A stretch of DNA of 64,000 nt from a virus: IMG/VR virus record IMGVR_UViG_3300021356_000010, positions 1-64,000 of that record. One strand, 5' to 3'. How positions within the stretch are numbered: the first letter of the stretch is position 1; each line of letters opens with the position of its first letter. A model generated the notes under the pieces. That model saw only the letters and a list, made by a program, of their open reading frames with translations, was not told the origin of the DNA and did no database searches. Shown piece by piece: positions 1-64,000 of the stretch. The position numbers and the translations under genes were made by a program.

Positions 1-148
1 TCGCCGCCTTTTTGAAAGCATCCTTCGCGGGGTAGTCCTTACTACCAGGACGCGCAGGTGCTTCTCCTCTCTTTCGTTTAGCGTGGATATTTGCGTAGAG
101 ACCACGCTTAGCTTCACAGAGTTCTTTAAATTCCTTATAATCTCTCAT
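1..148 (-). CDS. Small basic protein, 3' end runs off the window (MRDYKEFKELCEAKRGLYANIHAKRKR...); possible head-internal protein
   Basis: Manual translation from the ATG at 148, open to position 1; late-promoter-like CTAAATA at 174-180; N-terminus resembles the T4 capsid targeting sequence MKTYQEF. Confidence 0.65.
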   Translation of the reverse strand, partial: MRDYKEFKELCEAKRGLYANIHAKRKRGEAPARPGSKDYPAKDAFKKAA

Positions 149-176
149 GATAACCGACGAGGGTTTACAAGATTAT

Positions 177-938
177 TTAGTTATCTAAGAGAATAAGATT
201 AAATGTTGAACTGATTTGAGTTCCAGCACCATTAAATGCCTGAACTTCAATATCTACTTTTTCGTCAAACTTTAGTGGAATAGTATAGTTCTTTACATGG
301 AAACCACCTGATACTGACATAGTATCTGATGTTGTCATCACAAATCCATTAACTGGTAATCTGGTTCTCAAGAAAGCAGATGTTGCTGTATTGTAATCTC
401 CTGCTCCAATAGTCCATTGTGTTAGATATGCTGTCTTACCAGCAGGCACTGTATACAAAGATAGCATAGTCTGACCGAAACCAATATAGTTAATTCCAGT
501 TCCATCACCACCAATTTGTGCTACGACTGTGCCTGCTCCTGATGCTGCGGTGCTGATAACAAGATCACCTTTATTGTATCCATCAGAACCAGCATCAGTA
601 ATAAATGCTCTATAAACTCTAAAGAATGTTTGTGTAGAAGCAGCACCATTAACTGTAACTTCTTCCTGAACCAAATTGCAATCAGCATCCAGTCCTTGAA
701 CTGTTACTTTTCTAGCTCCAGTTCCAGTCAATCCATCGTTGGCATTAGCAGAATAAACATAAACTGCTGCAGCGGATGTTAGATATTCGTAGACGCCACC
801 ACGATCCCAAATAGTTTCAATACTTGTAGAGACACTTGGATTTCTACCGAACTTCTCCACATAAGAAGTTCCACGAACTTTGCCTCTTGCTAGATTGAGA
901 GCAAAGTTTTCTCCCCAGATATAATTGTTGAATGACAT
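177..938 (-). CDS. Hypothetical beta-rich phage protein (253 aa)
   Basis: Long ORF coupled to the upstream gene (TAATG overlap); KFGRN..ETIW / GTGAR.V.VQGLD motifs typical of phage hypothetical proteins. Confidence 0.75.
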   Translation of the reverse strand: MSFNNYIWGENFALNLARGKVRGTSYVEKFGRNPSVSTSIETIWDRGGVYEYLTSAAAVYVYSANANDGLTGTGARKVTVQGLDADCNLVQEEVTVNGAASTQTFFRVYRAFITDAGSDGYNKGDLVISTAASGAGTVVAQIGGDGTGINYIGFGQTMLSLYTVPAGKTAYLTQWTIGAGDYNTATSAFLRTRLPVNGFVMTTSDTMSVSGGFHVKNYTIPLKFDEKVDIEVQAFNGAGTQISSTFNLILLDN

Positions 939-1195
939 TATGCTGATACCGCTGCGTTGTTTACATCATGACGTTGATATGCAGCAGGAGTTCTGACAGT
1001 ATTATCGTAGTTCCTTGCTTGGAATGTGCCAGGGGTTCTGTCTGCATTTAGATGGTCATGCGCTTCATAATCACCATTCCAATCTTTATAAGTCACAGTG
1101 CTCCAACCCTCAGTGCCAGAAAACTGATTGACAGTTGTACTAGCAGGTTGCGGGTCAGCAATTACATTATTGTAATCGTATCTAACGTATGCCAT
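938..1195 (-). CDS. Hypothetical cyanophage protein (85 aa)
   Basis: ORF downstream of late promoter ATAAATA (1218-1224); internal Y.R.D..N repeats. Confidence 0.75.
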   Translation of the reverse strand: MAYVRYDYNNVIADPQPASTTVNQFSGTEGWSTVTYKDWNGDYEAHDHLNADRTPGTFQARNYDNTVRTPAAYQRHDVNNAAVSA

Positions 1196-1220
1196 TTAGA
1201 TTACACTTCTATCCTATTAT

Positions 1221-1631
1221 TTATCTCTTACCGCCACCCATCTGCTTCAGCATCTTCTGAAGTTCCGCAGTGCTACCAACAAACATAGCGTTGTTGGTGA
1301 CCTTGGATGGACCTTTCTTTTCTTCGTCAAGATCCTTCATCTTCTTATGTAGGTCTTGGAGTTTCTCAGTCATGTCTGCAACGTGCTTCATTGCCGCTAC
1401 AGCGACTTCATATGCTCTTGGGTGCCCTGACTCCTGAGCGACCTCTAAGGCACCATTAACCGCCTCCTGACCCTTGTCTATGAGACTATATAACTCACCC
1501 CTGGTATATTGGTAATCCTTCTCACGATCGTCTCTATCGACCTCTGGTGGTTTTGGTTTGGAAGGTTTGCTTTCCTCAACAGGTTCTGCGGTAATGTTGA
1601 GGATCTCCTCCATGTTCTCTTCTAGGCTCAT
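1221..1631 (-). CDS. gp16: Terminase small subunit
   Basis: DYQYTR..LY.LI.KGQEA, ESGHPRAYEV and TNNAMFVGSTAELQKMLK motifs; position after gp15. Confidence 0.95.
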   Translation of the reverse strand: MSLEENMEEILNITAEPVEESKPSKPKPPEVDRDDREKDYQYTRGELYSLIDKGQEAVNGALEVAQESGHPRAYEVAVAAMKHVADMTEKLQDLHKKMKDLDEEKKGPSKVTNNAMFVGSTAELQKMLKQMGGGKR

Positions 1632-2425
1632 AAGAATTCAATCCCTTCATTAAATCCAAAGTCATCACCAGCATCTACTAGTGCGTCATCATTGACATCG
1701 ATGACACCATCTGTGTTGATATCTGTTTTTGCTTTGGGTGTATATGTTCGTGTAATAGTTCTGCGATTAACAGCAAGATCTCCAACCGTTTCGTGAATGA
1801 TCGCCTTCCTGATAATATCAGAAGTGCTGTAAGGACCGTATAGATAAGACTTCATTGTGAAGTTCAAAGTATATGCGATGTATCTTCTATTCATAAAAGT
1901 ATCATCCCATTCATCCTCACTGCCAATGTTGTTTAAAACAATAGCAATATCTTTCTTCTCATTCATGTCAGGAATCATGTTGAGAGTCACAGAAAATGAT
2001 GGTTGGAAATATGGCAAGATCTGTTCTAAAATTTGTAGAGCATCATCTTGTGACTTCGCAATAATTCCTAGTTCAAAATTTATATTATAAGGAACAGGAA
2101 CATATTGAACTCTGACTTCATTACCATTATCATCAATGATTGTTTTGTATTTTTGAATTGGTGATGTCTTACGGGCAGAATCATATTCAACTCCAGTCAT
2201 CTCAAAATAAATTCGAGGTAGAGTGATTGCTACTTTAGAAGTAGAGACATCTGTGAGACGAACCAAGAACTTTTGTTTTGGTCCATAAGCAAGAGGAACT
2301 TTCTGTGCTTCTAATACTTCACCTGTATCAGGATCCGTGCTCTTCATTTCAATATTATTGAAGAGCGTACCAAACGCAATAATGTTCTTACGAACAATTT
2401 GATTGTAAAAATGTGATCCTAACAT
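1628..2425 (-). CDS. gp15: Tail sheath stabiliser / tail terminator
   Basis: FY...RK.IIAFGTLFNNI, VPLAYGPKQKFL, QILEQILPYFQP; synteny gp13-gp14-gp15-gp16. Confidence 0.95.
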   Translation of the reverse strand: MLGSHFYNQIVRKNIIAFGTLFNNIEMKSTDPDTGEVLEAQKVPLAYGPKQKFLVRLTDVSTSKVAITLPRIYFEMTGVEYDSARKTSPIQKYKTIIDDNGNEVRVQYVPVPYNINFELGIIAKSQDDALQILEQILPYFQPSFSVTLNMIPDMNEKKDIAIVLNNIGSEDEWDDTFMNRRYIAYTLNFTMKSYLYGPYSTSDIIRKAIIHETVGDLAVNRRTITRTYTPKAKTDINTDGVIDVNDDALVDAGDDFGFNEGIEFL

Positions 2426-3549
2426 CAGATGCTATCCGTAAAGTTGCCATATTCACCGAATGGGTTGCCCTCAGTCCAATCAATAATCTCATCACCACTA
2501 TCTTCAATTGCTCTATTCTGAGCGTAGTAGGTGCTACTCGTATTATTTAGAGTGTCAAATGACTCAGGACTCCATCTAGCACCTGATGTTTGACCTTCAA
2601 TTACTTCAGCAGTGGTGAAAGTTCCTGTTCTGTTAATGACTTGGAGTTCTCTTGTAGAACTGTTCCAGGACTTGACTTCTGCTCTGTTGTCTTTAGGTGA
2701 ATAGTCAATAGTGACACTAGGAGCAGTTGTATAACCAGTACCCCCGCTAGTGACAAGGATGCCAGTAACAAGACCAGTCGAGCTAACCGATGCAGTGGCT
2801 GTTGCTCCATTTCCGTCTCCTGTAATAGTTACTGTAGGTGGTAAAGAAGCATTATAATGTAATCCACTATCAGTAATCGTGATGCTATCTACAGCATCAC
2901 CGCTAATAGTTGCTGTTGCTTTAGCAAGGAACTCATCTCCAACAACTTCTTCGCCAACTGTAAAGTCACCTGATCCTCCAGGATCCATGACAAGCTTGAT
3001 AGCAGAACCAAACTCTAGTTCGATATCATCAATCTCCTCAACGCCAGTCTCGAAGGAATCGCTGCCAAGCTCGTAGAGTTCTGCAGTCAGTGTGTAGAAT
3101 TGAATCTTGCCAAACTGGAAGAAAGGAGATTCTTTTTCTACAAATTTAATTTCGTAGATGTCTTCTGTTAGTGGGAAGTAAAGTAGATCTCCCTCATTAG
3201 GTCTGCCATCATAGGCAAGCGTAGGGTTTTCTGCTGCTACTACTTCATCCCAACGTCTTGTAGAGATACGAAAAGTAACCTCGTCAGTAATACGAAGACC
3301 AAACTTACTGACAAATTCTGCGCCATCAGCAAATCCAGTCACGTTTTGTAGAAGCATTTCGACTTGAAATTGCTCTTGATACTTAGAGTATCTTACTTCA
3401 TCTAACGTGCTATCTTTTAGGACGACTCTAGGGATATAGTATATATCTGTACCAAACAGTTTGATTTGCTCATCCACAAGATCCTGAATGAGATTCTGTT
3501 CGCCACTGTGACCTGAGTAGTATGTTGGAAAGTAGGGACTGGTAGGCAT
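2425..3549 (-). CDS. gp14: Neck protein with inserted G.GY..AP.V repeat module
   Basis: EQNLIQDLV.EQIK.FG.D.YY.PR, SKFGL, RPNEGDL.YFP, C-terminal E.NPFG. Confidence 0.95.
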   Translation of the reverse strand: MPTSPYFPTYYSGHSGEQNLIQDLVDEQIKLFGTDIYYIPRVVLKDSTLDEVRYSKYQEQFQVEMLLQNVTGFADGAEFVSKFGLRITDEVTFRISTRRWDEVVAAENPTLAYDGRPNEGDLLYFPLTEDIYEIKFVEKESPFFQFGKIQFYTLTAELYELGSDSFETGVEEIDDIELEFGSAIKLVMDPGGSGDFTVGEEVVGDEFLAKATATISGDAVDSITITDSGLHYNASLPPTVTITGDGNGATATASVSSTGLVTGILVTSGGTGYTTAPSVTIDYSPKDNRAEVKSWNSSTRELQVINRTGTFTTAEVIEGQTSGARWSPESFDTLNNTSSTYYAQNRAIEDSGDEIIDWTEGNPFGEYGNFTDSI

Positions 3550-3550
3550 C

Positions 3551-4351
3551 TTATCCGATCATATCCATTGGTGGGATTGCATACTTGCTGAGAACTTCGC
3601 TTTCGATTTTCTCAATTTCTGCTAGTGCGTCTGTGTATAATTCTCTTCCATTAAGAGTAACACCGCCAGGTAACTGAACATTGTTATACTTAATTAGATT
3701 CATACCCCACTGCTTCTTCATTAGAGCAGTAGCATATCTCTTGACAAACATATCATTATACATTTCAGTAGCATCGTTAGGATCAATCATCCTATGTGCT
3801 TCAATTAGCAGATACTTATCTTCTGCAAGGAAGTCAGCATCTACGTCAAGATATAAGCGATCACGACGCGCTGTAAATCTGAACTGCTGGAATGAACCAT
3901 TGTTCAGAACCATATCTAGTGTTTCTAGATATTGCTTGGTCATAAAGTAGTTGAGGATATCTAGTGATCCAAATGCATATAGATCATTCAGATACAATTG
4001 ATACTCAACGCCAAAGAGATTAGAACGGATTGAATTACTAACAAGACCAAATACTTTACTGATTCCAGTAACATGTGATGGAATAGGAATGTAGTTTGTT
4101 GCTTCATTCCAGTTAGTAGTTCCATTGCTGGTTGTTACTGTTGCTTTGAATCTAGCAATGTCATCTGCAGTTAGTGCGTGAGTTAGATAGCACCTCTCCA
4201 TGCCGTTGTAACAGTTCTCCTGAAAGAACTGAATGGTATCGTCGATAACGTTATTGACCTGCTCGTCATCAATATTAACTTGCAGGACAGGCTCACCCAA
4301 CTGCCTCTTACAGTATGTTATAAGATCAGTCCTTGAGTTTGGAGATGCCAT
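3551..4351 (-). CDS. gp13: Neck protein
   Basis: YC.RQLG.PV..VN.D.EQ, K.QWG.NL.KY..VQLPGGVTLNG; start taken at MASPNS. Confidence 0.95.
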   Translation of the reverse strand: MASPNSRTDLITYCKRQLGEPVLQVNIDDEQVNNVIDDTIQFFQENCYNGMERCYLTHALTADDIARFKATVTTSNGTTNWNEATNYIPIPSHVTGISKVFGLVSNSIRSNLFGVEYQLYLNDLYAFGSLDILNYFMTKQYLETLDMVLNNGSFQQFRFTARRDRLYLDVDADFLAEDKYLLIEAHRMIDPNDATEMYNDMFVKRYATALMKKQWGMNLIKYNNVQLPGGVTLNGRELYTDALAEIEKIESEVLSKYAIPPMDMIG

Positions 4352-4360
4352 TACACACAA

Positions 4361-4395
4361 AAATCCCTTCTTACCTATTTAGGAAGAAGGGATTT
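4361..4395 (-). terminator. Hairpin (12-bp perfect stem) followed by a T-run on the minus strand; encloses late promoter CTAAATA (4376-4382) for gp13
   Basis: aaatcccttctt (4361-4372) / aagaagggattt (4384-4395) inverted repeat. Confidence 0.7.
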
Positions 4396-4400
4396 AGTAT

Positions 4401-4592
4401 TTATTCAGTTGGTGCTTCTGCTGGAACGTCTGGGTCTGATTCACCTTCTAGAAGTCCTAGAGTCTCTAGACCACCCTCCAGTTTAATTTTATACTCTTTT
4501 GCTTTTTTCAGATTCTCTTCGAGTTCTCTGATCTGTTTGTCAGTAGAAGCTAGTTGCTCCTCAAAATTTTTCTTAAGTGTTTCTGAATCCAT
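4401..4592 (-). CDS. Small coiled-coil hypothetical protein
   Basis: 63-aa ORF with heptad pattern, KL.GGLETL.LL. Confidence 0.8.
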   Translation of the reverse strand: MDSETLKKNFEEQLASTDKQIRELEENLKKAKEYKIKLEGGLETLGLLEGESDPDVPAEAPTE

Positions 4593-4604
4593 GATTACCT
4601 CAAA

Positions 4605-5342
4605 TTAATAACGGTTACTTACATCAAATGCATGTTCGCATCTATTTCCATCTGCCAAAACATAATGGAAAAATGCCTGATGCCAAAAAGTGTCATCACG
4701 ACCACGTAAAATTCTACGCGCCCACAGTTTATATTTAGGTTCGTCTCTACCGTACTTAGAAGTCAATGGTGGTCTCCAGTGTGGTATCTCACAACCTTTG
4801 TATATGATAGCATCTCCAGGTGCTGTAGTGATCCAAGTTTCTCTTAATTCTGGATTCGAACTATCCACAATGAATGGCCATTCATATTCCCACTTTAGAT
4901 TTGTTTTGATCATAAGACTGACAGAAATTTCACACGCATCTCTATCAACATGTTTTTCCAATTCCTGTCCTAAGAAATAGAACCTATCGTAGTAGTAAGT
5001 ATTATATAATTTTTTACCTAATACTTGTTCTATTTCTAATCTAATTTTTGTATGTAGATCTTTATATGCTGGCCAATTATATCTGCTAGAAGAACCATCT
5101 ACCTGACCCTCATCATCTACGTGAGAATAATTATCTACACTACCATAATAAGTTCTAGATCCTCTCCATTCTGGAACATCACATTCCAGTTTAGTGGGAT
5201 CTGGAACTAAGTTAGGAAGAAAAAAGAAACCATTAGTATCAAATTTTTCATTCCTGGTTCTTAAAGTAGAACCTTTTGTTGGTATCAATTGACTATCTAA
5301 AGCTATCATTTCCATCATTTCCACCTCGGACCAACTACCCAA
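4605..5342 (-). CDS. 2OG-Fe(II) oxygenase superfamily protein (true start probably about 5309-5318)
   Basis: Y.Y.RFY..GQEL.KHVDR.ACEISVS, GDA.IY.GC...HWR, Q.FFHYV: HxD...H triad. Confidence 0.8.
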   Translation of the reverse strand: MGSWSEVEMMEMIALDSQLIPTKGSTLRTRNEKFDTNGFFFLPNLVPDPTKLECDVPEWRGSRTYYGSVDNYSHVDDEGQVDGSSSRYNWPAYKDLHTKIRLEIEQVLGKKLYNTYYYDRFYFLGQELEKHVDRDACEISVSLMIKTNLKWEYEWPFIVDSSNPELRETWITTAPGDAIIYKGCEIPHWRPPLTSKYGRDEPKYKLWARRILRGRDDTFWHQAFFHYVLADGNRCEHAFDVSNRY

Positions 5343-5944
5343 CCAACAATAGATCTTCTAACACCAGAAGTAACTTTCAATACTCTATGTTGAGTTCTAG
5401 AATCAAATATAATTACAGTTCCTCTAGTTCTAGGAGCAAAATATGTTTTACCATTCTCATCTAGTAACTGAAGATTACCTCCTTCATAATCTGATGGATC
5501 TGATAATTGCATAACGATTGATAGTTTCCTGACATTTTCATACTCTGTATTAATCTTGTCAGAAATATACTGTTCTCCTGTAGTATCTTCTGTTTCGGGT
5601 TTGTACATATTGAGGAGACCATGATCAGTATGCCATTTATAAAATTGTCCCTCGGTATATTGAGTATATTGAATACTATTCATATCAATACAATCAATAT
5701 CGTACAGAAAATTTGATCGGTTAGCTAGCGAGACATAATGCCACAAAAATCCAGGTAACCAATGACCACTAGGAATCCAAGCATTACTAGAGTTCCTTGT
5801 TTTATTATCTACCTCCCCTTTATATAAACTAGAAACCTCCATGGAATCTCCAAACTCACTGAAGAGTTCTTCGTCTATAGTTTTTACTAATTTTTCAGGT
5901 AGTCCTGTAGAATACCAAACACTTTGGAATGCCATATCAAACAT
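5315..5944 (-). CDS. 2OG-Fe(II) oxygenase, prolyl-4-hydroxylase-like
   Basis: QYT.Y..GQFY.WHTD, RKLS...QLS.P.DYEGG.L, FDSR..HRV..VTSG.R.S.VGW..GP. Confidence 0.9.
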   Translation of the reverse strand: MFDMAFQSVWYSTGLPEKLVKTIDEELFSEFGDSMEVSSLYKGEVDNKTRNSSNAWIPSGHWLPGFLWHYVSLANRSNFLYDIDCIDMNSIQYTQYTEGQFYKWHTDHGLLNMYKPETEDTTGEQYISDKINTEYENVRKLSIVMQLSDPSDYEGGNLQLLDENGKTYFAPRTRGTVIIFDSRTQHRVLKVTSGVRRSIVGWVVGPRWK

Positions 5945-6482
5945 TAATAGGATGTAAATTGAATGAAAGAATCAATCTTTCTTTATCACTTGTACATGGT
6001 GATGTGTAGTGATGAATAACTGACGGGAAGAAAATCATAGATCCACTTTTTATTTCTGATGGAGTATGCACTAATTGACATCCAACAAAAAAGTTATTGA
6101 AAGGTGACAGAAATCTTGTTGGAGTATGTTCATCTTCATCATAGTCTATGTACAAGACACAACTATATCCAACAGCACCATGATTGTGGATTTCATGGTG
6201 CATACCTTTTTTAGCTAACTCAAACCAATGTCCATTTGGAGCATAAGACATATTTGTTGCTTGAGAAAACAATCCTAATTCTTCTTTTAGGATATCTACA
6301 ATGTCTTCCCAATAAGATTCTTTACCTTCTCTAAAGTAATCAGTTAATACAGTATAAGATAAATCTTTATTTACCGATACTCTGTTGTAAAGATCTTTGA
6401 GTTTTTTCTTCTTGACTTCCCAGTCCCTAACTTCGTAATGGAATACAGGAACGGAGAAAATGGATTCTTGATAATCACTCAT
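5937..6482 (-). CDS. Putative 2OG-Fe(II) oxygenase (HxH type)
   Basis: HEIHNH, S.VLY, FFPS..HH...., RLILSFN. Confidence 0.85.
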   Translation of the reverse strand: MSDYQESIFSVPVFHYEVRDWEVKKKKLKDLYNRVSVNKDLSYTVLTDYFREGKESYWEDIVDILKEELGLFSQATNMSYAPNGHWFELAKKGMHHEIHNHGAVGYSCVLYIDYDEDEHTPTRFLSPFNNFFVGCQLVHTPSEIKSGSMIFFPSVIHHYTSPCTSDKERLILSFNLHPINV

Positions 6483-7030
6483 GACAAACTAATATCAGAA
6501 TTAAATGATATAATTGTTTTTCTTTTATTTGATTCTACTTTTGGAGCAGAATGTACAATAAAAGAAGGGAAGGTTATAATGTCTCCCTCTTCAGTATCAA
6601 CATCAAATGTATCTGTATTATTTAGAGGACTGACAAAAACCGTTCTAGGACTTCCTTTTGGAAATTCTAGATAATAAACAGATGACCATTGACATTGTGT
6701 ATGTGTATGCCATTCATGAAAAGAATTTTTTTCATATTGCTGGAACCACATATTGATAATATTAACAGTTGGAAATCCTAGACTATTGAACAACTTAAAG
6801 TGATTCTCTTCGATATGAGGAAAAATAATATCTAGATATTTTCTTTCTGCTTCTTTGGGTAAGTTCCAATCACATTTACTGATCATGGTTTTTGTATATC
6901 CATGATCGTCTATACCAACATAAGAACTACACCCTGAAGAATCAATGAGACTTAAAATCTCATTCTTCAGGGTGTTGTGTTCTTTTAGTTTTGTTTTGTA
7001 TATTGGACAAGGAAGATCAAATACAAACAT
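6479..7030 (-). CDS. Putative 2OG-Fe(II) oxygenase (HxH type)
   Basis: WFQQY....H.WHTH, SSVYY, EGDI..FPS...H, RK.IISFN. Confidence 0.85.
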   Translation of the reverse strand: MFVFDLPCPIYKTKLKEHNTLKNEILSLIDSSGCSSYVGIDDHGYTKTMISKCDWNLPKEAERKYLDIIFPHIEENHFKLFNSLGFPTVNIINMWFQQYEKNSFHEWHTHTQCQWSSVYYLEFPKGSPRTVFVSPLNNTDTFDVDTEEGDIITFPSFIVHSAPKVESNKRKTIISFNSDISLS

Positions 7031-7055
7031 TCCACATCACTAAAAAATCATTCTA

Positions 7056-8027
7056 TCATGGATTCCAGGTAATAACAACTCGTCCTGCTTTTCCTGTATT
7101 TCCGTAACTACCTCTATCACCATCTCCACTATTTCCTGCGGTTGGACCATTGCCTTGCGACAATGATGGAGAAGAAATGTATGATGGATTGGTGTAACCA
7201 GATCCTCCGCCACCACCAAAGGCACCAGAGTCTCCTCCACCTTCTCCACCGCCGTAGCGACCGCCACCGCCACCACCAGATCCTTTGTCACCACCGTTGG
7301 CAGCGCCATATCCACCTTGATAGACGTTGCTTCCAATACCACTAGTTCCGCCTGGGTTTGCTGGTGGTCCAGTTCTACCCTGACCACCTCTTGTTCCAGA
7401 TCCAGGGTTTCCTCTTCTTCTGGGAGCAGCTCCGCCAGCACCTACGCCGTTTTGTGTTCCGCCACCACCACCTTGTGGTCTTCTAGGCTGACCATTAGTA
7501 CCGCCACCAGCACCACCAGGGCGACCAGCAGCACCGCCGCCACCACCGCCAATAATAACAGCAGTGTTACCCTGTCTGATGCCAGAAGCAGCACCACCAC
7601 CTGCACCATTTCTTCCACCAGATGGAGTTCCTCTACCACCAGCCCACACTCGATAAGTGGTTCCGCCATTCATTGTCATGTTGCCACCAGCAAAACCACC
7701 AGCGCCAGCATTGCCATCGACACCACCACCTGCTCCCCAAACTTTAATATTGACAGGAGTTGGTTGAGAAAAAGAAATGTTCCAAGATGATCCACCAGGA
7801 GAATTAATATTACCTGGGTTTAGATATAATTTTGGAGAAGTACTCAAGTCTCCAGGGGATCCTGGGGACAAACTAAAAGTTGCTGGTTGAGTAGCAGTAT
7901 AAGTTTCTCTCCAAGTTCCAGAGACATTGTTATTAACAGTATCAACTTGTCTCCAAGTTCCAGAAACATTGTTCCAGAGTTCTTGAATCTCTCTCCAAGT
8001 GCCAGAAACGTTATTAAAAATACTCAT
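7056..8027 (-). CDS. Glycine-rich fibre-tip / adhesin-like protein
   Basis: Polyglycine motifs (WGAGGG, GAGGFAGG, GGGGGRYGGG, GGGGGSGY, G.V.I.W end); N-terminal NNVSGTWR x3. Confidence 0.8.
   Translation of the reverse strand: MSIFNNVSGTWREIQELWNNVSGTWRQVDTVNNNVSGTWRETYTATQPATFSLSPGSPGDLSTSPKLYLNPGNINSPGGSSWNISFSQPTPVNIKVWGAGGGVDGNAGAGGFAGGNMTMNGGTTYRVWAGGRGTPSGGRNGAGGGAASGIRQGNTAVIIGGGGGGAAGRPGGAGGGTNGQPRRPQGGGGGTQNGVGAGGAAPRRRGNPGSGTRGGQGRTGPPANPGGTSGIGSNVYQGGYGAANGGDKGSGGGGGGRYGGGEGGGDSGAFGGGGGSGYTNPSYISSPSLSQGNGPTAGNSGDGDRGSYGNTGKAGRVVITWNP
7907..8015 (-). repeat. Three 42-nt-period coding repeats (NNVSGTWR)
   Basis: ccaagt(t/g)ccaga(g/a)ac(a/g)tt at 7911, 7953 and 7995. Confidence 0.85.
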
Positions 8028-8035
8028 GATTTGTA

Positions 8036-8737
8036 CTAAACGTAATAATTTGATTCTGCTGGTTTAGATGGCCAGATAGCATCATCTTCTACTCTTGTGG
8101 TAGGACCATCAATTGTAGTAATGTCGGTAATTGTTGATGGGAAATCTCTCAAAGCTTGACGATAAGTTTTTACTTCTTCTGAGATTGTTCTCCCGTCCTC
8201 AAGACCCTTAAGAAGAATAACATCAGATTCTTGCAATCTTCTGTTTCTATGTTCTCTTACAGCAGACCAAGTTGATTCTTTCTTGATTGCTAATTCTTCT
8301 GGGGTTAGATCTACAACAGTGTAGGTCTTTGTCATAACCATATTGACTCTATCAACTGTCCATTCAGAAATATCATTCTCTTCGCAAGTTTTATCAAATG
8401 CTAAAACTGATGGATATGATGCTTCTCTTATTTGAAACACATCATACTTTACTGTTACAGTAGTAGAAGTACCAATCCATTGCGAAAGATCTGTTCTTTC
8501 AATAATATGATTGGCATCATCAACTTCACTAGGATAGTTGTCAATTAATCTACGATAACCTTCATTCTTCAGAAGATAATCATCATCTACTAAAGCTTGA
8601 TTCTCGTATGTCCAACCAGGGTGTCTCTTTTCTTCACCGTCTGGTGTTAGATAGGATTTTGTGCGCTGAGCTTCGTTATATTCTTCTGTTGGAGATGGAA
8701 GAACTTCAGGCATCCAGTAAGTCTTTTCTTCTGACAT
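8036..8737 (-). CDS. Tail fibre assembly chaperone-like protein (C-terminal Phage_tail_APC/Tfa-like domain)
   Basis: W..VR..RN..L..SD......YRQALRD.P.....IWP.KP signature. Confidence 0.8.
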   Translation of the reverse strand: MSEEKTYWMPEVLPSPTEEYNEAQRTKSYLTPDGEEKRHPGWTYENQALVDDDYLLKNEGYRRLIDNYPSEVDDANHIIERTDLSQWIGTSTTVTVKYDVFQIREASYPSVLAFDKTCEENDISEWTVDRVNMVMTKTYTVVDLTPEELAIKKESTWSAVREHRNRRLQESDVILLKGLEDGRTISEEVKTYRQALRDFPSTITDITTIDGPTTRVEDDAIWPSKPAESNYYV

Positions 8738-8747
8738 GTTCCTTTAA

Positions 8748-9164
8748 TTAGTATTTGTACCAAATATCACCGTTGCTTCCACCAGATGGGTTACCAGTAG
8801 AAACTGTTTTAGCACCCCATCCATTGGAATAGGCACCTGAAGTCGGATTGACTGCAATGTTTGAAGAACCATTAAAAGATACACCGTTAATGTTTCTAGC
8901 AGTGGAAAGTGTAGCAGCACTACCAACACTTAGACTACTAATGTTAGTCCATGAAGGAGTGCTTCCACCAACCAAAACCTGTGAGCTACCACCAACACTC
9001 AGTTTTGCAGTAGTATCCGCAGCGGATTGGTATAGTAACTGTCCAGCAGATCCACCTGTAATATTATTTGCTGAACTAATTCCGCCTCCAACGAAAGCTC
9101 CGTTGGAAACATATGTTACTCCTGCAGTTGTCTGCAAAGTATCACACTTTAGAATACTTGCCAT
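8748..9164 (-). CDS. Short tail-fibre-like protein
   Basis: AATLSTARNINGVSFNGS fibre repeat; C-terminal PSGGSNGDIWYKY. Confidence 0.8.
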   Translation of the reverse strand: MASILKCDTLQTTAGVTYVSNGAFVGGGISSANNITGGSAGQLLYQSAADTTAKLSVGGSSQVLVGGSTPSWTNISSLSVGSAATLSTARNINGVSFNGSSNIAVNPTSGAYSNGWGAKTVSTGNPSGGSNGDIWYKY

Positions 9165-9186
9165 TTTACTTTCTTGTTTCCGTTGT

Positions 9187-9194
9187 TATTTATA
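9187..9194 (-). promoter_or_regulatory. T4-type late promoter TATAAATA
   Basis: Exact consensus about 23 nt upstream of the 9164 start. Confidence 0.8.
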
Positions 9195-9199
9195 TTTAT

Positions 9200-12100
9200 T
9201 TAGATGATCGACCATGCAGCACCATCTAGGATGGTGACTACTGTGTTGCCAGTCAATTCAATTGGTCCAGCAGACATACAGTTTGTGTTTGCAGGAACGG
9301 TGACGTTTTCTGCAACTGTGTTTCTGTTTGCCTTCATGACACCGTAGGTATCAATATACTGTCTGTCACCCATCACTCTCATAGCGTTGTCGTTATTGTT
9401 ATTGGATGCACTTGCGGTGGTAGTTCCGAAGGAAGCACCAACGAAGTTAGAAGATCCATTAACATGTAGTTGATAATCAGGATCTGCCTGATTAACACCA
9501 ACTCTAGATAGTCTATAGATGTGTCCGCCAGTCGTGCTATCAGTCCATTTAGAAGTAACGAATGGAGAACCATTAGCATATAGAGTTCCGTTGAGGTTGA
9601 AGTTACCATCAACATTCAACTGCATGTCGATACCATTAACTGTGGTAGTTGTGGTATTAATAGAAACTCTGTTTGTATCACCATCGATTGCAATAGCAGG
9701 TGTAGCATTCCAGGTTGTTCCACCATTAGCAGTTGATGCTTGGATGGAGAAGATATCATCGCCAATTAATTGGTTGCCAATTCTAAAGTTTCTAAAGGAA
9801 GATGAACCGAGGAAATTGACACCGACACCTGAATTATCATTTGCACTGTCTAGAGTTAGATTTGATCTAATACGAGCAGCAGCATTTACATCTAAACGAT
9901 AATTAGAATCTGGATTGTTTGTTCCGATACCAACTGTACCATCATGCTTGATGGTCATTCTCTCAACATTATTTGTTCCGAAGTGCAGTGCATCTTCACT
10001 CATATTGACGATTGCACAACTACTATTGTTTCCAGAAGTAGAGAAATGATAAGCACTATTGAGGGTATTGTCGCTATTGCTTATCAATAATCCCCAAGCA
10101 CTGTTGCTACTGTGTGCTATATTAACTTGGTTATAATTACCACCTTTAATACCAACAACATCACCTGCACCAGAACCACCAATATCAAATGTTCTAGCAG
10201 GAGTGCCAGAGTTAATACCAACTCTATTTGTTGATGCATCTACAAAGAATGTATTTGTATCAACAATCAGATCTCCAGCAATTGTTGTGTCGCCAGTTAG
10301 AGTAGATGTTCCAGATACGCTTAGGTTAGATCCAGCACCAGTTAGAGTTAGCGAACCAGTCATGGTGTCGCCTGCTTTCAATACGTTTAGAGAAGCAGCA
10401 CCAGTTACGTTACCAGTGATAGCTCCAACAGCAATATCTCCATTAGCATCACGAAGAACAGCAGTGTTTGGAACATTGGTTGTTTGGAATTGAATGTTAC
10501 CTGAGTTCCAGATCTGGTTACCGTTGATGGTCATTCCATCGGCATTAACAACCTGAACGTTCAGAGTTCCAGATCCGTCAGTTCCATTGCCACCAGAAGC
10601 AATCATTGCAACGTTGTAGTTTGCTGCTAACTGAGAACTATTGAAATAGATTCCAGGTGCAGAAGAAACACCGTCCTTTCTTCCTAGTCTTAGGTTAGCT
10701 GTTCCACTATCACTTTCTAGTACAGCAACATCAATGGTGTTACCGTCTTCAATAGAGAAGTCTTGGAATGGAACTCTATTGCTTGCAGATCCAATAGTTT
10801 CTGCACCAATGAAATTACCAGTTGTTAATCTACCAACGATAATTGTATAATCATTAAAGTTATCAACAGTATCGTCATTGACGATAAGATTATCAATCGT
10901 GATTTCACCTACATTCTGAGAATTGCTATTATACAGATTGACAGAGTTGCCAGGAGTAAATGGTGTAGATCCCAGAACTAAACCACTAACATAAATTTGA
11001 TATCTTGGATCTCCATTGAATGATTTAATTGTTAGATCATCGCGGATAGATGATGCACTGATAAATCTTGGAAGTCTTTCATCAGATAGAGTTCCGTAAT
11101 TGACATTCAGAGCATTCTGATACCAGATGCCTTGGCGGTTGTCTAGTTTATCAGCGTCAAGATCAGATCCAGGACCATCATTGAGAGAACTCCAGATCTT
11201 ACCCCAAGAACCAAAAGCGGTGAGACCAGTTCCAGAACCACGGAGGTACATGTTGTCATTATCAGTGAATGCAAGTTGTCTTACACCACCGAAGGAAGCA
11301 TCAAATCCAGATCCACCATTTCTGATGGTCATTACAAGGTTCTTGCTTCCACCATCATTGAGACCATTAGCACTGTTGTTAATCGTATTAGCAATAATAC
11401 CTTCAACAAAGTTATTAGGAGATGGGTTTGATGTTGGGTTGTTTGTACCAGTAATCAAACGAATAGTGTTTGCAGAAGAACCCGAGATACTAATATTGTA
11501 AGTACCAGATAGTCTATCAGTTGGTAAAGTTCCAGAGTTTTGGTTAGTTGAGTTTAGATAGAACGCACCTTGAGCACCATCGAGGAGGTCAGCATCTAGA
11601 CCACTATCAGCACCAGTTTTCAGTGTGACAGAACCGTTACCTTCTGTGCCAATATCAAACTGAGACTTCTTAAATCTAGCAACACCAATTGTACCGAAGA
11701 GGTCTGCACTGACCGTTAGATCAGTAACTCTCTGAACATCAATAGCAACATTTGCATATTGCTTATTAACTGTGGAAATTTTTGCTGCTAATACTGCATT
11801 GGATCCTGCACCAATGGTAGCAGTTGGCAGTGTAGTAATATTGAAGTCTGCGGTAAATCCAACACCACCATCAGTAACAACAATATCGCTGATTGCATTG
11901 TTTGCTACTGTAATGTTTGCTCTTAAACCAGTTCCAGTACCACCAAGTAATTGCTGGTCAAAGTATTGACCGTTTGTAAATCCAGAACCACCACTAGCAA
12001 TTACGATAGAATCTACAAATCCACCTTGCGTGTATGAAGACTCAAATGTGATAGGAGATGATCCTCTATCGAATTCAATAACTGTACCAACTGGAATTGT

Positions 12101-15100
12101 TGATGTTAGAGTATTACTTAGTGAAATAGTTGTAAATCCACCAGACGTTAATACTCCATCAATGTTAGTATTCGCTTGAATACCTGTTACATTAGCAACT
12201 ACTTCATGTCCAACTAATACATCCGAATTGGTTGTAAATTGTAGTTCGGAACTTCCAGAAGAAGCTTGAGAACTTAGTTTTGCAAAATATCTAGTCTCTG
12301 TGCTCTTTACAGATTGTACTGCCAGTGCCCAGTTTTGATCTCCACGTAAGAATGTGAATGAGTTTGCAGTTCCTCCAGTAGCAATAACGTTTGCTGGGAT
12401 CGGACCACCAATAAGGGTAGAACCGTCGATAGTGCTGGAAGTTAGTGATACCCAGTTGTTACTATCAAATGATGATGTATTGACAACTCTGGTAAGATTA
12501 ACAGTTACTGCTGGGATATCACTGGATTCAATAGTATCGGTATCAGTAATAGCAATGTTATTGACAATATCGCCATACAATCTGCTTTCAATTAATGCGA
12601 CACCTGTTGCCTGTGTTCCAGATCCAGCAGGAGCAGAGAACGTTACTGTTGGAGCAGTTGTGTATCCTTTTCCTCCTTTATAACCATTGAATTCGACAAT
12701 AGTTACAGTTACAACTTCTCCATTTGCAATGGTACTAGTTGCTGCAGCAGATACTCCACCTTGCTGGGGATTACCACCAGCAATTGTTACTGTAGGTGGA
12801 GAGGTGTAACCAGAACCACCATCGGTAATATTGATGGTATGAACTACACCTTGTCTATATTCAGTTGCTTGAACTCTTCCTTGAGATATGCTGCCAAGGA
12901 AAATATCGCCAATTGTAAATTGGATAGTTGGATCAACACCAAATGCAAGGAACAAACTATCCAAGTCATTGTTAAGAATGAATGATGTAGTTGTGTCTTG
13001 CTGAATAGCAATGTCACCAGCGAGTGCTCCTTCGATAGAAGTTCTTTCTTGCTGGTCTGCAACAGTATAAACTTCAAATGGTCTTAGTGCTGGAATTTGG
13101 TCGATAGAAATCTTACCCGAATCGGTAAGTTCAACCAGTGCTCTAGGAACAGCATTTGTAGAGTATGGTTTGTTGATGTAAGGACCAAGGTTGTTAGTGA
13201 TATAGTCCTTAACTGCCTTTTGAGTAGGTAGTTTAGAGTCAGTAGCATTAGCACCACCAAGTGTGTTAGATGCATCGAAACCAGTAACAACAACGTCGCC
13301 ACCCTTCAGTTTCAAGAATTCAACTTCAGAGATAGTAACCGTGCCAGTAAAGGTGATAGCACCAGTTCTGTTTTCAATCTGAGCAAAAGTACCAACTTTG
13401 AAGTCACCTAGTTCGTCAGTACCAGAGACATATACACGACCATAGTCCTCAGAGACTTGCTCGTTTGCCTCTACTTTAGTACCACCGTTTTCAGGTAGTG
13501 CTAAGTAGTTAGTACCAGAACCTGCAAATTCCCAAGTGTGGGAAGAACTATTAACAATAGATGGTCTGTGAAGTCTGATGGTTTCTCCAAGAAGAGAAGC
13601 AGCAGTTTGAGGAGTTCCATCACTGTCTCTGATGACGCTATATGGTTGTCCAGTTCCATCGTCGATGGTGATCGTAGCAGAGAAAGGAGGACCAACTGTA
13701 ACACCAGATACTTCGTCGATGAAGTATTCTACTGTGCTTGATGTATTACTATGACCATCAACTTTAACAACATAGTGCTCTAGTGGTTCTCTTCCTAAAT
13801 TATCAACAGTAAAGATAGTTCTTCCAGTTGGAGTTGCAGAAACATTAACAATAGTACCAACGTCAAATGAATATGCCTCTCTTCTAAATCCTCTACCACG
13901 TAGAGCAAACTGACCAAAGTTTGTAGCGGAGTTTGTAACTGATGCATAACCACCAGACTCAGCAAGAATACCATCAGCACAGAAGATAACGAAGACCGAA
14001 ACTAACTGAGTGTAACCATCTTCAATAATTTTATATCCTGTACCACCAAAGGAGACGATGGTGAATGCAGATGCAACCATCGACTTACCCTGATTGGGGA
14101 AGGTTGCAGAACCATCAAGTTCTAGACCAGGGAAAGGACAGTTGGGTTGCTTAACTTTAGAACCATCAACTAGAGCACCACTACCACCTAAGAACGAAAT
14201 GATAGAAGAGTTCTGAGTATATGGCGATGCCTCAATGATTGGATAATCATCAAAGTCACCACGAATTGCCATCCTTTGATTGTTAGCATCATAGATGTAA
14301 CTATCTGGATATGTAATTACATTTGTAGTGTCAAATAATGTTCCTGTAGTCTTAGTAGTAGTTCCTGGTTCGATTGCAGTTCCACTAGCAGGATCCTCTG
14401 CATACTCTAGAATGCCATCTAGAATACCCATAGAAGTTGTGATAGATGCTTCTACGTTTGCACAAAGAGGATTGCCTAGAGGATCTGCTAGAATAGTTGC
14501 ATCAACAAACTGTGGAATTGGAGAAGATGTGGTTACAGCAGCGCCAGCACCATCTTTCCATCCACGCATCGCTGCGATAGCAAGATCTCTTACTTGAGTA
14601 TATGCATATCTGGTCTCTTCTATTTGAGATGCATCAATACCAGTCAGTGCAGTTCCTGTGAAGTATGTTTCTGCATTAGTTACAATTCCAGAGTTTCCTC
14701 CAAGAACAAGGTCTCTAATTAGACCACCTAGAATATAATTAATATCTCTACGGCACTTTCTTTGATGAATATCAGACAGTCCTAGAGAAGGGAACTGTGC
14801 CTCAGTATTGATAAGTGCTTGATCTGCAATCAGATCTCTGTTTCTAGCAATTAGATATGCAGCATCTAGATATGTGCCAGAAGCATCGTTAGCGATAACA
14901 TCAACATATAGATATGCAAGAGTATCGATAGCAGATCTTACATCATCACACGCAGGAGTTCCAGCAGTTGCTGTAATAACACTGTCGTCAAAATATCTTG
15001 GTACGCTAGAATATACTGGGGTATATGCTGGATTGCCTGGAGTTCCATCTCCAGTTCTCCAGTTTCTCATTGCAAGGATTGCTAGTTCTCTAGCATATTC

Positions 15101-17989
15101 AATTGCACGTACAGTCTGTATAATCTCATTTTCAATGTAAGCAATCTTAGCACCAACAATATACTTCTGTGCTGCTTCAATAATGTTATGGTTAGAACCA
15201 AATTCAAGGTCTCTTACAATGGCGTTGATAAAATGTCTTACATCTTGACGACACTGTTCATCACCATTAGTTTCGCTGTTTGTTACAGTAGGAGAACTGT
15301 ATGATGGATAGACTTTAGTTCCTGCCTCACAAGAAATTTCAAGACCTGCTAGTTGTACAGTATCGTCTTCTGAAAGATTTAGTGATACATCAGTAGTTAC
15401 TGTTGCTACTCCAGTTACTGCTGTGTCATAAACAAAATTAGTTACATTAGCAGTAACTCCACCGAAAGTTGCAGTACCAGTTGGATTTGCACTATCATAA
15501 GTATTTGCATGATCTAGTGTTCCTAGGAAAATATCAAAGGAAGTTCCACTTACATTATAAACAGAATAGTATTCTTTCTTGAATTGATCATTAATTCTTC
15601 CTACAACTTCATCCGCAATAAAATCTCTGTTGTTGCGTAAGAATACACAAGCATCTTGGAATCTTCTTTCTACTGGAGTAGAAAGACTGAAATTATTTGG
15701 TGAGTTTAGTAGTGTTAGTGTAACTGACTTGGAGTAAGATTTTACAACCGCTGTTTGTCCAGGATCAAAGTTTGAATCATTAATTGTTGGAGCTTTCTTT
15801 GGAATTACAAATCTTCTAGAACGACCATCAGCATCTTCTAGAACTTTGTAAATTCTTTGTTTGCCCATCAGGAAAGATAGGTCTGGATTTAGAGTAGGCA
15901 ATCCAGAGATTTCAATTTCTTGACCTTCTTTGAAGTCGTGAATGTTGTCTCTACCAACTAGTTGGTTTGTATAGAATACAATACCACCAAGATCTTCTGC
16001 ATTACCAAACTGAGCATTTTGGAAACCACCAGTTGCGATACTTGGATCTCCCTGTAGAGAGAAATCAATTCTCTGAATGGGAAGAGTAGAAGTTACATCT
16101 TCATCTACAGAAACAACTTCACCCTCTGCTCTAATTGATTTAATGGAGGTACTATCAAAAGACTCTGTTACGATAGCAGCCTGGAAAATATTGATAGATG
16201 CTGCTTGATTAGTTTCCCAAGAAGGTGAGTTGAGAATAGGTACAACTGTTACTTCATAACTAGTTGGAGCATTGGTATCATCAATAGTTGCAACTTCGTA
16301 GAATCCTTGAGTAAAGTTAGCATCTGCAGTATCATCTAGAAAGATATAACTTCCTGGAATAATGCTATCACCAGTAGGATTTGTCGAAAAGATCAGTGTG
16401 TTTGTTCCAGCAGTTGCTGTGATTGTTTGTGTATTGATCTGACTTCCTTGAGAACCAGAAACAATATAGTCAAATCTCTCACCTTCTACGAAAGAACCAC
16501 TAGTTAGAAGAACATCTACACTACCATTAATGTACGCTGATGCTCCAGTAGTTGTATCAAAAACAACATTACTAATTTTTGCTCTAGCACCAGTATTGAC
16601 ACCAACTACTTCTAAACCACTGGTAAGTGCTGATAGACCAGTGTTTTGCTGGAAATCGACATTGAATTTGTCTGGTCCAAAAATTTGATGACCAATTGGG
16701 AAATCTACACCAAAGTCTCCATTGACTTCATTGTCGATGACAACTCTTTGCTTGTCATCAAATACCATTGCAAAGTCCCAAGTTGCAACAGAGTCACCAT
16801 TTGAATCAATTTGATCGCGGAAGGTAACACCAATAACATAGTTTTTATCACCAAACTTGACCATGTGTTTGCCAGGATTGGCAGGTCTCATGATGACGAG
16901 ACGTAAGTTGTCACCTACAATGGAACAATCAGGTGGTAGAGAAATTGGGTTATCTTCTACGTAGTCACCACCAGAAACAATCAGTGTTTCTTTTACGCCA
17001 GGAGTTGACCATGCCAACTGTGCCGCTTTCTTAATTGTGCGAACAGGATTGACAGCAGAACGACCATCGTTTTGGTCGGAACCAATCTGTTGAGAAACAT
17101 AGATACGACCACCAACGTCATTCGTTGCTAGATTGAGGACGTATTCTGTAGTTGCAATCTTATCAGATCTGTCACCAAGTACAGGTGTAATAGATCTTGG
17201 ATATACACCAGATTCTCCTGTTGTTCCATATCCAAACGCTTCATTATCATCTACTCTAAAACCAATATGCTTTAGTGTAGCAGTACCATTGACCACTTCG
17301 CCATCAGTATGGGTTGGAGCATCTGCTCCAGTAGTACCAGAAACTGTTACTTGATAAATATTTGATCCAAAATATCTGTATGAATCTTTCTGTAAGAAAA
17401 CACTTGCAGACCAAAGAGTTCCTGTAGCGTTAGCGTAGGTTTTTAAGTTTGGAGCTCTGTGATTTAGATCAGGACTAATTAGATTATCAACATCTAGGTT
17501 GAGAATTCTTGCAGTATCAGAAATGATAGAAGTAGAAGTTCTGATAGCACCAGAAATATCTAATTCAAAATCAACCGTATCGAGTGTTGCTGTAGCAGCA
17601 GCACCTACACCACCACCTCCAGAAAATGTTACTGTTGGTGCAGAAGTATATCCACTTCCTGGATTATTAACAGCAATTGTAGTTACTTCACCATTGAAGA
17701 TGAAAGCAGAAGCAAGAGCTTGAACTCCACCAGATGCTGGGGGAGAAATATTTACGGAAGGTGCGCTAGTATATCCAGAACCGCCAGCGGTGATTTTAAT
17801 CGTATCAACTCTTTGCCCAGTTCTATTGATACCAACACGAGGCAATCCAGTATTGCTATCAAGTTGAGCACGAAGGATTTCTTTTTCTAACGAGCCTGTA
17901 CCCGATCGAATGGTAAGTTCGTTATCACCGATGAGTTTGGGTTGAGAACCTCTTACAAACTCTTTATCGGAATTGATATTAAAACTCAT
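9200..17989 (-). CDS. Giant tail fibre / virion structural protein (2929 aa)
   Basis: GLDADLLDG, LDADKLD, VLKAGDTMTGSL and VGIGTNNP fibre motifs; YVS...GSD.NDG....P..TI beta-helix start; G.GY..AP.V repeats; two phycobiliprotein-like helical repeats. Confidence 0.9.
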   Translation of the reverse strand: MSFNINSDKEFVRGSQPKLIGDNELTIRSGTGSLEKEILRAQLDSNTGLPRVGINRTGQRVDTIKITAGGSGYTSAPSVNISPPASGGVQALASAFIFNGEVTTIAVNNPGSGYTSAPTVTFSGGGGVGAAATATLDTVDFELDISGAIRTSTSIISDTARILNLDVDNLISPDLNHRAPNLKTYANATGTLWSASVFLQKDSYRYFGSNIYQVTVSGTTGADAPTHTDGEVVNGTATLKHIGFRVDDNEAFGYGTTGESGVYPRSITPVLGDRSDKIATTEYVLNLATNDVGGRIYVSQQIGSDQNDGRSAVNPVRTIKKAAQLAWSTPGVKETLIVSGGDYVEDNPISLPPDCSIVGDNLRLVIMRPANPGKHMVKFGDKNYVIGVTFRDQIDSNGDSVATWDFAMVFDDKQRVVIDNEVNGDFGVDFPIGHQIFGPDKFNVDFQQNTGLSALTSGLEVVGVNTGARAKISNVVFDTTTGASAYINGSVDVLLTSGSFVEGERFDYIVSGSQGSQINTQTITATAGTNTLIFSTNPTGDSIIPGSYIFLDDTADANFTQGFYEVATIDDTNAPTSYEVTVVPILNSPSWETNQAASINIFQAAIVTESFDSTSIKSIRAEGEVVSVDEDVTSTLPIQRIDFSLQGDPSIATGGFQNAQFGNAEDLGGIVFYTNQLVGRDNIHDFKEGQEIEISGLPTLNPDLSFLMGKQRIYKVLEDADGRSRRFVIPKKAPTINDSNFDPGQTAVVKSYSKSVTLTLLNSPNNFSLSTPVERRFQDACVFLRNNRDFIADEVVGRINDQFKKEYYSVYNVSGTSFDIFLGTLDHANTYDSANPTGTATFGGVTANVTNFVYDTAVTGVATVTTDVSLNLSEDDTVQLAGLEISCEAGTKVYPSYSSPTVTNSETNGDEQCRQDVRHFINAIVRDLEFGSNHNIIEAAQKYIVGAKIAYIENEIIQTVRAIEYARELAILAMRNWRTGDGTPGNPAYTPVYSSVPRYFDDSVITATAGTPACDDVRSAIDTLAYLYVDVIANDASGTYLDAAYLIARNRDLIADQALINTEAQFPSLGLSDIHQRKCRRDINYILGGLIRDLVLGGNSGIVTNAETYFTGTALTGIDASQIEETRYAYTQVRDLAIAAMRGWKDGAGAAVTTSSPIPQFVDATILADPLGNPLCANVEASITTSMGILDGILEYAEDPASGTAIEPGTTTKTTGTLFDTTNVITYPDSYIYDANNQRMAIRGDFDDYPIIEASPYTQNSSIISFLGGSGALVDGSKVKQPNCPFPGLELDGSATFPNQGKSMVASAFTIVSFGGTGYKIIEDGYTQLVSVFVIFCADGILAESGGYASVTNSATNFGQFALRGRGFRREAYSFDVGTIVNVSATPTGRTIFTVDNLGREPLEHYVVKVDGHSNTSSTVEYFIDEVSGVTVGPPFSATITIDDGTGQPYSVIRDSDGTPQTAASLLGETIRLHRPSIVNSSSHTWEFAGSGTNYLALPENGGTKVEANEQVSEDYGRVYVSGTDELGDFKVGTFAQIENRTGAITFTGTVTISEVEFLKLKGGDVVVTGFDASNTLGGANATDSKLPTQKAVKDYITNNLGPYINKPYSTNAVPRALVELTDSGKISIDQIPALRPFEVYTVADQQERTSIEGALAGDIAIQQDTTTSFILNNDLDSLFLAFGVDPTIQFTIGDIFLGSISQGRVQATEYRQGVVHTINITDGGSGYTSPPTVTIAGGNPQQGGVSAAATSTIANGEVVTVTIVEFNGYKGGKGYTTAPTVTFSAPAGSGTQATGVALIESRLYGDIVNNIAITDTDTIESSDIPAVTVNLTRVVNTSSFDSNNWVSLTSSTIDGSTLIGGPIPANVIATGGTANSFTFLRGDQNWALAVQSVKSTETRYFAKLSSQASSGSSELQFTTNSDVLVGHEVVANVTGIQANTNIDGVLTSGGFTTISLSNTLTSTIPVGTVIEFDRGSSPITFESSYTQGGFVDSIVIASGGSGFTNGQYFDQQLLGGTGTGLRANITVANNAISDIVVTDGGVGFTADFNITTLPTATIGAGSNAVLAAKISTVNKQYANVAIDVQRVTDLTVSADLFGTIGVARFKKSQFDIGTEGNGSVTLKTGADSGLDADLLDGAQGAFYLNSTNQNSGTLPTDRLSGTYNISISGSSANTIRLITGTNNPTSNPSPNNFVEGIIANTINNSANGLNDGGSKNLVMTIRNGGSGFDASFGGVRQLAFTDNDNMYLRGSGTGLTAFGSWGKIWSSLNDGPGSDLDADKLDNRQGIWYQNALNVNYGTLSDERLPRFISASSIRDDLTIKSFNGDPRYQIYVSGLVLGSTPFTPGNSVNLYNSNSQNVGEITIDNLIVNDDTVDNFNDYTIIVGRLTTGNFIGAETIGSASNRVPFQDFSIEDGNTIDVAVLESDSGTANLRLGRKDGVSSAPGIYFNSSQLAANYNVAMIASGGNGTDGSGTLNVQVVNADGMTINGNQIWNSGNIQFQTTNVPNTAVLRDANGDIAVGAITGNVTGAASLNVLKAGDTMTGSLTLTGAGSNLSVSGTSTLTGDTTIAGDLIVDTNTFFVDASTNRVGINSGTPARTFDIGGSGAGDVVGIKGGNYNQVNIAHSSNSAWGLLISNSDNTLNSAYHFSTSGNNSSCAIVNMSEDALHFGTNNVERMTIKHDGTVGIGTNNPDSNYRLDVNAAARIRSNLTLDSANDNSGVGVNFLGSSSFRNFRIGNQLIGDDIFSIQASTANGGTTWNATPAIAIDGDTNRVSINTTTTTVNGIDMQLNVDGNFNLNGTLYANGSPFVTSKWTDSTTGGHIYRLSRVGVNQADPDYQLHVNGSSNFVGASFGTTTASASNNNNDNAMRVMGDRQYIDTYGVMKANRNTVAENVTVPANTNCMSAGPIELTGNTVVTILDGAAWSII

Positions 17990-18023
17990 GGTGCTGACTA
18001 CCTGCGCCTACTGTCCTAACTTA

Positions 18024-18030
18024 TATTTAG
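18024..18030 (-). promoter_or_regulatory. Late promoter variant CTAAATA
   Basis: Intergenic, about 35 nt upstream of the fibre gene. Confidence 0.6.
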
Positions 18031-18032
18031 CA

Positions 18033-18533
18033 TCACTGCCATGCAATACTTACTACTTGAGTGCTAACAACCCACTTGATAACATTCGTTGTACCAGCTC
18101 TTGTGGTAGAGTATGAAAATCTATTAGTTCCTCCTAGAGGAGATATCTCCCAAGTTTGTCCTGATGGAATATCATCCTTAATAACAGTATTCATACTTGA
18201 CAAAACAGACACTAAACCAGCATTGTCACAAGTAACAACACTTTCTATCTTTTCAGAATAAACTGTCCCCGAAGGATTGACAGCAATTACATGACCTGTG
18301 ACAAAATTAAGTGTGTTATTATCAATTGTAATTTGAGAACCAACTGTATCCAATTGTAATACAGCTGTATTTACTCCCCTCAATATGTAATTGACGGTTT
18401 TACTATCTGTAAATTCAGCGTTTTTAATTTCTAAAGTATTGAAATCTTTAGCATTTCTAAGTTCATCAACAACGACAGTTTTATCGATAGAGAATCCACC
18501 AACTGAGTCAAATTTATCTTTTGTAGTTGCCAT
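18033..18533 (-). CDS. Virion structural protein (166 aa)
   Basis: FDS.GGFS N-terminus; lies within the structural operon. Confidence 0.75.
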   Translation of the reverse strand: MATTKDKFDSVGGFSIDKTVVVDELRNAKDFNTLEIKNAEFTDSKTVNYILRGVNTAVLQLDTVGSQITIDNNTLNFVTGHVIAVNPSGTVYSEKIESVVTCDNAGLVSVLSSMNTVIKDDIPSGQTWEISPLGGTNRFSYSTTRAGTTNVIKWVVSTQVVSIAWQ

Positions 18534-18535
18534 TT

Positions 18536-21500
18536 TTATTTCTTAGCGAGTTGTGAAATTACTTTAATATTAACCAAATCATTAGCTGCCACACTTGCAT
18601 CCAAGTCAATATTAATTCTCACGATACCTGCTCCTGTCAATTCAATACCAGTTGAAATGAGCTGACCAGATGATCTTACATTTCCATACTCAGTGTGGAA
18701 TGCATCTGTTCCATTATCTATAACAGCATACTCGATAAATTCTCTCTCACCAGTAGTTGCATTGTTAGCAAAAACTGTTACCTTAGAACCCATTGCGACA
18801 GAAGTTGCATATAAATCAGCACTACCAGAATCGATAGTACCCTTATCCAAGTTAATTGTTTCCGTTACAATCTGATAATCAGCAAGTTCGAAGTCTTTTA
18901 GTTCTCCGTCAAAAACTTTAACTCCAGAGAAGGTTCCTGTGCCAAAACCAATATTGAAATAAACATCACCTTGATCATCCAAACGTAAGACTGGATCTGT
19001 GTTGAGTCCAGAAGAAAGACCAAGATCAAAGTATTGTTTTGATGTATGTAAAAATGTAGTATCTACAGCAGTGTTGTCGAGGGTTGTTGTGGCATTATCA
19101 AATAGAATTGTGGAAGCAGTAAATTCTAGGATATTTGAGACAGGACTGCTAATAGAATCAACTCCGCGCATCTCAAGATTTGCGGTAGTCAAATTAACAG
19201 TATTGTTACCATCGTTATAGAAGAACAATGTGTTCTCATTTGCGCCAGGAGCAGTCTCTGGGATGATGTAAGTATTTTGATCAACGTCTTTTACACCACC
19301 AAGAGAACCCCAGTTAGTTCCATCGTAACCTTCATATGTGAAAGTTGTGGTATTGAAACGAATTGATCCCTGAATAGGAATACCTCTTTCAGCAGTTGTT
19401 CCTGCTGGAATTGCCAAAGTTGTATTAGCATCAACTACAACTTTCTTTCCAGTATTTGGTGCTAGGGTCAGATCACTGACATCTGTGGATATAGTGCTGC
19501 CTACAAGTCTTAGATCACTGCTAATGCTTAATGGTACATCTGTATCAGGACCAATTTTTAAAGTGCCGATCTCCTCAAAAGTTAGATCTGCTACAGCAGA
19601 TGCGGAATACTGTAGAGTTGCAGTTCCATTTGTAAATGTATTGCCACTTGTATTAGTTGGTGGATCTTGTGTTACGCCAGTTGTTCCAGGAGAAATTACG
19701 ATATAAATGTCGTGCTTATACTTTAGATAATCTCCAGCAACAACAGGAGTATTAGCAGTCCAATTTACATACGCAGGAGCAGTTACATTTACAGATCTTA
19801 CTTTTTTAACTTCTACAAATTCTTGATAGAACGGAGTAAATCTTACAGTGTTGTCACCATCATTATAGAACCATAAAGTATTATCGTTTGCTCCTACTGT
19901 TTGTTCTGCTAGAATGTATGTGTTTCCATCTAGGTCTCTAATACCACCCAAGGAAGACCACGAAGTATTCGTAGCACTATATCCTTCATATTGATTTGTA
20001 TCTGTGTTGAATCTAATTTGTCCATCCGCTGCAAATCCTAATGGGGGTCTTGCAGCAGTAGATCCCACTGGAATTGTTAGAGCAGAATTTGCATCTACCT
20101 TTACAACTTTTGTTGCATCTGGAGTTAGAAGTAGATCATCACCTGATCCAACTACGGAAATATTATTATCTACAATAGAAAGAATATTATTTACGTTTAG
20201 TTCGTTAGTAGTTTTTAATACTCCAGTGGTAGTAACATTTCCTGTTAGTGGAACAACTGTGAGTGTAGTGCCATTGACACCACCAACGTAAATATATCCT
20301 GCATCAATATTTAAATTCCCTAGTGGAGAAGATACTGATATATTATTAGTAGAATTTGGAAGAATATTATCTGCTTCTAAATTTGTAAATGTTCCTAAAG
20401 GAGAGGTTACAGATGTATTTCCAGTTACGGTGTCTGCTGTTACCGTTGTAGATGTAACAGATCCAGTTACAGATAATGCACCAGTATTACTTATGGTAAT
20501 TGGAATTGTACTATCAATATCAGTAACTGCAATAGAAGCTTCTATTTCGTTACCAGACAGTCCTGCTGGGTTTGCTACAAGAGCAGTTCTATCTAATTGA
20601 AGTACATCACCTGTATAGTAATTTCTACCAGGATTTGTAATTGTAATACTTTCTAGAGTTCCCTCTTTGGTAATCTCAAACTCAAATCCATCATCTCCAC
20701 CATAATTACCTGGATCTGGTGGTAGTCTTAAAATATCTCCTACTACATATCCAGTTCCTCTATTGACAAATACAATATCGGAAATTGCTCTTCGGTTTGA
20801 GATTCTATATTCAAAACCAGATCCGCTATTTCCTGTAATGGAATTATTGAAAGAAAGAATATCTCCTTCTACGTATCCAGTACCTTCTGTTGTAATTGTT
20901 ACAGTAGTAACTGTACCAACAATTGTGACAGACGTGTATGCTACTAATGCTCCAGATCCAGTTCCACCAAGATATGAGTTATCTACAGTTACTTGGTCTC
21001 CTGACTTCCAATTTGTTCCGCGAGTTGCTATATCCCAAGAAATAATTGAACCGCCAGATACTTCTACATTTGCGGTTTGATCAAAAATATATTGCCCAAT
21101 AGCTGGAGTAGCAGATATTGCAAAAACAATACTTCTTCCATCTGGACCAGTGCTTGGCGTAAGTCCTAATCCAGTAATAGATTGATTTACAACTTCTGGT
21201 GTTATGATTAGCAGTGAATATGCACCAGCAAGTCCAGGAGTACCATAATTCTTTAGTCTGACAATTGTATTGTCTAGTGTTACTCCAAAATCATCAGTAA
21301 GAGCAATGTCATATCCACTATTTGATGCATCTGAAGTATCTAATAAAATAGTTTGGGAATAATCAACAGATGTATTGAGTGCTGTGGTATCAGTACCATT
21401 CAGCAAGTATTGATACTTATCTGTAACTGCTGCTTTTACAATTCCATATGCACCAGCAGCAGAAATTTCTTCGCCAACTGTAAATGTTCCAGTTACTGAT

Positions 21501-22747
21501 GAAAAATAAAGTGCTCCAAGTTGATCACTAAAATTAACAACCGTGCCACTTCCACTTGCACCAACAATAGTATCTCCAACAGCAAATGAGTTTCCTGTGT
21601 TAGTTCCAATGGTGATGGTGCCAGTCATCGAACCATGGTTTCCACAGACATAGTAATAAGTTCCAGCAAAAACTTCACTGGTATCAAAAATAATAGTACC
21701 ACTGTCAGTACCATTGTTTGTTACACCATCAGCAGCAATTAAAACATTTGCTGGATCATATGGTCCTGCTACTGATTGTAAGTAGAATGGATGCCCTGGT
21801 GCGTTAATATTGAATACTAAATAATCTCCCTCTTCGGCAGTAATAGCAACATTATTTCCAGACGTTGCTCCAGCAAAAACAAAATTTGTATTTGCTCCGT
21901 CGTCAGTTACGTTCCACTCGTAACGTCTTCCGTATGTAAATAATAACTCTTTTCTTTGAGCAACTGTTAGGTTGATAGTCTGTGTTGGAACGTTATCAAC
22001 AGGAACACTTGAATATGTGCCATCAACATAACCAGTACCAGCATTAGAGATAGTAGAATTAAATGTAATACTACCAGTTACTTCAATGTCTGCTACCTTA
22101 CCGTTTCCAACTCCACCATCCAGTGCTACATTAGTGTAAGTGCCTGGAAAATATTCGGTTCCACCATTCTGGATAATTCCCTTAGTTGCTACTTCTGTAG
22201 TTACGATTTGGAAGTCAATTGCTGCATTACTTCCTGTTCCACCACCCAGAGGAATGTTTGAGTATGTACCAGTTACATACTCATCAACATTACTGTTTGT
22301 AGTTTCTTGACCATTATATTCTGCGATGACAACAGTTGCTTGAGCTCCTACTCCACTACCACCAAACAAAGCAACGTTGGGGTAAGTTCCTACATCATAT
22401 TCAGATCCAGTCTCTGTAACGCTGAGATACGTATCATCTAGAAAGTTATTCCTTACGAATAAATCATTCTCAAAATATGTACCATAATCATTATATGTAA
22501 ATGCCAATCTATCGTTGCTAACAAATCCGATAGTATTAGAATTATTTTTGTATAAACCTAATTTATTGTCAGACTGAAAGGTCAGTGCTGGAGCAGATTT
22601 TGTACCATCTTGTAGAGAAACTCCTGCTGGAGAAATTGTAGCACCACCCGATCCTCCAGTGAGATCAAATAGATCCTCTGCGATTTCGTTGATTTTGACC
22701 CTTTGTTGCTCAAAGGTGTCAGTTCTGGCGACATTAATTGCTGGCAT
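18536..22747 (-). CDS. Large virion structural protein (1403 aa) with a cupredoxin-like domain
   Basis: MPAINVA.TDTFE.QR.KIN start; two G.IRFNT....YEGY....W.SLGG repeats; GHPF...YYVCGNHGSM.G copper motif. Confidence 0.85.
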   Translation of the reverse strand: MPAINVARTDTFEQQRVKINEIAEDLFDLTGGSGGATISPAGVSLQDGTKSAPALTFQSDNKLGLYKNNSNTIGFVSNDRLAFTYNDYGTYFENDLFVRNNFLDDTYLSVTETGSEYDVGTYPNVALFGGSGVGAQATVVIAEYNGQETTNSNVDEYVTGTYSNIPLGGGTGSNAAIDFQIVTTEVATKGIIQNGGTEYFPGTYTNVALDGGVGNGKVADIEVTGSITFNSTISNAGTGYVDGTYSSVPVDNVPTQTINLTVAQRKELLFTYGRRYEWNVTDDGANTNFVFAGATSGNNVAITAEEGDYLVFNINAPGHPFYLQSVAGPYDPANVLIAADGVTNNGTDSGTIIFDTSEVFAGTYYYVCGNHGSMTGTITIGTNTGNSFAVGDTIVGASGSGTVVNFSDQLGALYFSSVTGTFTVGEEISAAGAYGIVKAAVTDKYQYLLNGTDTTALNTSVDYSQTILLDTSDASNSGYDIALTDDFGVTLDNTIVRLKNYGTPGLAGAYSLLIITPEVVNQSITGLGLTPSTGPDGRSIVFAISATPAIGQYIFDQTANVEVSGGSIISWDIATRGTNWKSGDQVTVDNSYLGGTGSGALVAYTSVTIVGTVTTVTITTEGTGYVEGDILSFNNSITGNSGSGFEYRISNRRAISDIVFVNRGTGYVVGDILRLPPDPGNYGGDDGFEFEITKEGTLESITITNPGRNYYTGDVLQLDRTALVANPAGLSGNEIEASIAVTDIDSTIPITISNTGALSVTGSVTSTTVTADTVTGNTSVTSPLGTFTNLEADNILPNSTNNISVSSPLGNLNIDAGYIYVGGVNGTTLTVVPLTGNVTTTGVLKTTNELNVNNILSIVDNNISVVGSGDDLLLTPDATKVVKVDANSALTIPVGSTAARPPLGFAADGQIRFNTDTNQYEGYSATNTSWSSLGGIRDLDGNTYILAEQTVGANDNTLWFYNDGDNTVRFTPFYQEFVEVKKVRSVNVTAPAYVNWTANTPVVAGDYLKYKHDIYIVISPGTTGVTQDPPTNTSGNTFTNGTATLQYSASAVADLTFEEIGTLKIGPDTDVPLSISSDLRLVGSTISTDVSDLTLAPNTGKKVVVDANTTLAIPAGTTAERGIPIQGSIRFNTTTFTYEGYDGTNWGSLGGVKDVDQNTYIIPETAPGANENTLFFYNDGNNTVNLTTANLEMRGVDSISSPVSNILEFTASTILFDNATTTLDNTAVDTTFLHTSKQYFDLGLSSGLNTDPVLRLDDQGDVYFNIGFGTGTFSGVKVFDGELKDFELADYQIVTETINLDKGTIDSGSADLYATSVAMGSKVTVFANNATTGEREFIEYAVIDNGTDAFHTEYGNVRSSGQLISTGIELTGAGIVRINIDLDASVAANDLVNIKVISQLAKK

Positions 22748-22940
22748 TTTTGATTAACTCTCGCAGTAAGGCTTTGATTTCAGATACTTCATCCTTCAAG
22801 TTATTTATGTCATCCAACGCGGAATTCAACTGTTTTTGTTTACGTCTCGCTTGGATAGCAGAATCGTCGCGATTCAAGATGGCACCTGTGGTCTCGTCTC
22901 TGACAAGACCATCATGCCCCGACACTTTGATATATGACAT
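22734..22940 (-). CDS. Conserved small T4-like phage protein
   Basis: Y.KV.GH..LVRD..TGAI.N.D plus a C-terminal coiled coil. Confidence 0.85.
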   Translation of the reverse strand: MSYIKVSGHDGLVRDETTGAILNRDDSAIQARRKQKQLNSALDDINNLKDEVSEIKALLRELIKNASN

Positions 22941-22949
22941 ACGCGGAAA

Positions 22950-25900
22950 TTAGAACGATGCAACAACTCGGATATCTTGAATTTTTGGAACGAATGCAGG
23001 ATCTACTCCCTTCATAACTACCTTCACTGCAAAAGATGAAAACTCTGGTAGGTCAGAAACACTGAATGCAAGTTCTTGATATGAACTTTGCTTTTCTACA
23101 ATTGAAGAAATTGTATTTTCAGGGTTTGCAATTTCTAAAGTATCAGGAGATCCATCTACATTGAAATACTGCCAATCAATATCGTCAAAGTTTTCTTGAC
23201 TCGATGCTTTCTTGAACTTGTACAAGACAGCAACATTAGATACATCCTTAAGGTTAGCAGTCAATCTAACATCAATCGTTGTAGCAGGACTTGAAATAGA
23301 TACTTCCTTGGTAACATACTTAGCAACCGAAGAACTATTCTTAGAAGTATTTTCTGCTACAAACTCAACACCATTGGTGTATGATACAGTGGAGATTTCT
23401 AGGAAAGATGCTTCATCATCTGGTTGATCAGGATACTTAACAAAATCTCCAACACGGAAGATATCAGCAACTTGAGCATTTACAACAGCATTTCTATTGA
23501 ATAGAACGTTGTCGATAATTCTTCCGTTGTAATCATCATTGATAGGTCTAGCATCATTTCTTACAGTTAGTTCCTGTGTCTTATTATTCCAGATAACTGC
23601 TCTACCAGTAATGATATTTTCATATGTTTCTAGAATGATAGATGGATTTCTAGCAACAATTACAGATGCATCATTAATGCTGGTAATTATTTGAGTCAAA
23701 GCACTATCAACAGTGACACCAGATAGTGAGAGTTGATTTCCTAGATCAACTTCCTCACCTTTCTCGAAGATCTGAGAAGTTTTGATTCTAACAAAAACTG
23801 TAGATCCGTCAATCTTAGCAATAGTTCCAGCAGCTTTTGAAGTCTTGCCTTTAATTGTTTGATTGCTCTGAATCTCTGTATTTTGATTTCCAGTCAAGGT
23901 GAAACTGTAGATAGGATAGAAGGAAACAACTTGATTTCTTCTTCCATAGCGATCTTCAGTTCCAGAACCATTCTCAATTCTATTGCTTATTGTCTTAACA
24001 GAACAAGAAGATAGATCGACAAGTGGTGAAAGATATGAGACAGTAGATGATAGAGACAACTTGTATTCTAAAGATGTATCAAGACTATTAAGAGTCTCAT
24101 TGATCTCAGAAGTAACCATCTTCTGGTTTGTGAAATAATGTGGTTCATTCAAGAATGTCTTTTCATAATCTGTCTGAGAATATGATGTATAATTTGTAGT
24201 AGTAGAATCTACAGGAACTACATTTGTAGTTTTAACAGTAGATTCTAATGTGGTTCCAGTGAATGACAGATAATGAACTTGTGGATATAGAGTTTCAAAT
24301 TTTCTATTGTAAGTTGCAAAAACATCGGAACCACCACCAACAGCATTGCCAGCAGACTGGTTTGTTGATCTAATAGTATAAGTATCGATACCAGAATTAT
24401 CAACCTGGAACAATACACTGTTCAGTGTTTCTGCAGTGATACCAGCAGTTTCTTGTGCTCCTCTGTAGAATACATAAGAATTTCCACGATCCTCAAATCC
24501 ATTATCTCTATGCGCGACTTTCACGATAGAATTGTTGTTGCCAAACAATAGAGAAGTTGCATTTGTGTTGGAAGATGCATCTGTCTTGAATGGATTAATA
24601 TCTAGTTTCTCATAACCTAACTTCTCATTAGTAAGAACAAGTTCTGCTGGTCTTGTAATACTAAACTCTGCTCTGTATAGAGTGAATTTAATATCTTCAA
24701 AGATGTCTTCTGTCCAAGTATCAATATTTTGTGATCTATAGACAGAACCTAGAGATGGTTGTGTGGTAATAATTGTATTCGTAGCTACATCAGTTTCCCC
24801 TAGACGAGAAGCCCAAATAGCGTAATCAACAGAATCCGTTTCTACTGCTAGTGCATACTCAGTATCATTTTGCAAATAGATTGGATTATCAAATGCAAAG
24901 TAGGTTGGAGTAGAAGACTCAATTGCACCTGAAACCTCAACGTCATCAATTGCAACACCCATTCTAACTGCTGGGGTATCAATATCAATAAACGTTTCTA
25001 CTTGACATCCTCCTGCCCCATTTCCGATGCCTTTAATTACAACAGCAGGTGGTTCTGTGTATCCAAAACCATTGAGGACTACTTCTGCATTATAGATCTT
25101 GCCGTCTGAAACATCGATTCTTGCAGTAGCTACTGATCCTCCTGGAATTTGAGGACTTTCAATTGTCAAGATAGCACTATCGTAATTTGCTCCTGGGTTC
25201 GTGATTTTTATGTTAGAAACCTTACCACTGTCTTTAGCGATACTTACTGTGAAGTTAGTTCCGTTTGTATTATTAGCAGTGGTGACAGAACCGATTGTTA
25301 GATTTTCATTCTGTTGGAAAGATCTTCCATTATGATTACTCAACACTAGAGTATATACTTGCTCATTTGTTATTGCAATCTTTCCAGTTGATGATGGAAT
25401 TAATTCAACACCATTCTTGTCAATGATCTTCTTGATAGGACCACTTGCTGCAGAACTAGATCCAATTACAGACTCACCAACATCAACTGTTACCGTTCCA
25501 GTAGTGAAGATTTTCAAATACGTATCTGGAGTTAGAGTCTTCTCAGTTCCAGGTACAATATTTTTTCCTGGTTTGTCACCTTCTACATCAGTCAAATATA
25601 CTTTAACTGGAATGTTAGAACTCTTCTTATTAAAGAATAGATCAATACCAGTTACAAACAATCCACCATCATAGTTTTCAACTTTAAATGTTTGTGCTAG
25701 TGGGTTTGGTCTGATTGGATTTTCTGTATTATTATCAACTATCTGAACACCCTCATTTGCCTTGAAGTATGCTGGTTTTGTTGATACGATACCTGAAGGA
25801 TTCTGTGGTAGAACTCCAGTAGCATAGAATTTAACTTCTGCATATGTATCGACATTATTTTTGTTTTCATCAGTAGCACTAGATGTAAATCTAATTGTTT

Positions 25901-28900
25901 TTACACCTGCTGTTACTCTTACTTCCTCGAATGAAGAATCATAATCAACGGTAGCAACATCTCCAGTCCAAGTAGAGTTTTCTCTTGGTGGATGTCCTGC
26001 AGGAACTAGAATCAAACCACTGGCATTACCATTCTCGTCAGTAACAATATCACCATTAAATGCTGATAGGGAGTTTGTTGCAGTTCCAGTAAATCTAAAG
26101 TCTGGATTAACCCATCTGTCAATATTTCTTCCTTCTAAGAATACAGAAACTTTAGTATTTGGTTTTAATCTTCTAAGGACAAATCTAACTGGAATGCTTC
26201 TAGCAAAGAACTGAAGAGAATCGGAAACAATACTGTTACCAACAGTCTTAGATTGGACTCCTTTAGCAACCTCATTGTTTTGTGGATTGACATTAGAAGA
26301 ACTGCCAATAGACGCCATGCTTACAGTTGCATTTGCTTCTAGAGTATTGATTTCTCCAAGAGAAACAATTGAAGTGAAACTTGAAGAAGTTCCTACCCAG
26401 TTGATAGCAAATGAATTGAATAGACTGGAGAATGAATCTCTAATATTTTCTTTTGCAATAAAGATGTTGTAGAGACTTGTATTGGTATTTACAATTAGAG
26501 GTTCTACAGTATCATCATACCACTGATCAATAGATGGATTGATGGAAGCATCACCAACATATTGAATGACAACAAATGGATTTGGATTTAGAGTCTTGGA
26601 AGCAAAATTGTTACCAAGTAGAGATAGTGATGTATATGGAAGAGTAACTACATTGCCAGTCTTCTGATAACCAGCAACTGTTCTTTGATCTTCTCTTGTA
26701 TTGACTTCTCTCAATGCTAGAGAGTCCTCCTTAGACTGAGGTCTAAGAACAGACTGCTGACTGTCAATAGAGCATAAGTAGTCTGCTGAGGAAATATTAC
26801 CAACTCTATGCTCTTCAAAGTTATCGACTAAGAATCCGCTCTTGAATCTATCCAATCCAATGCTATCTTTAACTTGCATGTTGAGAGCTTGTTGCTCAAG
26901 AATGCTAAGTGTTGTATAATACTCAAGACGCTCAATACGCTTCTCCAATTTACCGATGTCACGCATCGTGTAACGACGGTTATCAACTGGAGTAATTCTT
27001 ACATTCTTACTCGAAGATGTGTAAGCAGGGATGTAAGCATAGAAGAGAGGAATTGCATCTTCAATTGGATCTGGTTTGGTTGGGTTGAGAGATGAGTTAC
27101 CTTCTTTGACGATAAACTCACCCTTCTTATTCAAGAACACTCCATCAATACGATCAAGGTATTGAATTTGACTAAAGGAGAATGTGTATTCGAGATTTTT
27201 ATCTGGAGCAGGGGTGCTAGCAATAACAGAACCAGGACCAGAGAACTGACCAGTTGTTACAGATAAAGAAGACTGATCTTGGAATCCTGGAATGATTGCA
27301 TTGCTATCAACTTTTGGTCTAAAGTCTATAACATTTTTCAATTCTAGGTTTCCATGGACAGCAGAATTAAATCCAGGAATTTCATCTTCTGTTACACCAG
27401 CTTCGTGAAGATAACTGTCGATTGTACAGAAGTCTCCCTGAGAGTGCTCGAAGTAATCAAAAGAGATTACCAATTGACCAGAGGTAGCTTCAAATCCTGG
27501 TTTTAGAACAATTCTTGAGACATCTAGAATAGTATCTCTCTGTCCATTATCAAATGTAAATCTATCAGTAACATCGGTTCCAGAAATCAAGTTACCAGCA
27601 CTGTCGATAGTTGGTGCTTGAGATGCAGTTCCCTCATAGACAAAGTTCAACTTGTATGCATCAGAATAAGTCAGAATTTCTACGACCTCACTGTCGTAGT
27701 CTGTTCCTCTGAAAGGAATTACTCTGTCACCAGATGCACTAATAACAATTCTCTTATTTTCTACAGAAGTCTTTAGTCTTGGTTTTGCGTTGGTAACTTC
27801 AATAGTTGATGAAAGTTTTAGTTTAGGGAATGTTCCGTTGGTAGGAATAGTTCCAAAATATGTTGATGGTAACTGAAGACTAATACTACCAGATGTAAGA
27901 CCACTAGCAGTATCAGTAGCGGAAGTAATTTCTACGCTATCAGTAGGAACATAAACAATATCTCCAACTGTCAAGTCTGGTGCATCACCTGGATCTAAGA
28001 CAGTAATAATATAGTTATCTTCATTGAAAGCAACAAATCTCTGAGTACCGAATGGCAACTGAGCTGCAAACGTAATGGTTCCACCACCAGAAGATGCAGT
28101 TGTTACAAAGTCTCTTCTGAAGTAATACTTAATCTTGGTGTCATCACCACCAGCAGAAATTTGTTCTACTTGCTTGCTACCAGTTGGGAAGACTAGAGTT
28201 CCTGCATTTGGATTCTGTACCTTAGGTCTTAGTCTAACAATACTTGTGTTTGTTACATCTCCTGGTAGAGCAATATCTAGATATACTCTGGTCTTGGATG
28301 GTCCAGACTGCTCAGTTGCATACTGTACAACTGCTCTAACGAGATTGTTATCGACATCAGAAAATTGAACAAGGTCTCCCTGCTGTAGAACACCGCTAGC
28401 GTCTGCACTGAAACTTGTGGATTCGATAAACTTATAACCTTTTGATCCAAAGAAAGTAAAATCAGTAACCGATTTAATTTCAGAATAAGTTTGACTATCT
28501 ACTACTAAATCTGCTGTGAATGTATTTGCATTTCCAGATCCGTATTGGCAACCAATTGATTTTACATTCTGTGGTGTGTATGTTGTAACTGCATTTCTAA
28601 CCAGAACTGGAACAATTGCAGCTGCTGTTTGTGGTTGTGCAACTCCCTCTGCCTGCAATGCAGTTACTGCTGGTGGTTGTGCGTATTCAATATTAACAGA
28701 ATTTCTATCTTTGATTTCTACTTTATAAATTTTGCCTGTTGCATCTTCTCCAGCAATCGAGAGTTGAATCTTAGATGAATCATACTCAACTCCATTGATT
28801 AACAGAGTCGATAGTGAAGAATAACCAAGACCTCTGTTCTGAACAACAAAGTGTGAAATAGTATTATTTGTCGCAATCTTGAGAGTATTTCCAGCTTCAT

Positions 28901-31061
28901 CTCTAATTGTTTCACCAGAAACAAAATTACCAGATAAAGTTTTCACAAAAAGCATGTTGGTCGTAGTATATACTCCATTTGGAGCTCCTTCAACTACACC
29001 ATATGCACCACTAGTCAATCCGAATACATACTTTCCTTCATCAAAAGTTTCAGATTGGATTCTGGAGTCTAGTAAGATTTTTGTAAAGAATGAAGGATCA
29101 AAATAAGAGAATCCAAAAACAGCATTGTAAGCAGCAGTTCCTGCAGATAATCTTCCCTTAGACAGAACAATATCGGCATCAGGATTAAAACCATCTCCTC
29201 TGCTTTGTAGAGAGAAATTACTTGGTTTTACTTTACCAATTACAGGAGTAATGGTATCGCTATAATCAACAACAAATCCTAGTTCGTTGTCTCCTATGGT
29301 AGCATCGGATTGTGAGAGATACAATCTTCTGATATATCCAGGATCTCCATCGTCATACTCTCTTAAAAGTAGATCTACTTCATCTTTGTCTCCAAACACT
29401 GTCAATTCTAAGAATTGAACTGACTCAGCAGAATTGATGAGAGGTCTATTTACGGATGCAAATGATAGAGAAGTTACAGATCCAATAGAAGTAGCAGATC
29501 CTGTGTCATCTCTAGAGGTAACATAATATAGAGTTCCAATTTGACTCTCGAAAGTTCCATCAGTGATCCCTACTAGAGGATTAGTAGCACTAGTTACTTG
29601 AATTGTAATAGTTTTGATTGCATCATTGGAAGAGAAAATTTTGCCTCTTCTAGACAAAGTTTGTCTGTGATCTGTAGATGCTTCTGTATTGCTTAATCCA
29701 ATAGAACCATCATTAAATGTAGAATATAAGAATACATCAGGATATGCTGTAAGATCAGATCCTTCTTTGTTTAGTGGAGTGCTACCATAAACGTTAGTAA
29801 CACTGAACGTTGGAAGTCCTCTAGTCTTTAGAGTTACATTATCGCTAGATAGACTTTCTCTTGCTTTGTTGATCTCAAGATATTTGGTCTCTTTATTGAC
29901 AATTTCATATCCTTTAATATATGCTTTTCCTGGTCCAATGCTAGCGATCATCTTTCTAGATGCTTCACTAGCAGAAATACCATTGTAGAGACCAATGTCA
30001 TCTACTGCATAAATTCCGTTGTTATTATCTTTCTGAGCATACTCTCTGACATCAACAGAGAAATTATCTACAACATAATCTCCGCTTTCATCATACGTTC
30101 TTCTTGCAAGAGTTTGCTCAAGAATGCTATAATTTGTTGGAGTAACCTTTTTCTGAATGACTCCTCTAAGAACAGTGATTAACTGAATAAAGTTTCTATC
30201 AGTGATTGCATTTACAGCAAACTCTTTTAGTGAAAGGTTAATCTTTAGTCTATGAGCTCCAGGTGCTGTATAGTTTGATGATCCAATAGCATTATCGTAG
30301 AGACTTGGATCTTCTTCTGGAGTTACAATTTCTTCGTTAATAACAAAACCAACTTTTGCAGATGGTTTGTCATAATACTCATCAATGATTAAAAGTTCTT
30401 CGTTGTTTCTTACAAAGAATCCATTGACAAAGTAAATACCTTCTTCTACTTTTACAGCAGAAGCATAACCCATTGCTGGACTTTCTAGAGAAGTAACTTC
30501 TCCTGTGTCTGGGTTGGTAACTTGAATACTGGTTGGGAGGACACTACCGTCCGTTCCAACAACCATTAGTGGTGTATTTACACCATCTACTACCTCAATG
30601 GTTTCCCCCTGTCTAAAGGTCTCCTCTGAGTTAGAATTACCACTGTTAAGATAATTTACATACAGAGTGTCTGCTGCCTCTTCTGTAGCAGTATTAGCAT
30701 CAAGGACTGTTGCTAGTACGCCAGAATTTAATCCTCTGATCTGTAGTCCTTTGAGTAAGGTAATATCGTATTTTTTATATACGATATCATTTCCTTCCCC
30801 AACTGCAACTTCAGATACAGAGGATAGTTTTACGTAATCTAATTTTGTATTAAGACCTACTTCTCCAGGGACAACTAATTGTCCCTGCTTGAAGGCGTAT
30901 TTTCCAAAACTTTCAACCTGATTCTGTAGAATCGATTGAAGTTGAGTTAATTCTCTACCTTGAATAGAGTAACCAGGACGAAAAAGAATTTTATAGAAAT
31001 TCTTATTTACGTCAAAGTCATCGTAGTATGGTGATGCATTAAGGTTAGTCTTCTGAGGCAT
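22950..31061 (-). CDS. Large virion structural protein, VrlC/DUF4815-like (2703 aa)
   Basis: MPQKTNLN.SPYYDDF, FRPG..IQ.RELTQLQSILQ, APGAHR, RRYTMRDIG.LE.RI..LEYYT, NPLAQTF. Confidence 0.9.
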   Translation of the reverse strand: MPQKTNLNASPYYDDFDVNKNFYKILFRPGYSIQGRELTQLQSILQNQVESFGKYAFKQGQLVVPGEVGLNTKLDYVKLSSVSEVAVGEGNDIVYKKYDITLLKGLQIRGLNSGVLATVLDANTATEEAADTLYVNYLNSGNSNSEETFRQGETIEVVDGVNTPLMVVGTDGSVLPTSIQVTNPDTGEVTSLESPAMGYASAVKVEEGIYFVNGFFVRNNEELLIIDEYYDKPSAKVGFVINEEIVTPEEDPSLYDNAIGSSNYTAPGAHRLKINLSLKEFAVNAITDRNFIQLITVLRGVIQKKVTPTNYSILEQTLARRTYDESGDYVVDNFSVDVREYAQKDNNNGIYAVDDIGLYNGISASEASRKMIASIGPGKAYIKGYEIVNKETKYLEINKARESLSSDNVTLKTRGLPTFSVTNVYGSTPLNKEGSDLTAYPDVFLYSTFNDGSIGLSNTEASTDHRQTLSRRGKIFSSNDAIKTITIQVTSATNPLVGITDGTFESQIGTLYYVTSRDDTGSATSIGSVTSLSFASVNRPLINSAESVQFLELTVFGDKDEVDLLLREYDDGDPGYIRRLYLSQSDATIGDNELGFVVDYSDTITPVIGKVKPSNFSLQSRGDGFNPDADIVLSKGRLSAGTAAYNAVFGFSYFDPSFFTKILLDSRIQSETFDEGKYVFGLTSGAYGVVEGAPNGVYTTTNMLFVKTLSGNFVSGETIRDEAGNTLKIATNNTISHFVVQNRGLGYSSLSTLLINGVEYDSSKIQLSIAGEDATGKIYKVEIKDRNSVNIEYAQPPAVTALQAEGVAQPQTAAAIVPVLVRNAVTTYTPQNVKSIGCQYGSGNANTFTADLVVDSQTYSEIKSVTDFTFFGSKGYKFIESTSFSADASGVLQQGDLVQFSDVDNNLVRAVVQYATEQSGPSKTRVYLDIALPGDVTNTSIVRLRPKVQNPNAGTLVFPTGSKQVEQISAGGDDTKIKYYFRRDFVTTASSGGGTITFAAQLPFGTQRFVAFNEDNYIITVLDPGDAPDLTVGDIVYVPTDSVEITSATDTASGLTSGSISLQLPSTYFGTIPTNGTFPKLKLSSTIEVTNAKPRLKTSVENKRIVISASGDRVIPFRGTDYDSEVVEILTYSDAYKLNFVYEGTASQAPTIDSAGNLISGTDVTDRFTFDNGQRDTILDVSRIVLKPGFEATSGQLVISFDYFEHSQGDFCTIDSYLHEAGVTEDEIPGFNSAVHGNLELKNVIDFRPKVDSNAIIPGFQDQSSLSVTTGQFSGPGSVIASTPAPDKNLEYTFSFSQIQYLDRIDGVFLNKKGEFIVKEGNSSLNPTKPDPIEDAIPLFYAYIPAYTSSSKNVRITPVDNRRYTMRDIGKLEKRIERLEYYTTLSILEQQALNMQVKDSIGLDRFKSGFLVDNFEEHRVGNISSADYLCSIDSQQSVLRPQSKEDSLALREVNTREDQRTVAGYQKTGNVVTLPYTSLSLLGNNFASKTLNPNPFVVIQYVGDASINPSIDQWYDDTVEPLIVNTNTSLYNIFIAKENIRDSFSSLFNSFAINWVGTSSSFTSIVSLGEINTLEANATVSMASIGSSSNVNPQNNEVAKGVQSKTVGNSIVSDSLQFFARSIPVRFVLRRLKPNTKVSVFLEGRNIDRWVNPDFRFTGTATNSLSAFNGDIVTDENGNASGLILVPAGHPPRENSTWTGDVATVDYDSSFEEVRVTAGVKTIRFTSSATDENKNNVDTYAEVKFYATGVLPQNPSGIVSTKPAYFKANEGVQIVDNNTENPIRPNPLAQTFKVENYDGGLFVTGIDLFFNKKSSNIPVKVYLTDVEGDKPGKNIVPGTEKTLTPDTYLKIFTTGTVTVDVGESVIGSSSAASGPIKKIIDKNGVELIPSSTGKIAITNEQVYTLVLSNHNGRSFQQNENLTIGSVTTANNTNGTNFTVSIAKDSGKVSNIKITNPGANYDSAILTIESPQIPGGSVATARIDVSDGKIYNAEVVLNGFGYTEPPAVVIKGIGNGAGGCQVETFIDIDTPAVRMGVAIDDVEVSGAIESSTPTYFAFDNPIYLQNDTEYALAVETDSVDYAIWASRLGETDVATNTIITTQPSLGSVYRSQNIDTWTEDIFEDIKFTLYRAEFSITRPAELVLTNEKLGYEKLDINPFKTDASSNTNATSLLFGNNNSIVKVAHRDNGFEDRGNSYVFYRGAQETAGITAETLNSVLFQVDNSGIDTYTIRSTNQSAGNAVGGGSDVFATYNRKFETLYPQVHYLSFTGTTLESTVKTTNVVPVDSTTTNYTSYSQTDYEKTFLNEPHYFTNQKMVTSEINETLNSLDTSLEYKLSLSSTVSYLSPLVDLSSCSVKTISNRIENGSGTEDRYGRRNQVVSFYPIYSFTLTGNQNTEIQSNQTIKGKTSKAAGTIAKIDGSTVFVRIKTSQIFEKGEEVDLGNQLSLSGVTVDSALTQIITSINDASVIVARNPSIILETYENIITGRAVIWNNKTQELTVRNDARPINDDYNGRIIDNVLFNRNAVVNAQVADIFRVGDFVKYPDQPDDEASFLEISTVSYTNGVEFVAENTSKNSSSVAKYVTKEVSISSPATTIDVRLTANLKDVSNVAVLYKFKKASSQENFDDIDWQYFNVDGSPDTLEIANPENTISSIVEKQSSYQELAFSVSDLPEFSSFAVKVVMKGVDPAFVPKIQDIRVVASF

Positions 31062-31097
31062 TGTACTCCGCCGATAATACTAATATTCTCGTAGAAG

Positions 31098-31104
31098 TAT
31101 TTAG
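31098..31104 (-). promoter_or_regulatory. Late promoter variant CTAAATA
   Basis: Intergenic, upstream of the 31061 start. Confidence 0.55.
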
Positions 31105-31119
31105 CGAAGTTTCTAGGAA

Positions 31120-32931
31120 TCAGAACTCGATAACTAGTTTGATATCTTCAATCTGGTCTTGAGCACGGGTGATAAGACGACGGTTCTCGACGTAAATTAC
31201 CTCACCAGAGTTGTTCTCGATTTCTGGAGCAGCAAGACCAGATGCGAAGGTCTTACCTAGTAGAGAACCAGCATATCCTGTATCAACAGTTCCAGAAGCA
31301 GCAGATAGTCCGCCGCTAACTGCGTTTGCACCATTGCTCTCGAATGCACGAACAACACCTTGATCGGTATGTGCCTTTGTTGTTTGGAGATACTTGAGAA
31401 CACCATCAGTGGTAGAACCCTGATCTAGTGTCCAGGAAACGACAGTACCGTATGCAGTACCACCAGTTACAGTCTGGGTAATGGTCTCATCAGGGATATA
31501 GTCCGCAGTTGCTCCACTGATCTTAATTGCCTTGAGACCAGAAAGAGTATCTGCAGTAGCAAAATCAGTAGTGCCCCATAGTTGTGGATCCTTGATAATA
31601 CCAATTCTACGGAAGTCGTTATCAACAGGGAAGTCTCCTTGACCTTCCGCAAACTCGATGCGAATGTTGGTCATGACACGCTTACCATTCAACTCTTGCT
31701 CATGGTTCGATGCGTGTCCTCCTTGTGGAGGTAGAATTGCTTCTAGAGCACCAACAGCGTTAGCAGCAGTTGCAACTGCTGAAGATAGACCAGCATCAGA
31801 GAAGAGGTTACCGTTGCCGAGGAGAACGTTAGCATAAGTGTAACCTGATCCTCTTGCTTCGATTCTTGCAGCAGTGATAGTACCAGAACCATCAGTGTCG
31901 AAAGCAACTACTCCACCAGCACCGTCTCCTTTGATGGAGGTGTATAATGTCTGTGAAGCAGGAAGGTTTGTACCAGCATTCTCAACTAGAACAACATCAA
32001 CAGCACCATCAACAGCAAGTGCAGTCGCTTCTTGTCTTGAGGTGTTAGATGCTAGAACGATTGGAAGGAAATCTGATGAGAGGAATCTTACAGCATCATC
32101 GATTTCTAGTTTGTACATGAACTTCCAGATGTATCCAGCACCAGTAGTTTCAGTGTATAAACCAGTAGCAGCGTTATAGTTTGCTCCACCTCTTGATGGT
32201 TCCTCAGTAGCGTTTTGACCAGCTGGGTTTGCTGGGTTTTCGCCGTTGTAGAGGCACTTGAATACTTCGTAAGTTCCGTTCATTACGTAGAACTTAGCAT
32301 CAGCAATGCTATTTGCACCCGTTGCAGTTTGCTTACCAACTTGACCACCGCCACCAGGGGTAGCAGAGTAGTCAGGTTTCCACATGTCAAACTTAGGGTT
32401 CGTTACGACATCCCAGTTGTAACGACGAATTACTGTTCTGGCATAAGCGGTAGTAATTCTCTTAGCGGCAATAATTTCGTCGTAAAGACCAAACTTCTCG
32501 TCCTGGTTGTCTAGTGGAAGAGGGGGAATGTCCTCTGTTGCGTAGCGATAGACTCCAGTAACAGCAGTAGCACTGGTAGTAGTAGAACCACCATCTGCAG
32601 TTTCGAGAAGAGTGCTGCCTAGTGGAGGAACAGAACTGATTCCGTTTGCTCCAAAAATACTCGATAGAAGGAGGGCACCGTCATAAACAGCAGCAACCGT
32701 AGCACGGAATGCTGTTGATCCATACGTTCCAACAAAGACCTCATTGCCAACAGTAAAGTTGGTTGAAGACTTCGTATGGACCTCTAGGTATGCGGACCAT
32801 TCTTGAGGGCGTCCTACGAAGAAGTACATTCTTGAACGCTCGGCGCTAGTATCGGTAGCACCCTCAGAAAGCGACTCTAGGAATTGAGACGCATTAAAAA
32901 TTCTAAACTTATCAGAGATAATAGCAGCCAT
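31120..32931 (-). CDS. gp8: Baseplate wedge subunit
   Basis: MAAIISDKFRI.NA..F, FYVMN..Y.VFKCL.N, GYIWKFMY, NDFRRIGII.DP, C-terminal Q.EDIKLVIEF. Confidence 0.92.
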   Translation of the reverse strand: MAAIISDKFRIFNASQFLESLSEGATDTSAERSRMYFFVGRPQEWSAYLEVHTKSSTNFTVGNEVFVGTYGSTAFRATVAAVYDGALLLSSIFGANGISSVPPLGSTLLETADGGSTTTSATAVTGVYRYATEDIPPLPLDNQDEKFGLYDEIIAAKRITTAYARTVIRRYNWDVVTNPKFDMWKPDYSATPGGGGQVGKQTATGANSIADAKFYVMNGTYEVFKCLYNGENPANPAGQNATEEPSRGGANYNAATGLYTETTGAGYIWKFMYKLEIDDAVRFLSSDFLPIVLASNTSRQEATALAVDGAVDVVLVENAGTNLPASQTLYTSIKGDGAGGVVAFDTDGSGTITAARIEARGSGYTYANVLLGNGNLFSDAGLSSAVATAANAVGALEAILPPQGGHASNHEQELNGKRVMTNIRIEFAEGQGDFPVDNDFRRIGIIKDPQLWGTTDFATADTLSGLKAIKISGATADYIPDETITQTVTGGTAYGTVVSWTLDQGSTTDGVLKYLQTTKAHTDQGVVRAFESNGANAVSGGLSAASGTVDTGYAGSLLGKTFASGLAAPEIENNSGEVIYVENRRLITRAQDQIEDIKLVIEF

Positions 32932-32965
32932 TGGTTTTCTGTTCCGACGTAATTTGTGCCTGAGT

Positions 32966-32973
32966 TATTTATA
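32966..32973 (-). promoter_or_regulatory. T4-type late promoter TATAAATA
   Basis: Exact consensus upstream of gp8. Confidence 0.8.
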
Positions 32974-32986
32974 TTTATGCAGTTAT

Positions 32987-35900
32987 TTAGGAAATTGAGA
33001 AGGGGATCAACTCATCAAGACGATTAATGCTGTTTATTCCACTATAAAGAGTACAACCAGTGAATGAGTTCGCAGTTGTACCAGTATATTGAATAACTGC
33101 TCCAGTGCTAGTAAATAAGTATCCTTCACTTGGGAAGTATGTAGTTGATCCAAGAACATTAATTGTAGATGGTATCAATCCCTGAGTGTCAGATATAGCA
33201 ACTGGATTTTGAATTGATGCGGTAGCAAGATTGAAGTAATCGCCTGCTAGAGTGTAACTAGAATTCGCACGCTCCACAAAATCGTTAATTGTCAAGTTTG
33301 GATAGTAGAATTCAATATCTAGTAGTGACAATCCAGAAACATCACATACACCATCATCTAGAATTTGATCGAAGTTTTTCAAAGTTGGACCAGCATTTCC
33401 AGTTGTGTATTGTCCGACATACTCTGTCGAAGCTCCAGATGCATTAGTAATAGCAACGATGTTGCCATTTCTTTGTGTAACAGTATATGGTTCAGGAATA
33501 TCAATGAATCCAGCTCTTGTTAAGATTGGATCACTGAATATTACAGATTCCTCATATCCGTCAATCACACCAGATGGTGGAGTGAATAGAAGTACTTCTA
33601 GAGTTTCTTTTCTCAACTGAGAATTTGACTGTACCGATAGTACAGAGTTAGAAACTTGTGTAGAAGATGATGATAGGAAGTTAGTTTGATCAGCAGTAAT
33701 TTCAAGTGAAACTACTCTCTCACCAGGAGGAATGACTACGCTAGTGATAGAATCTACGAATGCTGAAATTTCTACTCCAACTACAGTTACGGTAGAAGTA
33801 TTTTCAATTGTTACATCGGGAGTAATTACTTGAATACCAGTAACTCTCTCAGTTGTTCTTACATCCGATGCTATTCTCATAGTAACAACTTGAGAATCAG
33901 ATTCAATTCTGGTGACGCCACCGTATGCTACAGATACTGGATCTGGAATCTGTAATACAAATGTTCCTGCTGGATGTAACTGTGCAGTTGTTCCCTCTTG
34001 TCCTCTCTGGACATTCAAGAATCTTCCAAAACCTTTACGGTAGTATCTAACTACTTCCGTTCCAATCTGTAAGTATCCATTAGAACTAAACTTAGTAACA
34101 TCGGGAACAAATACAATATTGTCGGTTGGATCCAAATCAATAGACAAGAATGCACCAACAGAATGGTAATGACCAGCATTAATATCAGTATTGTCAATCT
34201 GGTTAGTTACTATAGAAGTGACTTCTCTAGAAGAAATCAGAGAAGAAGTAGAAATAATATCATCAACACGACCAGATATAATAGATACGTATTCATTTGG
34301 TGCTGTTGATGCCGTAACAGTAACGATTGTACCTACACCACCCGAGAGGGTTGTAATGCTATTAACACCAGCAGTGAGACCAGTTCCAACGTTCTCTTCC
34401 AAATAAATCTCACATTCAATTACTCTATCAAGATCTCTAGGACTCTCAAAGAGAATTGTAGTAAATGATTCTACACCAGGAACTTGGTTTCCAAGTTCAG
34501 TAATCGTCGAAGATGACGACATAATAAATGCAGGTAGAGTCGAATTGATTCCACCATTGATAGTAGAAACACCAAATCCTCTTCCTTGCAAGATCTCATA
34601 TCTTCTTGCAACAACAACTCTTGGTGCTTCTGTGTATCCAGATCCACCCTCAAGCAGATCAACACTGATAACTTGACCTTTACTTACAAGAACTACTGCT
34701 TTAGCGCCGCCACCATTTCCATTTTTTGGAATGAAATGTAATACTGGTGGTGTATAATATTGATATGCAGTTGGTTGAGTCAAAGGATCATAACTACGTT
34801 GATTCCACTCAAGACTTACAACTGATCCGTTTTCAATCTTGGCGACAATACTCAGTCCTTCGCCTCTAGTTACACCATTATATGCTTCGACTTGAGCGAT
34901 ACCAAAATTGGAACCAGAGACATATCCTTGATTTCTATGTTCTTTAGAGGTTGTTGTTTCTGGTGCTTTCTTAACTCTTCTAAAGTCACTCTCACCCTCA
35001 ATTCTTACATAGTCCTCATCTGACAGAGAAACAAAAGGATCTCTATAATACTTACCAATAAATGTTCCACGCCAAGCGTTTTCTGATACTGGATATGCTA
35101 GTTTGAGTCTTCCGTCCTCATCAGTAACATAAGATATGCTGGATCCAGAAGAATTCAATCCAATAATTCTATTATTAGAATAATCTCCTTTAATTCCTAC
35201 AACAACATCAACACCTTGAATCAAATCACATTTCTGACCTTCAAGAGTAAAGGTTAATATGTTGGAAGATTGTGATGGATTTGTAAGTTGTCCGATAACA
35301 TTGAAAGATCCATTAGGATTGACTTGCCATGCATGGAAAGATTCGGAAGAATTCAAACCAATCCAGTTCAACAATTCAGTTGCTCCAGAAGCAACATCAA
35401 ATGTTACTGTACCTTGTGCATAGAAAGTATCTTGATTAAAATCGTGGAAATTGATAATTTGATCTAAATCTCTTCCATAGAGATATCTCATATCAATTTT
35501 GGTATCCTTCTTAATTGGAACGTTGAAAGAGATTGTAGATCCTGCTACACTATAAGAATATTCTCTTCTCTGTAAAACTCCATCTAAGAATACAAACAAG
35601 TAATCTTGCTGTTCAATTTCTTGTGATGTGTTATCTTCAACGTCAAGAATTAAGAAAGGACCACCTCTAACTTCATCTACTAGTGCATAATCAATAGTTA
35701 ATCTCTTGTAGTTTCCTACTCCAACACCAGCGACTAGCTCTACTGCTGTTGGTTCTCCAATGCTCTTAGCACTAAAGTCTTGATCCCAAATAGGAGCAAC
35801 ATCAAATACTAATTTGTTTGGAATAGTTGTTCTATCAATATAGTATGCATCAGAAAGAGGATACGATTCTGTATATTTTGGTCTCTGTAAGACAGCATTC

Positions 35901-38900
35901 AGTGTTAGGAATAGATCTTCGTCCTCTTCAGTATTGACCTCTGTGTCGTCATCCCAATACATATCAAAAGTAGTGGTCTCTCCATCTAAGAAGTCTGGAG
36001 TAGATCTAGTAACACTGGTGCCATTAAGAATATCACTTACATTGTTAAACAACGAATCTACAGATGAAATAACATCGTTGCACTCTTGTGCTGTCAATAG
36101 AGGATCAGGAATTATGTTATAATTAGAATATGTTAAGGTTCTACTCCAGTTTCCAGCATAATTCGAATTGATGTTGGTTTTCTCTATTAAACCTTTACCT
36201 TCATTCAATATAGTATTGATTATGCTGTAGAAATTATTCAAAGAACTTTCTACCTGAGCACAATATGGGAAAGAAGTATCTGTTGCTACAGTACTATCTG
36301 TGAATGGGGGAATAGAAGTATATGTTCCTATTCCTAAATTATTTCTCATGGCATCAACCATAAGAACTTTCAATTCATTATATGCACCAGCAAATTCTGC
36401 AGGACTTACACCTGCTTTCAACTGCTCTGGATATGGATAAAGATTTCTTTCATAGTATAGTTGTGCAAAATCAACTATCTTAAAGTTGCCACCAAGTCTC
36501 AAATGATAAACAGTAGCATCAACATAAGTATCAATATCTTTTACTAAATCTGTCCAAGTAACATTAGGATATTGTGCAGCAAACCATCCAGCAATTTCTT
36601 CCTTGAAATATTCTTTATTGCCAGCAATTAAATCCGACGCATCCCAGAACGTTCCATTGTTAATACCACTGAAGTAGAAAGTTGCACTATCAGAAGCAGA
36701 GAATGAAATAGGTGCTTGTAAAACATCACCAGGATCTACAGCATACTGATTTCCAGGTTGAACTGCACCTGTGCTCGTAGGAATAATATAATCACTACCT
36801 CCTGTTGATCCATTCAGATCAGTGACACCCGCTGCAGCACCGCCGCCTCCACCAGAGTTTGCTAGAGCAGCATTGTTTAAAGTGACTTGTGTATCACTAT
36901 CAATAGAAACAATTTTAGTTCCAGATGCGAATGCAGTACCAGAACTAATAAACATTCCAATAGCTAGATTATTAGTATTGGCAACTGTTACCTGTCTAGA
37001 TCCTTGAATATATGCAACATTCTCTTCTACAATATCCCAGTTTCTAACTGCTAATTTAGCGAGGTTAGTAGCATACTTGAATATATCTAAAGACTCAGTT
37101 TTATTAGTTGTGATATAATTGTAATCATCATCTGAATTGAATATTGAGAGATAATCTACAGTTTTAATGTTTCCACCAAAACGTACATCGTGTTCATATG
37201 CATCAATAATAAATCCAACATCTTCTAGATAATCATCAATCTTAGTGCTCCAATCTAAATTTGGATGCTTCTCTCTACCATATCCTACTGCTTCCTCAAC
37301 AATAAATTCTCTATTTCTTTCAATTTGATTTGCAGCATCTAACCATCTTCCATTTCTCTGGAAAATATTTCTCAGTTTCTTGAAATACTGGTTGTTATAT
37401 TGATTATCTTTGAACTCAATATATCTTCCATAGAATACTGTACCATCATAAGAAGTTAGATCTGTAAGATTAGTTCCAGTCAATTTAGATGATGGACCCA
37501 AAGGTGCTTGGGAGAAAACAATCTTATCACCTGACACTGTATAAGAAACTTCTGGTTCTTGCAGAATACCATTCAACGTGATAATAAGATTCTTTGCACT
37601 GACTGGGGTAAAGGGATTACCTTGATCATCTAGGAGTTGGAAAATCTTTTGTCCAACATTCTCTGCACCACCAGTGTAACCAGTTGTTGCATCAACACCA
37701 TTGACTCCATTGAAAGGATCGGCAAGAGTAACCTCAAATGCTCTTGTTTCAGAAAAATTAAATTCTGATGCATGAGCAGTACCAACTCCTTTGATTTCTT
37801 TAGTGCTCTTCGAACTGGTTACAGTCTGAGTTACAATTCTTCTGGTGCTCTCTACACTAATCTTGTTCTTTTCTGGATCCCAAAGTTGAATAATAGTAAA
37901 ATTGTCAGACTTTGGAGACTGCGCTGGCATTCTAATTTCAGCGTCAGATTCGATATCAACCTGACCAAACAACTTGAATCCAGCTGGATGAGTTGTAGAT
38001 TTAATCAAGTCTCTCCATTGATCAATTGGAGTTTTTGATTTTACAACATATGAATAGTCTTGATAGAAGAAACTGTCAGTTAGTTTTTGATTAGCAACAC
38101 CAAGTTTTCCTCTATCAGACTGATAAGATCCAATGTTATCGTAGAATGATGCAATCTCTTCTGTAAGAGAAGTTACATATACTGTTCTAACCATTCCAGA
38201 AGAATTGGAAATTTTTCCTACAATAGAAACGGAATTTCTTATACTTCCTACAACATCATCTAATTTGAGTAAATTAGATCCAGATCTCCATTCAGCAACT
38301 TTGGCACGGAATACTTCAATACCATTAATAGACTGAGATACCTTCTCACCTTTTAAGAAATTGCCACTAAAATCTTTCAGAGAAATTACATACTTTGTTG
38401 TAAAGGTAGAAGATACAGTCTTGTCTAAATGATATGCTCCACCATTTCTGAAGATGTTGATACTTTGTGGAGTTCCAATAGTATTACTATCAACATATGC
38501 TTCTACATCAGATTCAATGATTTGAATTGTTGGAGCATAAGTATATCCTCTTCCAGGATTATCTACAGTAATAGAGAAGATCTCTCCATTTCTTGCAACA
38601 ACATTGAATGTTGCATCAAAACCATCTCCATCAATGATGACAACTTTTGGATTTACATAATTAGATCCTTTTTTGTCAATATCGACACCAGTTATTGTTT
38701 GTGTAGCAGTATCAAATAATACTGTTGCTTCAGCAATAAAAGTAGAACTAAGATCGCATCCCAAAATAACAGGGACCTTCTTATAGTTTAAACCCAAATT
38801 AGAAACATTAATAGAATTAATCTCACCAACAGCAAATTGTCCAGATGTGGTGTATGTAATAGTTCCAGATCCATCCCAAAGTGGAATAGATGTCAAGTCA

Positions 38901-41900
38901 TAAACAAATCTATTTGGTGTTACATAATTTACAGTCTTTGATCCTTGTAGGGGATCCTGTATAATCTTGAAATACTTTCCGTCAGCATTTACAATGTCAT
39001 TTCTGTCAAAGTAGAAGAAATTTGTAAAATTAGTTCCTACTTTTTCACGATACGTATTACCTGCCAATCTAGATCCAAAACCAAATTTAAGATCAGTAAA
39101 TGCTCCTGGGTTTCCTGGAAGAATTGTACTGTTGATCTTTTCTACTGTTACTAGATTGAACTTTCCACTTGGACTTACATCGAAGAAAGTTCCAGTCAGA
39201 GATGAGTGTGAAGTATCGAAAACATAACGATAATATTCCTGCAAATCAATGTTAGGATTGGGATCAAATGTTTGATTATCTTCAGAGAACTCAAACTTAT
39301 AGTCAATGCCACTAACTGATACTACAGTAACAAGTCTATTAGGATTGCTTGAATCAAAGAATGTAGTGCTAAGAGCAACTGGGTTTGCAGTGCTCTTTAT
39401 CGTTCCATAGTCAAATACAATCGTAGCAGTTTGTGTGGATGGATTATAAGATTTGATGAAACCAGTTCCAACACCAGTTTGTACCTGATAGTTATCAGTA
39501 AAGTTATATCTTCCATTATAGAGAGATACTTTCTGCCCATCAAAGTGATCTACATCTTTTGTATTTTCTCTCGCTCTAATAACAGTGAGTTCTGTACCAT
39601 TGATAGAAGAGATTTCTAGAACTTCTTCTCCTATCTGTATCAAATCTCCTTCTGCATATCCTTTTGCATCTTTGACAATAACTTTACTGGATCCTGCTGC
39701 AAATCCAACATGATCAACATATAGAGTAAATCTTGCTGTGCTTAGTGATGCTAAAGATCTTGATAGACTCTCATCATCTACAGACAAGTAATCGCCTCTC
39801 TGATAATCTTTACCAAGAGATTGGATTTGAATACTAGATACCAAACCAGCATCTGATACAGTAATAGTTGCTGTAGCACCAGATCCTGATCCACCAGTCA
39901 ATGGCACATCTTGATATTGTCCTGGTGCATAATCTGCTCCACCATTTAAAATTGTAAATTTACCAATTCCAGTAAAATCAATTGTAGTATCAAATACAGG
40001 AGTCCTAAAAACAACTTCTTGATATAATCTCTTTCTCAGATAATATGTCTTGGTTTTTGTAGTATCGTCAGGATTTATATCAACAACTACATTATCACCA
40101 ATACCCAAACCATGATTCTCATCAGTCTCAATTAATGCTACATTTTGATTTACATCAAATGGTTCTAGGTCATCACTAAGGGATGTAAGACTTACAATCT
40201 TTGTTCCTGAGGTATTAAATAAGTCACTTGATTGTAAGAAATAATCATCATCAACAATCCAAGTTCCTGTTAAAACTTTAATTCTAATGATATTTTGATT
40301 ATTAGATCCATCCAATACCTCTGCTGTTGCAATTGGTGGATTGATACCATCAGTTAGAGAAAGAGTTGCTCCCTCTGTATATGTGCTATTCTTATCTAAG
40401 AAGAGAGTAAAGGTTTTGATATCTGCAGAGAAAGTGCCAGTGTTATTGAAAGTACCGATAACATTTCTTAGGACAATTATATTGTCGTTTTGTACAGTTC
40501 CAACAATGTCACCAGAAGCTCCAGATGCTGGTTGTCTTAGAGTATCATCTGCAAACAGGTATGCATTCTGAATTGTTGTGAGTTTTACAACTTTATCTTC
40601 TTTGCTTTCTAAGTAAGTTACAGATTTGCCCTTAACAGAAGATACGGATGCTTCTGCACCAGATCCATCTGTACCTCTATTGTCAAAGTATAATTTAGAA
40701 TTGATAGAGAAATTGCTTGATGATCTATCAAGTAGAACATTATCAACTGTACCAGATTTTACTTCTGCTACTGTGGCAATGAGACCCTCGCCATTTCGTG
40801 GCATTCCTGGGAGATACAATCTCTTTGCATCTTTTGGAATATCATTTTGATTGATGCCAGAATTGTAATTACTATCTACTGGTAGAGAATAATAGTTGTC
40901 ACCTAGAACATATGGGAATTGCGGTATTTGATTGCTATTAATAGTAAGGAAATAAGCATAAGTTCCTTCTGGGAAATCTGGAGTGACGCAGAATCTTCCA
41001 TTGTTTTCGTCTAGAGAACCGCTCTTGTGAGCATAGGTATAATCATTTGTAAATGTTCCTAATGCATACTCACTGGTTGAGGGACCACCAGATCTAGTGC
41101 CATTGAGAGAATAACTAGAAGTCATTCTTACAATAGAAGAGTTAGGATCTAGTGGGTCTTCATGACCAAATGGACCATAGATTGGATTGCCATCATAAGC
41201 AAAACCAATGATTGGAGAGTGTGTCTTTACAGCTGGTTCTGATCCAGCATTGTCAATATTGTCATTGAGACTAATACGAAGAGTTTTTGGATTTCCAACG
41301 TGACCATATCCATAGTCATTAGCAGGACTATAATTCTCAAATAGATGACCGTAGTCAGTATCTAAGTTATTGGATAACTTTTGGAATCTATTAAAGTTCC
41401 ATTCTTTAAGAGAAGGAGTTCCACTAGCGTTTGATCCAACAGGAATAATATCTACAACTACAGAATCTTGATTGTAGAAGTTACCTTCTTCAATTTGGTC
41501 AAATCCAGTAATCTCTCCTGCACTATTGACAATTGCTTGATAGTTGGCAAATCTTCCTCTTCCTAGATTATCTCTGATATTGACAATTGGTGGAGATGAA
41601 TAAAACTCTCCAGGGTCGTCAATTACCAGACTAGTAACTTTTCCTCCTGTTACAACTGCTCTGACTTTTGCACCTCTTCCAGAAGTGATTGTAATTTTTG
41701 GAGTTGAGATGAATGTCTCTTCAGTAGTTACTTCAATACTATCAACTACCTGACCAGCAAGGAATGCTCTTGCTTTGTTTGGCAGATCATCGATAAGGAC
41801 AAATGGAGGTTTTGCATATCCATTACCCTGAGTATTGACATCAATTTTTTCTAATTTACCATACCTAACACTCTCAGGATCTTTATATCCGTAAATTGGA

Positions 41901-43486
41901 ACACCGTTAAGTAGAATACCTACATCACGCTTTGGTGTCTTATAGATTTCTGTAGTGCTGGTTGCTTTCTGTCTAATAATTCTTAGGATCTTCTGATCAG
42001 CAACAGTTTCTGTAGTGATAGAACCATCTAAAATTTTGTAAGACGGGAAAGAAGAACTAGTAACATAGTAATACTGCTCATCTGCAAAAATAGCAGAAAC
42101 GTCAGTAGAAACTTGATCTAATGCTGTCGCAACATATGGAATAGTTGGAGAATTGACAGCACTGCCTTGAGAGAGCACCCATCTAGTCTGATTCGATCCT
42201 GTTTGTGTAATTTTTGGATCGGTAGTCTCGAATCCTGGATTTGATACTTGAATTCGATCACCTACTGAAGAGTATGGATTTCTTGCGACTGGTGCAAGAC
42301 CATAGACTACACCAAATGTTAATAGTGTTACTCCAGACCCCTCAATGGTTACTGGTTTATATACTGAAGATCCTACTGCATGAGTGGTAGGAATGTCACC
42401 TCTTTCTTTGATGATAAACTGAGTTACATTCTTATCATCAAATTCGATAACTTCATCTCCAATCAGGAATGACCCTGTGGTCTCCCAACCAATTGTTGAA
42501 AATACATCAACTCTTTTTCCAACACCATAGGTCGAAGGAAGTTCTTTCTCTAGTCTAGTCTTAGTTGAGATCTCAAAGAGACCATTGACAGTCTCTGGAG
42601 CAACAACCAGATTCCAGATTTGTTCTCCATCACTGGTTCCCTCTGCATATACATTATCAATTATTGCAGAAGCATATCCGTATTCATCAGTTGGTTGCTG
42701 AACAATTTGCTTTCCAATAAGATTTTTTGGATCTCCTGTAACTACTTTTGCCTTGATAGCAAAAACATTATTCCAGTCAGACTTAGATGCTTTGTATGTA
42801 AAATCCTTAGGATTATAGACTTCTGGTTTATTTTCAATATCTTTGGCGACAATAGTATTGAAAATAAATTTAATAGAACTATGTGTTCCCTTTGACTTGT
42901 AGAACTTCTGAATATTCTTAATTAAAGTTCTCTTGTCAATCTCTCCTTTGAGATATTTCTCTGGAAAAGAACTTAGGTACTGACTTTCAAAATTTCTTAC
43001 AAATGCATATAAGAAAAGGTTACTAACATTGAATACAGTTTCTCCAGACTGATGAGAAGATGCCTCAGTGCTGCTAAAATTAGAAGTGCTGTATAGATCT
43101 CCAAGTGTGGTGTTACCACTTACACCTCTGGAACAATCTAAAAACTGCGTGCTTGTTCTTGAGGTATAGAAAATAATCTCATCATTGATTCTGATATAAC
43201 CATTCTTCTCTGGAAATGAACTCGCATCATTTACAGTGATTGTTGTATCTGTAGCAGAAACTGTTACAGAAAGAATATCATTCTGCTTTAGTAGTTTCTT
43301 TTCGTAGAAATCAATGTCTGTATATTTTTGGATATTGTTAATAATATCCAAAGCACCGCCTTGTACTTCCTGTGCTTCATAATACTTCTGAACGAACTTA
43401 GAGAATAGTTCATATTCAGAAGCAATGAATTCAGGGAGCTGGGACTCAATTAGAGTTGAAATTCTCTTGGTCTTAACAGCAGCCAT
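32987..43486 (-). CDS. gp7: Baseplate wedge initiator (3499 aa) with a YHYH-like domain and two phycobiliprotein-like repeats
   Basis: IS.LIESQLPEFI..EY..F..F...YYE, FYKSKGT..S.KF.F, DSFFYQDYSYVVKS......HPAGFK.FG; lies between gp6 and gp8. Confidence 0.9.
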   Translation of the reverse strand: MAAVKTKRISTLIESQLPEFIASEYELFSKFVQKYYEAQEVQGGALDIINNIQKYTDIDFYEKKLLKQNDILSVTVSATDTTITVNDASSFPEKNGYIRINDEIIFYTSRTSTQFLDCSRGVSGNTTLGDLYSTSNFSSTEASSHQSGETVFNVSNLFLYAFVRNFESQYLSSFPEKYLKGEIDKRTLIKNIQKFYKSKGTHSSIKFIFNTIVAKDIENKPEVYNPKDFTYKASKSDWNNVFAIKAKVVTGDPKNLIGKQIVQQPTDEYGYASAIIDNVYAEGTSDGEQIWNLVVAPETVNGLFEISTKTRLEKELPSTYGVGKRVDVFSTIGWETTGSFLIGDEVIEFDDKNVTQFIIKERGDIPTTHAVGSSVYKPVTIEGSGVTLLTFGVVYGLAPVARNPYSSVGDRIQVSNPGFETTDPKITQTGSNQTRWVLSQGSAVNSPTIPYVATALDQVSTDVSAIFADEQYYYVTSSSFPSYKILDGSITTETVADQKILRIIRQKATSTTEIYKTPKRDVGILLNGVPIYGYKDPESVRYGKLEKIDVNTQGNGYAKPPFVLIDDLPNKARAFLAGQVVDSIEVTTEETFISTPKITITSGRGAKVRAVVTGGKVTSLVIDDPGEFYSSPPIVNIRDNLGRGRFANYQAIVNSAGEITGFDQIEEGNFYNQDSVVVDIIPVGSNASGTPSLKEWNFNRFQKLSNNLDTDYGHLFENYSPANDYGYGHVGNPKTLRISLNDNIDNAGSEPAVKTHSPIIGFAYDGNPIYGPFGHEDPLDPNSSIVRMTSSYSLNGTRSGGPSTSEYALGTFTNDYTYAHKSGSLDENNGRFCVTPDFPEGTYAYFLTINSNQIPQFPYVLGDNYYSLPVDSNYNSGINQNDIPKDAKRLYLPGMPRNGEGLIATVAEVKSGTVDNVLLDRSSSNFSINSKLYFDNRGTDGSGAEASVSSVKGKSVTYLESKEDKVVKLTTIQNAYLFADDTLRQPASGASGDIVGTVQNDNIIVLRNVIGTFNNTGTFSADIKTFTLFLDKNSTYTEGATLSLTDGINPPIATAEVLDGSNNQNIIRIKVLTGTWIVDDDYFLQSSDLFNTSGTKIVSLTSLSDDLEPFDVNQNVALIETDENHGLGIGDNVVVDINPDDTTKTKTYYLRKRLYQEVVFRTPVFDTTIDFTGIGKFTILNGGADYAPGQYQDVPLTGGSGSGATATITVSDAGLVSSIQIQSLGKDYQRGDYLSVDDESLSRSLASLSTARFTLYVDHVGFAAGSSKVIVKDAKGYAEGDLIQIGEEVLEISSINGTELTVIRARENTKDVDHFDGQKVSLYNGRYNFTDNYQVQTGVGTGFIKSYNPSTQTATIVFDYGTIKSTANPVALSTTFFDSSNPNRLVTVVSVSGIDYKFEFSEDNQTFDPNPNIDLQEYYRYVFDTSHSSLTGTFFDVSPSGKFNLVTVEKINSTILPGNPGAFTDLKFGFGSRLAGNTYREKVGTNFTNFFYFDRNDIVNADGKYFKIIQDPLQGSKTVNYVTPNRFVYDLTSIPLWDGSGTITYTTSGQFAVGEINSINVSNLGLNYKKVPVILGCDLSSTFIAEATVLFDTATQTITGVDIDKKGSNYVNPKVVIIDGDGFDATFNVVARNGEIFSITVDNPGRGYTYAPTIQIIESDVEAYVDSNTIGTPQSINIFRNGGAYHLDKTVSSTFTTKYVISLKDFSGNFLKGEKVSQSINGIEVFRAKVAEWRSGSNLLKLDDVVGSIRNSVSIVGKISNSSGMVRTVYVTSLTEEIASFYDNIGSYQSDRGKLGVANQKLTDSFFYQDYSYVVKSKTPIDQWRDLIKSTTHPAGFKLFGQVDIESDAEIRMPAQSPKSDNFTIIQLWDPEKNKISVESTRRIVTQTVTSSKSTKEIKGVGTAHASEFNFSETRAFEVTLADPFNGVNGVDATTGYTGGAENVGQKIFQLLDDQGNPFTPVSAKNLIITLNGILQEPEVSYTVSGDKIVFSQAPLGPSSKLTGTNLTDLTSYDGTVFYGRYIEFKDNQYNNQYFKKLRNIFQRNGRWLDAANQIERNREFIVEEAVGYGREKHPNLDWSTKIDDYLEDVGFIIDAYEHDVRFGGNIKTVDYLSIFNSDDDYNYITTNKTESLDIFKYATNLAKLAVRNWDIVEENVAYIQGSRQVTVANTNNLAIGMFISSGTAFASGTKIVSIDSDTQVTLNNAALANSGGGGGAAAGVTDLNGSTGGSDYIIPTSTGAVQPGNQYAVDPGDVLQAPISFSASDSATFYFSGINNGTFWDASDLIAGNKEYFKEEIAGWFAAQYPNVTWTDLVKDIDTYVDATVYHLRLGGNFKIVDFAQLYYERNLYPYPEQLKAGVSPAEFAGAYNELKVLMVDAMRNNLGIGTYTSIPPFTDSTVATDTSFPYCAQVESSLNNFYSIINTILNEGKGLIEKTNINSNYAGNWSRTLTYSNYNIIPDPLLTAQECNDVISSVDSLFNNVSDILNGTSVTRSTPDFLDGETTTFDMYWDDDTEVNTEEDEDLFLTLNAVLQRPKYTESYPLSDAYYIDRTTIPNKLVFDVAPIWDQDFSAKSIGEPTAVELVAGVGVGNYKRLTIDYALVDEVRGGPFLILDVEDNTSQEIEQQDYLFVFLDGVLQRREYSYSVAGSTISFNVPIKKDTKIDMRYLYGRDLDQIINFHDFNQDTFYAQGTVTFDVASGATELLNWIGLNSSESFHAWQVNPNGSFNVIGQLTNPSQSSNILTFTLEGQKCDLIQGVDVVVGIKGDYSNNRIIGLNSSGSSISYVTDEDGRLKLAYPVSENAWRGTFIGKYYRDPFVSLSDEDYVRIEGESDFRRVKKAPETTTSKEHRNQGYVSGSNFGIAQVEAYNGVTRGEGLSIVAKIENGSVVSLEWNQRSYDPLTQPTAYQYYTPPVLHFIPKNGNGGGAKAVVLVSKGQVISVDLLEGGSGYTEAPRVVVARRYEILQGRGFGVSTINGGINSTLPAFIMSSSSTITELGNQVPGVESFTTILFESPRDLDRVIECEIYLEENVGTGLTAGVNSITTLSGGVGTIVTVTASTAPNEYVSIISGRVDDIISTSSLISSREVTSIVTNQIDNTDINAGHYHSVGAFLSIDLDPTDNIVFVPDVTKFSSNGYLQIGTEVVRYYRKGFGRFLNVQRGQEGTTAQLHPAGTFVLQIPDPVSVAYGGVTRIESDSQVVTMRIASDVRTTERVTGIQVITPDVTIENTSTVTVVGVEISAFVDSITSVVIPPGERVVSLEITADQTNFLSSSSTQVSNSVLSVQSNSQLRKETLEVLLFTPPSGVIDGYEESVIFSDPILTRAGFIDIPEPYTVTQRNGNIVAITNASGASTEYVGQYTTGNAGPTLKNFDQILDDGVCDVSGLSLLDIEFYYPNLTINDFVERANSSYTLAGDYFNLATASIQNPVAISDTQGLIPSTINVLGSTTYFPSEGYLFTSTGAVIQYTGTTANSFTGCTLYSGINSINRLDELIPFSIS

Positions 43487-43490
43487 TTAC

Positions 43491-45284
43491 TTACTCTTTA
43501 TATGCGGTGAAACTTGAATTCGCTACATCAACGTCCAGATAGACCTCACGGAGTGCCTGAACATCATTAGATAGTGGTTTTACTCTAACTGAGATGCGGT
43601 TGTCAAAGAAACTACCTTTGATGATAGTCAAATCATACATTTTAAGCTCACCTCTAACATAATCAATGTCTCCAACATCCTTGTTGAGAACAACTTTTTC
43701 GCCAGTTACAGTGTCTAGTCTATATAGGACAATTTTGCCATCCCTATCTTCAACATAGACATCAAAAGTAGGATATTCAGTTACCCTAAATCCTGTGCTG
43801 GAGAGAGTTGGTCCATCACATTCTTCATCAAAAGCATTCTGGAAACATATCTCATAATAGAATGTAGAATTCAACTGAGGATAGAAATCTTTCCTCATTG
43901 TCACTTCTGTTAAGTTGGAGTTGATAGTGCGATCTGCATCATCAATCACACCAACAAATTTACTGTATCTAAATTTACCGTTGAACTTTTCTGTATCAGA
44001 GTTTGTAGTATAGGTTTGCACAGATCCAATAACTTTGTCTCTAATCTGTGAAGGTGTCTGATCTGTAACGTTTCCATTATAATAGATCTTACTCGATAGT
44101 TCAACATAGAGTATAGAAGGATCTACAATAACTGGTTCTACAGAAGCAACAACATATTTCTTCAATTCATCAGTGATTTGCTTCTTCGTTAATGAAGTCA
44201 AGTAAGAAGCATCAACTGGTTTTAATACAATGAATACTTTTCCATACTCTGGTGGATCTTGATCCTCTCCACCAAATGTAATGATATCACTAACTGATGG
44301 ATATATCTTACGAACGATAGCAGCATAGTCATCAGAGGTAACTGCACGATCCTGAGTCCCATAAGTCTTTGGAGCATTGAACTTAATGCTCTTTACAGAC
44401 TCTGGCAATTCTCCACCAGAAGATGCAACACTAGAATCAATAGTTACATTAGTAACAGGAGTAAATCCAATTGTATTTTCTAATACACCAGAGAATACAA
44501 AACTCTTAACTCCGTTTGAGTCTGGTCCAGAAGTGGTTAGGTAAGACACTTCCACTCTCGCACCATTCTCTAGTGCCTTACCTAAAACTCCATCACCAAA
44601 TATCATCTCATATCTGTCATCCTCGGTTTCTTCTAAGAAGAAGATCTTCGAGTTTCCGTCAATGCCAAGAATATTTTCTGCTAACAGATAAGGTTCGTTA
44701 AACGTTCCGCCAGTTGGATAAACCTTAACTCTGATAGTATTAGCATCGATGCTTTGGTTATCAAGAATAAATCTCTGTGAAGACAGTGAAGTATCAACAG
44801 TAAAGTTACTGACAACTACAGTTCCTTCTCTAATTTCTACATCAGTAAATACTGCACGATCATTTGCTACTTGTGCTTTCGTATCTTCAACAGTAACATA
44901 CTGATAGATTGTATTGTCATAGTTGGCAATAAATCCTGTTCCTCTTTTTAGGATTAGTTCAGTATCAGTTGTTGGGTTTGAATATGTTGCAGTAAAAGAA
45001 ATTGAGGCAGCAGGAGAAGTGATACTCTTGGGTCTGTATCCTAATTGCTTCGCAATCGCTACTACGTTGTCCCTGAGGGTCGCTGAATCAATGAATAGTT
45101 CATTGACCACCATATTGGTGTTAAACGCCGTGTAGTAGGTGTTATAGGCAAGAGTATCAATCAACGTTGATAATGCCGATCCCTCAAAATCATAATCAGT
45201 GAAATCAGAATTTGCCCTGAGGTAATCCTTCAGAGCTGCTTTGATATCTTCAAAGTCTAAATTGGCAACCTGAGTATATGGCAT
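43491..45284 (-). CDS. gp6: Baseplate wedge subunit
   Basis: LDF..IK..L..YLR....FTDYDFEGS, LAYNTYY, QDRAVT..DY, PP.YGKVFI. Confidence 0.95.
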   Translation of the reverse strand: MPYTQVANLDFEDIKAALKDYLRANSDFTDYDFEGSALSTLIDTLAYNTYYTAFNTNMVVNELFIDSATLRDNVVAIAKQLGYRPKSITSPAASISFTATYSNPTTDTELILKRGTGFIANYDNTIYQYVTVEDTKAQVANDRAVFTDVEIREGTVVVSNFTVDTSLSSQRFILDNQSIDANTIRVKVYPTGGTFNEPYLLAENILGIDGNSKIFFLEETEDDRYEMIFGDGVLGKALENGARVEVSYLTTSGPDSNGVKSFVFSGVLENTIGFTPVTNVTIDSSVASSGGELPESVKSIKFNAPKTYGTQDRAVTSDDYAAIVRKIYPSVSDIITFGGEDQDPPEYGKVFIVLKPVDASYLTSLTKKQITDELKKYVVASVEPVIVDPSILYVELSSKIYYNGNVTDQTPSQIRDKVIGSVQTYTTNSDTEKFNGKFRYSKFVGVIDDADRTINSNLTEVTMRKDFYPQLNSTFYYEICFQNAFDEECDGPTLSSTGFRVTEYPTFDVYVEDRDGKIVLYRLDTVTGEKVVLNKDVGDIDYVRGELKMYDLTIIKGSFFDNRISVRVKPLSNDVQALREVYLDVDVANSSFTAYKE

Positions 45285-45676
45285 TATCGTGTGCGCTCTA
45301 GAAAGATGTCTACAGTTACTGGTGCATCATCTCGACCAACAATAGTGTAAGAAATTTCAACGTCATATCCGTTATTCAGTTGATCTGGATAAACACGGAT
45401 CGTATTAACCGTAATTCGTGGTTCATACTTCTTAAGTGTATCCGTGATTTCTGAACGAATAATACCAGCAGACGCAAAATCTAGGGGTTCGAACAATACA
45501 TTTCGTAGTCCGCACCCCAGATCTGGTTGAAATGGTCTTTCACCTTTATTTGTAAGAAGCAAATTGGAGATTGACTGCACGATAGCCGCCTTATCCTTTA
45601 CACTAACAATATCGTCAGTGACAGGATGCTTCTTAAACGTAACACTCAAATCTTTGAATGTCTGAAAGGTTGGCAT
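45284..45676 (-). CDS. gp25: Baseplate wedge / sheath initiation protein
   Basis: FKDLS..F..HPVT.D, NL.LT..GERPFQP..G, YEPRI. Confidence 0.95.
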   Translation of the reverse strand: MPTFQTFKDLSVTFKKHPVTDDIVSVKDKAAIVQSISNLLLTNKGERPFQPDLGCGLRNVLFEPLDFASAGIIRSEITDTLKKYEPRITVNTIRVYPDQLNNGYDVEISYTIVGRDDAPVTVDIFLERTR

Positions 45677-45700
45677 TTAGACACAGCAGTAGGCTGTTTC

Positions 45701-45707
45701 TATTTAT
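45701..45707 (-). promoter_or_regulatory. Late promoter ATAAATA
   Basis: Upstream of gp25. Confidence 0.65.
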
Positions 45708-45877
45708 CACTTGCCGCAGAATCCGTCCGCCCACTCCTCTTGATTGTCAAAGATTTCTCCCTCCTTGACATCTTTCATCTTCCTTGCTTTTCTCAAATAC
45801 TTTTCACTATCTACTTCAGTGATTAGAGTCATTCCCGATTCTCTAAAATCTTCACTCTTGTCCACTCTCTTGTCCAT
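45707..45877 (-). CDS. Hypothetical protein (MDKRVDK..., 56 aa)
   Basis: GGAG RBS before the ATG at 45877; internal start of the listed 78-aa ORF. Confidence 0.7.
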   Translation of the reverse strand: MDKRVDKSEDFRESGMTLITEVDSEKYLRKARKMKDVKEGEIFDNQEEWADGFCGK

Positions 45878-46541
45878 TTGTGGTCTCCGTCCGTAGTTTT
45901 CGCTCAGCATTAGTTTCCCAAAAATAATTATCAGTGTCTCCAAGGCGTCCCCAGTCGATTCCTGCCTCTACTTGGTATTCTATGGTAGAAACCTTGAAGT
46001 CAGGGAACTTGGGGTCCTCAGGGGTTATAGAGAGGTCATACAGACGCATCCTATTGTTAGGATACAATGCATACTGACCATTGTTCAATGCAATACAATT
46101 ATGAGATTTGTGCTCTTGTGGCACTTCACTTACATTATTATCTATTACATCAGGATTTGCATGATAGTTGTCTAGTGTGAATAGATACTGCCCTCTCATC
46201 AGTCCATGATCACGAGTAAAGACCTCGCAATCCATGGATGCAACAAAACCTTTGTTCATGGCAGTAACACCATAGTCCATGCAATTCCAAAATTGTAGAT
46301 TCTCCAAACTCATGTCTATGACTGGGGTTTCGGGGGATCGTACAAACGCACTAATAGGAAGTTTGTCATACATCGCACCATACTCTGGTAGGTACGTCTC
46401 AAAATAAAAAGCACGCCCAGGTATGCTCTTAGCACATACCCAGACGCCCTCTACAAACTCCCCATGACCGTCTTGATGGTCACGTAAATATTCTTTACGT
46501 ACCCAAACTTTCTCAGCAGGAAGATTGCAAATTAAATTCAT
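45852..46541 (-). CDS. Conserved cyanophage hypothetical protein (229 aa)
   Basis: NLP...VWVRKEYL.DHQ.GHGEF, GAMYDKLPISAF, EHKSHN, YPNNR motifs. Confidence 0.85.
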   Translation of the reverse strand: MNLICNLPAEKVWVRKEYLRDHQDGHGEFVEGVWVCAKSIPGRAFYFETYLPEYGAMYDKLPISAFVRSPETPVIDMSLENLQFWNCMDYGVTAMNKGFVASMDCEVFTRDHGLMRGQYLFTLDNYHANPDVIDNNVSEVPQEHKSHNCIALNNGQYALYPNNRMRLYDLSITPEDPKFPDFKVSTIEYQVEAGIDWGRLGDTDNYFWETNAERKLRTETTNGQESGQE

Positions 46542-46684
46542 CTACCTTGACCGCGATAACGCTTCTTGGCACCGTTACGACTGCTAGCAGACAACTTCGT
46601 GTGCTTTCCTTGACCTTGACGTGTTTTTTTCGGGGTGCTTTCAATGACCTTTTGACCAGAAAGACCAACTTTGCTTCGTGCCAT
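46538..46684 (-). CDS. Small basic protein MARSKVGL...KKTRQGQGKHTKLSASSRNGAKKRYRGQGR (48 aa)
   Basis: Manual translation; ATGA overlap with the next gene; below the ORF-track cut-off. Confidence 0.75.
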   Translation of the reverse strand: MARSKVGLSGQKVIESTPKKTRQGQGKHTKLSASSRNGAKKRYRGQGR

Positions 46685-46719
46685 AGTGTTTTATCAATTG
46701 ACTCTAGTATTATAGCATA

Positions 46720-47136
46720 TTATGCTGCTGGTGGTGGGGTAGCAGGTGGTTCTGGTTCTGGAAAAGAAACCTCACCATCAGAGATTACACCAACCACTGG
46801 TGTTGCATCACCCATGAAGACCGTATGCGACCCTGTAAGGAGCAGAGACCCCACTCCAATGCCTGGAGGTAGTGCAACTATCTCACTCTCGATTTGCATC
46901 GCTGCAGGGGCACCATTGATCCATACAGTAGGATGTCCTGATATGATTACATCAGCATGTAATGGTGGTGGAGGAATCATAGGAACAGTATGCTCCACAA
47001 ATGTATTCCCACCATGATGTGCTGCTAATCCATTAATAATCACATTTGCAGAAACGCCCGCTGGTGCTGGTTTCGGCACAGGAACTGGATGTATATCATG
47101 GTTGCAATAAGCACCAAGCAATCCAATTGGTTTCAT
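46720..47136 (-). CDS. PAAR-type spike tip protein (gp5.4-like) with Pro-rich tail
   Basis: NV.INGL.A.H.G.....H, H...I.SG..TV.ING.PAA, GS.TVF.GD. Confidence 0.8.
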   Translation of the reverse strand: MKPIGLLGAYCNHDIHPVPVPKPAPAGVSANVIINGLAAHHGGNTFVEHTVPMIPPPPLHADVIISGHPTVWINGAPAAMQIESEIVALPPGIGVGSLLLTGSHTVFMGDATPVVGVISDGEVSFPEPEPPATPPPAA

Positions 47137-48242
47137 GCGTCTGGTTGGTTGATTGCTGCTCTATTTAGAAGGTACTGTATTCTCTCAGCAGGGATTTCTC
47201 CGTTATATCTCACTGGAAGATAGAAATACCAAATATTGTTCGATAAATTAGAACCAAGGGTCTCTAACGCGATTTGTGCATAGTCTGCTAATCCTGTTGC
47301 AACATCATCAGGGAATGGTTCATCAGGTACAACAACAGTTACTGCAGATACTTTGATCGTAAATACAACAGTGTCTAATTCACTCGTCTTAAATTCTTGG
47401 AATGTGCCAATTTGTGGTTTTCCCTCATCATTGAACTTTGTTAGGTTATCCCAATTCTCATTACCCCAAAGTCGCGCTTCAGTTATGTCGGAACTCATTG
47501 CCCATTGTTGATATGCACTGCTCGGCGTTAGGTGCGTTAAATTACCTGGATACCCTCCATTCTCTTCAATCTCAAACGGCGTCCCCGCTTCTGGTAACTC
47601 TGCAGGACTCTGTGTCCATATACCATCACCCCTTACTCTAGTAACCTCGGTGTACTCATAGTCACCCCCTGCTAACCCTGGCATGTTATACTGAGGTGCT
47701 TTGATATACGTCATCTCCTGATCATAAAAAGCATACTCGGTGATCCTCCCACTGATGGCAGAAATACCTACATATCCCAGAAACAAAACTGGTGGTACAA
47801 CATTCTGAGTAACCACAATGCCTGGGTCGATATTGACGCCTACAAGACCTCCTCCCCATCCCCATGCCTCGCTTTGGATCTGATCATCATAATATGTCTG
47901 CTCCCACTCTGGAAGACCCTCCTCAGGGTCTCTAGGCCATAAATCAATCCTCTCTATAGTAGTCACCGTAGAGACTACCCTCTCATCCTCAAAGACTGGA
48001 ATCATCCAAATCTGAGTACTCTCGATCTCCTCCCACGTAAGCCACGGTGGAGTCTGAGAAATTAATCCAAGTTGGAGCGTACCATCGATAATTGTCTGCG
48101 AGTCCTTTGGATAAAATCTCCCAGCATAAAATGGTACTCCATTCTTTTCTGTGAGCTCATTGAGTTTCGGTAAGTCCGCTAACTCGATGGGTCCTATACC
48201 GCCCATTGACGGTGCTAAGAAATTTATCCAGGGTACTGCCAT
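47133..48242 (-). CDS. Hypothetical protein (369 aa), probably virion-associated
   Basis: Long ORF coupled to the PAAR gene (ATGA overlap). Confidence 0.75.
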   Translation of the reverse strand: MAVPWINFLAPSMGGIGPIELADLPKLNELTEKNGVPFYAGRFYPKDSQTIIDGTLQLGLISQTPPWLTWEEIESTQIWMIPVFEDERVVSTVTTIERIDLWPRDPEEGLPEWEQTYYDDQIQSEAWGWGGGLVGVNIDPGIVVTQNVVPPVLFLGYVGISAISGRITEYAFYDQEMTYIKAPQYNMPGLAGGDYEYTEVTRVRGDGIWTQSPAELPEAGTPFEIEENGGYPGNLTHLTPSSAYQQWAMSSDITEARLWGNENWDNLTKFNDEGKPQIGTFQEFKTSELDTVVFTIKVSAVTVVVPDEPFPDDVATGLADYAQIALETLGSNLSNNIWYFYLPVRYNGEIPAERIQYLLNRAAINQPDA

Positions 48243-48472
48243 TAGACCGCTTGTGAAACTTTTACTAGATCTTTCTTAATTCCCTCTACATTATTGTGCA
48301 GATAATCTAAAGTGTCTGACAGTGTTTCGTAGTCTTTCCCTGTGGGGCGTCTATACGCGATCGTCGGTCTCTCCAAGTTCCCCACCCTCTGCTCCAGGCT
48401 CTCCAATCTCTGCAACAGCACTAGGAGTTTCTCCTCCAAGTTTTTCTGTAGCTGCTCTGACGACTTTTCCAT
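48242..48472 (-). CDS. Small coiled-coil protein
   Basis: AGGAG RBS upstream; coiled coil then LERP...YRRP....YE.L..TLDYLH. Confidence 0.7.
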   Translation of the reverse strand: MEKSSEQLQKNLEEKLLVLLQRLESLEQRVGNLERPTIAYRRPTGKDYETLSDTLDYLHNNVEGIKKDLVKVSQAV

Positions 48473-48587
48473 TATTCTGGTCTCCTCTCATAAATGCCTC
48501 AGCGGCGCGTGTCTCAAACTCATCACAGAACTTGTCGAAGTTTTCTAAGATACTATCGAAGTTCTCAAAGTCGGGTTTTTCAGTCAT
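48351..48587 (-). CDS. Small acidic protein overlapping the next gene by 122 nt
   Basis: First ORF after late promoter ATAAATA (48645-48651). Confidence 0.65.
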   Translation of the reverse strand: MTEKPDFENFDSILENFDKFCDEFETRAAEAFMRGDQNNGKVVRAATEKLGGETPSAVAEIGEPGAEGGELGETDDRV

Positions 48588-48644
48588 TTTTTTGCTGGGA
48601 AATTTTTTTCAATTTGAAGGTTTTGAAAAACCAATTTCGTAAAA

Positions 48645-48651
48645 TATTTAT
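48645..48651 (-). promoter_or_regulatory. Late promoter ATAAATA opening the structural region
   Basis: tatttat in the early/late intergenic gap. Confidence 0.6.
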
Positions 48652-48720
48652 CGATCGTCTGGATACTTTTGTAGGTTAGGGAAGTAGGGCATTTTTGAAA
48701 TCGCTTGGCGACCCTTAACT

Positions 48721-48750
48721 AACAAATAAGGGGGCAAATCACTGCCCCCT
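48721..48750 (-). terminator. Rho-independent terminator closing the early region
   Basis: 8-bp stem agggggca/tgccccct, 6-nt loop, followed by TATTTGTT on the minus strand. Confidence 0.8.
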
Positions 48751-48763
48751 CACTGTTACTCTG

Positions 48764-49009
48764 TCAGGCAGATGTGTCACAGAGTTCTTCTAACATTTCA
48801 TCCATTTCTTCACGGTCGATGCTGTCATCCTCCCAGTGCAATCCGTCTCCATTATAATCACCGAACACCTGCAGATAAGGGACGAGTTTATCATATCCAC
48901 TGTGACCATATACGCGGGCAGTTCTATACAGTGCCTCGTCATTATTGATCCACAGTGATGCACACCATGTCTCCCAATTTGCCCAACCGTTGTAGGTGTT
49001 GTCTGCCAT
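48764..49009 (-). CDS. Early hypothetical protein (YNGWANWETW family)
   Basis: YNGW.N.ETW...LWI.NDE.LY motif; own promoter at 49034-49092. Confidence 0.8.
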   Translation of the reverse strand: MADNTYNGWANWETWCASLWINNDEALYRTARVYGHSGYDKLVPYLQVFGDYNGDGLHWEDDSIDREEMDEMLEELCDTSA

Positions 49010-49033
49010 GTGTTGTGTGTTGTTGTTGTGTGT

Positions 49034-49092
49034 ATCCTAGTCGGTCAGTGGGTCAGTGGCGATCACTGATGTTCCAGTTGCCCCACTGTCCT
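49034..49092 (-). promoter_or_regulatory. Early promoter: AGGACA-N10-TGGAAC, 31 nt, TAGGAT
   Basis: Copy of the repeated palindrome + -10 element. Confidence 0.65.
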
Positions 49093-49271
49093 GAGGGTGC
49101 GGGGATGCGACCTTCTCGCACGTCCTTGCGGTATGCTGCCTCTCTGAGCATGTCCCTTTTAATGCTCTCCATGGCGGCAAAGATCACGGGGTCAGTCTCG
49201 CCCTTCTTAATGATGAACCCGTCGCGTACCTCGTAGCGGTCCTGCAGGTTGGTGGGAAGTTTGTTTGTCAT
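49053..49271 (-). CDS. Early hypothetical protein (leaderless)
   Basis: ATG 6 nt after TATAAT. Confidence 0.75.
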   Translation of the reverse strand: MTNKLPTNLQDRYEVRDGFIIKKGETDPVIFAAMESIKRDMLREAAYRKDVREGRIPAPSGQWGNWNISDRH

Positions 49272-49277
49272 GTGCCT

Positions 49278-49335
49278 ATTATAGAGGGTCTGTATAGGGA
49301 AGGGGTCAGGCAGAGACCACTTCGTCAGGCGTCAC
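49278..49335 (-). promoter_or_regulatory. Early promoter: GTGACG-N10-TGGTCT, 30 nt, TATAAT
   Basis: Copy of the repeated element. Confidence 0.7.
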
Positions 49336-49491
49336 ATTCAACCACTTGATCGGTTTGCCACTGGTGAGACGCCATACCGTAGCGGGTTCATCCATTGCAA
49401 GGGCGATCCGATACGCTCCGTTGATGGTGGGGGTGTAGTCTGCCCCCCACTCGTCAAAGTTGCCGAAGGCGGTGGGTTGAACTGCGAACAT
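49306..49491 (-). CDS. Early hypothetical protein
   Basis: 61-aa ORF directly after a promoter. Confidence 0.75.
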   Translation of the reverse strand: MFAVQPTAFGNFDEWGADYTPTINGAYRIALAMDEPATVWRLTSGKPIKWLNVTPDEVVSA

Positions 49492-49515
49492 GCTCAGCGT
49501 TGTGTGATTGATCTA

Positions 49516-49574
49516 ATTATAGAGGCAAGACCTTTGCCGATGGCGACATAGGTGGACAGTCTGCTCGCTGCACC
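49516..49574 (-). promoter_or_regulatory. Early promoter: GGTGCA-N10-TGTCCA, 31 nt, TATAAT
   Basis: Copy of the repeated element. Confidence 0.65.
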
Positions 49575-49623
49575 CTGACCAATGGTTGGCAGGTAAGGCA
49601 TGGTATAGTGGGACATGGTGTGA

Positions 49624-49965
49624 TCAGGCGAAGACGTAACCACTGCAGAAGTCTTCGGTCTGATATACATTTTTACCGTTGATTGCGCCCACAAACTTGC
49701 GAACGTACCATGCAAAGTCTTTCTGGAAGACACCCTCACCAACAATGCAGAATTCATCACACAATGCATTCAGTCGTGATTTGGTGGTGTTAGATTGCCA
49801 ACCACCATCAAAGATTGTGAGAGAGGTGTCATCAACCATGGCGATCTTGTTGCCGTGGAGATACACAAGGGACACACCATCCATGGTCACCACTTCAGTG
49901 TTGCCAGACTTCCAGTTCTTGTTTGCCTGGATAGCACGGCACATTTGCTGTTCGATCTTACGCAT
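49624..49965 (-). CDS. Early hypothetical protein (MRKIEQQM..., 113 aa)
   Basis: VYLHGNKIA, DGGWQSNTTKSRLNAL motif common in phage early genes; start corrected to lie after the promoter. Confidence 0.85.
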   Translation of the reverse strand: MRKIEQQMCRAIQANKNWKSGNTEVVTMDGVSLVYLHGNKIAMVDDTSLTIFDGGWQSNTTKSRLNALCDEFCIVGEGVFQKDFAWYVRKFVGAINGKNVYQTEDFCSGYVFA

Positions 49966-49994
49966 GAGAGTCGTTGGTTGTTTGACTTGTGTAT

Positions 49995-50052
49995 ACAATA
50001 CATGGGATGAGGCAGGGCACAACCGATGCTGTGCCACTTTGCTCACTGGTCA
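49995..50052 (-). promoter_or_regulatory. Early promoter: TGACCA-N10-TGGCAC, 30 nt, TATTGT
   Basis: Copy of the repeated element. Confidence 0.7.
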
Positions 50053-50228
50053 GCGAACATGCCGAAATGGGCATCGACCACGTAATCTATCACGTCATCC
50101 GTGGCAGACACGTTGAAACGATCGCAGAACCAATCGACGCACATCTCAGCGGGCATCATGGTATCGAACATGAAATCCTGCAGGTCCTGCAGGGTCTGTG
50201 GGTTGGAGAGAAGGGTTTTTGTTTTCAT
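50043..50228 (-). CDS. Early hypothetical protein (MKTKTLL..., 61 aa, leaderless)
   Basis: ATG 6 nt after TATAAT. Confidence 0.75.
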   Translation of the reverse strand: MKTKTLLSNPQTLQDLQDFMFDTMMPAEMCVDWFCDRFNVSATDDVIDYVVDAHFGMFADQ

Positions 50229-50234
50229 GCACCT

Positions 50235-50294
50235 ATTATAAGCACAGGGTCTAGACGAGTGGGGTCTGGTCTGTGCCACTAGGAAAGTTGGCAC
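50235..50294 (-). promoter_or_regulatory. Early promoter: perfect GTGCCA-N10-TGGCAC, 32 nt, TATAAT
   Basis: Best-matching copy of the repeated element. Confidence 0.8.
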
Positions 50295-50415
50295 ACACTG
50301 CATCACATAATGCTTCAATCAACCCATCACAATCGTCATCAATTCTTGACTCAATGATGCACTCAATGTCTTCCATTAATTGTTCCCGAGCAGTGAGCAT
50401 TTCAAGCATGTTCAT
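50251..50415 (-). CDS. Early hypothetical protein MNMLEMLTAREQLMEDIEC... (54 aa)
   Basis: Manual translation; fills the gap. Confidence 0.65.
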   Translation of the reverse strand: MNMLEMLTAREQLMEDIECIIESRIDDDCDGLIEALCDAVCANFPSGTDQTPLV

Positions 50416-50420
50416 TGTTA

Positions 50421-50582
50421 TCAACCCCCGAACATATCGTCGAACAGTTGTTGAGCATTTTGCTCCAATTCTTCACGGTGTTCTTGTTCCCAACGCTTGT
50501 GATCTTCCATGCGTTGCTTTGCTTCCCATGGTGTCAATTGATCGAGCAAAAGTAATTCACCACGCAGTCCAGTTGTTAGCAT
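50421..50582 (-). CDS. Early hypothetical protein MLTTGLRGELLLLDQLTPW... (53 aa)
   Basis: Manual translation; follows the promoter at 50612-50668. Confidence 0.65.
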   Translation of the reverse strand: MLTTGLRGELLLLDQLTPWEAKQRMEDHKRWEQEHREELEQNAQQLFDDMFGG

Positions 50583-50611
50583 TGAAAAAGAAAAATCCCT
50601 CGAACATGTAT

Positions 50612-50668
50612 AGAATACACGATCAAGGGACGAATGGGAGATTAGTGTGCCACTTCAATAAGTGTCAT
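50612..50668 (-). promoter_or_regulatory. Early promoter: ATGACA-N10-TGGCAC, 29 nt, TATTCT
   Basis: Copy of the repeated element. Confidence 0.7.
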
Positions 50669-50813
50669 CATACTCATTGACTTCACGTTTAAATTTGGTA
50701 ACTTTCTTTTTAGTCTGTCTGCGAATATTCTTCACTTCATAACCAAAGTCTTCGAAATCATCATCGAATTGTTGATACTTACTGTCAGAAGACTGATTGT
50801 AACGTTTGCCCAT
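50655..50813 (-). CDS. Early hypothetical protein MGKRYNQSSDSKYQQF... (52 aa)
   Basis: Manual translation. Confidence 0.65.
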   Translation of the reverse strand: MGKRYNQSSDSKYQQFDDDFEDFGYEVKNIRRQTKKKVTKFKREVNEYDDTY

Positions 50814-50846
50814 GATTTGGTTGTGGTTTTAACTCAAACTGTGTGA

Positions 50847-51083
50847 TTATTTAGTTACAGCAACTAGTTCTTGTTGTTTGATACAAGAATTCAACAGTTT
50901 TCCGATTGATTCTTCGTTTTGTAGAGTTTTTGACACTTTATCATCGAATTCTTGTGTATTTTCACACTTAAACTCGTATTCTTTGTCAATATTACTATTA
51001 TACACTACATATACACTCTCTGTATTAACTTTTAGTGTATTAATAGCTGAACTATTAAGGTTTTCGTAGGTTTTCACAAACAT
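50847..51083 (-). CDS. KTSC-like small protein
   Basis: NSSAI....V.....V.Y......Y.F...........SIGK.LN..IK pattern. Confidence 0.6.
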   Translation of the reverse strand: MFVKTYENLNSSAINTLKVNTESVYVVYNSNIDKEYEFKCENTQEFDDKVSKTLQNEESIGKLLNSCIKQQELVAVTK

Positions 51084-51191
51084 TAAAAAGTTTAAAAAAG
51101 GAAAAAACTCAAAATCTTAAAAAAATGACTTTTTAAGATTTCTCAAAAACTCAAAAAACCCAAAAAGTGAGATTTCTGAATTCTTGAGTTT

Positions 51192-51249
51192 ATTATAAAC
51201 CCTTCTGAGGTGCCTGGGAGGGGTTCTGTGCCACTTTGAGACCTGTCAC
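51192..51249 (-). promoter_or_regulatory. Early promoter: GTGACA-N10-TGGCAC, 30 nt, TATAAT
   Basis: Copy of the repeated element. Confidence 0.8.
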
Positions 51250-51257
51250 ATGCTTTC

Positions 51258-51286
51258 TTGACTTTCGATAGGTTGCGTGCTAAGCC
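51258..51286 (+). promoter_or_regulatory. Possible divergent sigma70-like promoter TTGACT-N17-TAAGCC
   Basis: Good -35 and correct spacing; weak -10 with an upstream TG. Confidence 0.35.
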
Positions 51287-51391
51287 AACGTCTCTGGAGT
51301 GCCTTCTAGGTATCTTCAGAGTTACTCTAGAGCTCCTCCACTATATTTTTTTAACCATTTAGAAATATATTCACCGAGGGGGGAGAGTTGT

Positions 51392-51619
51392 TCAAAAACC
51401 CTGTGCCTGACTGACGCGCTTAGGTGTTGTATAGTCCAATACATTTACTTTCATACCTTTAGTGTTACCCTGTTGAAACCACCATGCCCTTAGTTGTTCA
51501 TATGAGTCAAATGTAGCACGTATCATAGGTCTATTTGCTTGTGGTCCAACAACTGAGTAATAGTGTCTATCATATGGTTCAGTTGATGTACAAGTAAATG
51601 ATTTAAGTGTTGGTGTCAT
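51392..51619 (-). CDS. Hypothetical cyanophage protein (FTCTS..PYDRH.Y)
   Basis: 75-aa ORF, coupled to the upstream gene. Confidence 0.75.
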   Translation of the reverse strand: MTPTLKSFTCTSTEPYDRHYYSVVGPQANRPMIRATFDSYEQLRAWWFQQGNTKGMKVNVLDYTTPKRVSQAQGF

Positions 51620-51966
51620 TAATCTACCTCTGATATGTCTAGGTTATTCTTTTTAATGATTGCATCACGTAAATGTTTATTGACCCATGTAATTGCTTCA
51701 CCACATTTATCACAACGTAATATACCAAAGTGAGACATTCTCTTTGGTCCTATTTCCCAACACTTATAATGATATACTAGAAAGAACTTATCATGTGCAC
51801 ACTGCTGACACTTATGGTAAGGAAGAAATCGAGGATGATATTTAAACAAAGGATCATTAGGAAGAGTAAATGATCCAACATGTTCAGTGAACTCATTAAC
51901 AAAGTAATGAGCATGTTTATTGATCTCTTCTTGTGTTAAGGATCTATTTGTGTGTTGGTTGATCAC
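51619..51966 (-). CDS. Hypothetical protein with CxxC...CxxC zinc ribbon
   Basis: CQQC and CDKC; start uncertain (listed start is a GTG). Confidence 0.6.
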   Translation of the reverse strand: MINQHTNRSLTQEEINKHAHYFVNEFTEHVGSFTLPNDPLFKYHPRFLPYHKCQQCAHDKFFLVYHYKCWEIGPKRMSHFGILRCDKCGEAITWVNKHLRDAIIKKNNLDISEVD

Positions 51967-52147
51967 GTTCTTTCTTCACTGTCTGATAGTATAGTTTATA
52001 GTATTTGTTCTTCATCTCTGTTAGTATAGCATTATCTTCATCAAATGCCATGTATTTTGTTAATTGGTATGATCCTTCTAGTTCTGATAGTAAGCGTAGT
52101 ATGTTAGTTGATGATGGTTTTAGTCCGCCATGTGAGTATTGTGACAT
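51944..52147 (-). CDS. Hypothetical cyanophage protein
   Basis: LRLLSELEGSYQL.KYM.F.ED motif. Confidence 0.75.
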   Translation of the reverse strand: MSQYSHGGLKPSSTNILRLLSELEGSYQLTKYMAFDEDNAILTEMKNKYYKLYYQTVKKERDQPTHK

Positions 52148-52740
52148 GATATGGATAGTCTATTGGTTGAATCACCGAACTCACCATGAAGGAAAATATT
52201 AAAGGAGATAGCGTATCTTACTTGATCTGATTGTGATTGTGGTGCTGAGTGTTCAATATGTGATGGGAATAGTAATAGTGTTCCTTCTTCTAGTTGAATA
52301 TCTAATGTTTTAGAGTTGTAAATGTTTGATTGATTAGTTGTTGGTATTACTGTTCCTGGTACAAATGATGGTATGAATGGTGATTGATGTAATGAGAGTA
52401 TGTTACCTGATTGTGGGGGGACTTGGATGTAATATATGCCAGTGAAGATAGAGTTAGCATGTGAGTGTTGTGGTAGATAGTCTCCCTTAGTGTGTTTATT
52501 ACACCAACTATTGATGATTTGGAACGATTGTTGTATTTGTAGTTCGTTGTGAATGTAATGGGAGATGTGTGGATCTAACTTATCTTCTAGTGTAGGAGTG
52601 ATTAGTTGTTGATTAGTAGAGATATAACCATTATTCCCTTCAGACCTATTGTATTGTGTATTGGTGACTAGATCTATCTCGTGTTGATCTACTGGTAAGT
52701 TAGTTTGATATAGGGGAGAAGAGAATAGTGGTATGATCAT
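52120..52740 (-). CDS. Putative 2OG-Fe(II) oxygenase (TIGR02466-like)
   Basis: LFSSPLY, SW.N....G.Y..QHSH.NS...G.YY, EG.LLLFPS...H, RY.ISFN. Confidence 0.85.
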   Translation of the reverse strand: MIIPLFSSPLYQTNLPVDQHEIDLVTNTQYNRSEGNNGYISTNQQLITPTLEDKLDPHISHYIHNELQIQQSFQIINSWCNKHTKGDYLPQHSHANSIFTGIYYIQVPPQSGNILSLHQSPFIPSFVPGTVIPTTNQSNIYNSKTLDIQLEEGTLLLFPSHIEHSAPQSQSDQVRYAISFNIFLHGEFGDSTNRLSISCHNTHMAD

Positions 52741-52902
52741 TTACATATGGTATCTAATCGATACAGTGTGACTAGGGCAATGATGAACTGTAGATATGGT
52801 AGCATGAATTGGATACGTTGTCTCACTTTGGTTTCTTGACTGCCCATGTCATTTCCATAGTAATAGTGAGTAGCAGAGTGAAGATGAGAATGAATGTGGT
52901 TG

Positions 52903-53046
52903 TCATTCTTGTGTATGTGCTAGTTTGAATAGTTCATCTAGGATTGGTGCTAACTCATAATATCGTGCGTTATTGAGATGTTGGAGAGCACGTTCTTGTT
53001 CTTTACGAACAATTGCCTCTACTTCTTGCCATTGACGTTGGTTCAT
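52903..53046 (-). CDS. Small hypothetical protein (MNQRQWQEVE..., 47 aa)
   Basis: ATGA overlap with the upstream gene. Confidence 0.6.
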   Translation of the reverse strand: MNQRQWQEVEAIVRKEQERALQHLNNARYYELAPILDELFKLAHTQE

Positions 53047-53282
53047 GTGAAGTGCGTTAGAGAGTGATAAACTGCTTCGATATGCATGTTTCCCTTTATG
53101 TATCCTGCTACTATGATTGATAGTCCGAAGGCGATACATGCCAGGAGTGATAAGATGAGGGGGATTGTTGGATTAGCTACCTGTGTATTGGTAACATTTG
53201 TACTTGTGGTCGTATCTATCGATGTATTTTTGGGCGTGTTCTGTGCAGCAGAACCAACATCGTTTTGATTCTGTGAGGTCAT
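53043..53282 (-). CDS. Small membrane protein
   Basis: One hydrophobic segment followed by AGY..GNMHI. Confidence 0.65.
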   Translation of the reverse strand: MTSQNQNDVGSAAQNTPKNTSIDTTTSTNVTNTQVANPTIPLILSLLACIAFGLSIIVAGYIKGNMHIEAVYHSLTHFT

Positions 53283-53340
53283 GTAAGAAGATAGGGAACG
53301 TCTCGATATAAGGGAAATACTCCTTCTTACGGGAGTTCAT
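53173..53340 (-). CDS. Small hypothetical protein (FP..L......K.CWF.C.EH..KYI.RY); frame open upstream to 53631
   Basis: Conserved-looking C-terminal motif; start uncertain. Confidence 0.6.
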   Translation of the reverse strand: MNSRKKEYFPYIETFPIFLHDLTESKRCWFCCTEHAQKYIDRYDHKYKCYQYTGS

Positions 53341-53671
53341 AACCTTCAATGGAAGAGGTTTCTTCGATCGACGCTTCGATGTAGTCGTCGTAGATCTCGT
53401 CGAATTCTTTACCTTCGCTTTCGCTGTTGAGGTAGTCTTCGATGTACGCTGCTTTGATTGCGTACCAGTCGTTAGTTTCGCTTGATTCTTCTTTAATGCT
53501 GTCTGTGTCTTTGATTTTAGTGAGGATGATTTGGTTGCCTTTGATACTCCACGCGAGTTCGTCCCCTTCTTTCCAGTCGAGATTTTGGAGGATGTAGTGC
53601 GGGATCTCGATGTAGAGGTCTTGCGTGTCATTATACTGTTGAACTTTAGTCTGAAATGTGTCCATTTTCAA
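53327..53671 (-). CDS. AbrB/MazE/SpoVT-like DNA-binding protein with acidic tail
   Basis: DLYIEIP..IL..L.WKEGD.L.W......IILTK. Confidence 0.7.
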   Translation of the reverse strand: MKMDTFQTKVQQYNDTQDLYIEIPHYILQNLDWKEGDELAWSIKGNQIILTKIKDTDSIKEESSETNDWYAIKAAYIEDYLNSESEGKEFDEIYDDYIEASIEETSSIEGYELP

Positions 53672-54323
53672 TCAACCACTTACGAGTGAGAGGAGTCGGT
53701 TCATAATCTGACCACATTGTGCCCGCAGCACAACTCTGAAGTGCTTTCATGGTCATGCCTTCAGTCTTTCCTGCCCATGATGCCTCTGCTTCCCAGGGTA
53801 CTGCGGAAGCAGGATATGTACGCTCTGCCATCACACGCCATACTGGTGGTACGCTCTCTTCAGGCATAATAATAGCAATCATCTTATTATTGATGCTACC
53901 CGCCATACAATCCTGTGCAGCGTGCCATCCTTCATGACGTACAACACTCATCAATACATGTGGGCGATACATGTATCTCTTGTTGAGATAAAAATGATTG
54001 CTCACTGTATGATATACACCACGATGACCAATAGGGAAATACTTGTCATCAGCAAGATATACATTGACACCAATGTTCTTGAAAGCAACCATGATTAAGT
54101 CAAACTCATCTTTGACTACACCCCAATCAGCATCAGGATATGCATTCATGAGATCCATTGATGAGTTGATTCGATCAACACCATCTGTACATTCTTTCAA
54201 TAGCATACAACCCATGGCATCCATGGTCTTGTATCCCTTGGTGATCTTATCCTCATTAGCAAGTGCTAGACCTGCTGATCCTAGACTAATTGCTGTCAGG
54301 ACTGATAGAATTGCTGCTTTCAT
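53646..54323 (-). CDS. Secreted HExxH zinc-metallopeptidase-like protein
   Basis: Signal peptide (..GLALA/); VVRHEGWHAAQDC; downstream E.EA. Confidence 0.75.
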   Translation of the reverse strand: MKAAILSVLTAISLGSAGLALANEDKITKGYKTMDAMGCMLLKECTDGVDRINSSMDLMNAYPDADWGVVKDEFDLIMVAFKNIGVNVYLADDKYFPIGHRGVYHTVSNHFYLNKRYMYRPHVLMSVVRHEGWHAAQDCMAGSINNKMIAIIMPEESVPPVWRVMAERTYPASAVPWEAEASWAGKTEGMTMKALQSCAAGTMWSDYEPTPLTRKWLIENGHISD

Positions 54324-54456
54324 GTTTAATTTGTGTCAAAAGGTCATCTGCTAACTTGTCCTCACCCTTGTTACATGCTTCCATGTATCGTATGATGAGG
54401 TCACGCATCTCATCACTGATCGGATGATCGTTCGTAGAAGAGTTCTTGGAGTTCAT
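54286..54456 (-). CDS. Small hypothetical protein (..ISDEMRDLIIRYMEAC..)
   Basis: Manual translation; fills the gap. Confidence 0.45.
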   Translation of the reverse strand: MNSKNSSTNDHPISDEMRDLIIRYMEACNKGEDKLADDLLTQIKHESSNSISPDSN

Positions 54457-54664
54457 GCTCATTGAAAAAGAATGTTGGTTCGTTTTCTAGTTGATTGGGG
54501 TCCATCCACTCATAGAACTCATCAGCGAGCGCCATGGCACTGTCAATATCATCATTAGACATGTGATGACGGAAACGATCTACGATGTAATCATAGATTG
54601 AATCACGTTGCTCAGACAAACGCTCAGTGATGGCAGTGTCGTCAGTGTAGTTGAAGGAGTTCAT
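54413..54664 (-). CDS. Early hypothetical protein
   Basis: ATGA overlap with the upstream gene. Confidence 0.75.
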   Translation of the reverse strand: MNSFNYTDDTAITERLSEQRDSIYDYIVDRFRHHMSNDDIDSAMALADEFYEWMDPNQLENEPTFFFNEHELQELFYERSSDQ

Positions 54665-54909
54665 AGTTTGTTGGCGAACAAGATGTTTTGCATGTGATCG
54701 TACTGGATGAATTCTACATCATCAGGGAGCAGAGAGACAGCAGCAGCGGCGAAATCGTTAGGAAACTTCTTGAATAAGCGCCAGAACTTCTGCACACCAT
54801 CATAATCTAGATCTTCATGCGGAAGCACACGGATCTCCCACTTGCCACGAGTGTATCTGTTAGGATATGGGTTGATAAACTCGCGGATGTGATCTTGTAA
54901 CAGATTCAT
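54661..54909 (-). CDS. Early hypothetical protein
   Basis: ATGA overlap with the upstream gene. Confidence 0.75.
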   Translation of the reverse strand: MNLLQDHIREFINPYPNRYTRGKWEIRVLPHEDLDYDGVQKFWRLFKKFPNDFAAAAVSLLPDDVEFIQYDHMQNILFANKL

Positions 54910-55133
54910 TTGACAAATACCTCACTGTTTTGTTCGATAGTAAGCTGCTGTGCTTGCTTCAAATAATAGCACATGTGTGCTACATACTCAACATCTTCTT
55001 CACAGGGATCAAAATCATAGGCGGCATCCCAATCAACAGTGCCATCAGTATTAACTGGCGCACCATAGAGATCATCACCATCGATTGCGTAAGCATTGCC
55101 ATCAGCGACGAGATAGAACTGAGGAGCAGACAT
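54906..55133 (-). CDS. Early hypothetical protein
   Basis: Follows a sigma70 promoter. Confidence 0.75.
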   Translation of the reverse strand: MSAPQFYLVADGNAYAIDGDDLYGAPVNTDGTVDWDAAYDFDPCEEDVEYVAHMCYYLKQAQQLTIEQNSEVFVK

Positions 55134-55155
55134 TAGAGGAAAAGCGTGGATTGAT

Positions 55156-55184
55156 AGTATAATATGTATGGGTCAGAGTGTCAA
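55156..55184 (-). promoter_or_regulatory. sigma70-type promoter TTGACA-N17-TATACT
   Basis: Near-perfect consensus. Confidence 0.85.
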
Positions 55185-55630
55185 GCGGTGTAGTATGCAT
55201 TCTTGTAGAGATAACCGCCAGACCAGTCACACTTCTCCAGAACAAACTCACGCTCAGTGATGATACGAAGATCGAAACGTGGTTCTTTCACAGGTGCTTT
55301 GAATGATGCTGCCTTGTGCAATTCACCAGTCTTGATGTTGATGAAGGCATGAACACTACGAGAACCACTCTCAGTCTCCATGATCACTTTGTGATACTTG
55401 CGACCAGTCTCATAATAGAACTTGTACATGCGCTCACCACTCTTGATCTCAGCGAGACGCTTTGCTTTGTACTCAGGATCGTTCTTGCTGAAGAAATTAG
55501 CACGGCGGATGCTATCTTCAATGAAGTCCTGCATCAGTGCCTCACACAGCATCTCAGTCCAGAGGAGAACGTTCTCTTGGATACGCTCGCGAGCGTCAGC
55601 GGTGGCAGCGAATTCAGCGAAAGTGGTCAT
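55181..55630 (-). CDS. Conserved phage early protein
   Basis: GRKYHKV......RSVHAF....TG...KAAS.KAP.K..R motif. Confidence 0.85.
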   Translation of the reverse strand: MTTFAEFAATADARERIQENVLLWTEMLCEALMQDFIEDSIRRANFFSKNDPEYKAKRLAEIKSGERMYKFYYETGRKYHKVIMETESGSRSVHAFINIKTGELHKAASFKAPVKEPRFDLRIITEREFVLEKCDWSGGYLYKNAYYTA

Positions 55631-55652
55631 GGTCTCTTGCGTTGATGAACTT

Positions 55653-55710
55653 AGTATAGGGTAGATCAGGCGTTGCGGATGTCACCTTGGACCACTACGT
55701 CAGCTGGCAC
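55653..55710 (-). promoter_or_regulatory. Early promoter: GTGCCA-N10-TGGTCC, 30 nt, TATACT
   Basis: Copy of the repeated element. Confidence 0.75.
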
Positions 55711-55914
55711 ACGAGAGACAGTATAGCGCGTGATCTGCTGGGAAAATGGACGCCATGCATCCACAGTCTCATTCACAATACGATTGTGCTGACGATCCAT
55801 GCCCTTAGCAGTGGTGCAGCGACCTGCCTTACGGAAGTAGATGATGGGTTGAACAGAGTCCTTGGTGTCGATCTCAACCTTGTAGAAGCAGTGCTTGACG
55901 ACTTGAACGGTCAT
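55666..55914 (-). CDS. Early hypothetical protein
   Basis: 82-aa ORF after a promoter. Confidence 0.75.
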   Translation of the reverse strand: MTVQVVKHCFYKVEIDTKDSVQPIIYFRKAGRCTTAKGMDRQHNRIVNETVDAWRPFSQQITRYTVSRVPADVVVQGDIRNA

Positions 55915-55940
55915 GAGTGGTGTCCCTTGCTGATGAACAT

Positions 55941-55998
55941 AGTATAGGGCTCAGTCGATCAGTTCCAATGCCTCCTGTGACAGTTCTTCCATTGGCAT
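55941..55998 (-). promoter_or_regulatory. Early promoter: ATGCCA-N10-TGTCAC, 30 nt, TATACT
   Basis: Copy of the repeated element. Confidence 0.75.
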
Positions 55999-56079
55999 GT
56001 CCTTGTCGATCTCGATCATGTCATACTCTTCTTCAATCTGCTCCAGGAGCCAGCGGTCGAGCATCACTTCTTCAATCAT
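55951..56079 (-). CDS. Small acidic protein (MIEEVMLDRW..., 42 aa)
   Basis: Start overlaps the upstream stop. Confidence 0.55.
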   Translation of the reverse strand: MIEEVMLDRWLLEQIEEEYDMIEIDKDMPMEELSQEALELID

Positions 56080-56317
56080 TGTTCTTCTTAGCGTTGATTT
56101 TTTCGTAGTTAAGGTTGCCATTGTATGTGTCATTGAACTTGACACACATTTCTTTGAGTGCGTTATCTTGTTTGGGCACTGGTTTGTGACCAACAGCACG
56201 CATTTGTCTCCACGTCTTTACTTTAGCATGAGGACGTTGAGCATAATAAAATGGTTCTAGTGCAGCATACTCTGCAACTGTGAGAGTATGGCGTGGTGGT
56301 AAAGAACCTTGTGTCAT
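56072..56317 (-). CDS. Early hypothetical protein
   Basis: ATGA overlap with the upstream gene. Confidence 0.7.
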   Translation of the reverse strand: MTQGSLPPRHTLTVAEYAALEPFYYAQRPHAKVKTWRQMRAVGHKPVPKQDNALKEMCVKFNDTYNGNLNYEKINAKKNND

Positions 56318-56496
56318 AAGTGAGTGTTTTCCATAAGGAGCATTTCATCGACAGTCATCTCAAGCTCTGCTGCCTTTAGTTCAAGATGATCACAGCATGT
56401 GTCATCATCGTGGAGATCAATCTCTTCCATATCTACAAACGCAGTGAGTTTGCCGAAGAGAAAATCAATGAAATCAGTGTCGTCTTTAGAAAACAT
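56314..56496 (-). CDS. Small acidic protein (MFSKDDTDFIDFLFGKL..., 60 aa)
   Basis: Internal start of the listed 122-aa ORF. Confidence 0.7.
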   Translation of the reverse strand: MFSKDDTDFIDFLFGKLTAFVDMEEIDLHDDDTCCDHLELKAAELEMTVDEMLLMENTHL

Positions 56497-56647
56497 TGGT
56501 CCAGCGTTCGTGTTGTACTTTGGTGATCTGTCCTGCATGTAGCATGTTATCACACACATTGCAGAAGATTTGGAACTTCTCCTCTCGGGAGAAGTTATGT
56601 TGAGCAGCAGTCTCTGCGATAACCTTGGTGACTTGTGCTTTGAGCAT
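56486..56647 (-). CDS. Early protein MLKAQVTKVI...EKFQIFCNVCDNML..GQITK...RWTNVF (53 aa)
   Basis: Manual translation; directly after a promoter and leader. Confidence 0.75.
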   Translation of the reverse strand: MLKAQVTKVIAETAAQHNFSREEKFQIFCNVCDNMLHAGQITKVQHERWTNVF

Positions 56648-56669
56648 GGTGTCTCTCGATTACTTTGTA

Positions 56670-56727
56670 ATTCTACCAGCACTCGGTAGGGTCAGGTGGG
56701 TCAGGCAGACAGTTCTGCAAGTGGTTG
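56670..56727 (-). promoter_or_regulatory. Early promoter: CAACCA-N10-TGTCTG, 30 nt, TAGAAT
   Basis: Degenerate copy of the repeated element. Confidence 0.6.
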
Positions 56728-56867
56728 TAGATGGCACTGTCATCAACACCATTCAGGTAAGCATGGTGTTTGCTGATGCCAAGAGAGCACCCCATCATCA
56801 CATCCATCAGGAATCGGATCTGAGAGGGAGTCAGGGGTACGTTAGCAGTCTCCATGGAGATCTCCAT
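56673..56867 (-). CDS. Early hypothetical protein
   Basis: 64-aa ORF. Confidence 0.6.
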   Translation of the reverse strand: MEISMETANVPLTPSQIRFLMDVMMGCSLGISKHHAYLNGVDDSAIYNHLQNCLPDPPDPTECW

Positions 56868-56913
56868 AGGTAAAAGGGGATAGAGGGGCGTTAGAGGCGC
56901 TTCTAGACGCCTC

Positions 56914-57150
56914 TCAGCAGGCGAGAGGAGAATAGTCGCTGCCCTGATACTCTTCAGTGTTGATGGCAGTCACTACAGCACCGTTGGCAATGTAGTTCTC
57001 AACCTCATAGCGCATCTCAGACTTGACCTTGGTAGCGAAGAAAGTCATCTCAGACTCAGAACCAGGATGCCAAACGACTTTCTTAACGAAACGCTTGCCA
57101 GTGCCAACGGGATAGTAGTCGATCTTGGTGGCGGAGGTGAAGAGTTGCAT
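56914..57150 (-). CDS. Early hypothetical protein
   Basis: 78-aa ORF after a promoter and leader. Confidence 0.75.
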   Translation of the reverse strand: MQLFTSATKIDYYPVGTGKRFVKKVVWHPGSESEMTFFATKVKSEMRYEVENYIANGAVVTAINTEEYQGSDYSPLAC

Positions 57151-57173
57151 TGGTGTCTCTCGATTACTTTGTA

Positions 57174-57231
57174 ATCATACAAGGCATCAGGGGAAGAATG
57201 GGTGCAGAGTGGGCGCTTTGACAGGTGGCAC
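57174..57231 (-). promoter_or_regulatory. Early promoter: GTGCCA-N10-CGCCCA, 30 nt, TATGAT
   Basis: Copy of the repeated element inside the 3' end of the methyltransferase gene. Confidence 0.65.
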
Positions 57232-57969
57232 AGCAGCGCGGATCCTGTCCGCAGCGATCTGATAATACTCCGCATCGGACTCCATGCCAATGAAATGACG
57301 ACCCAGTGCCACCGCAGCAACACCAGTAGAACCAGATCCCATACAGTTGTCCAGCACAGTGTCACCCTCATTAGAGTATGTTTTGATCAACCACTCCATC
57401 AGTGGCACAGGTTTCTGCGTGGGATGCACCTGTTGTTGAGCACTAAAGTCGCGTGAGATGTTGAGAATAGACTTAGGATACCGTGTTCCCTTGTTCTCAA
57501 ACTCTTTACGTGGTTTCATACCATATCCATGGTCATTCTTACGTCCCACATATCCTTCAGGGTTCTTACTCTTGCGAGCATATGGTTCTCCTACCTCCAT
57601 CTGTGGATTATATACTCCGCCTGGTTTCTTAGAGAACAACAATACATTCTCATGTGTCTTCATTGGTCTATACTTTGCAAGACCAGGAGATCCACACTTA
57701 TTCTTGTTCCACACCAATTCATATTTGAACCACTTGATCTTAGAACAGATCAACTGTGCAGAGAATGGTTGTGATCCAAACAGACACATCATGCCCTTGG
57801 GTTTAATGATGCGACCATATTGTTCCCACACGGCATCAAAATCCAATACTTCATCCCATTTGATGCTGGTGGTGCCGTATGGTGGGTCACAGCAAATAAA
57901 ATCGACTGATTCGTCTGGAATCTCACGCATGAGTTCCAGGCAGTCACCTAGTTGTAGATCAAAGGGCAT
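57187..57969 (-). CDS. DNA N6-adenine/N4-cytosine methyltransferase (beta class)
   Basis: GDCLELM, DPPYG (motif IV), HPTQKP, VLDNCMGSGSTG (motif I). Confidence 0.93.
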   Translation of the reverse strand: MPFDLQLGDCLELMREIPDESVDFICCDPPYGTTSIKWDEVLDFDAVWEQYGRIIKPKGMMCLFGSQPFSAQLICSKIKWFKYELVWNKNKCGSPGLAKYRPMKTHENVLLFSKKPGGVYNPQMEVGEPYARKSKNPEGYVGRKNDHGYGMKPRKEFENKGTRYPKSILNISRDFSAQQQVHPTQKPVPLMEWLIKTYSNEGDTVLDNCMGSGSTGVAAVALGRHFIGMESDAEYYQIAADRIRAAVPPVKAPTLHPFFP

Positions 57970-58561
57970 CGAAACCGTCATGAGCACTAATCTTTTTACG
58001 AACAGAATCTTTGTAGCATCCTACCAGAAAATCATACGCTTCGCTGTAGGTGCGTTGTACAGGGTTGGTGTTGTCCTTCCACTTGATCTGGAAGGGCAAG
58101 TTGTTACCATTGGCAGTGAGTTTGCTGAGAGACTTGAGTGAGGTGAGATGAACCTCATTGTTTGTCTTGTTCAGGGAGAGGATATAATAGTCACGATGAT
58201 TCTCCTTCCTGCCGTAGATAGACAGGGCATCTTGAAACTTCTTCCATGATGACACATTCAACTTGTCCTCAGGCAGATCAGTCAGAGCATACAGAATTGC
58301 TGCTTTAGAAGAGAAGTTGTCAGCAGCACTGCCATACTTGGATGACTTGATGTTGAAATAGTATCCAAAGATCTTAACATCCCACCAGCAACGCGGAGGT
58401 GGTTTGATAATGTTCTCCTCACCATACTTCTCAATCAACAGATCAATGATAGTATCCTCATCATCAATACTATTCACACGACCGTCTTCATGACTCTCAC
58501 TGACAGCGATAGCAATGCTGTTGAGATACTGAAGGACTTCAAGCAGTTTGGCAGGGAACAT
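57959..58561 (-). CDS. Putative type II restriction endonuclease
   Basis: EDGRVNS..DE, WWD....Y.FNIKSS (PD-(D/E)xK-like), RDYY.L, L.ANGNNLPFQI.W; overlaps the methyltransferase start by 11 nt. Confidence 0.6.
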   Translation of the reverse strand: MFPAKLLEVLQYLNSIAIAVSESHEDGRVNSIDDEDTIIDLLIEKYGEENIIKPPPRCWWDVKIFGYYFNIKSSKYGSAADNFSSKAAILYALTDLPEDKLNVSSWKKFQDALSIYGRKENHRDYYILSLNKTNNEVHLTSLKSLSKLTANGNNLPFQIKWKDNTNPVQRTYSEAYDFLVGCYKDSVRKKISAHDGFDAL

Positions 58562-58583
58562 GGTGCGTTGCTTTGATACAGAT

Positions 58584-58640
58584 AGTATGGCATAAAAAAG
58601 GGGCACCGTCAAGTGCCCCAACCAGTTGCTCAGTTGTCCC
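58584..58640 (-). promoter_or_regulatory. Composite site: GGGACA-N10-TGGTTG palindrome, terminator hairpin GGGGCAC/GTGCCCC + T6, and TTGACG-N17-CATACT promoter
   Basis: All elements read directly; the -35 box lies in the hairpin loop. Confidence 0.7.
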
Positions 58641-58788
58641 CATAGATGGGGATGATGTCAGTGCGACAGTGCTGCGTTTTGCTTATGTGCTGCTCCCACA
58701 GAGCGGCATCGTCCAAATTGTAAAAGATCGCTTCTTGGCGGCTCTTGCCCTTTTTCTTTGACTTCATCCAGACAACTGCGTACTTCAT
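58630..58788 (-). CDS. Small basic protein (MKYAVVWMK..KKG..RQEAIFY, 52 aa)
   Basis: Internal start of the listed 88-aa ORF. Confidence 0.7.
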   Translation of the reverse strand: MKYAVVWMKSKKKGKSRQEAIFYNLDDAALWEQHISKTQHCRTDIIPIYGDN

Positions 58789-58969
58789 TCCAATACTGGG
58801 GATAAACAATAATGTTAGCATAGTGACGACCCCACCGTGAGTTTGCACTCGTGGGAAGTGGGATGTCTTTGAAGCAAATACTAATGTAGTATTCACTTAT
58901 GAAAGAGATGTAACCACATGTGCCATGATAACACACTGGTTGGAGCAATTCAAAATCAGTCTGCTTCAT
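58658..58969 (-). CDS. Hypothetical protein (MKQTDFELLQPV.Y....GYISFI..YY.SIC)
   Basis: Internal start; its tail overlaps the next gene. Confidence 0.65.
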   Translation of the reverse strand: MKQTDFELLQPVCYHGTCGYISFISEYYISICFKDIPLPTSANSRWGRHYANIIVYPQYWNEVRSCLDEVKEKGQEPPRSDLLQFGRCRSVGAAHKQNAALSH

Positions 58970-59153
58970 CGAACAACTTCCGATCCTTATTCTCTGGTTT
59001 AGGGAGACGGAACATCTCCTTAAGATCATTTAGGTCATTTAATTGACGCTGCAAATTGTCAATCTGTGCCTGCAAGATCTGGAAGTTGTGATCGTTGTTG
59101 TTCTGCATCATCAGAACATTGTCCATTGCCTTCTTAAAGTCTTCTTCAGTCAT
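58956..59153 (-). CDS. Small coiled-coil protein (MTEEDFKK...)
   Basis: Internal start of the listed ORF. Confidence 0.7.
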   Translation of the reverse strand: MTEEDFKKAMDNVLMMQNNNDHNFQILQAQIDNLQRQLNDLNDLKEMFRLPKPENKDRKLFDEAD

Positions 59154-59157
59154 TGTA

Positions 59158-59442
59158 TCAGAAACGCTTTGGTAATTTAGCATACTGCCACTTCTTGACA
59201 AGTTCAGGATCATCAAGAAATGGATCGATCTCTCGATTGCCCATCATAAGATCGTAAAGACCACGAGCACGGCAGTATGCTTTCTCGTGGTATTCTATCA
59301 CATCATTGATGCAAGATAGCATCTCTTCATACGCTTGTCTGCTTGATACTTTATCATCTTGGAGGTAATCGTCGATAGCATCTTGCATACGACATTTGCG
59401 TTGCTTTTCATAAGTGTTGTCAGGTCCAAGATCAATGGTCAT
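59158..59442 (-). CDS. Hypothetical protein (MTIDLGPDNTYEKQRK...)
   Basis: Internal start overlapping the upstream stop. Confidence 0.7.
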   Translation of the reverse strand: MTIDLGPDNTYEKQRKCRMQDAIDDYLQDDKVSSRQAYEEMLSCINDVIEYHEKAYCRARGLYDLMMGNREIDPFLDDPELVKKWQYAKLPKRF

Positions 59443-59626
59443 AGTGGAATTCCTGGTTGCGTCGTTCATCAAGGTAGCGTAGAACATCATCACGCCATTC
59501 CATCAATTCATGATAACATGACTGATTGTGAGCACACTGGCGCAGTTGATGATCTGGTTTAAGAACAGACTCATAAAACAGACCTAGTGCATCCCTGCGT
59601 TTTTCGTGCTTCTCTGGCGTGTTCAT
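59432..59626 (-). CDS. Conserved small cyanophage protein
   Basis: LF.ESV.KPD..LR.CAHNQ.CY.ELMEWR motif. Confidence 0.8.
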   Translation of the reverse strand: MNTPEKHEKRRDALGLFYESVLKPDHQLRQCAHNQSCYHELMEWRDDVLRYLDERRNQEFHYDH

Positions 59627-59868
59627 GTTAGTTTAGCGTTGTACAATGTATTTTAGATGGTTGTGTGAGGAAATCTGTATAATATCAGACTTTCTTAATA
59701 TTGCTCACCATCTCGTGCTTTAGCAGGACTGTGAGCAAGATCGACAAATGCCATTGCCAACTCAGAATAGTCATTGGGAACAGCAACAGCAAACAAACCT
59801 GATGCTGCCACGCACAAACACGTCGTCCAGAAATGCCTCATGATGACTGGGAGATCACTACCCCACAA

Positions 59869-60156
59869 TTATACACCAGATGGACCCCATCCGTCGTTCT
59901 CAGGGACAGTATCATCATCGTCCAATCGATCAACGGATGCAATGTCACACACTGGCACCTCATGCTCACCACCAATGATATACCAGTGCATCATTTGTCC
60001 ATGGTATTCTGGATGTGCCTGAAAATCTTCGGGATAGACACGCTCACCGCAATACATAATCTCACTTTCTGGAATATTGTGTTCGCGTAACATTGCTTGC
60101 AGCTGCATGTGCATCAACTCGGGTTGCGTAGGAACTTTCATTAGATCTCCATTCAC
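59869..60156 (-). CDS. Hypothetical protein
   Basis: MKVPT..EL.HMQLQAMLR, HWY.IG..H.VPV.DI. Confidence 0.7.
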   Translation of the reverse strand: MNGDLMKVPTQPELMHMQLQAMLREHNIPESEIMYCGERVYPEDFQAHPEYHGQMMHWYIIGGEHEVPVCDIASVDRLDDDDTVPENDGWGPSGV

Positions 60157-60598
60157 GTCTCATTTCTTGGTAGGTTTTATCATAGGCAGCCAAGTCTCTA
60201 ACCTCTTTAAATACGGCAGCAGCCTTGGACTTTTCATTGGTTCGCCAATCTTTCTCTTGGGGTCTGACTTCACCAGAAACTTTATCGTACTTCCTTCCAC
60301 TGGCATGATTAGCATACCTACGGGCTCTCGTAAAACCCATCTCCAGGAATTTCCTCGCCATGTCCATACCAATGAAGTCTCCTTTGGTTTTAAATCCAAG
60401 GAACATTTGGTATATCTTAGCAGAAGAGTCGCGAGCAGTAGCTTCATCTACAAAGCGCCAATGAGCGCAAATGTCGTTAGTGTAAGGGCGTACCAGTAGC
60501 ACTCCTTGCTCTCCCCTTCCAATACGATAAAGTTTGCGAGTCTCTGCGTCTGTGAAGTCAAGGTCCTCATAATTGAGTTCATAACAAAATTCGAGCAT
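60062..60598 (-). CDS. DUF4385-like protein
   Basis: YRIGRGEQGVL.V.PY, DFIGMDMARKFLEMGFTRARRYANH..GRKY. Confidence 0.85.
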   Translation of the reverse strand: MLEFCYELNYEDLDFTDAETRKLYRIGRGEQGVLLVRPYTNDICAHWRFVDEATARDSSAKIYQMFLGFKTKGDFIGMDMARKFLEMGFTRARRYANHASGRKYDKVSGEVRPQEKDWRTNEKSKAAAVFKEVRDLAAYDKTYQEMRREWRSNESSYATRVDAHAAASNVTRTQYSRK

Positions 60599-60610
60599 GG
60601 GTCACCACTG

Positions 60611-60649
60611 GTGCTCTGCTACCATAACATGCTGTCAGAGCACTGTCAA
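60611..60649 (-). promoter_or_regulatory. sigma70-type promoter TTGACA-N17-TATGGT overlapped by an 8-bp inverted repeat (gtgctctg/cagagcac)
   Basis: tgtcaa at 60644-60649, accata at 60621-60626. Confidence 0.65.
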
Positions 60650-61266
60650 GCCCATCTAGGACCAACGACCCATCCAACCAGTGACCTTCTACATCCAGAC
60701 TTGACTTTTCTCACTCTGTGCATTGTTCTAGCATCAAAGACAATCATTCTACCTCTTGCCTTTGGAGCAGTCATTAATTTACCAGCATCCAAAAACTGTA
60801 ACTCGCCACCATCATAATCATTAGGACCAGACAGTTGCAATGAGAATGCTAACTTTCTCACATACTCATGCTCTACAAACGATTCATTAGATGATTGGTT
60901 GTACTTAGAACTAGGAACAAAGTTTGGAGTAAATTCTGTATAGAGGTGCTGATCTGGATGCCAGTGATAGAACTGACCCTTATTGTACTCAGTATATTGA
61001 ATCATCTCAGTATCAAAAGACGTTATGTTGAATCTAAAGTTACGTCTATTTGCTGCTTGAATCCAATACCAGATCATTGGTCCAACCCAAACATCAGTTG
61101 GAATATAAGAAACCAATGAATCTCTTTGAGTATTAAGATGCCCTACCTCTCCATCTGGTTTGAATACAGTGCCGTCTTTGACAGGATAATCATGTGCTAA
61201 TTTTATAATCTCACTAACTACCACATCAGGTAGTTTTGTATCAAATTCAACTGCAAAGTCTGCCAT
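60646..61266 (-). CDS. 2OG-Fe(II) oxygenase, prolyl-4-hydroxylase-like
   Basis: QYTEY..GQFYHWHPD, RKL.FS.QLS...DYDGGEL, HRV.KV.SG.R.SLVGW..GP; clear paralogue of 5315..5944. Confidence 0.9.
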   Translation of the reverse strand: MADFAVEFDTKLPDVVVSEIIKLAHDYPVKDGTVFKPDGEVGHLNTQRDSLVSYIPTDVWVGPMIWYWIQAANRRNFRFNITSFDTEMIQYTEYNKGQFYHWHPDQHLYTEFTPNFVPSSKYNQSSNESFVEHEYVRKLAFSLQLSGPNDYDGGELQFLDAGKLMTAPKARGRMIVFDARTMHRVRKVKSGCRRSLVGWVVGPRWA

Positions 61267-62066
61267 TAAATCTCCTCAAAATCATATACACACATTGAAT
61301 CAAATTCAACTCTTTCGATTGCTTTATCAACCCACAGATATTTCAACGTGCCATGTTGCATTCTGGGGCAATTATCAATAATGAAATCATGGGTCTCTTG
61401 AGTGATGATCTCGTCAGTCAATAATGCATTATAGAATGCTCTCTTTTTACTGAGATAATGTCTCTCATCTCTTCCCATTGCAACATCAGCGGTGTCTATT
61501 CTATATGGTGTGTTGTCATGAATGTGAATTGAAAATCTATTGTCATCTGTTAGATCAAACCACCACTTTGAATGGAAGAATCCAAAGTGTTTAATGACAG
61601 ATTTTCTAATTTTTTCAAAGTTTTCATAATCTGCAAATTCTTCCATGTGTTCAATTTCTTTCGTTCCCATACCCATACCCAAATACTTTGGAGTACCATC
61701 AGGAAGAAAATACACATTATTGCCTGCCATTCTAATACCTTTGTCACGCAATGATGCTAGTGCTACTGGTTCTGTGCTCATGTTAAGAATTTCTCTCACC
61801 CTAGAGTCATATTGAAATGCAGCAAAAGAAAGTTCATAACCATATACTTCTTCTAAGTTTGGAGTATAAAACTTCTTCACACCATCAATTTGTTTTCTGG
61901 CAATATGAACAATTGATTCCAATTGTTTCATTGTTTCCAAACAAGCGTCTGGAACAGATTCATTCGTCATAGAAATGTATCTGTAGGGTGTCATCTTAGC
62001 GTAAGAGATCTTCTCTTGTGTATCCAAATTGAAGATATTAAACCCTCTATGATAATCTTTCTGCAT
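61266..62066 (-). CDS. Hypothetical protein (266 aa) inside the oxygenase array
   Basis: Long ORF, translationally coupled. Confidence 0.75.
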   Translation of the reverse strand: MQKDYHRGFNIFNLDTQEKISYAKMTPYRYISMTNESVPDACLETMKQLESIVHIARKQIDGVKKFYTPNLEEVYGYELSFAAFQYDSRVREILNMSTEPVALASLRDKGIRMAGNNVYFLPDGTPKYLGMGMGTKEIEHMEEFADYENFEKIRKSVIKHFGFFHSKWWFDLTDDNRFSIHIHDNTPYRIDTADVAMGRDERHYLSKKRAFYNALLTDEIITQETHDFIIDNCPRMQHGTLKYLWVDKAIERVEFDSMCVYDFEEI

Positions 62067-62068
62067 TG

Positions 62069-62587
62069 TTATACTAGCTCCAGTTTCCAGGCTACAGTCT
62101 TACGCAATCCGCCAAATGTTCTTGTAGGTTCTTCAGCAAAGTGTTTGATTTGACCAGGGAAATATACTGCTTTATTTATTTCTGGGGTGACCCAAACTGG
62201 TCCATTGTCAAACAAGAAGCATGTCTTACCATTCCATCGAACATCCCATGCACCATTAGCATACCACAATAGAGTTCTTGCTTTTTCATCAAATCCATCT
62301 ACATGTGGTTGCCCACCTAATCCATATGTCTGACCATTAGCATAAACTGATATCACTTTAAAGTCATCACCAGTTGCTTTACGTATTGGTTCAAGTAAAG
62401 TCTCTGTAAAGAGTTTATCTCTTCCAAGTTGCATTATCCAAAATGGTGGAGCATTTATATTACCTGATCCAGAGACATGTCCATATCTCCACTGTGGTCT
62501 TTCCAAGAAAACTTTAATAGATTCGCAATGCTCTTCAGAAAACATATTTCTAAAGATACGAATATCATCTGGACTAAAATTGTGCAT
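62069..62587 (-). CDS. 2OG-Fe(II) oxygenase
   Basis: YANGQT.G..G.PHVD, TLL.Y.N..W...W.G.T, FPG...H, R.T.AWK. Confidence 0.85.
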   Translation of the reverse strand: MHNFSPDDIRIFRNMFSEEHCESIKVFLERPQWRYGHVSGSGNINAPPFWIMQLGRDKLFTETLLEPIRKATGDDFKVISVYANGQTYGLGGQPHVDGFDEKARTLLWYANGAWDVRWNGKTCFLFDNGPVWVTPEINKAVYFPGQIKHFAEEPTRTFGGLRKTVAWKLELV

Positions 62588-63227
62588 ATTCTCGTATCAA
62601 TTGATATCTTGTCCTTTCAAGATCAGCAACAAGCTCCACGTCTCTAAGTTTATCATAGTTTTTGATAATTGTCATTGAATAGTCATTGACAATCTCTCTA
62701 ATTCTACTATCAGAAATCACTGACTCCATCCACAATACCATGACCCTTCTCTCACCAGAAGTAACTTCATTGACTTTGTGATAGACACCAGTTGGATATG
62801 CTACACAAGATCCTGCAGGTAGTTTGTATTCAATTTCTTTGCCACCAACATTCAATACCAACTCTCCTCCCTCATATTCATCTGGATCATTGAGAAAGAG
62901 CGACAGACTATAATCTGTTCTCACTTCATTCATGCAATAAAAATCATTATGATATTTGTAATGCATACCCTCTGTATATCTGAGAAACATAGGGATAGTA
63001 GTAGCTCTAGGAACTAGAACGTAATTCAATTGTTCAGACTTTTTTATCTGACTATCAGCATACTCACACAACCTAGGACCATGAACAGAATCTTGTATCT
63101 GTTCATTCCATTTTATAGACTTGTCATCAGAACCAGTGACAGACCCATCCACAAAGTCACAGATTTTGTAGTATTCATTTATGGTATCAAGTTGGGTTTC
63201 GCTTAAAACTTTAATAGTATAGATCAT
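62574..63227 (-). CDS. PKHD-type (PiuC/YbiX-like) 2OG-Fe(II) hydroxylase
   Basis: Y.YHND......RTD.S.SLFL.DP.EYEGGEL, KL.AG....YP....H.V..VTSGER...V.W.ES. Confidence 0.88.
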   Translation of the reverse strand: MIYTIKVLSETQLDTINEYYKICDFVDGSVTGSDDKSIKWNEQIQDSVHGPRLCEYADSQIKKSEQLNYVLVPRATTIPMFLRYTEGMHYKYHNDFYCMNEVRTDYSLSLFLNDPDEYEGGELVLNVGGKEIEYKLPAGSCVAYPTGVYHKVNEVTSGERRVMVLWMESVISDSRIREIVNDYSMTIIKNYDKLRDVELVADLERTRYQLIREYAQF

Positions 63228-63243
63228 TATAATGTCAATAAGT

Positions 63244-64000
63244 TTAATCTTCTACGTGCAACAACTCCATTCTTAAATCTGGGAAGAAGTCCCAAGCGTT
63301 GAGAGTTTCCATTAGTTCATAATATTTACGTGTAATCTTCGCAGTATCATCATGTCCTTTATTTACATATTCCAGGACATTCATAATGTTGTTGGTAACA
63401 AAATCAGTAGATGCTTTGAAGTCTAGTTTAGTGAATTGATCTTCTGTACCCATATATTCTACTGGGTTGCCATCTGCATCCTGACCATTTGGATACAGTT
63501 TAAAATAATTATTTGGATCAACAGCAAACTTAACTGTTGTTGCAAACTTAAATGCTTCGTATCTATTTTCAAACGTTTCAATATTTGGCAGGAGATCTCT
63601 CAAATGCTGTCTCCACTTCTTCCACATTTCTAATTCACCATCAAATTCTTCTTGATAGTCTGGAAGCATTCTCCAATCAGAGAAGAGGAGCATAGAACGT
63701 ACTTCAATAGTTCTCTTTACATACTTTGCCTCATAGTAATACTGATAATCAATCAGTTTCTTACTTTCTTCGATAAATTGAGACGTTTTCTCATGCTTTT
63801 GTACTTCAGCTAGAGAATCAAAGAGTTCATATATTCTATTTGCATCATCAGTCGATGCTTCTGGATAGTTGTAACTTCTCCAGTATTGATTTCCCTCTGA
63901 ATCCGTGACAATCTTTTTCTTTTGACAGAGATACTCCCCACCCCAGTAGAAAATGAGATACTCGATCTCATCCTTATCTGGAAGATGCCACTCAGATCCT
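63244..64000 (-). CDS. Tail assembly chaperone-domain protein, 5' end outside the window
   Basis: Frame open from 63999 through the listed Met at 63693; R..LL..SDW..LPD......WK.WRQ.LRDL signature. Confidence 0.75.
   Translation of the reverse strand, partial: GSEWHLPDKDEIEYLIFYWGGEYLCQKKKIVTDSEGNQYWRSYNYPEASTDDANRIYELFDSLAEVQKHEKTSQFIEESKKLIDYQYYYEAKYVKRTIEVRSMLLFSDWRMLPDYQEEFDGELEMWKKWRQHLRDLLPNIETFENRYEAFKFATTVKFAVDPNNYFKLYPNGQDADGNPVEYMGTEDQFTKLDFKASTDFVTNNIMNVLEYVNKGHDDTAKITRKYYELMETLNAWDFFPDLRMELLHVED

Follow-up and report, generated by a model that had tools for sequence, protein, structure and literature searches.

The locus described here raises the question of whether a tail fibre of a T4-like cyanophage contains domains related to the phycobiliproteins and, if so, whether these domains could carry a bilin. 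The window analysed is a stretch of 64,000 nucleotides (positions 1 to 64,000) of the record IMGVR_UViG_3300021356_000010, an 81.7-kb contig, approximately 42% complete, from a T4-like cyanomyovirus whose nearest named relative is Synechococcus phage S-RSM4. The ORF of interest belongs to a baseplate-fibre module with the following features:

8036..8737, (-) strand: tail-fibre assembly chaperone-like gene (PF16778 Phage_tail_APC, E 1.4e-11), immediately downstream of the fibre ORF
9200..17989, (-) strand: giant tail-fibre ORF of 2929 aa, orthologous to SRSM4_146 ('tail fiber protein') of S-RSM4
31120-32931: gp8, after the gp7-like ORF
32987-43486: gp7-like ORF of 3499 aa, after gp6
43491-45284: gp6

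Three ORFs of 2703, 1403 and 166 aa are located between gp8 and the fibre ORF. The latter matches phrog_5342 tail fiber (E=0) and is 81% identical to SRSM4_146, with which it shares the gene order. Both its position in the baseplate-fibre module and the adjacent chaperone-like gene are those of a T4-type tail-fibre/baseplate protein.

In the preliminary description of this DNA, two helical repeats with four candidate bilin-attachment cysteines had been reported within the fibre. The two repeats, at residues 779-1200, were indeed homologous to each other (BLASTP, 32% identity over 114 aa, E 4e-20), and their N-terminal helices could be aligned on their own (E 0.001). The four cysteines and their codons were located exactly where they had been placed. 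The features of the two domains are:

14885..15655, (-) strand: phycobiliprotein-like domain 1, residues 779-1035 (HMM match at 916-1030, iE 1.5e-21)
15575-15655, (-) strand: helix B-like part of domain 1
15275-15574, (-) strand: beta-rich insert of domain 1
14885-15274, (-) strand: globin core of domain 1
15242..15253, (-) strand: C913-R-Q-D916 of domain 1, with Gln at the Arg position (C913 codon, 15251-15253)
14948..14950, (-) strand: C1014, where the last helix of domain 1 begins
14390..14884, (-) strand: phycobiliprotein-like domain 2, residues 1036-1200 (AlphaFold2, Foldseek, VIA and profile against PDB), with modelled helices at 1041-1065, 1073-1096, 1100-1107, 1120-1141 and 1174-1198
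14744..14755, (-) strand: C1079-R-R1081-D1082 of domain 2, the full C-x-R-D triad (C1079 codon, 14753-14755)
14462..14464, (-) strand: C1176, where the last helix of domain 2 begins; equivalent by position to beta-Cys153/165

The insert of domain 1, of about 100 aa, separates its first helix from the Cys helix. The C-x-x-D motif noted previously was found in both repeats and can be refined to C-R-R-D in repeat 2 and C-R-Q-D in repeat 1, where a Gln (Q915) occupies the position at which phycobiliproteins carry the propionate-binding Arg. The conservation of the four cysteines was checked in orthologues from 38 viral contigs (57-99% identity), and all of them were kept, except for two loci lacking the fourth cysteine and one truncated locus. 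C1079-R-R1081-D1082 was invariant across the 38 loci.

A direct Pfam scan of the fibre protein and of residues 779-1195 gave no match at E<=1, and the top match of phmmer against PDB sequences, phycocyanin alpha, was not significant (E 0.34). A profile (A2) was built from 13 orthologous sequences (domain 2 itself and 12 from viral contigs) and nine paralogous copies from the three giant ORFs of this genome. When this profile was compared with the PDB, all 49 matches at E<10 were phycobiliproteins, the best being 5aqd_A (E 7.7e-5). Profile positions 2-58 aligned with residues 39-101 of a phycobiliprotein alpha subunit, and the alignment was in register at the functional residues: Cys1079 corresponded to the bilin-carrying Cys84, R1081 to Arg86, Asp1082 to the bilin-contacting Asp87, and GG to GG. 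As proposed before, in both repeats the first Cys occupies the alignment position of the residue to which the bilin is attached, and the Asp that of the residue contacting the pyrrole.

The structural predictions pointed in the same direction, and the phycobiliprotein-like globin fold suggested in the preliminary description was recovered with AlphaFold2, Foldseek and VIA. The AlphaFold2 model of residues 1040-1200, obtained with A2, had a pLDDT of 85.6 and a pTM of 0.85, and all of the PDB matches listed by Foldseek were phycobiliproteins or close relatives (probability 1.0, query-normalised TM 0.55-0.67). VIA, which is independent of Foldseek, superposed the model on C-phycoerythrin beta (5aqd_M) with a Z of 15.9 and an rmsd of 2.2 Å over 142 aa. 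Its top eight matches were all phycobiliproteins or the ApcE bilin domain, and other globin sensors reached a Z of 12.4 at most, below all of the phycobiliproteins. A repeat from a jumbo phage was also predicted to fold as a phycobiliprotein (Z 15.7 to allophycocyanin); the profile of that repeat (A3) had phycocyanin alpha as its top match among PDB sequences, without significance (E 0.21). According to the model, the domain comprises helices B, E, F, G and H. Since the match begins at phycobiliprotein residue 35, with helix B placed directly after the preceding domain, the N-terminal X-Y hairpin that builds the alpha-beta monomer in phycobiliproteins is absent from the domain 2 model, and therefore neither an alpha-beta monomer nor an (alpha-beta)3 ring is expected. 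No conserved proximal His of heme globins was present among the invariant or near-invariant columns.

The Pfam family itself was reached through one more distant relative. PF00502, whose gathering threshold is 22.2 bits, exceeded it on the distant family member P0004 (30.4 bits, E 4.4e-7), a protein that was not found among viral contigs. Only two of the 22 single copies of this phage lineage matched PF00502 at E<0.1 (best, 0.0079), and one of the 21 in another set did so. Paralogous copies in this genome gave matches below the threshold. As single copies hardly ever score significantly, the domains are treated as a diverged sister family of the phycobiliproteins rather than as members of PF00502 by Pfam's rule. 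Their homology to phycobiliproteins is nevertheless well supported and, in our judgement, close to certain.

The second cysteine of each repeat had been compared with the bilin site at position 153 of beta subunits. C1176 is residue 137 of the model, where the last helix begins, and from the VIA ranges (model residue 156 corresponding to chain residue 184) it would fall near residue 165 of C-phycoerythrin beta. The profile of the C-terminal Cys-helix segment, however, gave only chance matches against the PDB and no phycobiliprotein, and as modelled the beta-153-type reading of C1014 and C1176 is only a positional one. In another ORF of this genome, of 3685 aa, the last helix ('C..V...I..L') was present in three consecutive free-standing copies with no globin core, which argues against a bilin site of this type. 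The region of the second Cys is present in only about 330 of the 1,433 family copies considered below, and 57% of these have the Cys. A disulfide between the two cysteines of a repeat is unlikely, because most family copies hold a single Cys and have no partner for it; this rejection is indirect, and is based on the single-Cys copies and on the distance between the two positions in the phycobiliprotein fold. The protein with the 21 repeats mentioned below has 35 Cys in total.

Additional copies of the domain were detected in the same genome, ten in all, and three of them lack the first Cys (Y-L-E-D, L-V-K-D and N-K-V-D). Two of the copies without this Cys are:

37007..37369, (-) strand: paralogous phycobiliprotein-like copy with Y-L-E-D in place of the Cys motif, in the gp7-like ORF 32987-43486 (PF00502 match below threshold, E 1.9e-4)
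36191..36658, (-) strand: second paralogous copy, with L-V-K-D, in which the last-helix Cys is kept

The size of the family became apparent in an exhaustive phmmer search with domain 2, which retrieved 607 cluster representatives at E<1e-3, many of them with 20-34 copies per protein. Site statistics were calculated for 1,433 copies from the best 151 of these 607 representative proteins, with a mutual identity of about 30%. The C-x-R-D motif was conserved at 97% (Cys), 94% (Arg) and 99% (Asp), an Asp specific to the family was found 14 residues past the motif in 97% of the copies, and the three residues of a GGN motif were conserved at 77%, 65% and 83%. Arg was kept in 95% of the Cys-bearing copies vs 49% of the Cys-less ones (Fisher p 2e-14, a value inflated by relatedness).

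To establish the distribution of the domain, 50,697 phage records were searched by tblastn with domain 2, a metagenomic protein with nine copies and seven jumbo-phage repeats, and 296, 288 and 338 records were matched, respectively. All of the matched records were Synechococcus or Prochlorococcus phages, or a few 'Marine virus' single-cell records; in P-HM1 and P-HM2, it is gp7 that bears the repeats. The proteins with many copies come from jumbo phages and not from T4-like cyanophages. One of them, P0011 (4957 aa, 21 repeats), was located on contigs of 62-110 kb that were 20-30% complete according to CheckV, and the genomes would therefore be of about 350 kb. The major capsid protein of one such contig shared 69-72% identity with its counterparts in Pseudomonas (PA5oct), Vibrio and Sinorhizobium jumbo myoviruses, and 67% with those in Erwinia jumbo myoviruses. 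Scans of genome contigs with P0017 and P0014 gave no match. The domain belongs to a phage-specific family, found in giant baseplate and fibre proteins in copy numbers that range from one to tens.

The presence of bilin genes was then compared with that of the domain. Neither CpeT nor a bilin reductase was found in the 81.7-kb record (about 42% complete), so the earlier statement that the window contains no bilin gene can be extended, for these two, to the whole record. S-RSM4 has cpeT, and neither heme oxygenase (HO) nor bilin reductase was found in it. In the jumbo phages, the N-terminal domain of the giant protein P0007 retrieved 80 viral contigs, and every one of the 18 that are 100 kb or longer bears the phycobiliprotein-like domain, with 1-41 copies in ORFs of up to 6904 aa. 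Neither psbA nor cpeT was found in any of these 18 contigs. Above the Pfam thresholds, HO was detected in ten of the 18 and an adjacent ferredoxin-dependent bilin reductase (FDBR) in nine, a co-occurrence counted among related jumbo lineages without a matched control set. In the genomes that were at least 90% complete, HO was present in 4/4 and FDBR in 3/4, and the contigs negative for HO and FDBR were fragments with a completeness of 29-74%. In the first three jumbo fragments (20-30% complete), no psbA, hli, cpeT, FDBR or HO was found. When compared with the phage database, the jumbo bilin reductase matched 23 records only, 22 T4-like cyanophages and Pelagibacter phage Mosig. In Mosig, hemO-pcyX is located between the fibre region and gp13, a slot that holds 2OG-Fe(II) oxygenases in the record studied here. 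The phycobiliprotein-like domain was not detected in Mosig with either of two profiles, and therefore the cassette does not require the domain.

Taken from the sequence data, a lone Cys that is nearly invariant together with its Arg and Asp, all in phycobiliprotein register, points to a ligand function that would have been retained. The restriction of the domain to phages whose hosts make bilins, or that could make them themselves, leads to the same suggestion, as does the fact that HO and reductase genes accompany the domain in a second phage lineage. The K-C-x-R-D site would hold a linear tetrapyrrole as in phycobiliproteins, linked by a thioether to the Cys (C1079 here, with C913 as a weaker site devoid of the Arg), while the Asp would contact the pyrrole nitrogens and the Arg a propionate. 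The bilin could be supplied by the infected cyanobacterium or, in the case of other phages, by the phage HO and bilin reductase, and its attachment could be autocatalytic, as in ApcE, or mediated by host or phage lyases. Judging from these conserved residues, covalent bilin binding by the fibre protein, mainly at C1079, is plausible, with the chances for and against it about evenly balanced. Counting against a pigment are the absence of the Cys from three of the ten genome copies, the Gln that replaces Arg in repeat 1, Mosig, the scarcity of significant PF00502 matches among single copies, and the absence of a CpeT or bilin reductase gene from the record, about 42% complete.

If the fibre were pigmented, the likeliest use would be as a light-responsive element in adsorption, an attractive but speculative idea that goes one step further. 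The roles in light sensing and photoprotection put forward in the preliminary description are likewise hypothetical. The broader proposal is that the virions of T4-like cyanophages and of the psbA-less jumbo phages would carry covalent bilins, that the particle would act as a photoreceptor gating adsorption, and that it would be the substrate of the phage bilin genes; as a whole it is tentative, and we regard it as doubtful. Mimicry of the phycobilisome for adsorption, which the preliminary description had also suggested, was discarded, since phycobilisomes are intracellular.

The main rival explanation is that a phycobiliprotein gene captured in the distant past has come to serve baseplate and fibre proteins as a rigid spacer of helices or a decoration domain that binds nothing, in which C-x-R-D persists through folding or packing. 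We consider this quite possible, at appreciably less than even chances. Like structural repeats, the domain serves as a unit repeated in tandem, up to 34 times in one protein and 41 times in one genome; large inserts are accommodated in two loops, and some copies have lost the Cys. Moreover, the second Asp (97%) and the Asn of GGN (83%) are not bilin residues of phycobiliproteins, and the Mosig cassette exists without the domain. To our knowledge, no cyanophage virions have been described as coloured or fluorescent, which would also fit an empty module; at our own estimate of about 100-200 sites per particle, however, a pigment would escape the eye in usual preparations. What a purely structural role explains poorly is a lone Cys kept at 97% over a set of more than 1,400 copies whose mutual identity is about 30%, a pattern unlike a packing constraint, together with the loss of this Cys in company with its Arg and the co-occurrence of the domain with genes for bilin synthesis in a second phage lineage, one that lacks psbA.

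A different chemistry of the Cys, such as an inter-chain disulfide or a metal site in a trimeric fibre, a redox switch or a different ligand, appears unlikely. T4 fibre proteins employ metal sites, which provides a precedent, and the free-standing Cys-helix copies without a globin core suggest that this helix has a role of its own. But neither a His nor a second Cys is conserved alongside the first Cys, three-fold symmetry is unable to pair all of the cysteines, and the combination of Cys, Arg and Asp is exactly the bilin triad of phycobiliproteins. Finally, a chance or convergent likeness of a generic helical bundle, for which the empty Pfam scan of the fibre protein and the frequency of Z values of about 13 among helical models might be invoked, is highly improbable given a sequence profile that matches phycobiliproteins exclusively, PF00502 above threshold on the relative P0004, two independent models with Z values of 15.9 and 15.7 and a top eight made up of phycobiliproteins, and the identity of the motif in register.

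Even without a pigment, these domains form a large branch of the phycobiliprotein superfamily that is borne by phages and has gone undescribed; literature searches found no account of them in phage particles. The retained attachment residues make the carriage of a pigment by a virus particle a testable matter, and a pigment-bearing virion, if confirmed, would constitute a novel type of viral particle. The role of the phage bilin genes 'remains a mystery' (PMC3037559), and about it 'we can only speculate' (PMC11480375). With bilin-binding virions, ho1/hemO, pebS, pcyA, pcyX and cpeT would gain a phage-encoded substrate, and the reason for the presence of genes for bilin synthesis and bilin lyases in cyanophages, and in some phages whose hosts are not photosynthetic, can now be tested directly. 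The same applies to how light governs the adsorption of cyanomyoviruses, which in S-PM2, P-HM1 and P-HM2 is light-dependent without the involvement of host photosynthesis (PMC6628666).

In comparison with known systems, the globin domains of globin-coupled sensors, RsbR and photocobilins share only the general globin topology (Z 9-12); they score below all of the phycobiliproteins, and the phage family has no conserved proximal His. The alpha and beta subunits of phycobiliproteins (PF00502: CpcA/B, CpeA/B and ApcA/B) have the same globin-like fold of helices B-H as the phage domain. In both, helix E begins with the K-C-x-R-D-[IV]-G-Y site, in register, and ends with GG, and the G-H loop is long; the Cys found where helix H of the phage domain begins recalls, by position only, that of beta subunits. 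By contrast, the phage domain has no X-Y hairpin, is only 14-20% identical, possesses an extra invariant Asp and Asn, has a pigment that is only putative, and occurs singly or in tandem within giant, extracellular virion proteins.

The bilin-binding domain of ApcE (Z 13.6-14.1) is also phycobiliprotein-like and forms part of a large protein with several domains; as in repeat 1, a sizeable insertion occupies the loop that connects helices B and E. ApcE attaches its bilin without a lyase, and its Cys sits elsewhere in the domain. Unlike the phage domain, ApcE retains the N-terminal helices, and it is built into the core of the phycobilisome. The bilin biosynthesis-associated globins (BBAGs) of heterotrophic bacteria (PMC10151467), compared here by their description, are cellular, single-domain proteins, and in this they differ from the phage family. 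They are likewise phycobiliprotein paralogues outside photosynthetic antennae, and their genomic linkage to bilin synthesis parallels that of the jumbo phages with hemO-FDBR.

Many orthologues of the fibre protein (viral contigs L018-L038) carry a beta-rich insert of 90-200 aa, with its own Cys, in the G-H loop of the second phycobiliprotein-like (PBP-like) domain. It parallels the insert that interrupts domain 1 of the studied fibre between helices B and E and, since inserts are found at these two positions, the B-E and G-H loops are insertion hot spots.

The Cys-bearing 'C..V...I..L' helix, the last helix of the PBP-like domain, was also found in tandem without the globin core on the full contig, where some copies seem to replace helix B of the following domain. 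In the jumbo phage fragment G002, from a lineage with arrays of PBP-like repeats, a further open frame has no PBP-like domain and is possibly continuous across loci L056 and L057, which would give more than 9000 aa. These and the other features were as follows:

Full contig 77500-78000, outside the window: tandem Cys-bearing helices (ORF 70657-81711, minus strand; aa 1285-1395 and 1616)
L056:592-18201, possibly continuing into L057:64-9864: further open frame, 5870 aa or longer
Window 55181-55630 and 57187-57987: DUF7717 protein and N6/N4 DNA methylase, both in the higher-GC part
Window 5315-7030, 52120-52740 and 60646-61266: 2OG-Fe(II) oxygenase genes (five)

Three of the five oxygenase genes are located between the fibre gene and the neck genes. 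The syntenic slot of the cultured Pelagibacter phage Mosig (MT647606.1) contains, in order, 2OG oxygenases, a 'ferrochelatase', endonuclease V and then gp13, and also houses hemO-pcyX. Mosig encodes a heme oxygenase and a PcyX-type reductase, and no PBP-like domain was detectable in this phage by profile search, making it a good negative control for any bilin-acceptor hypothesis.
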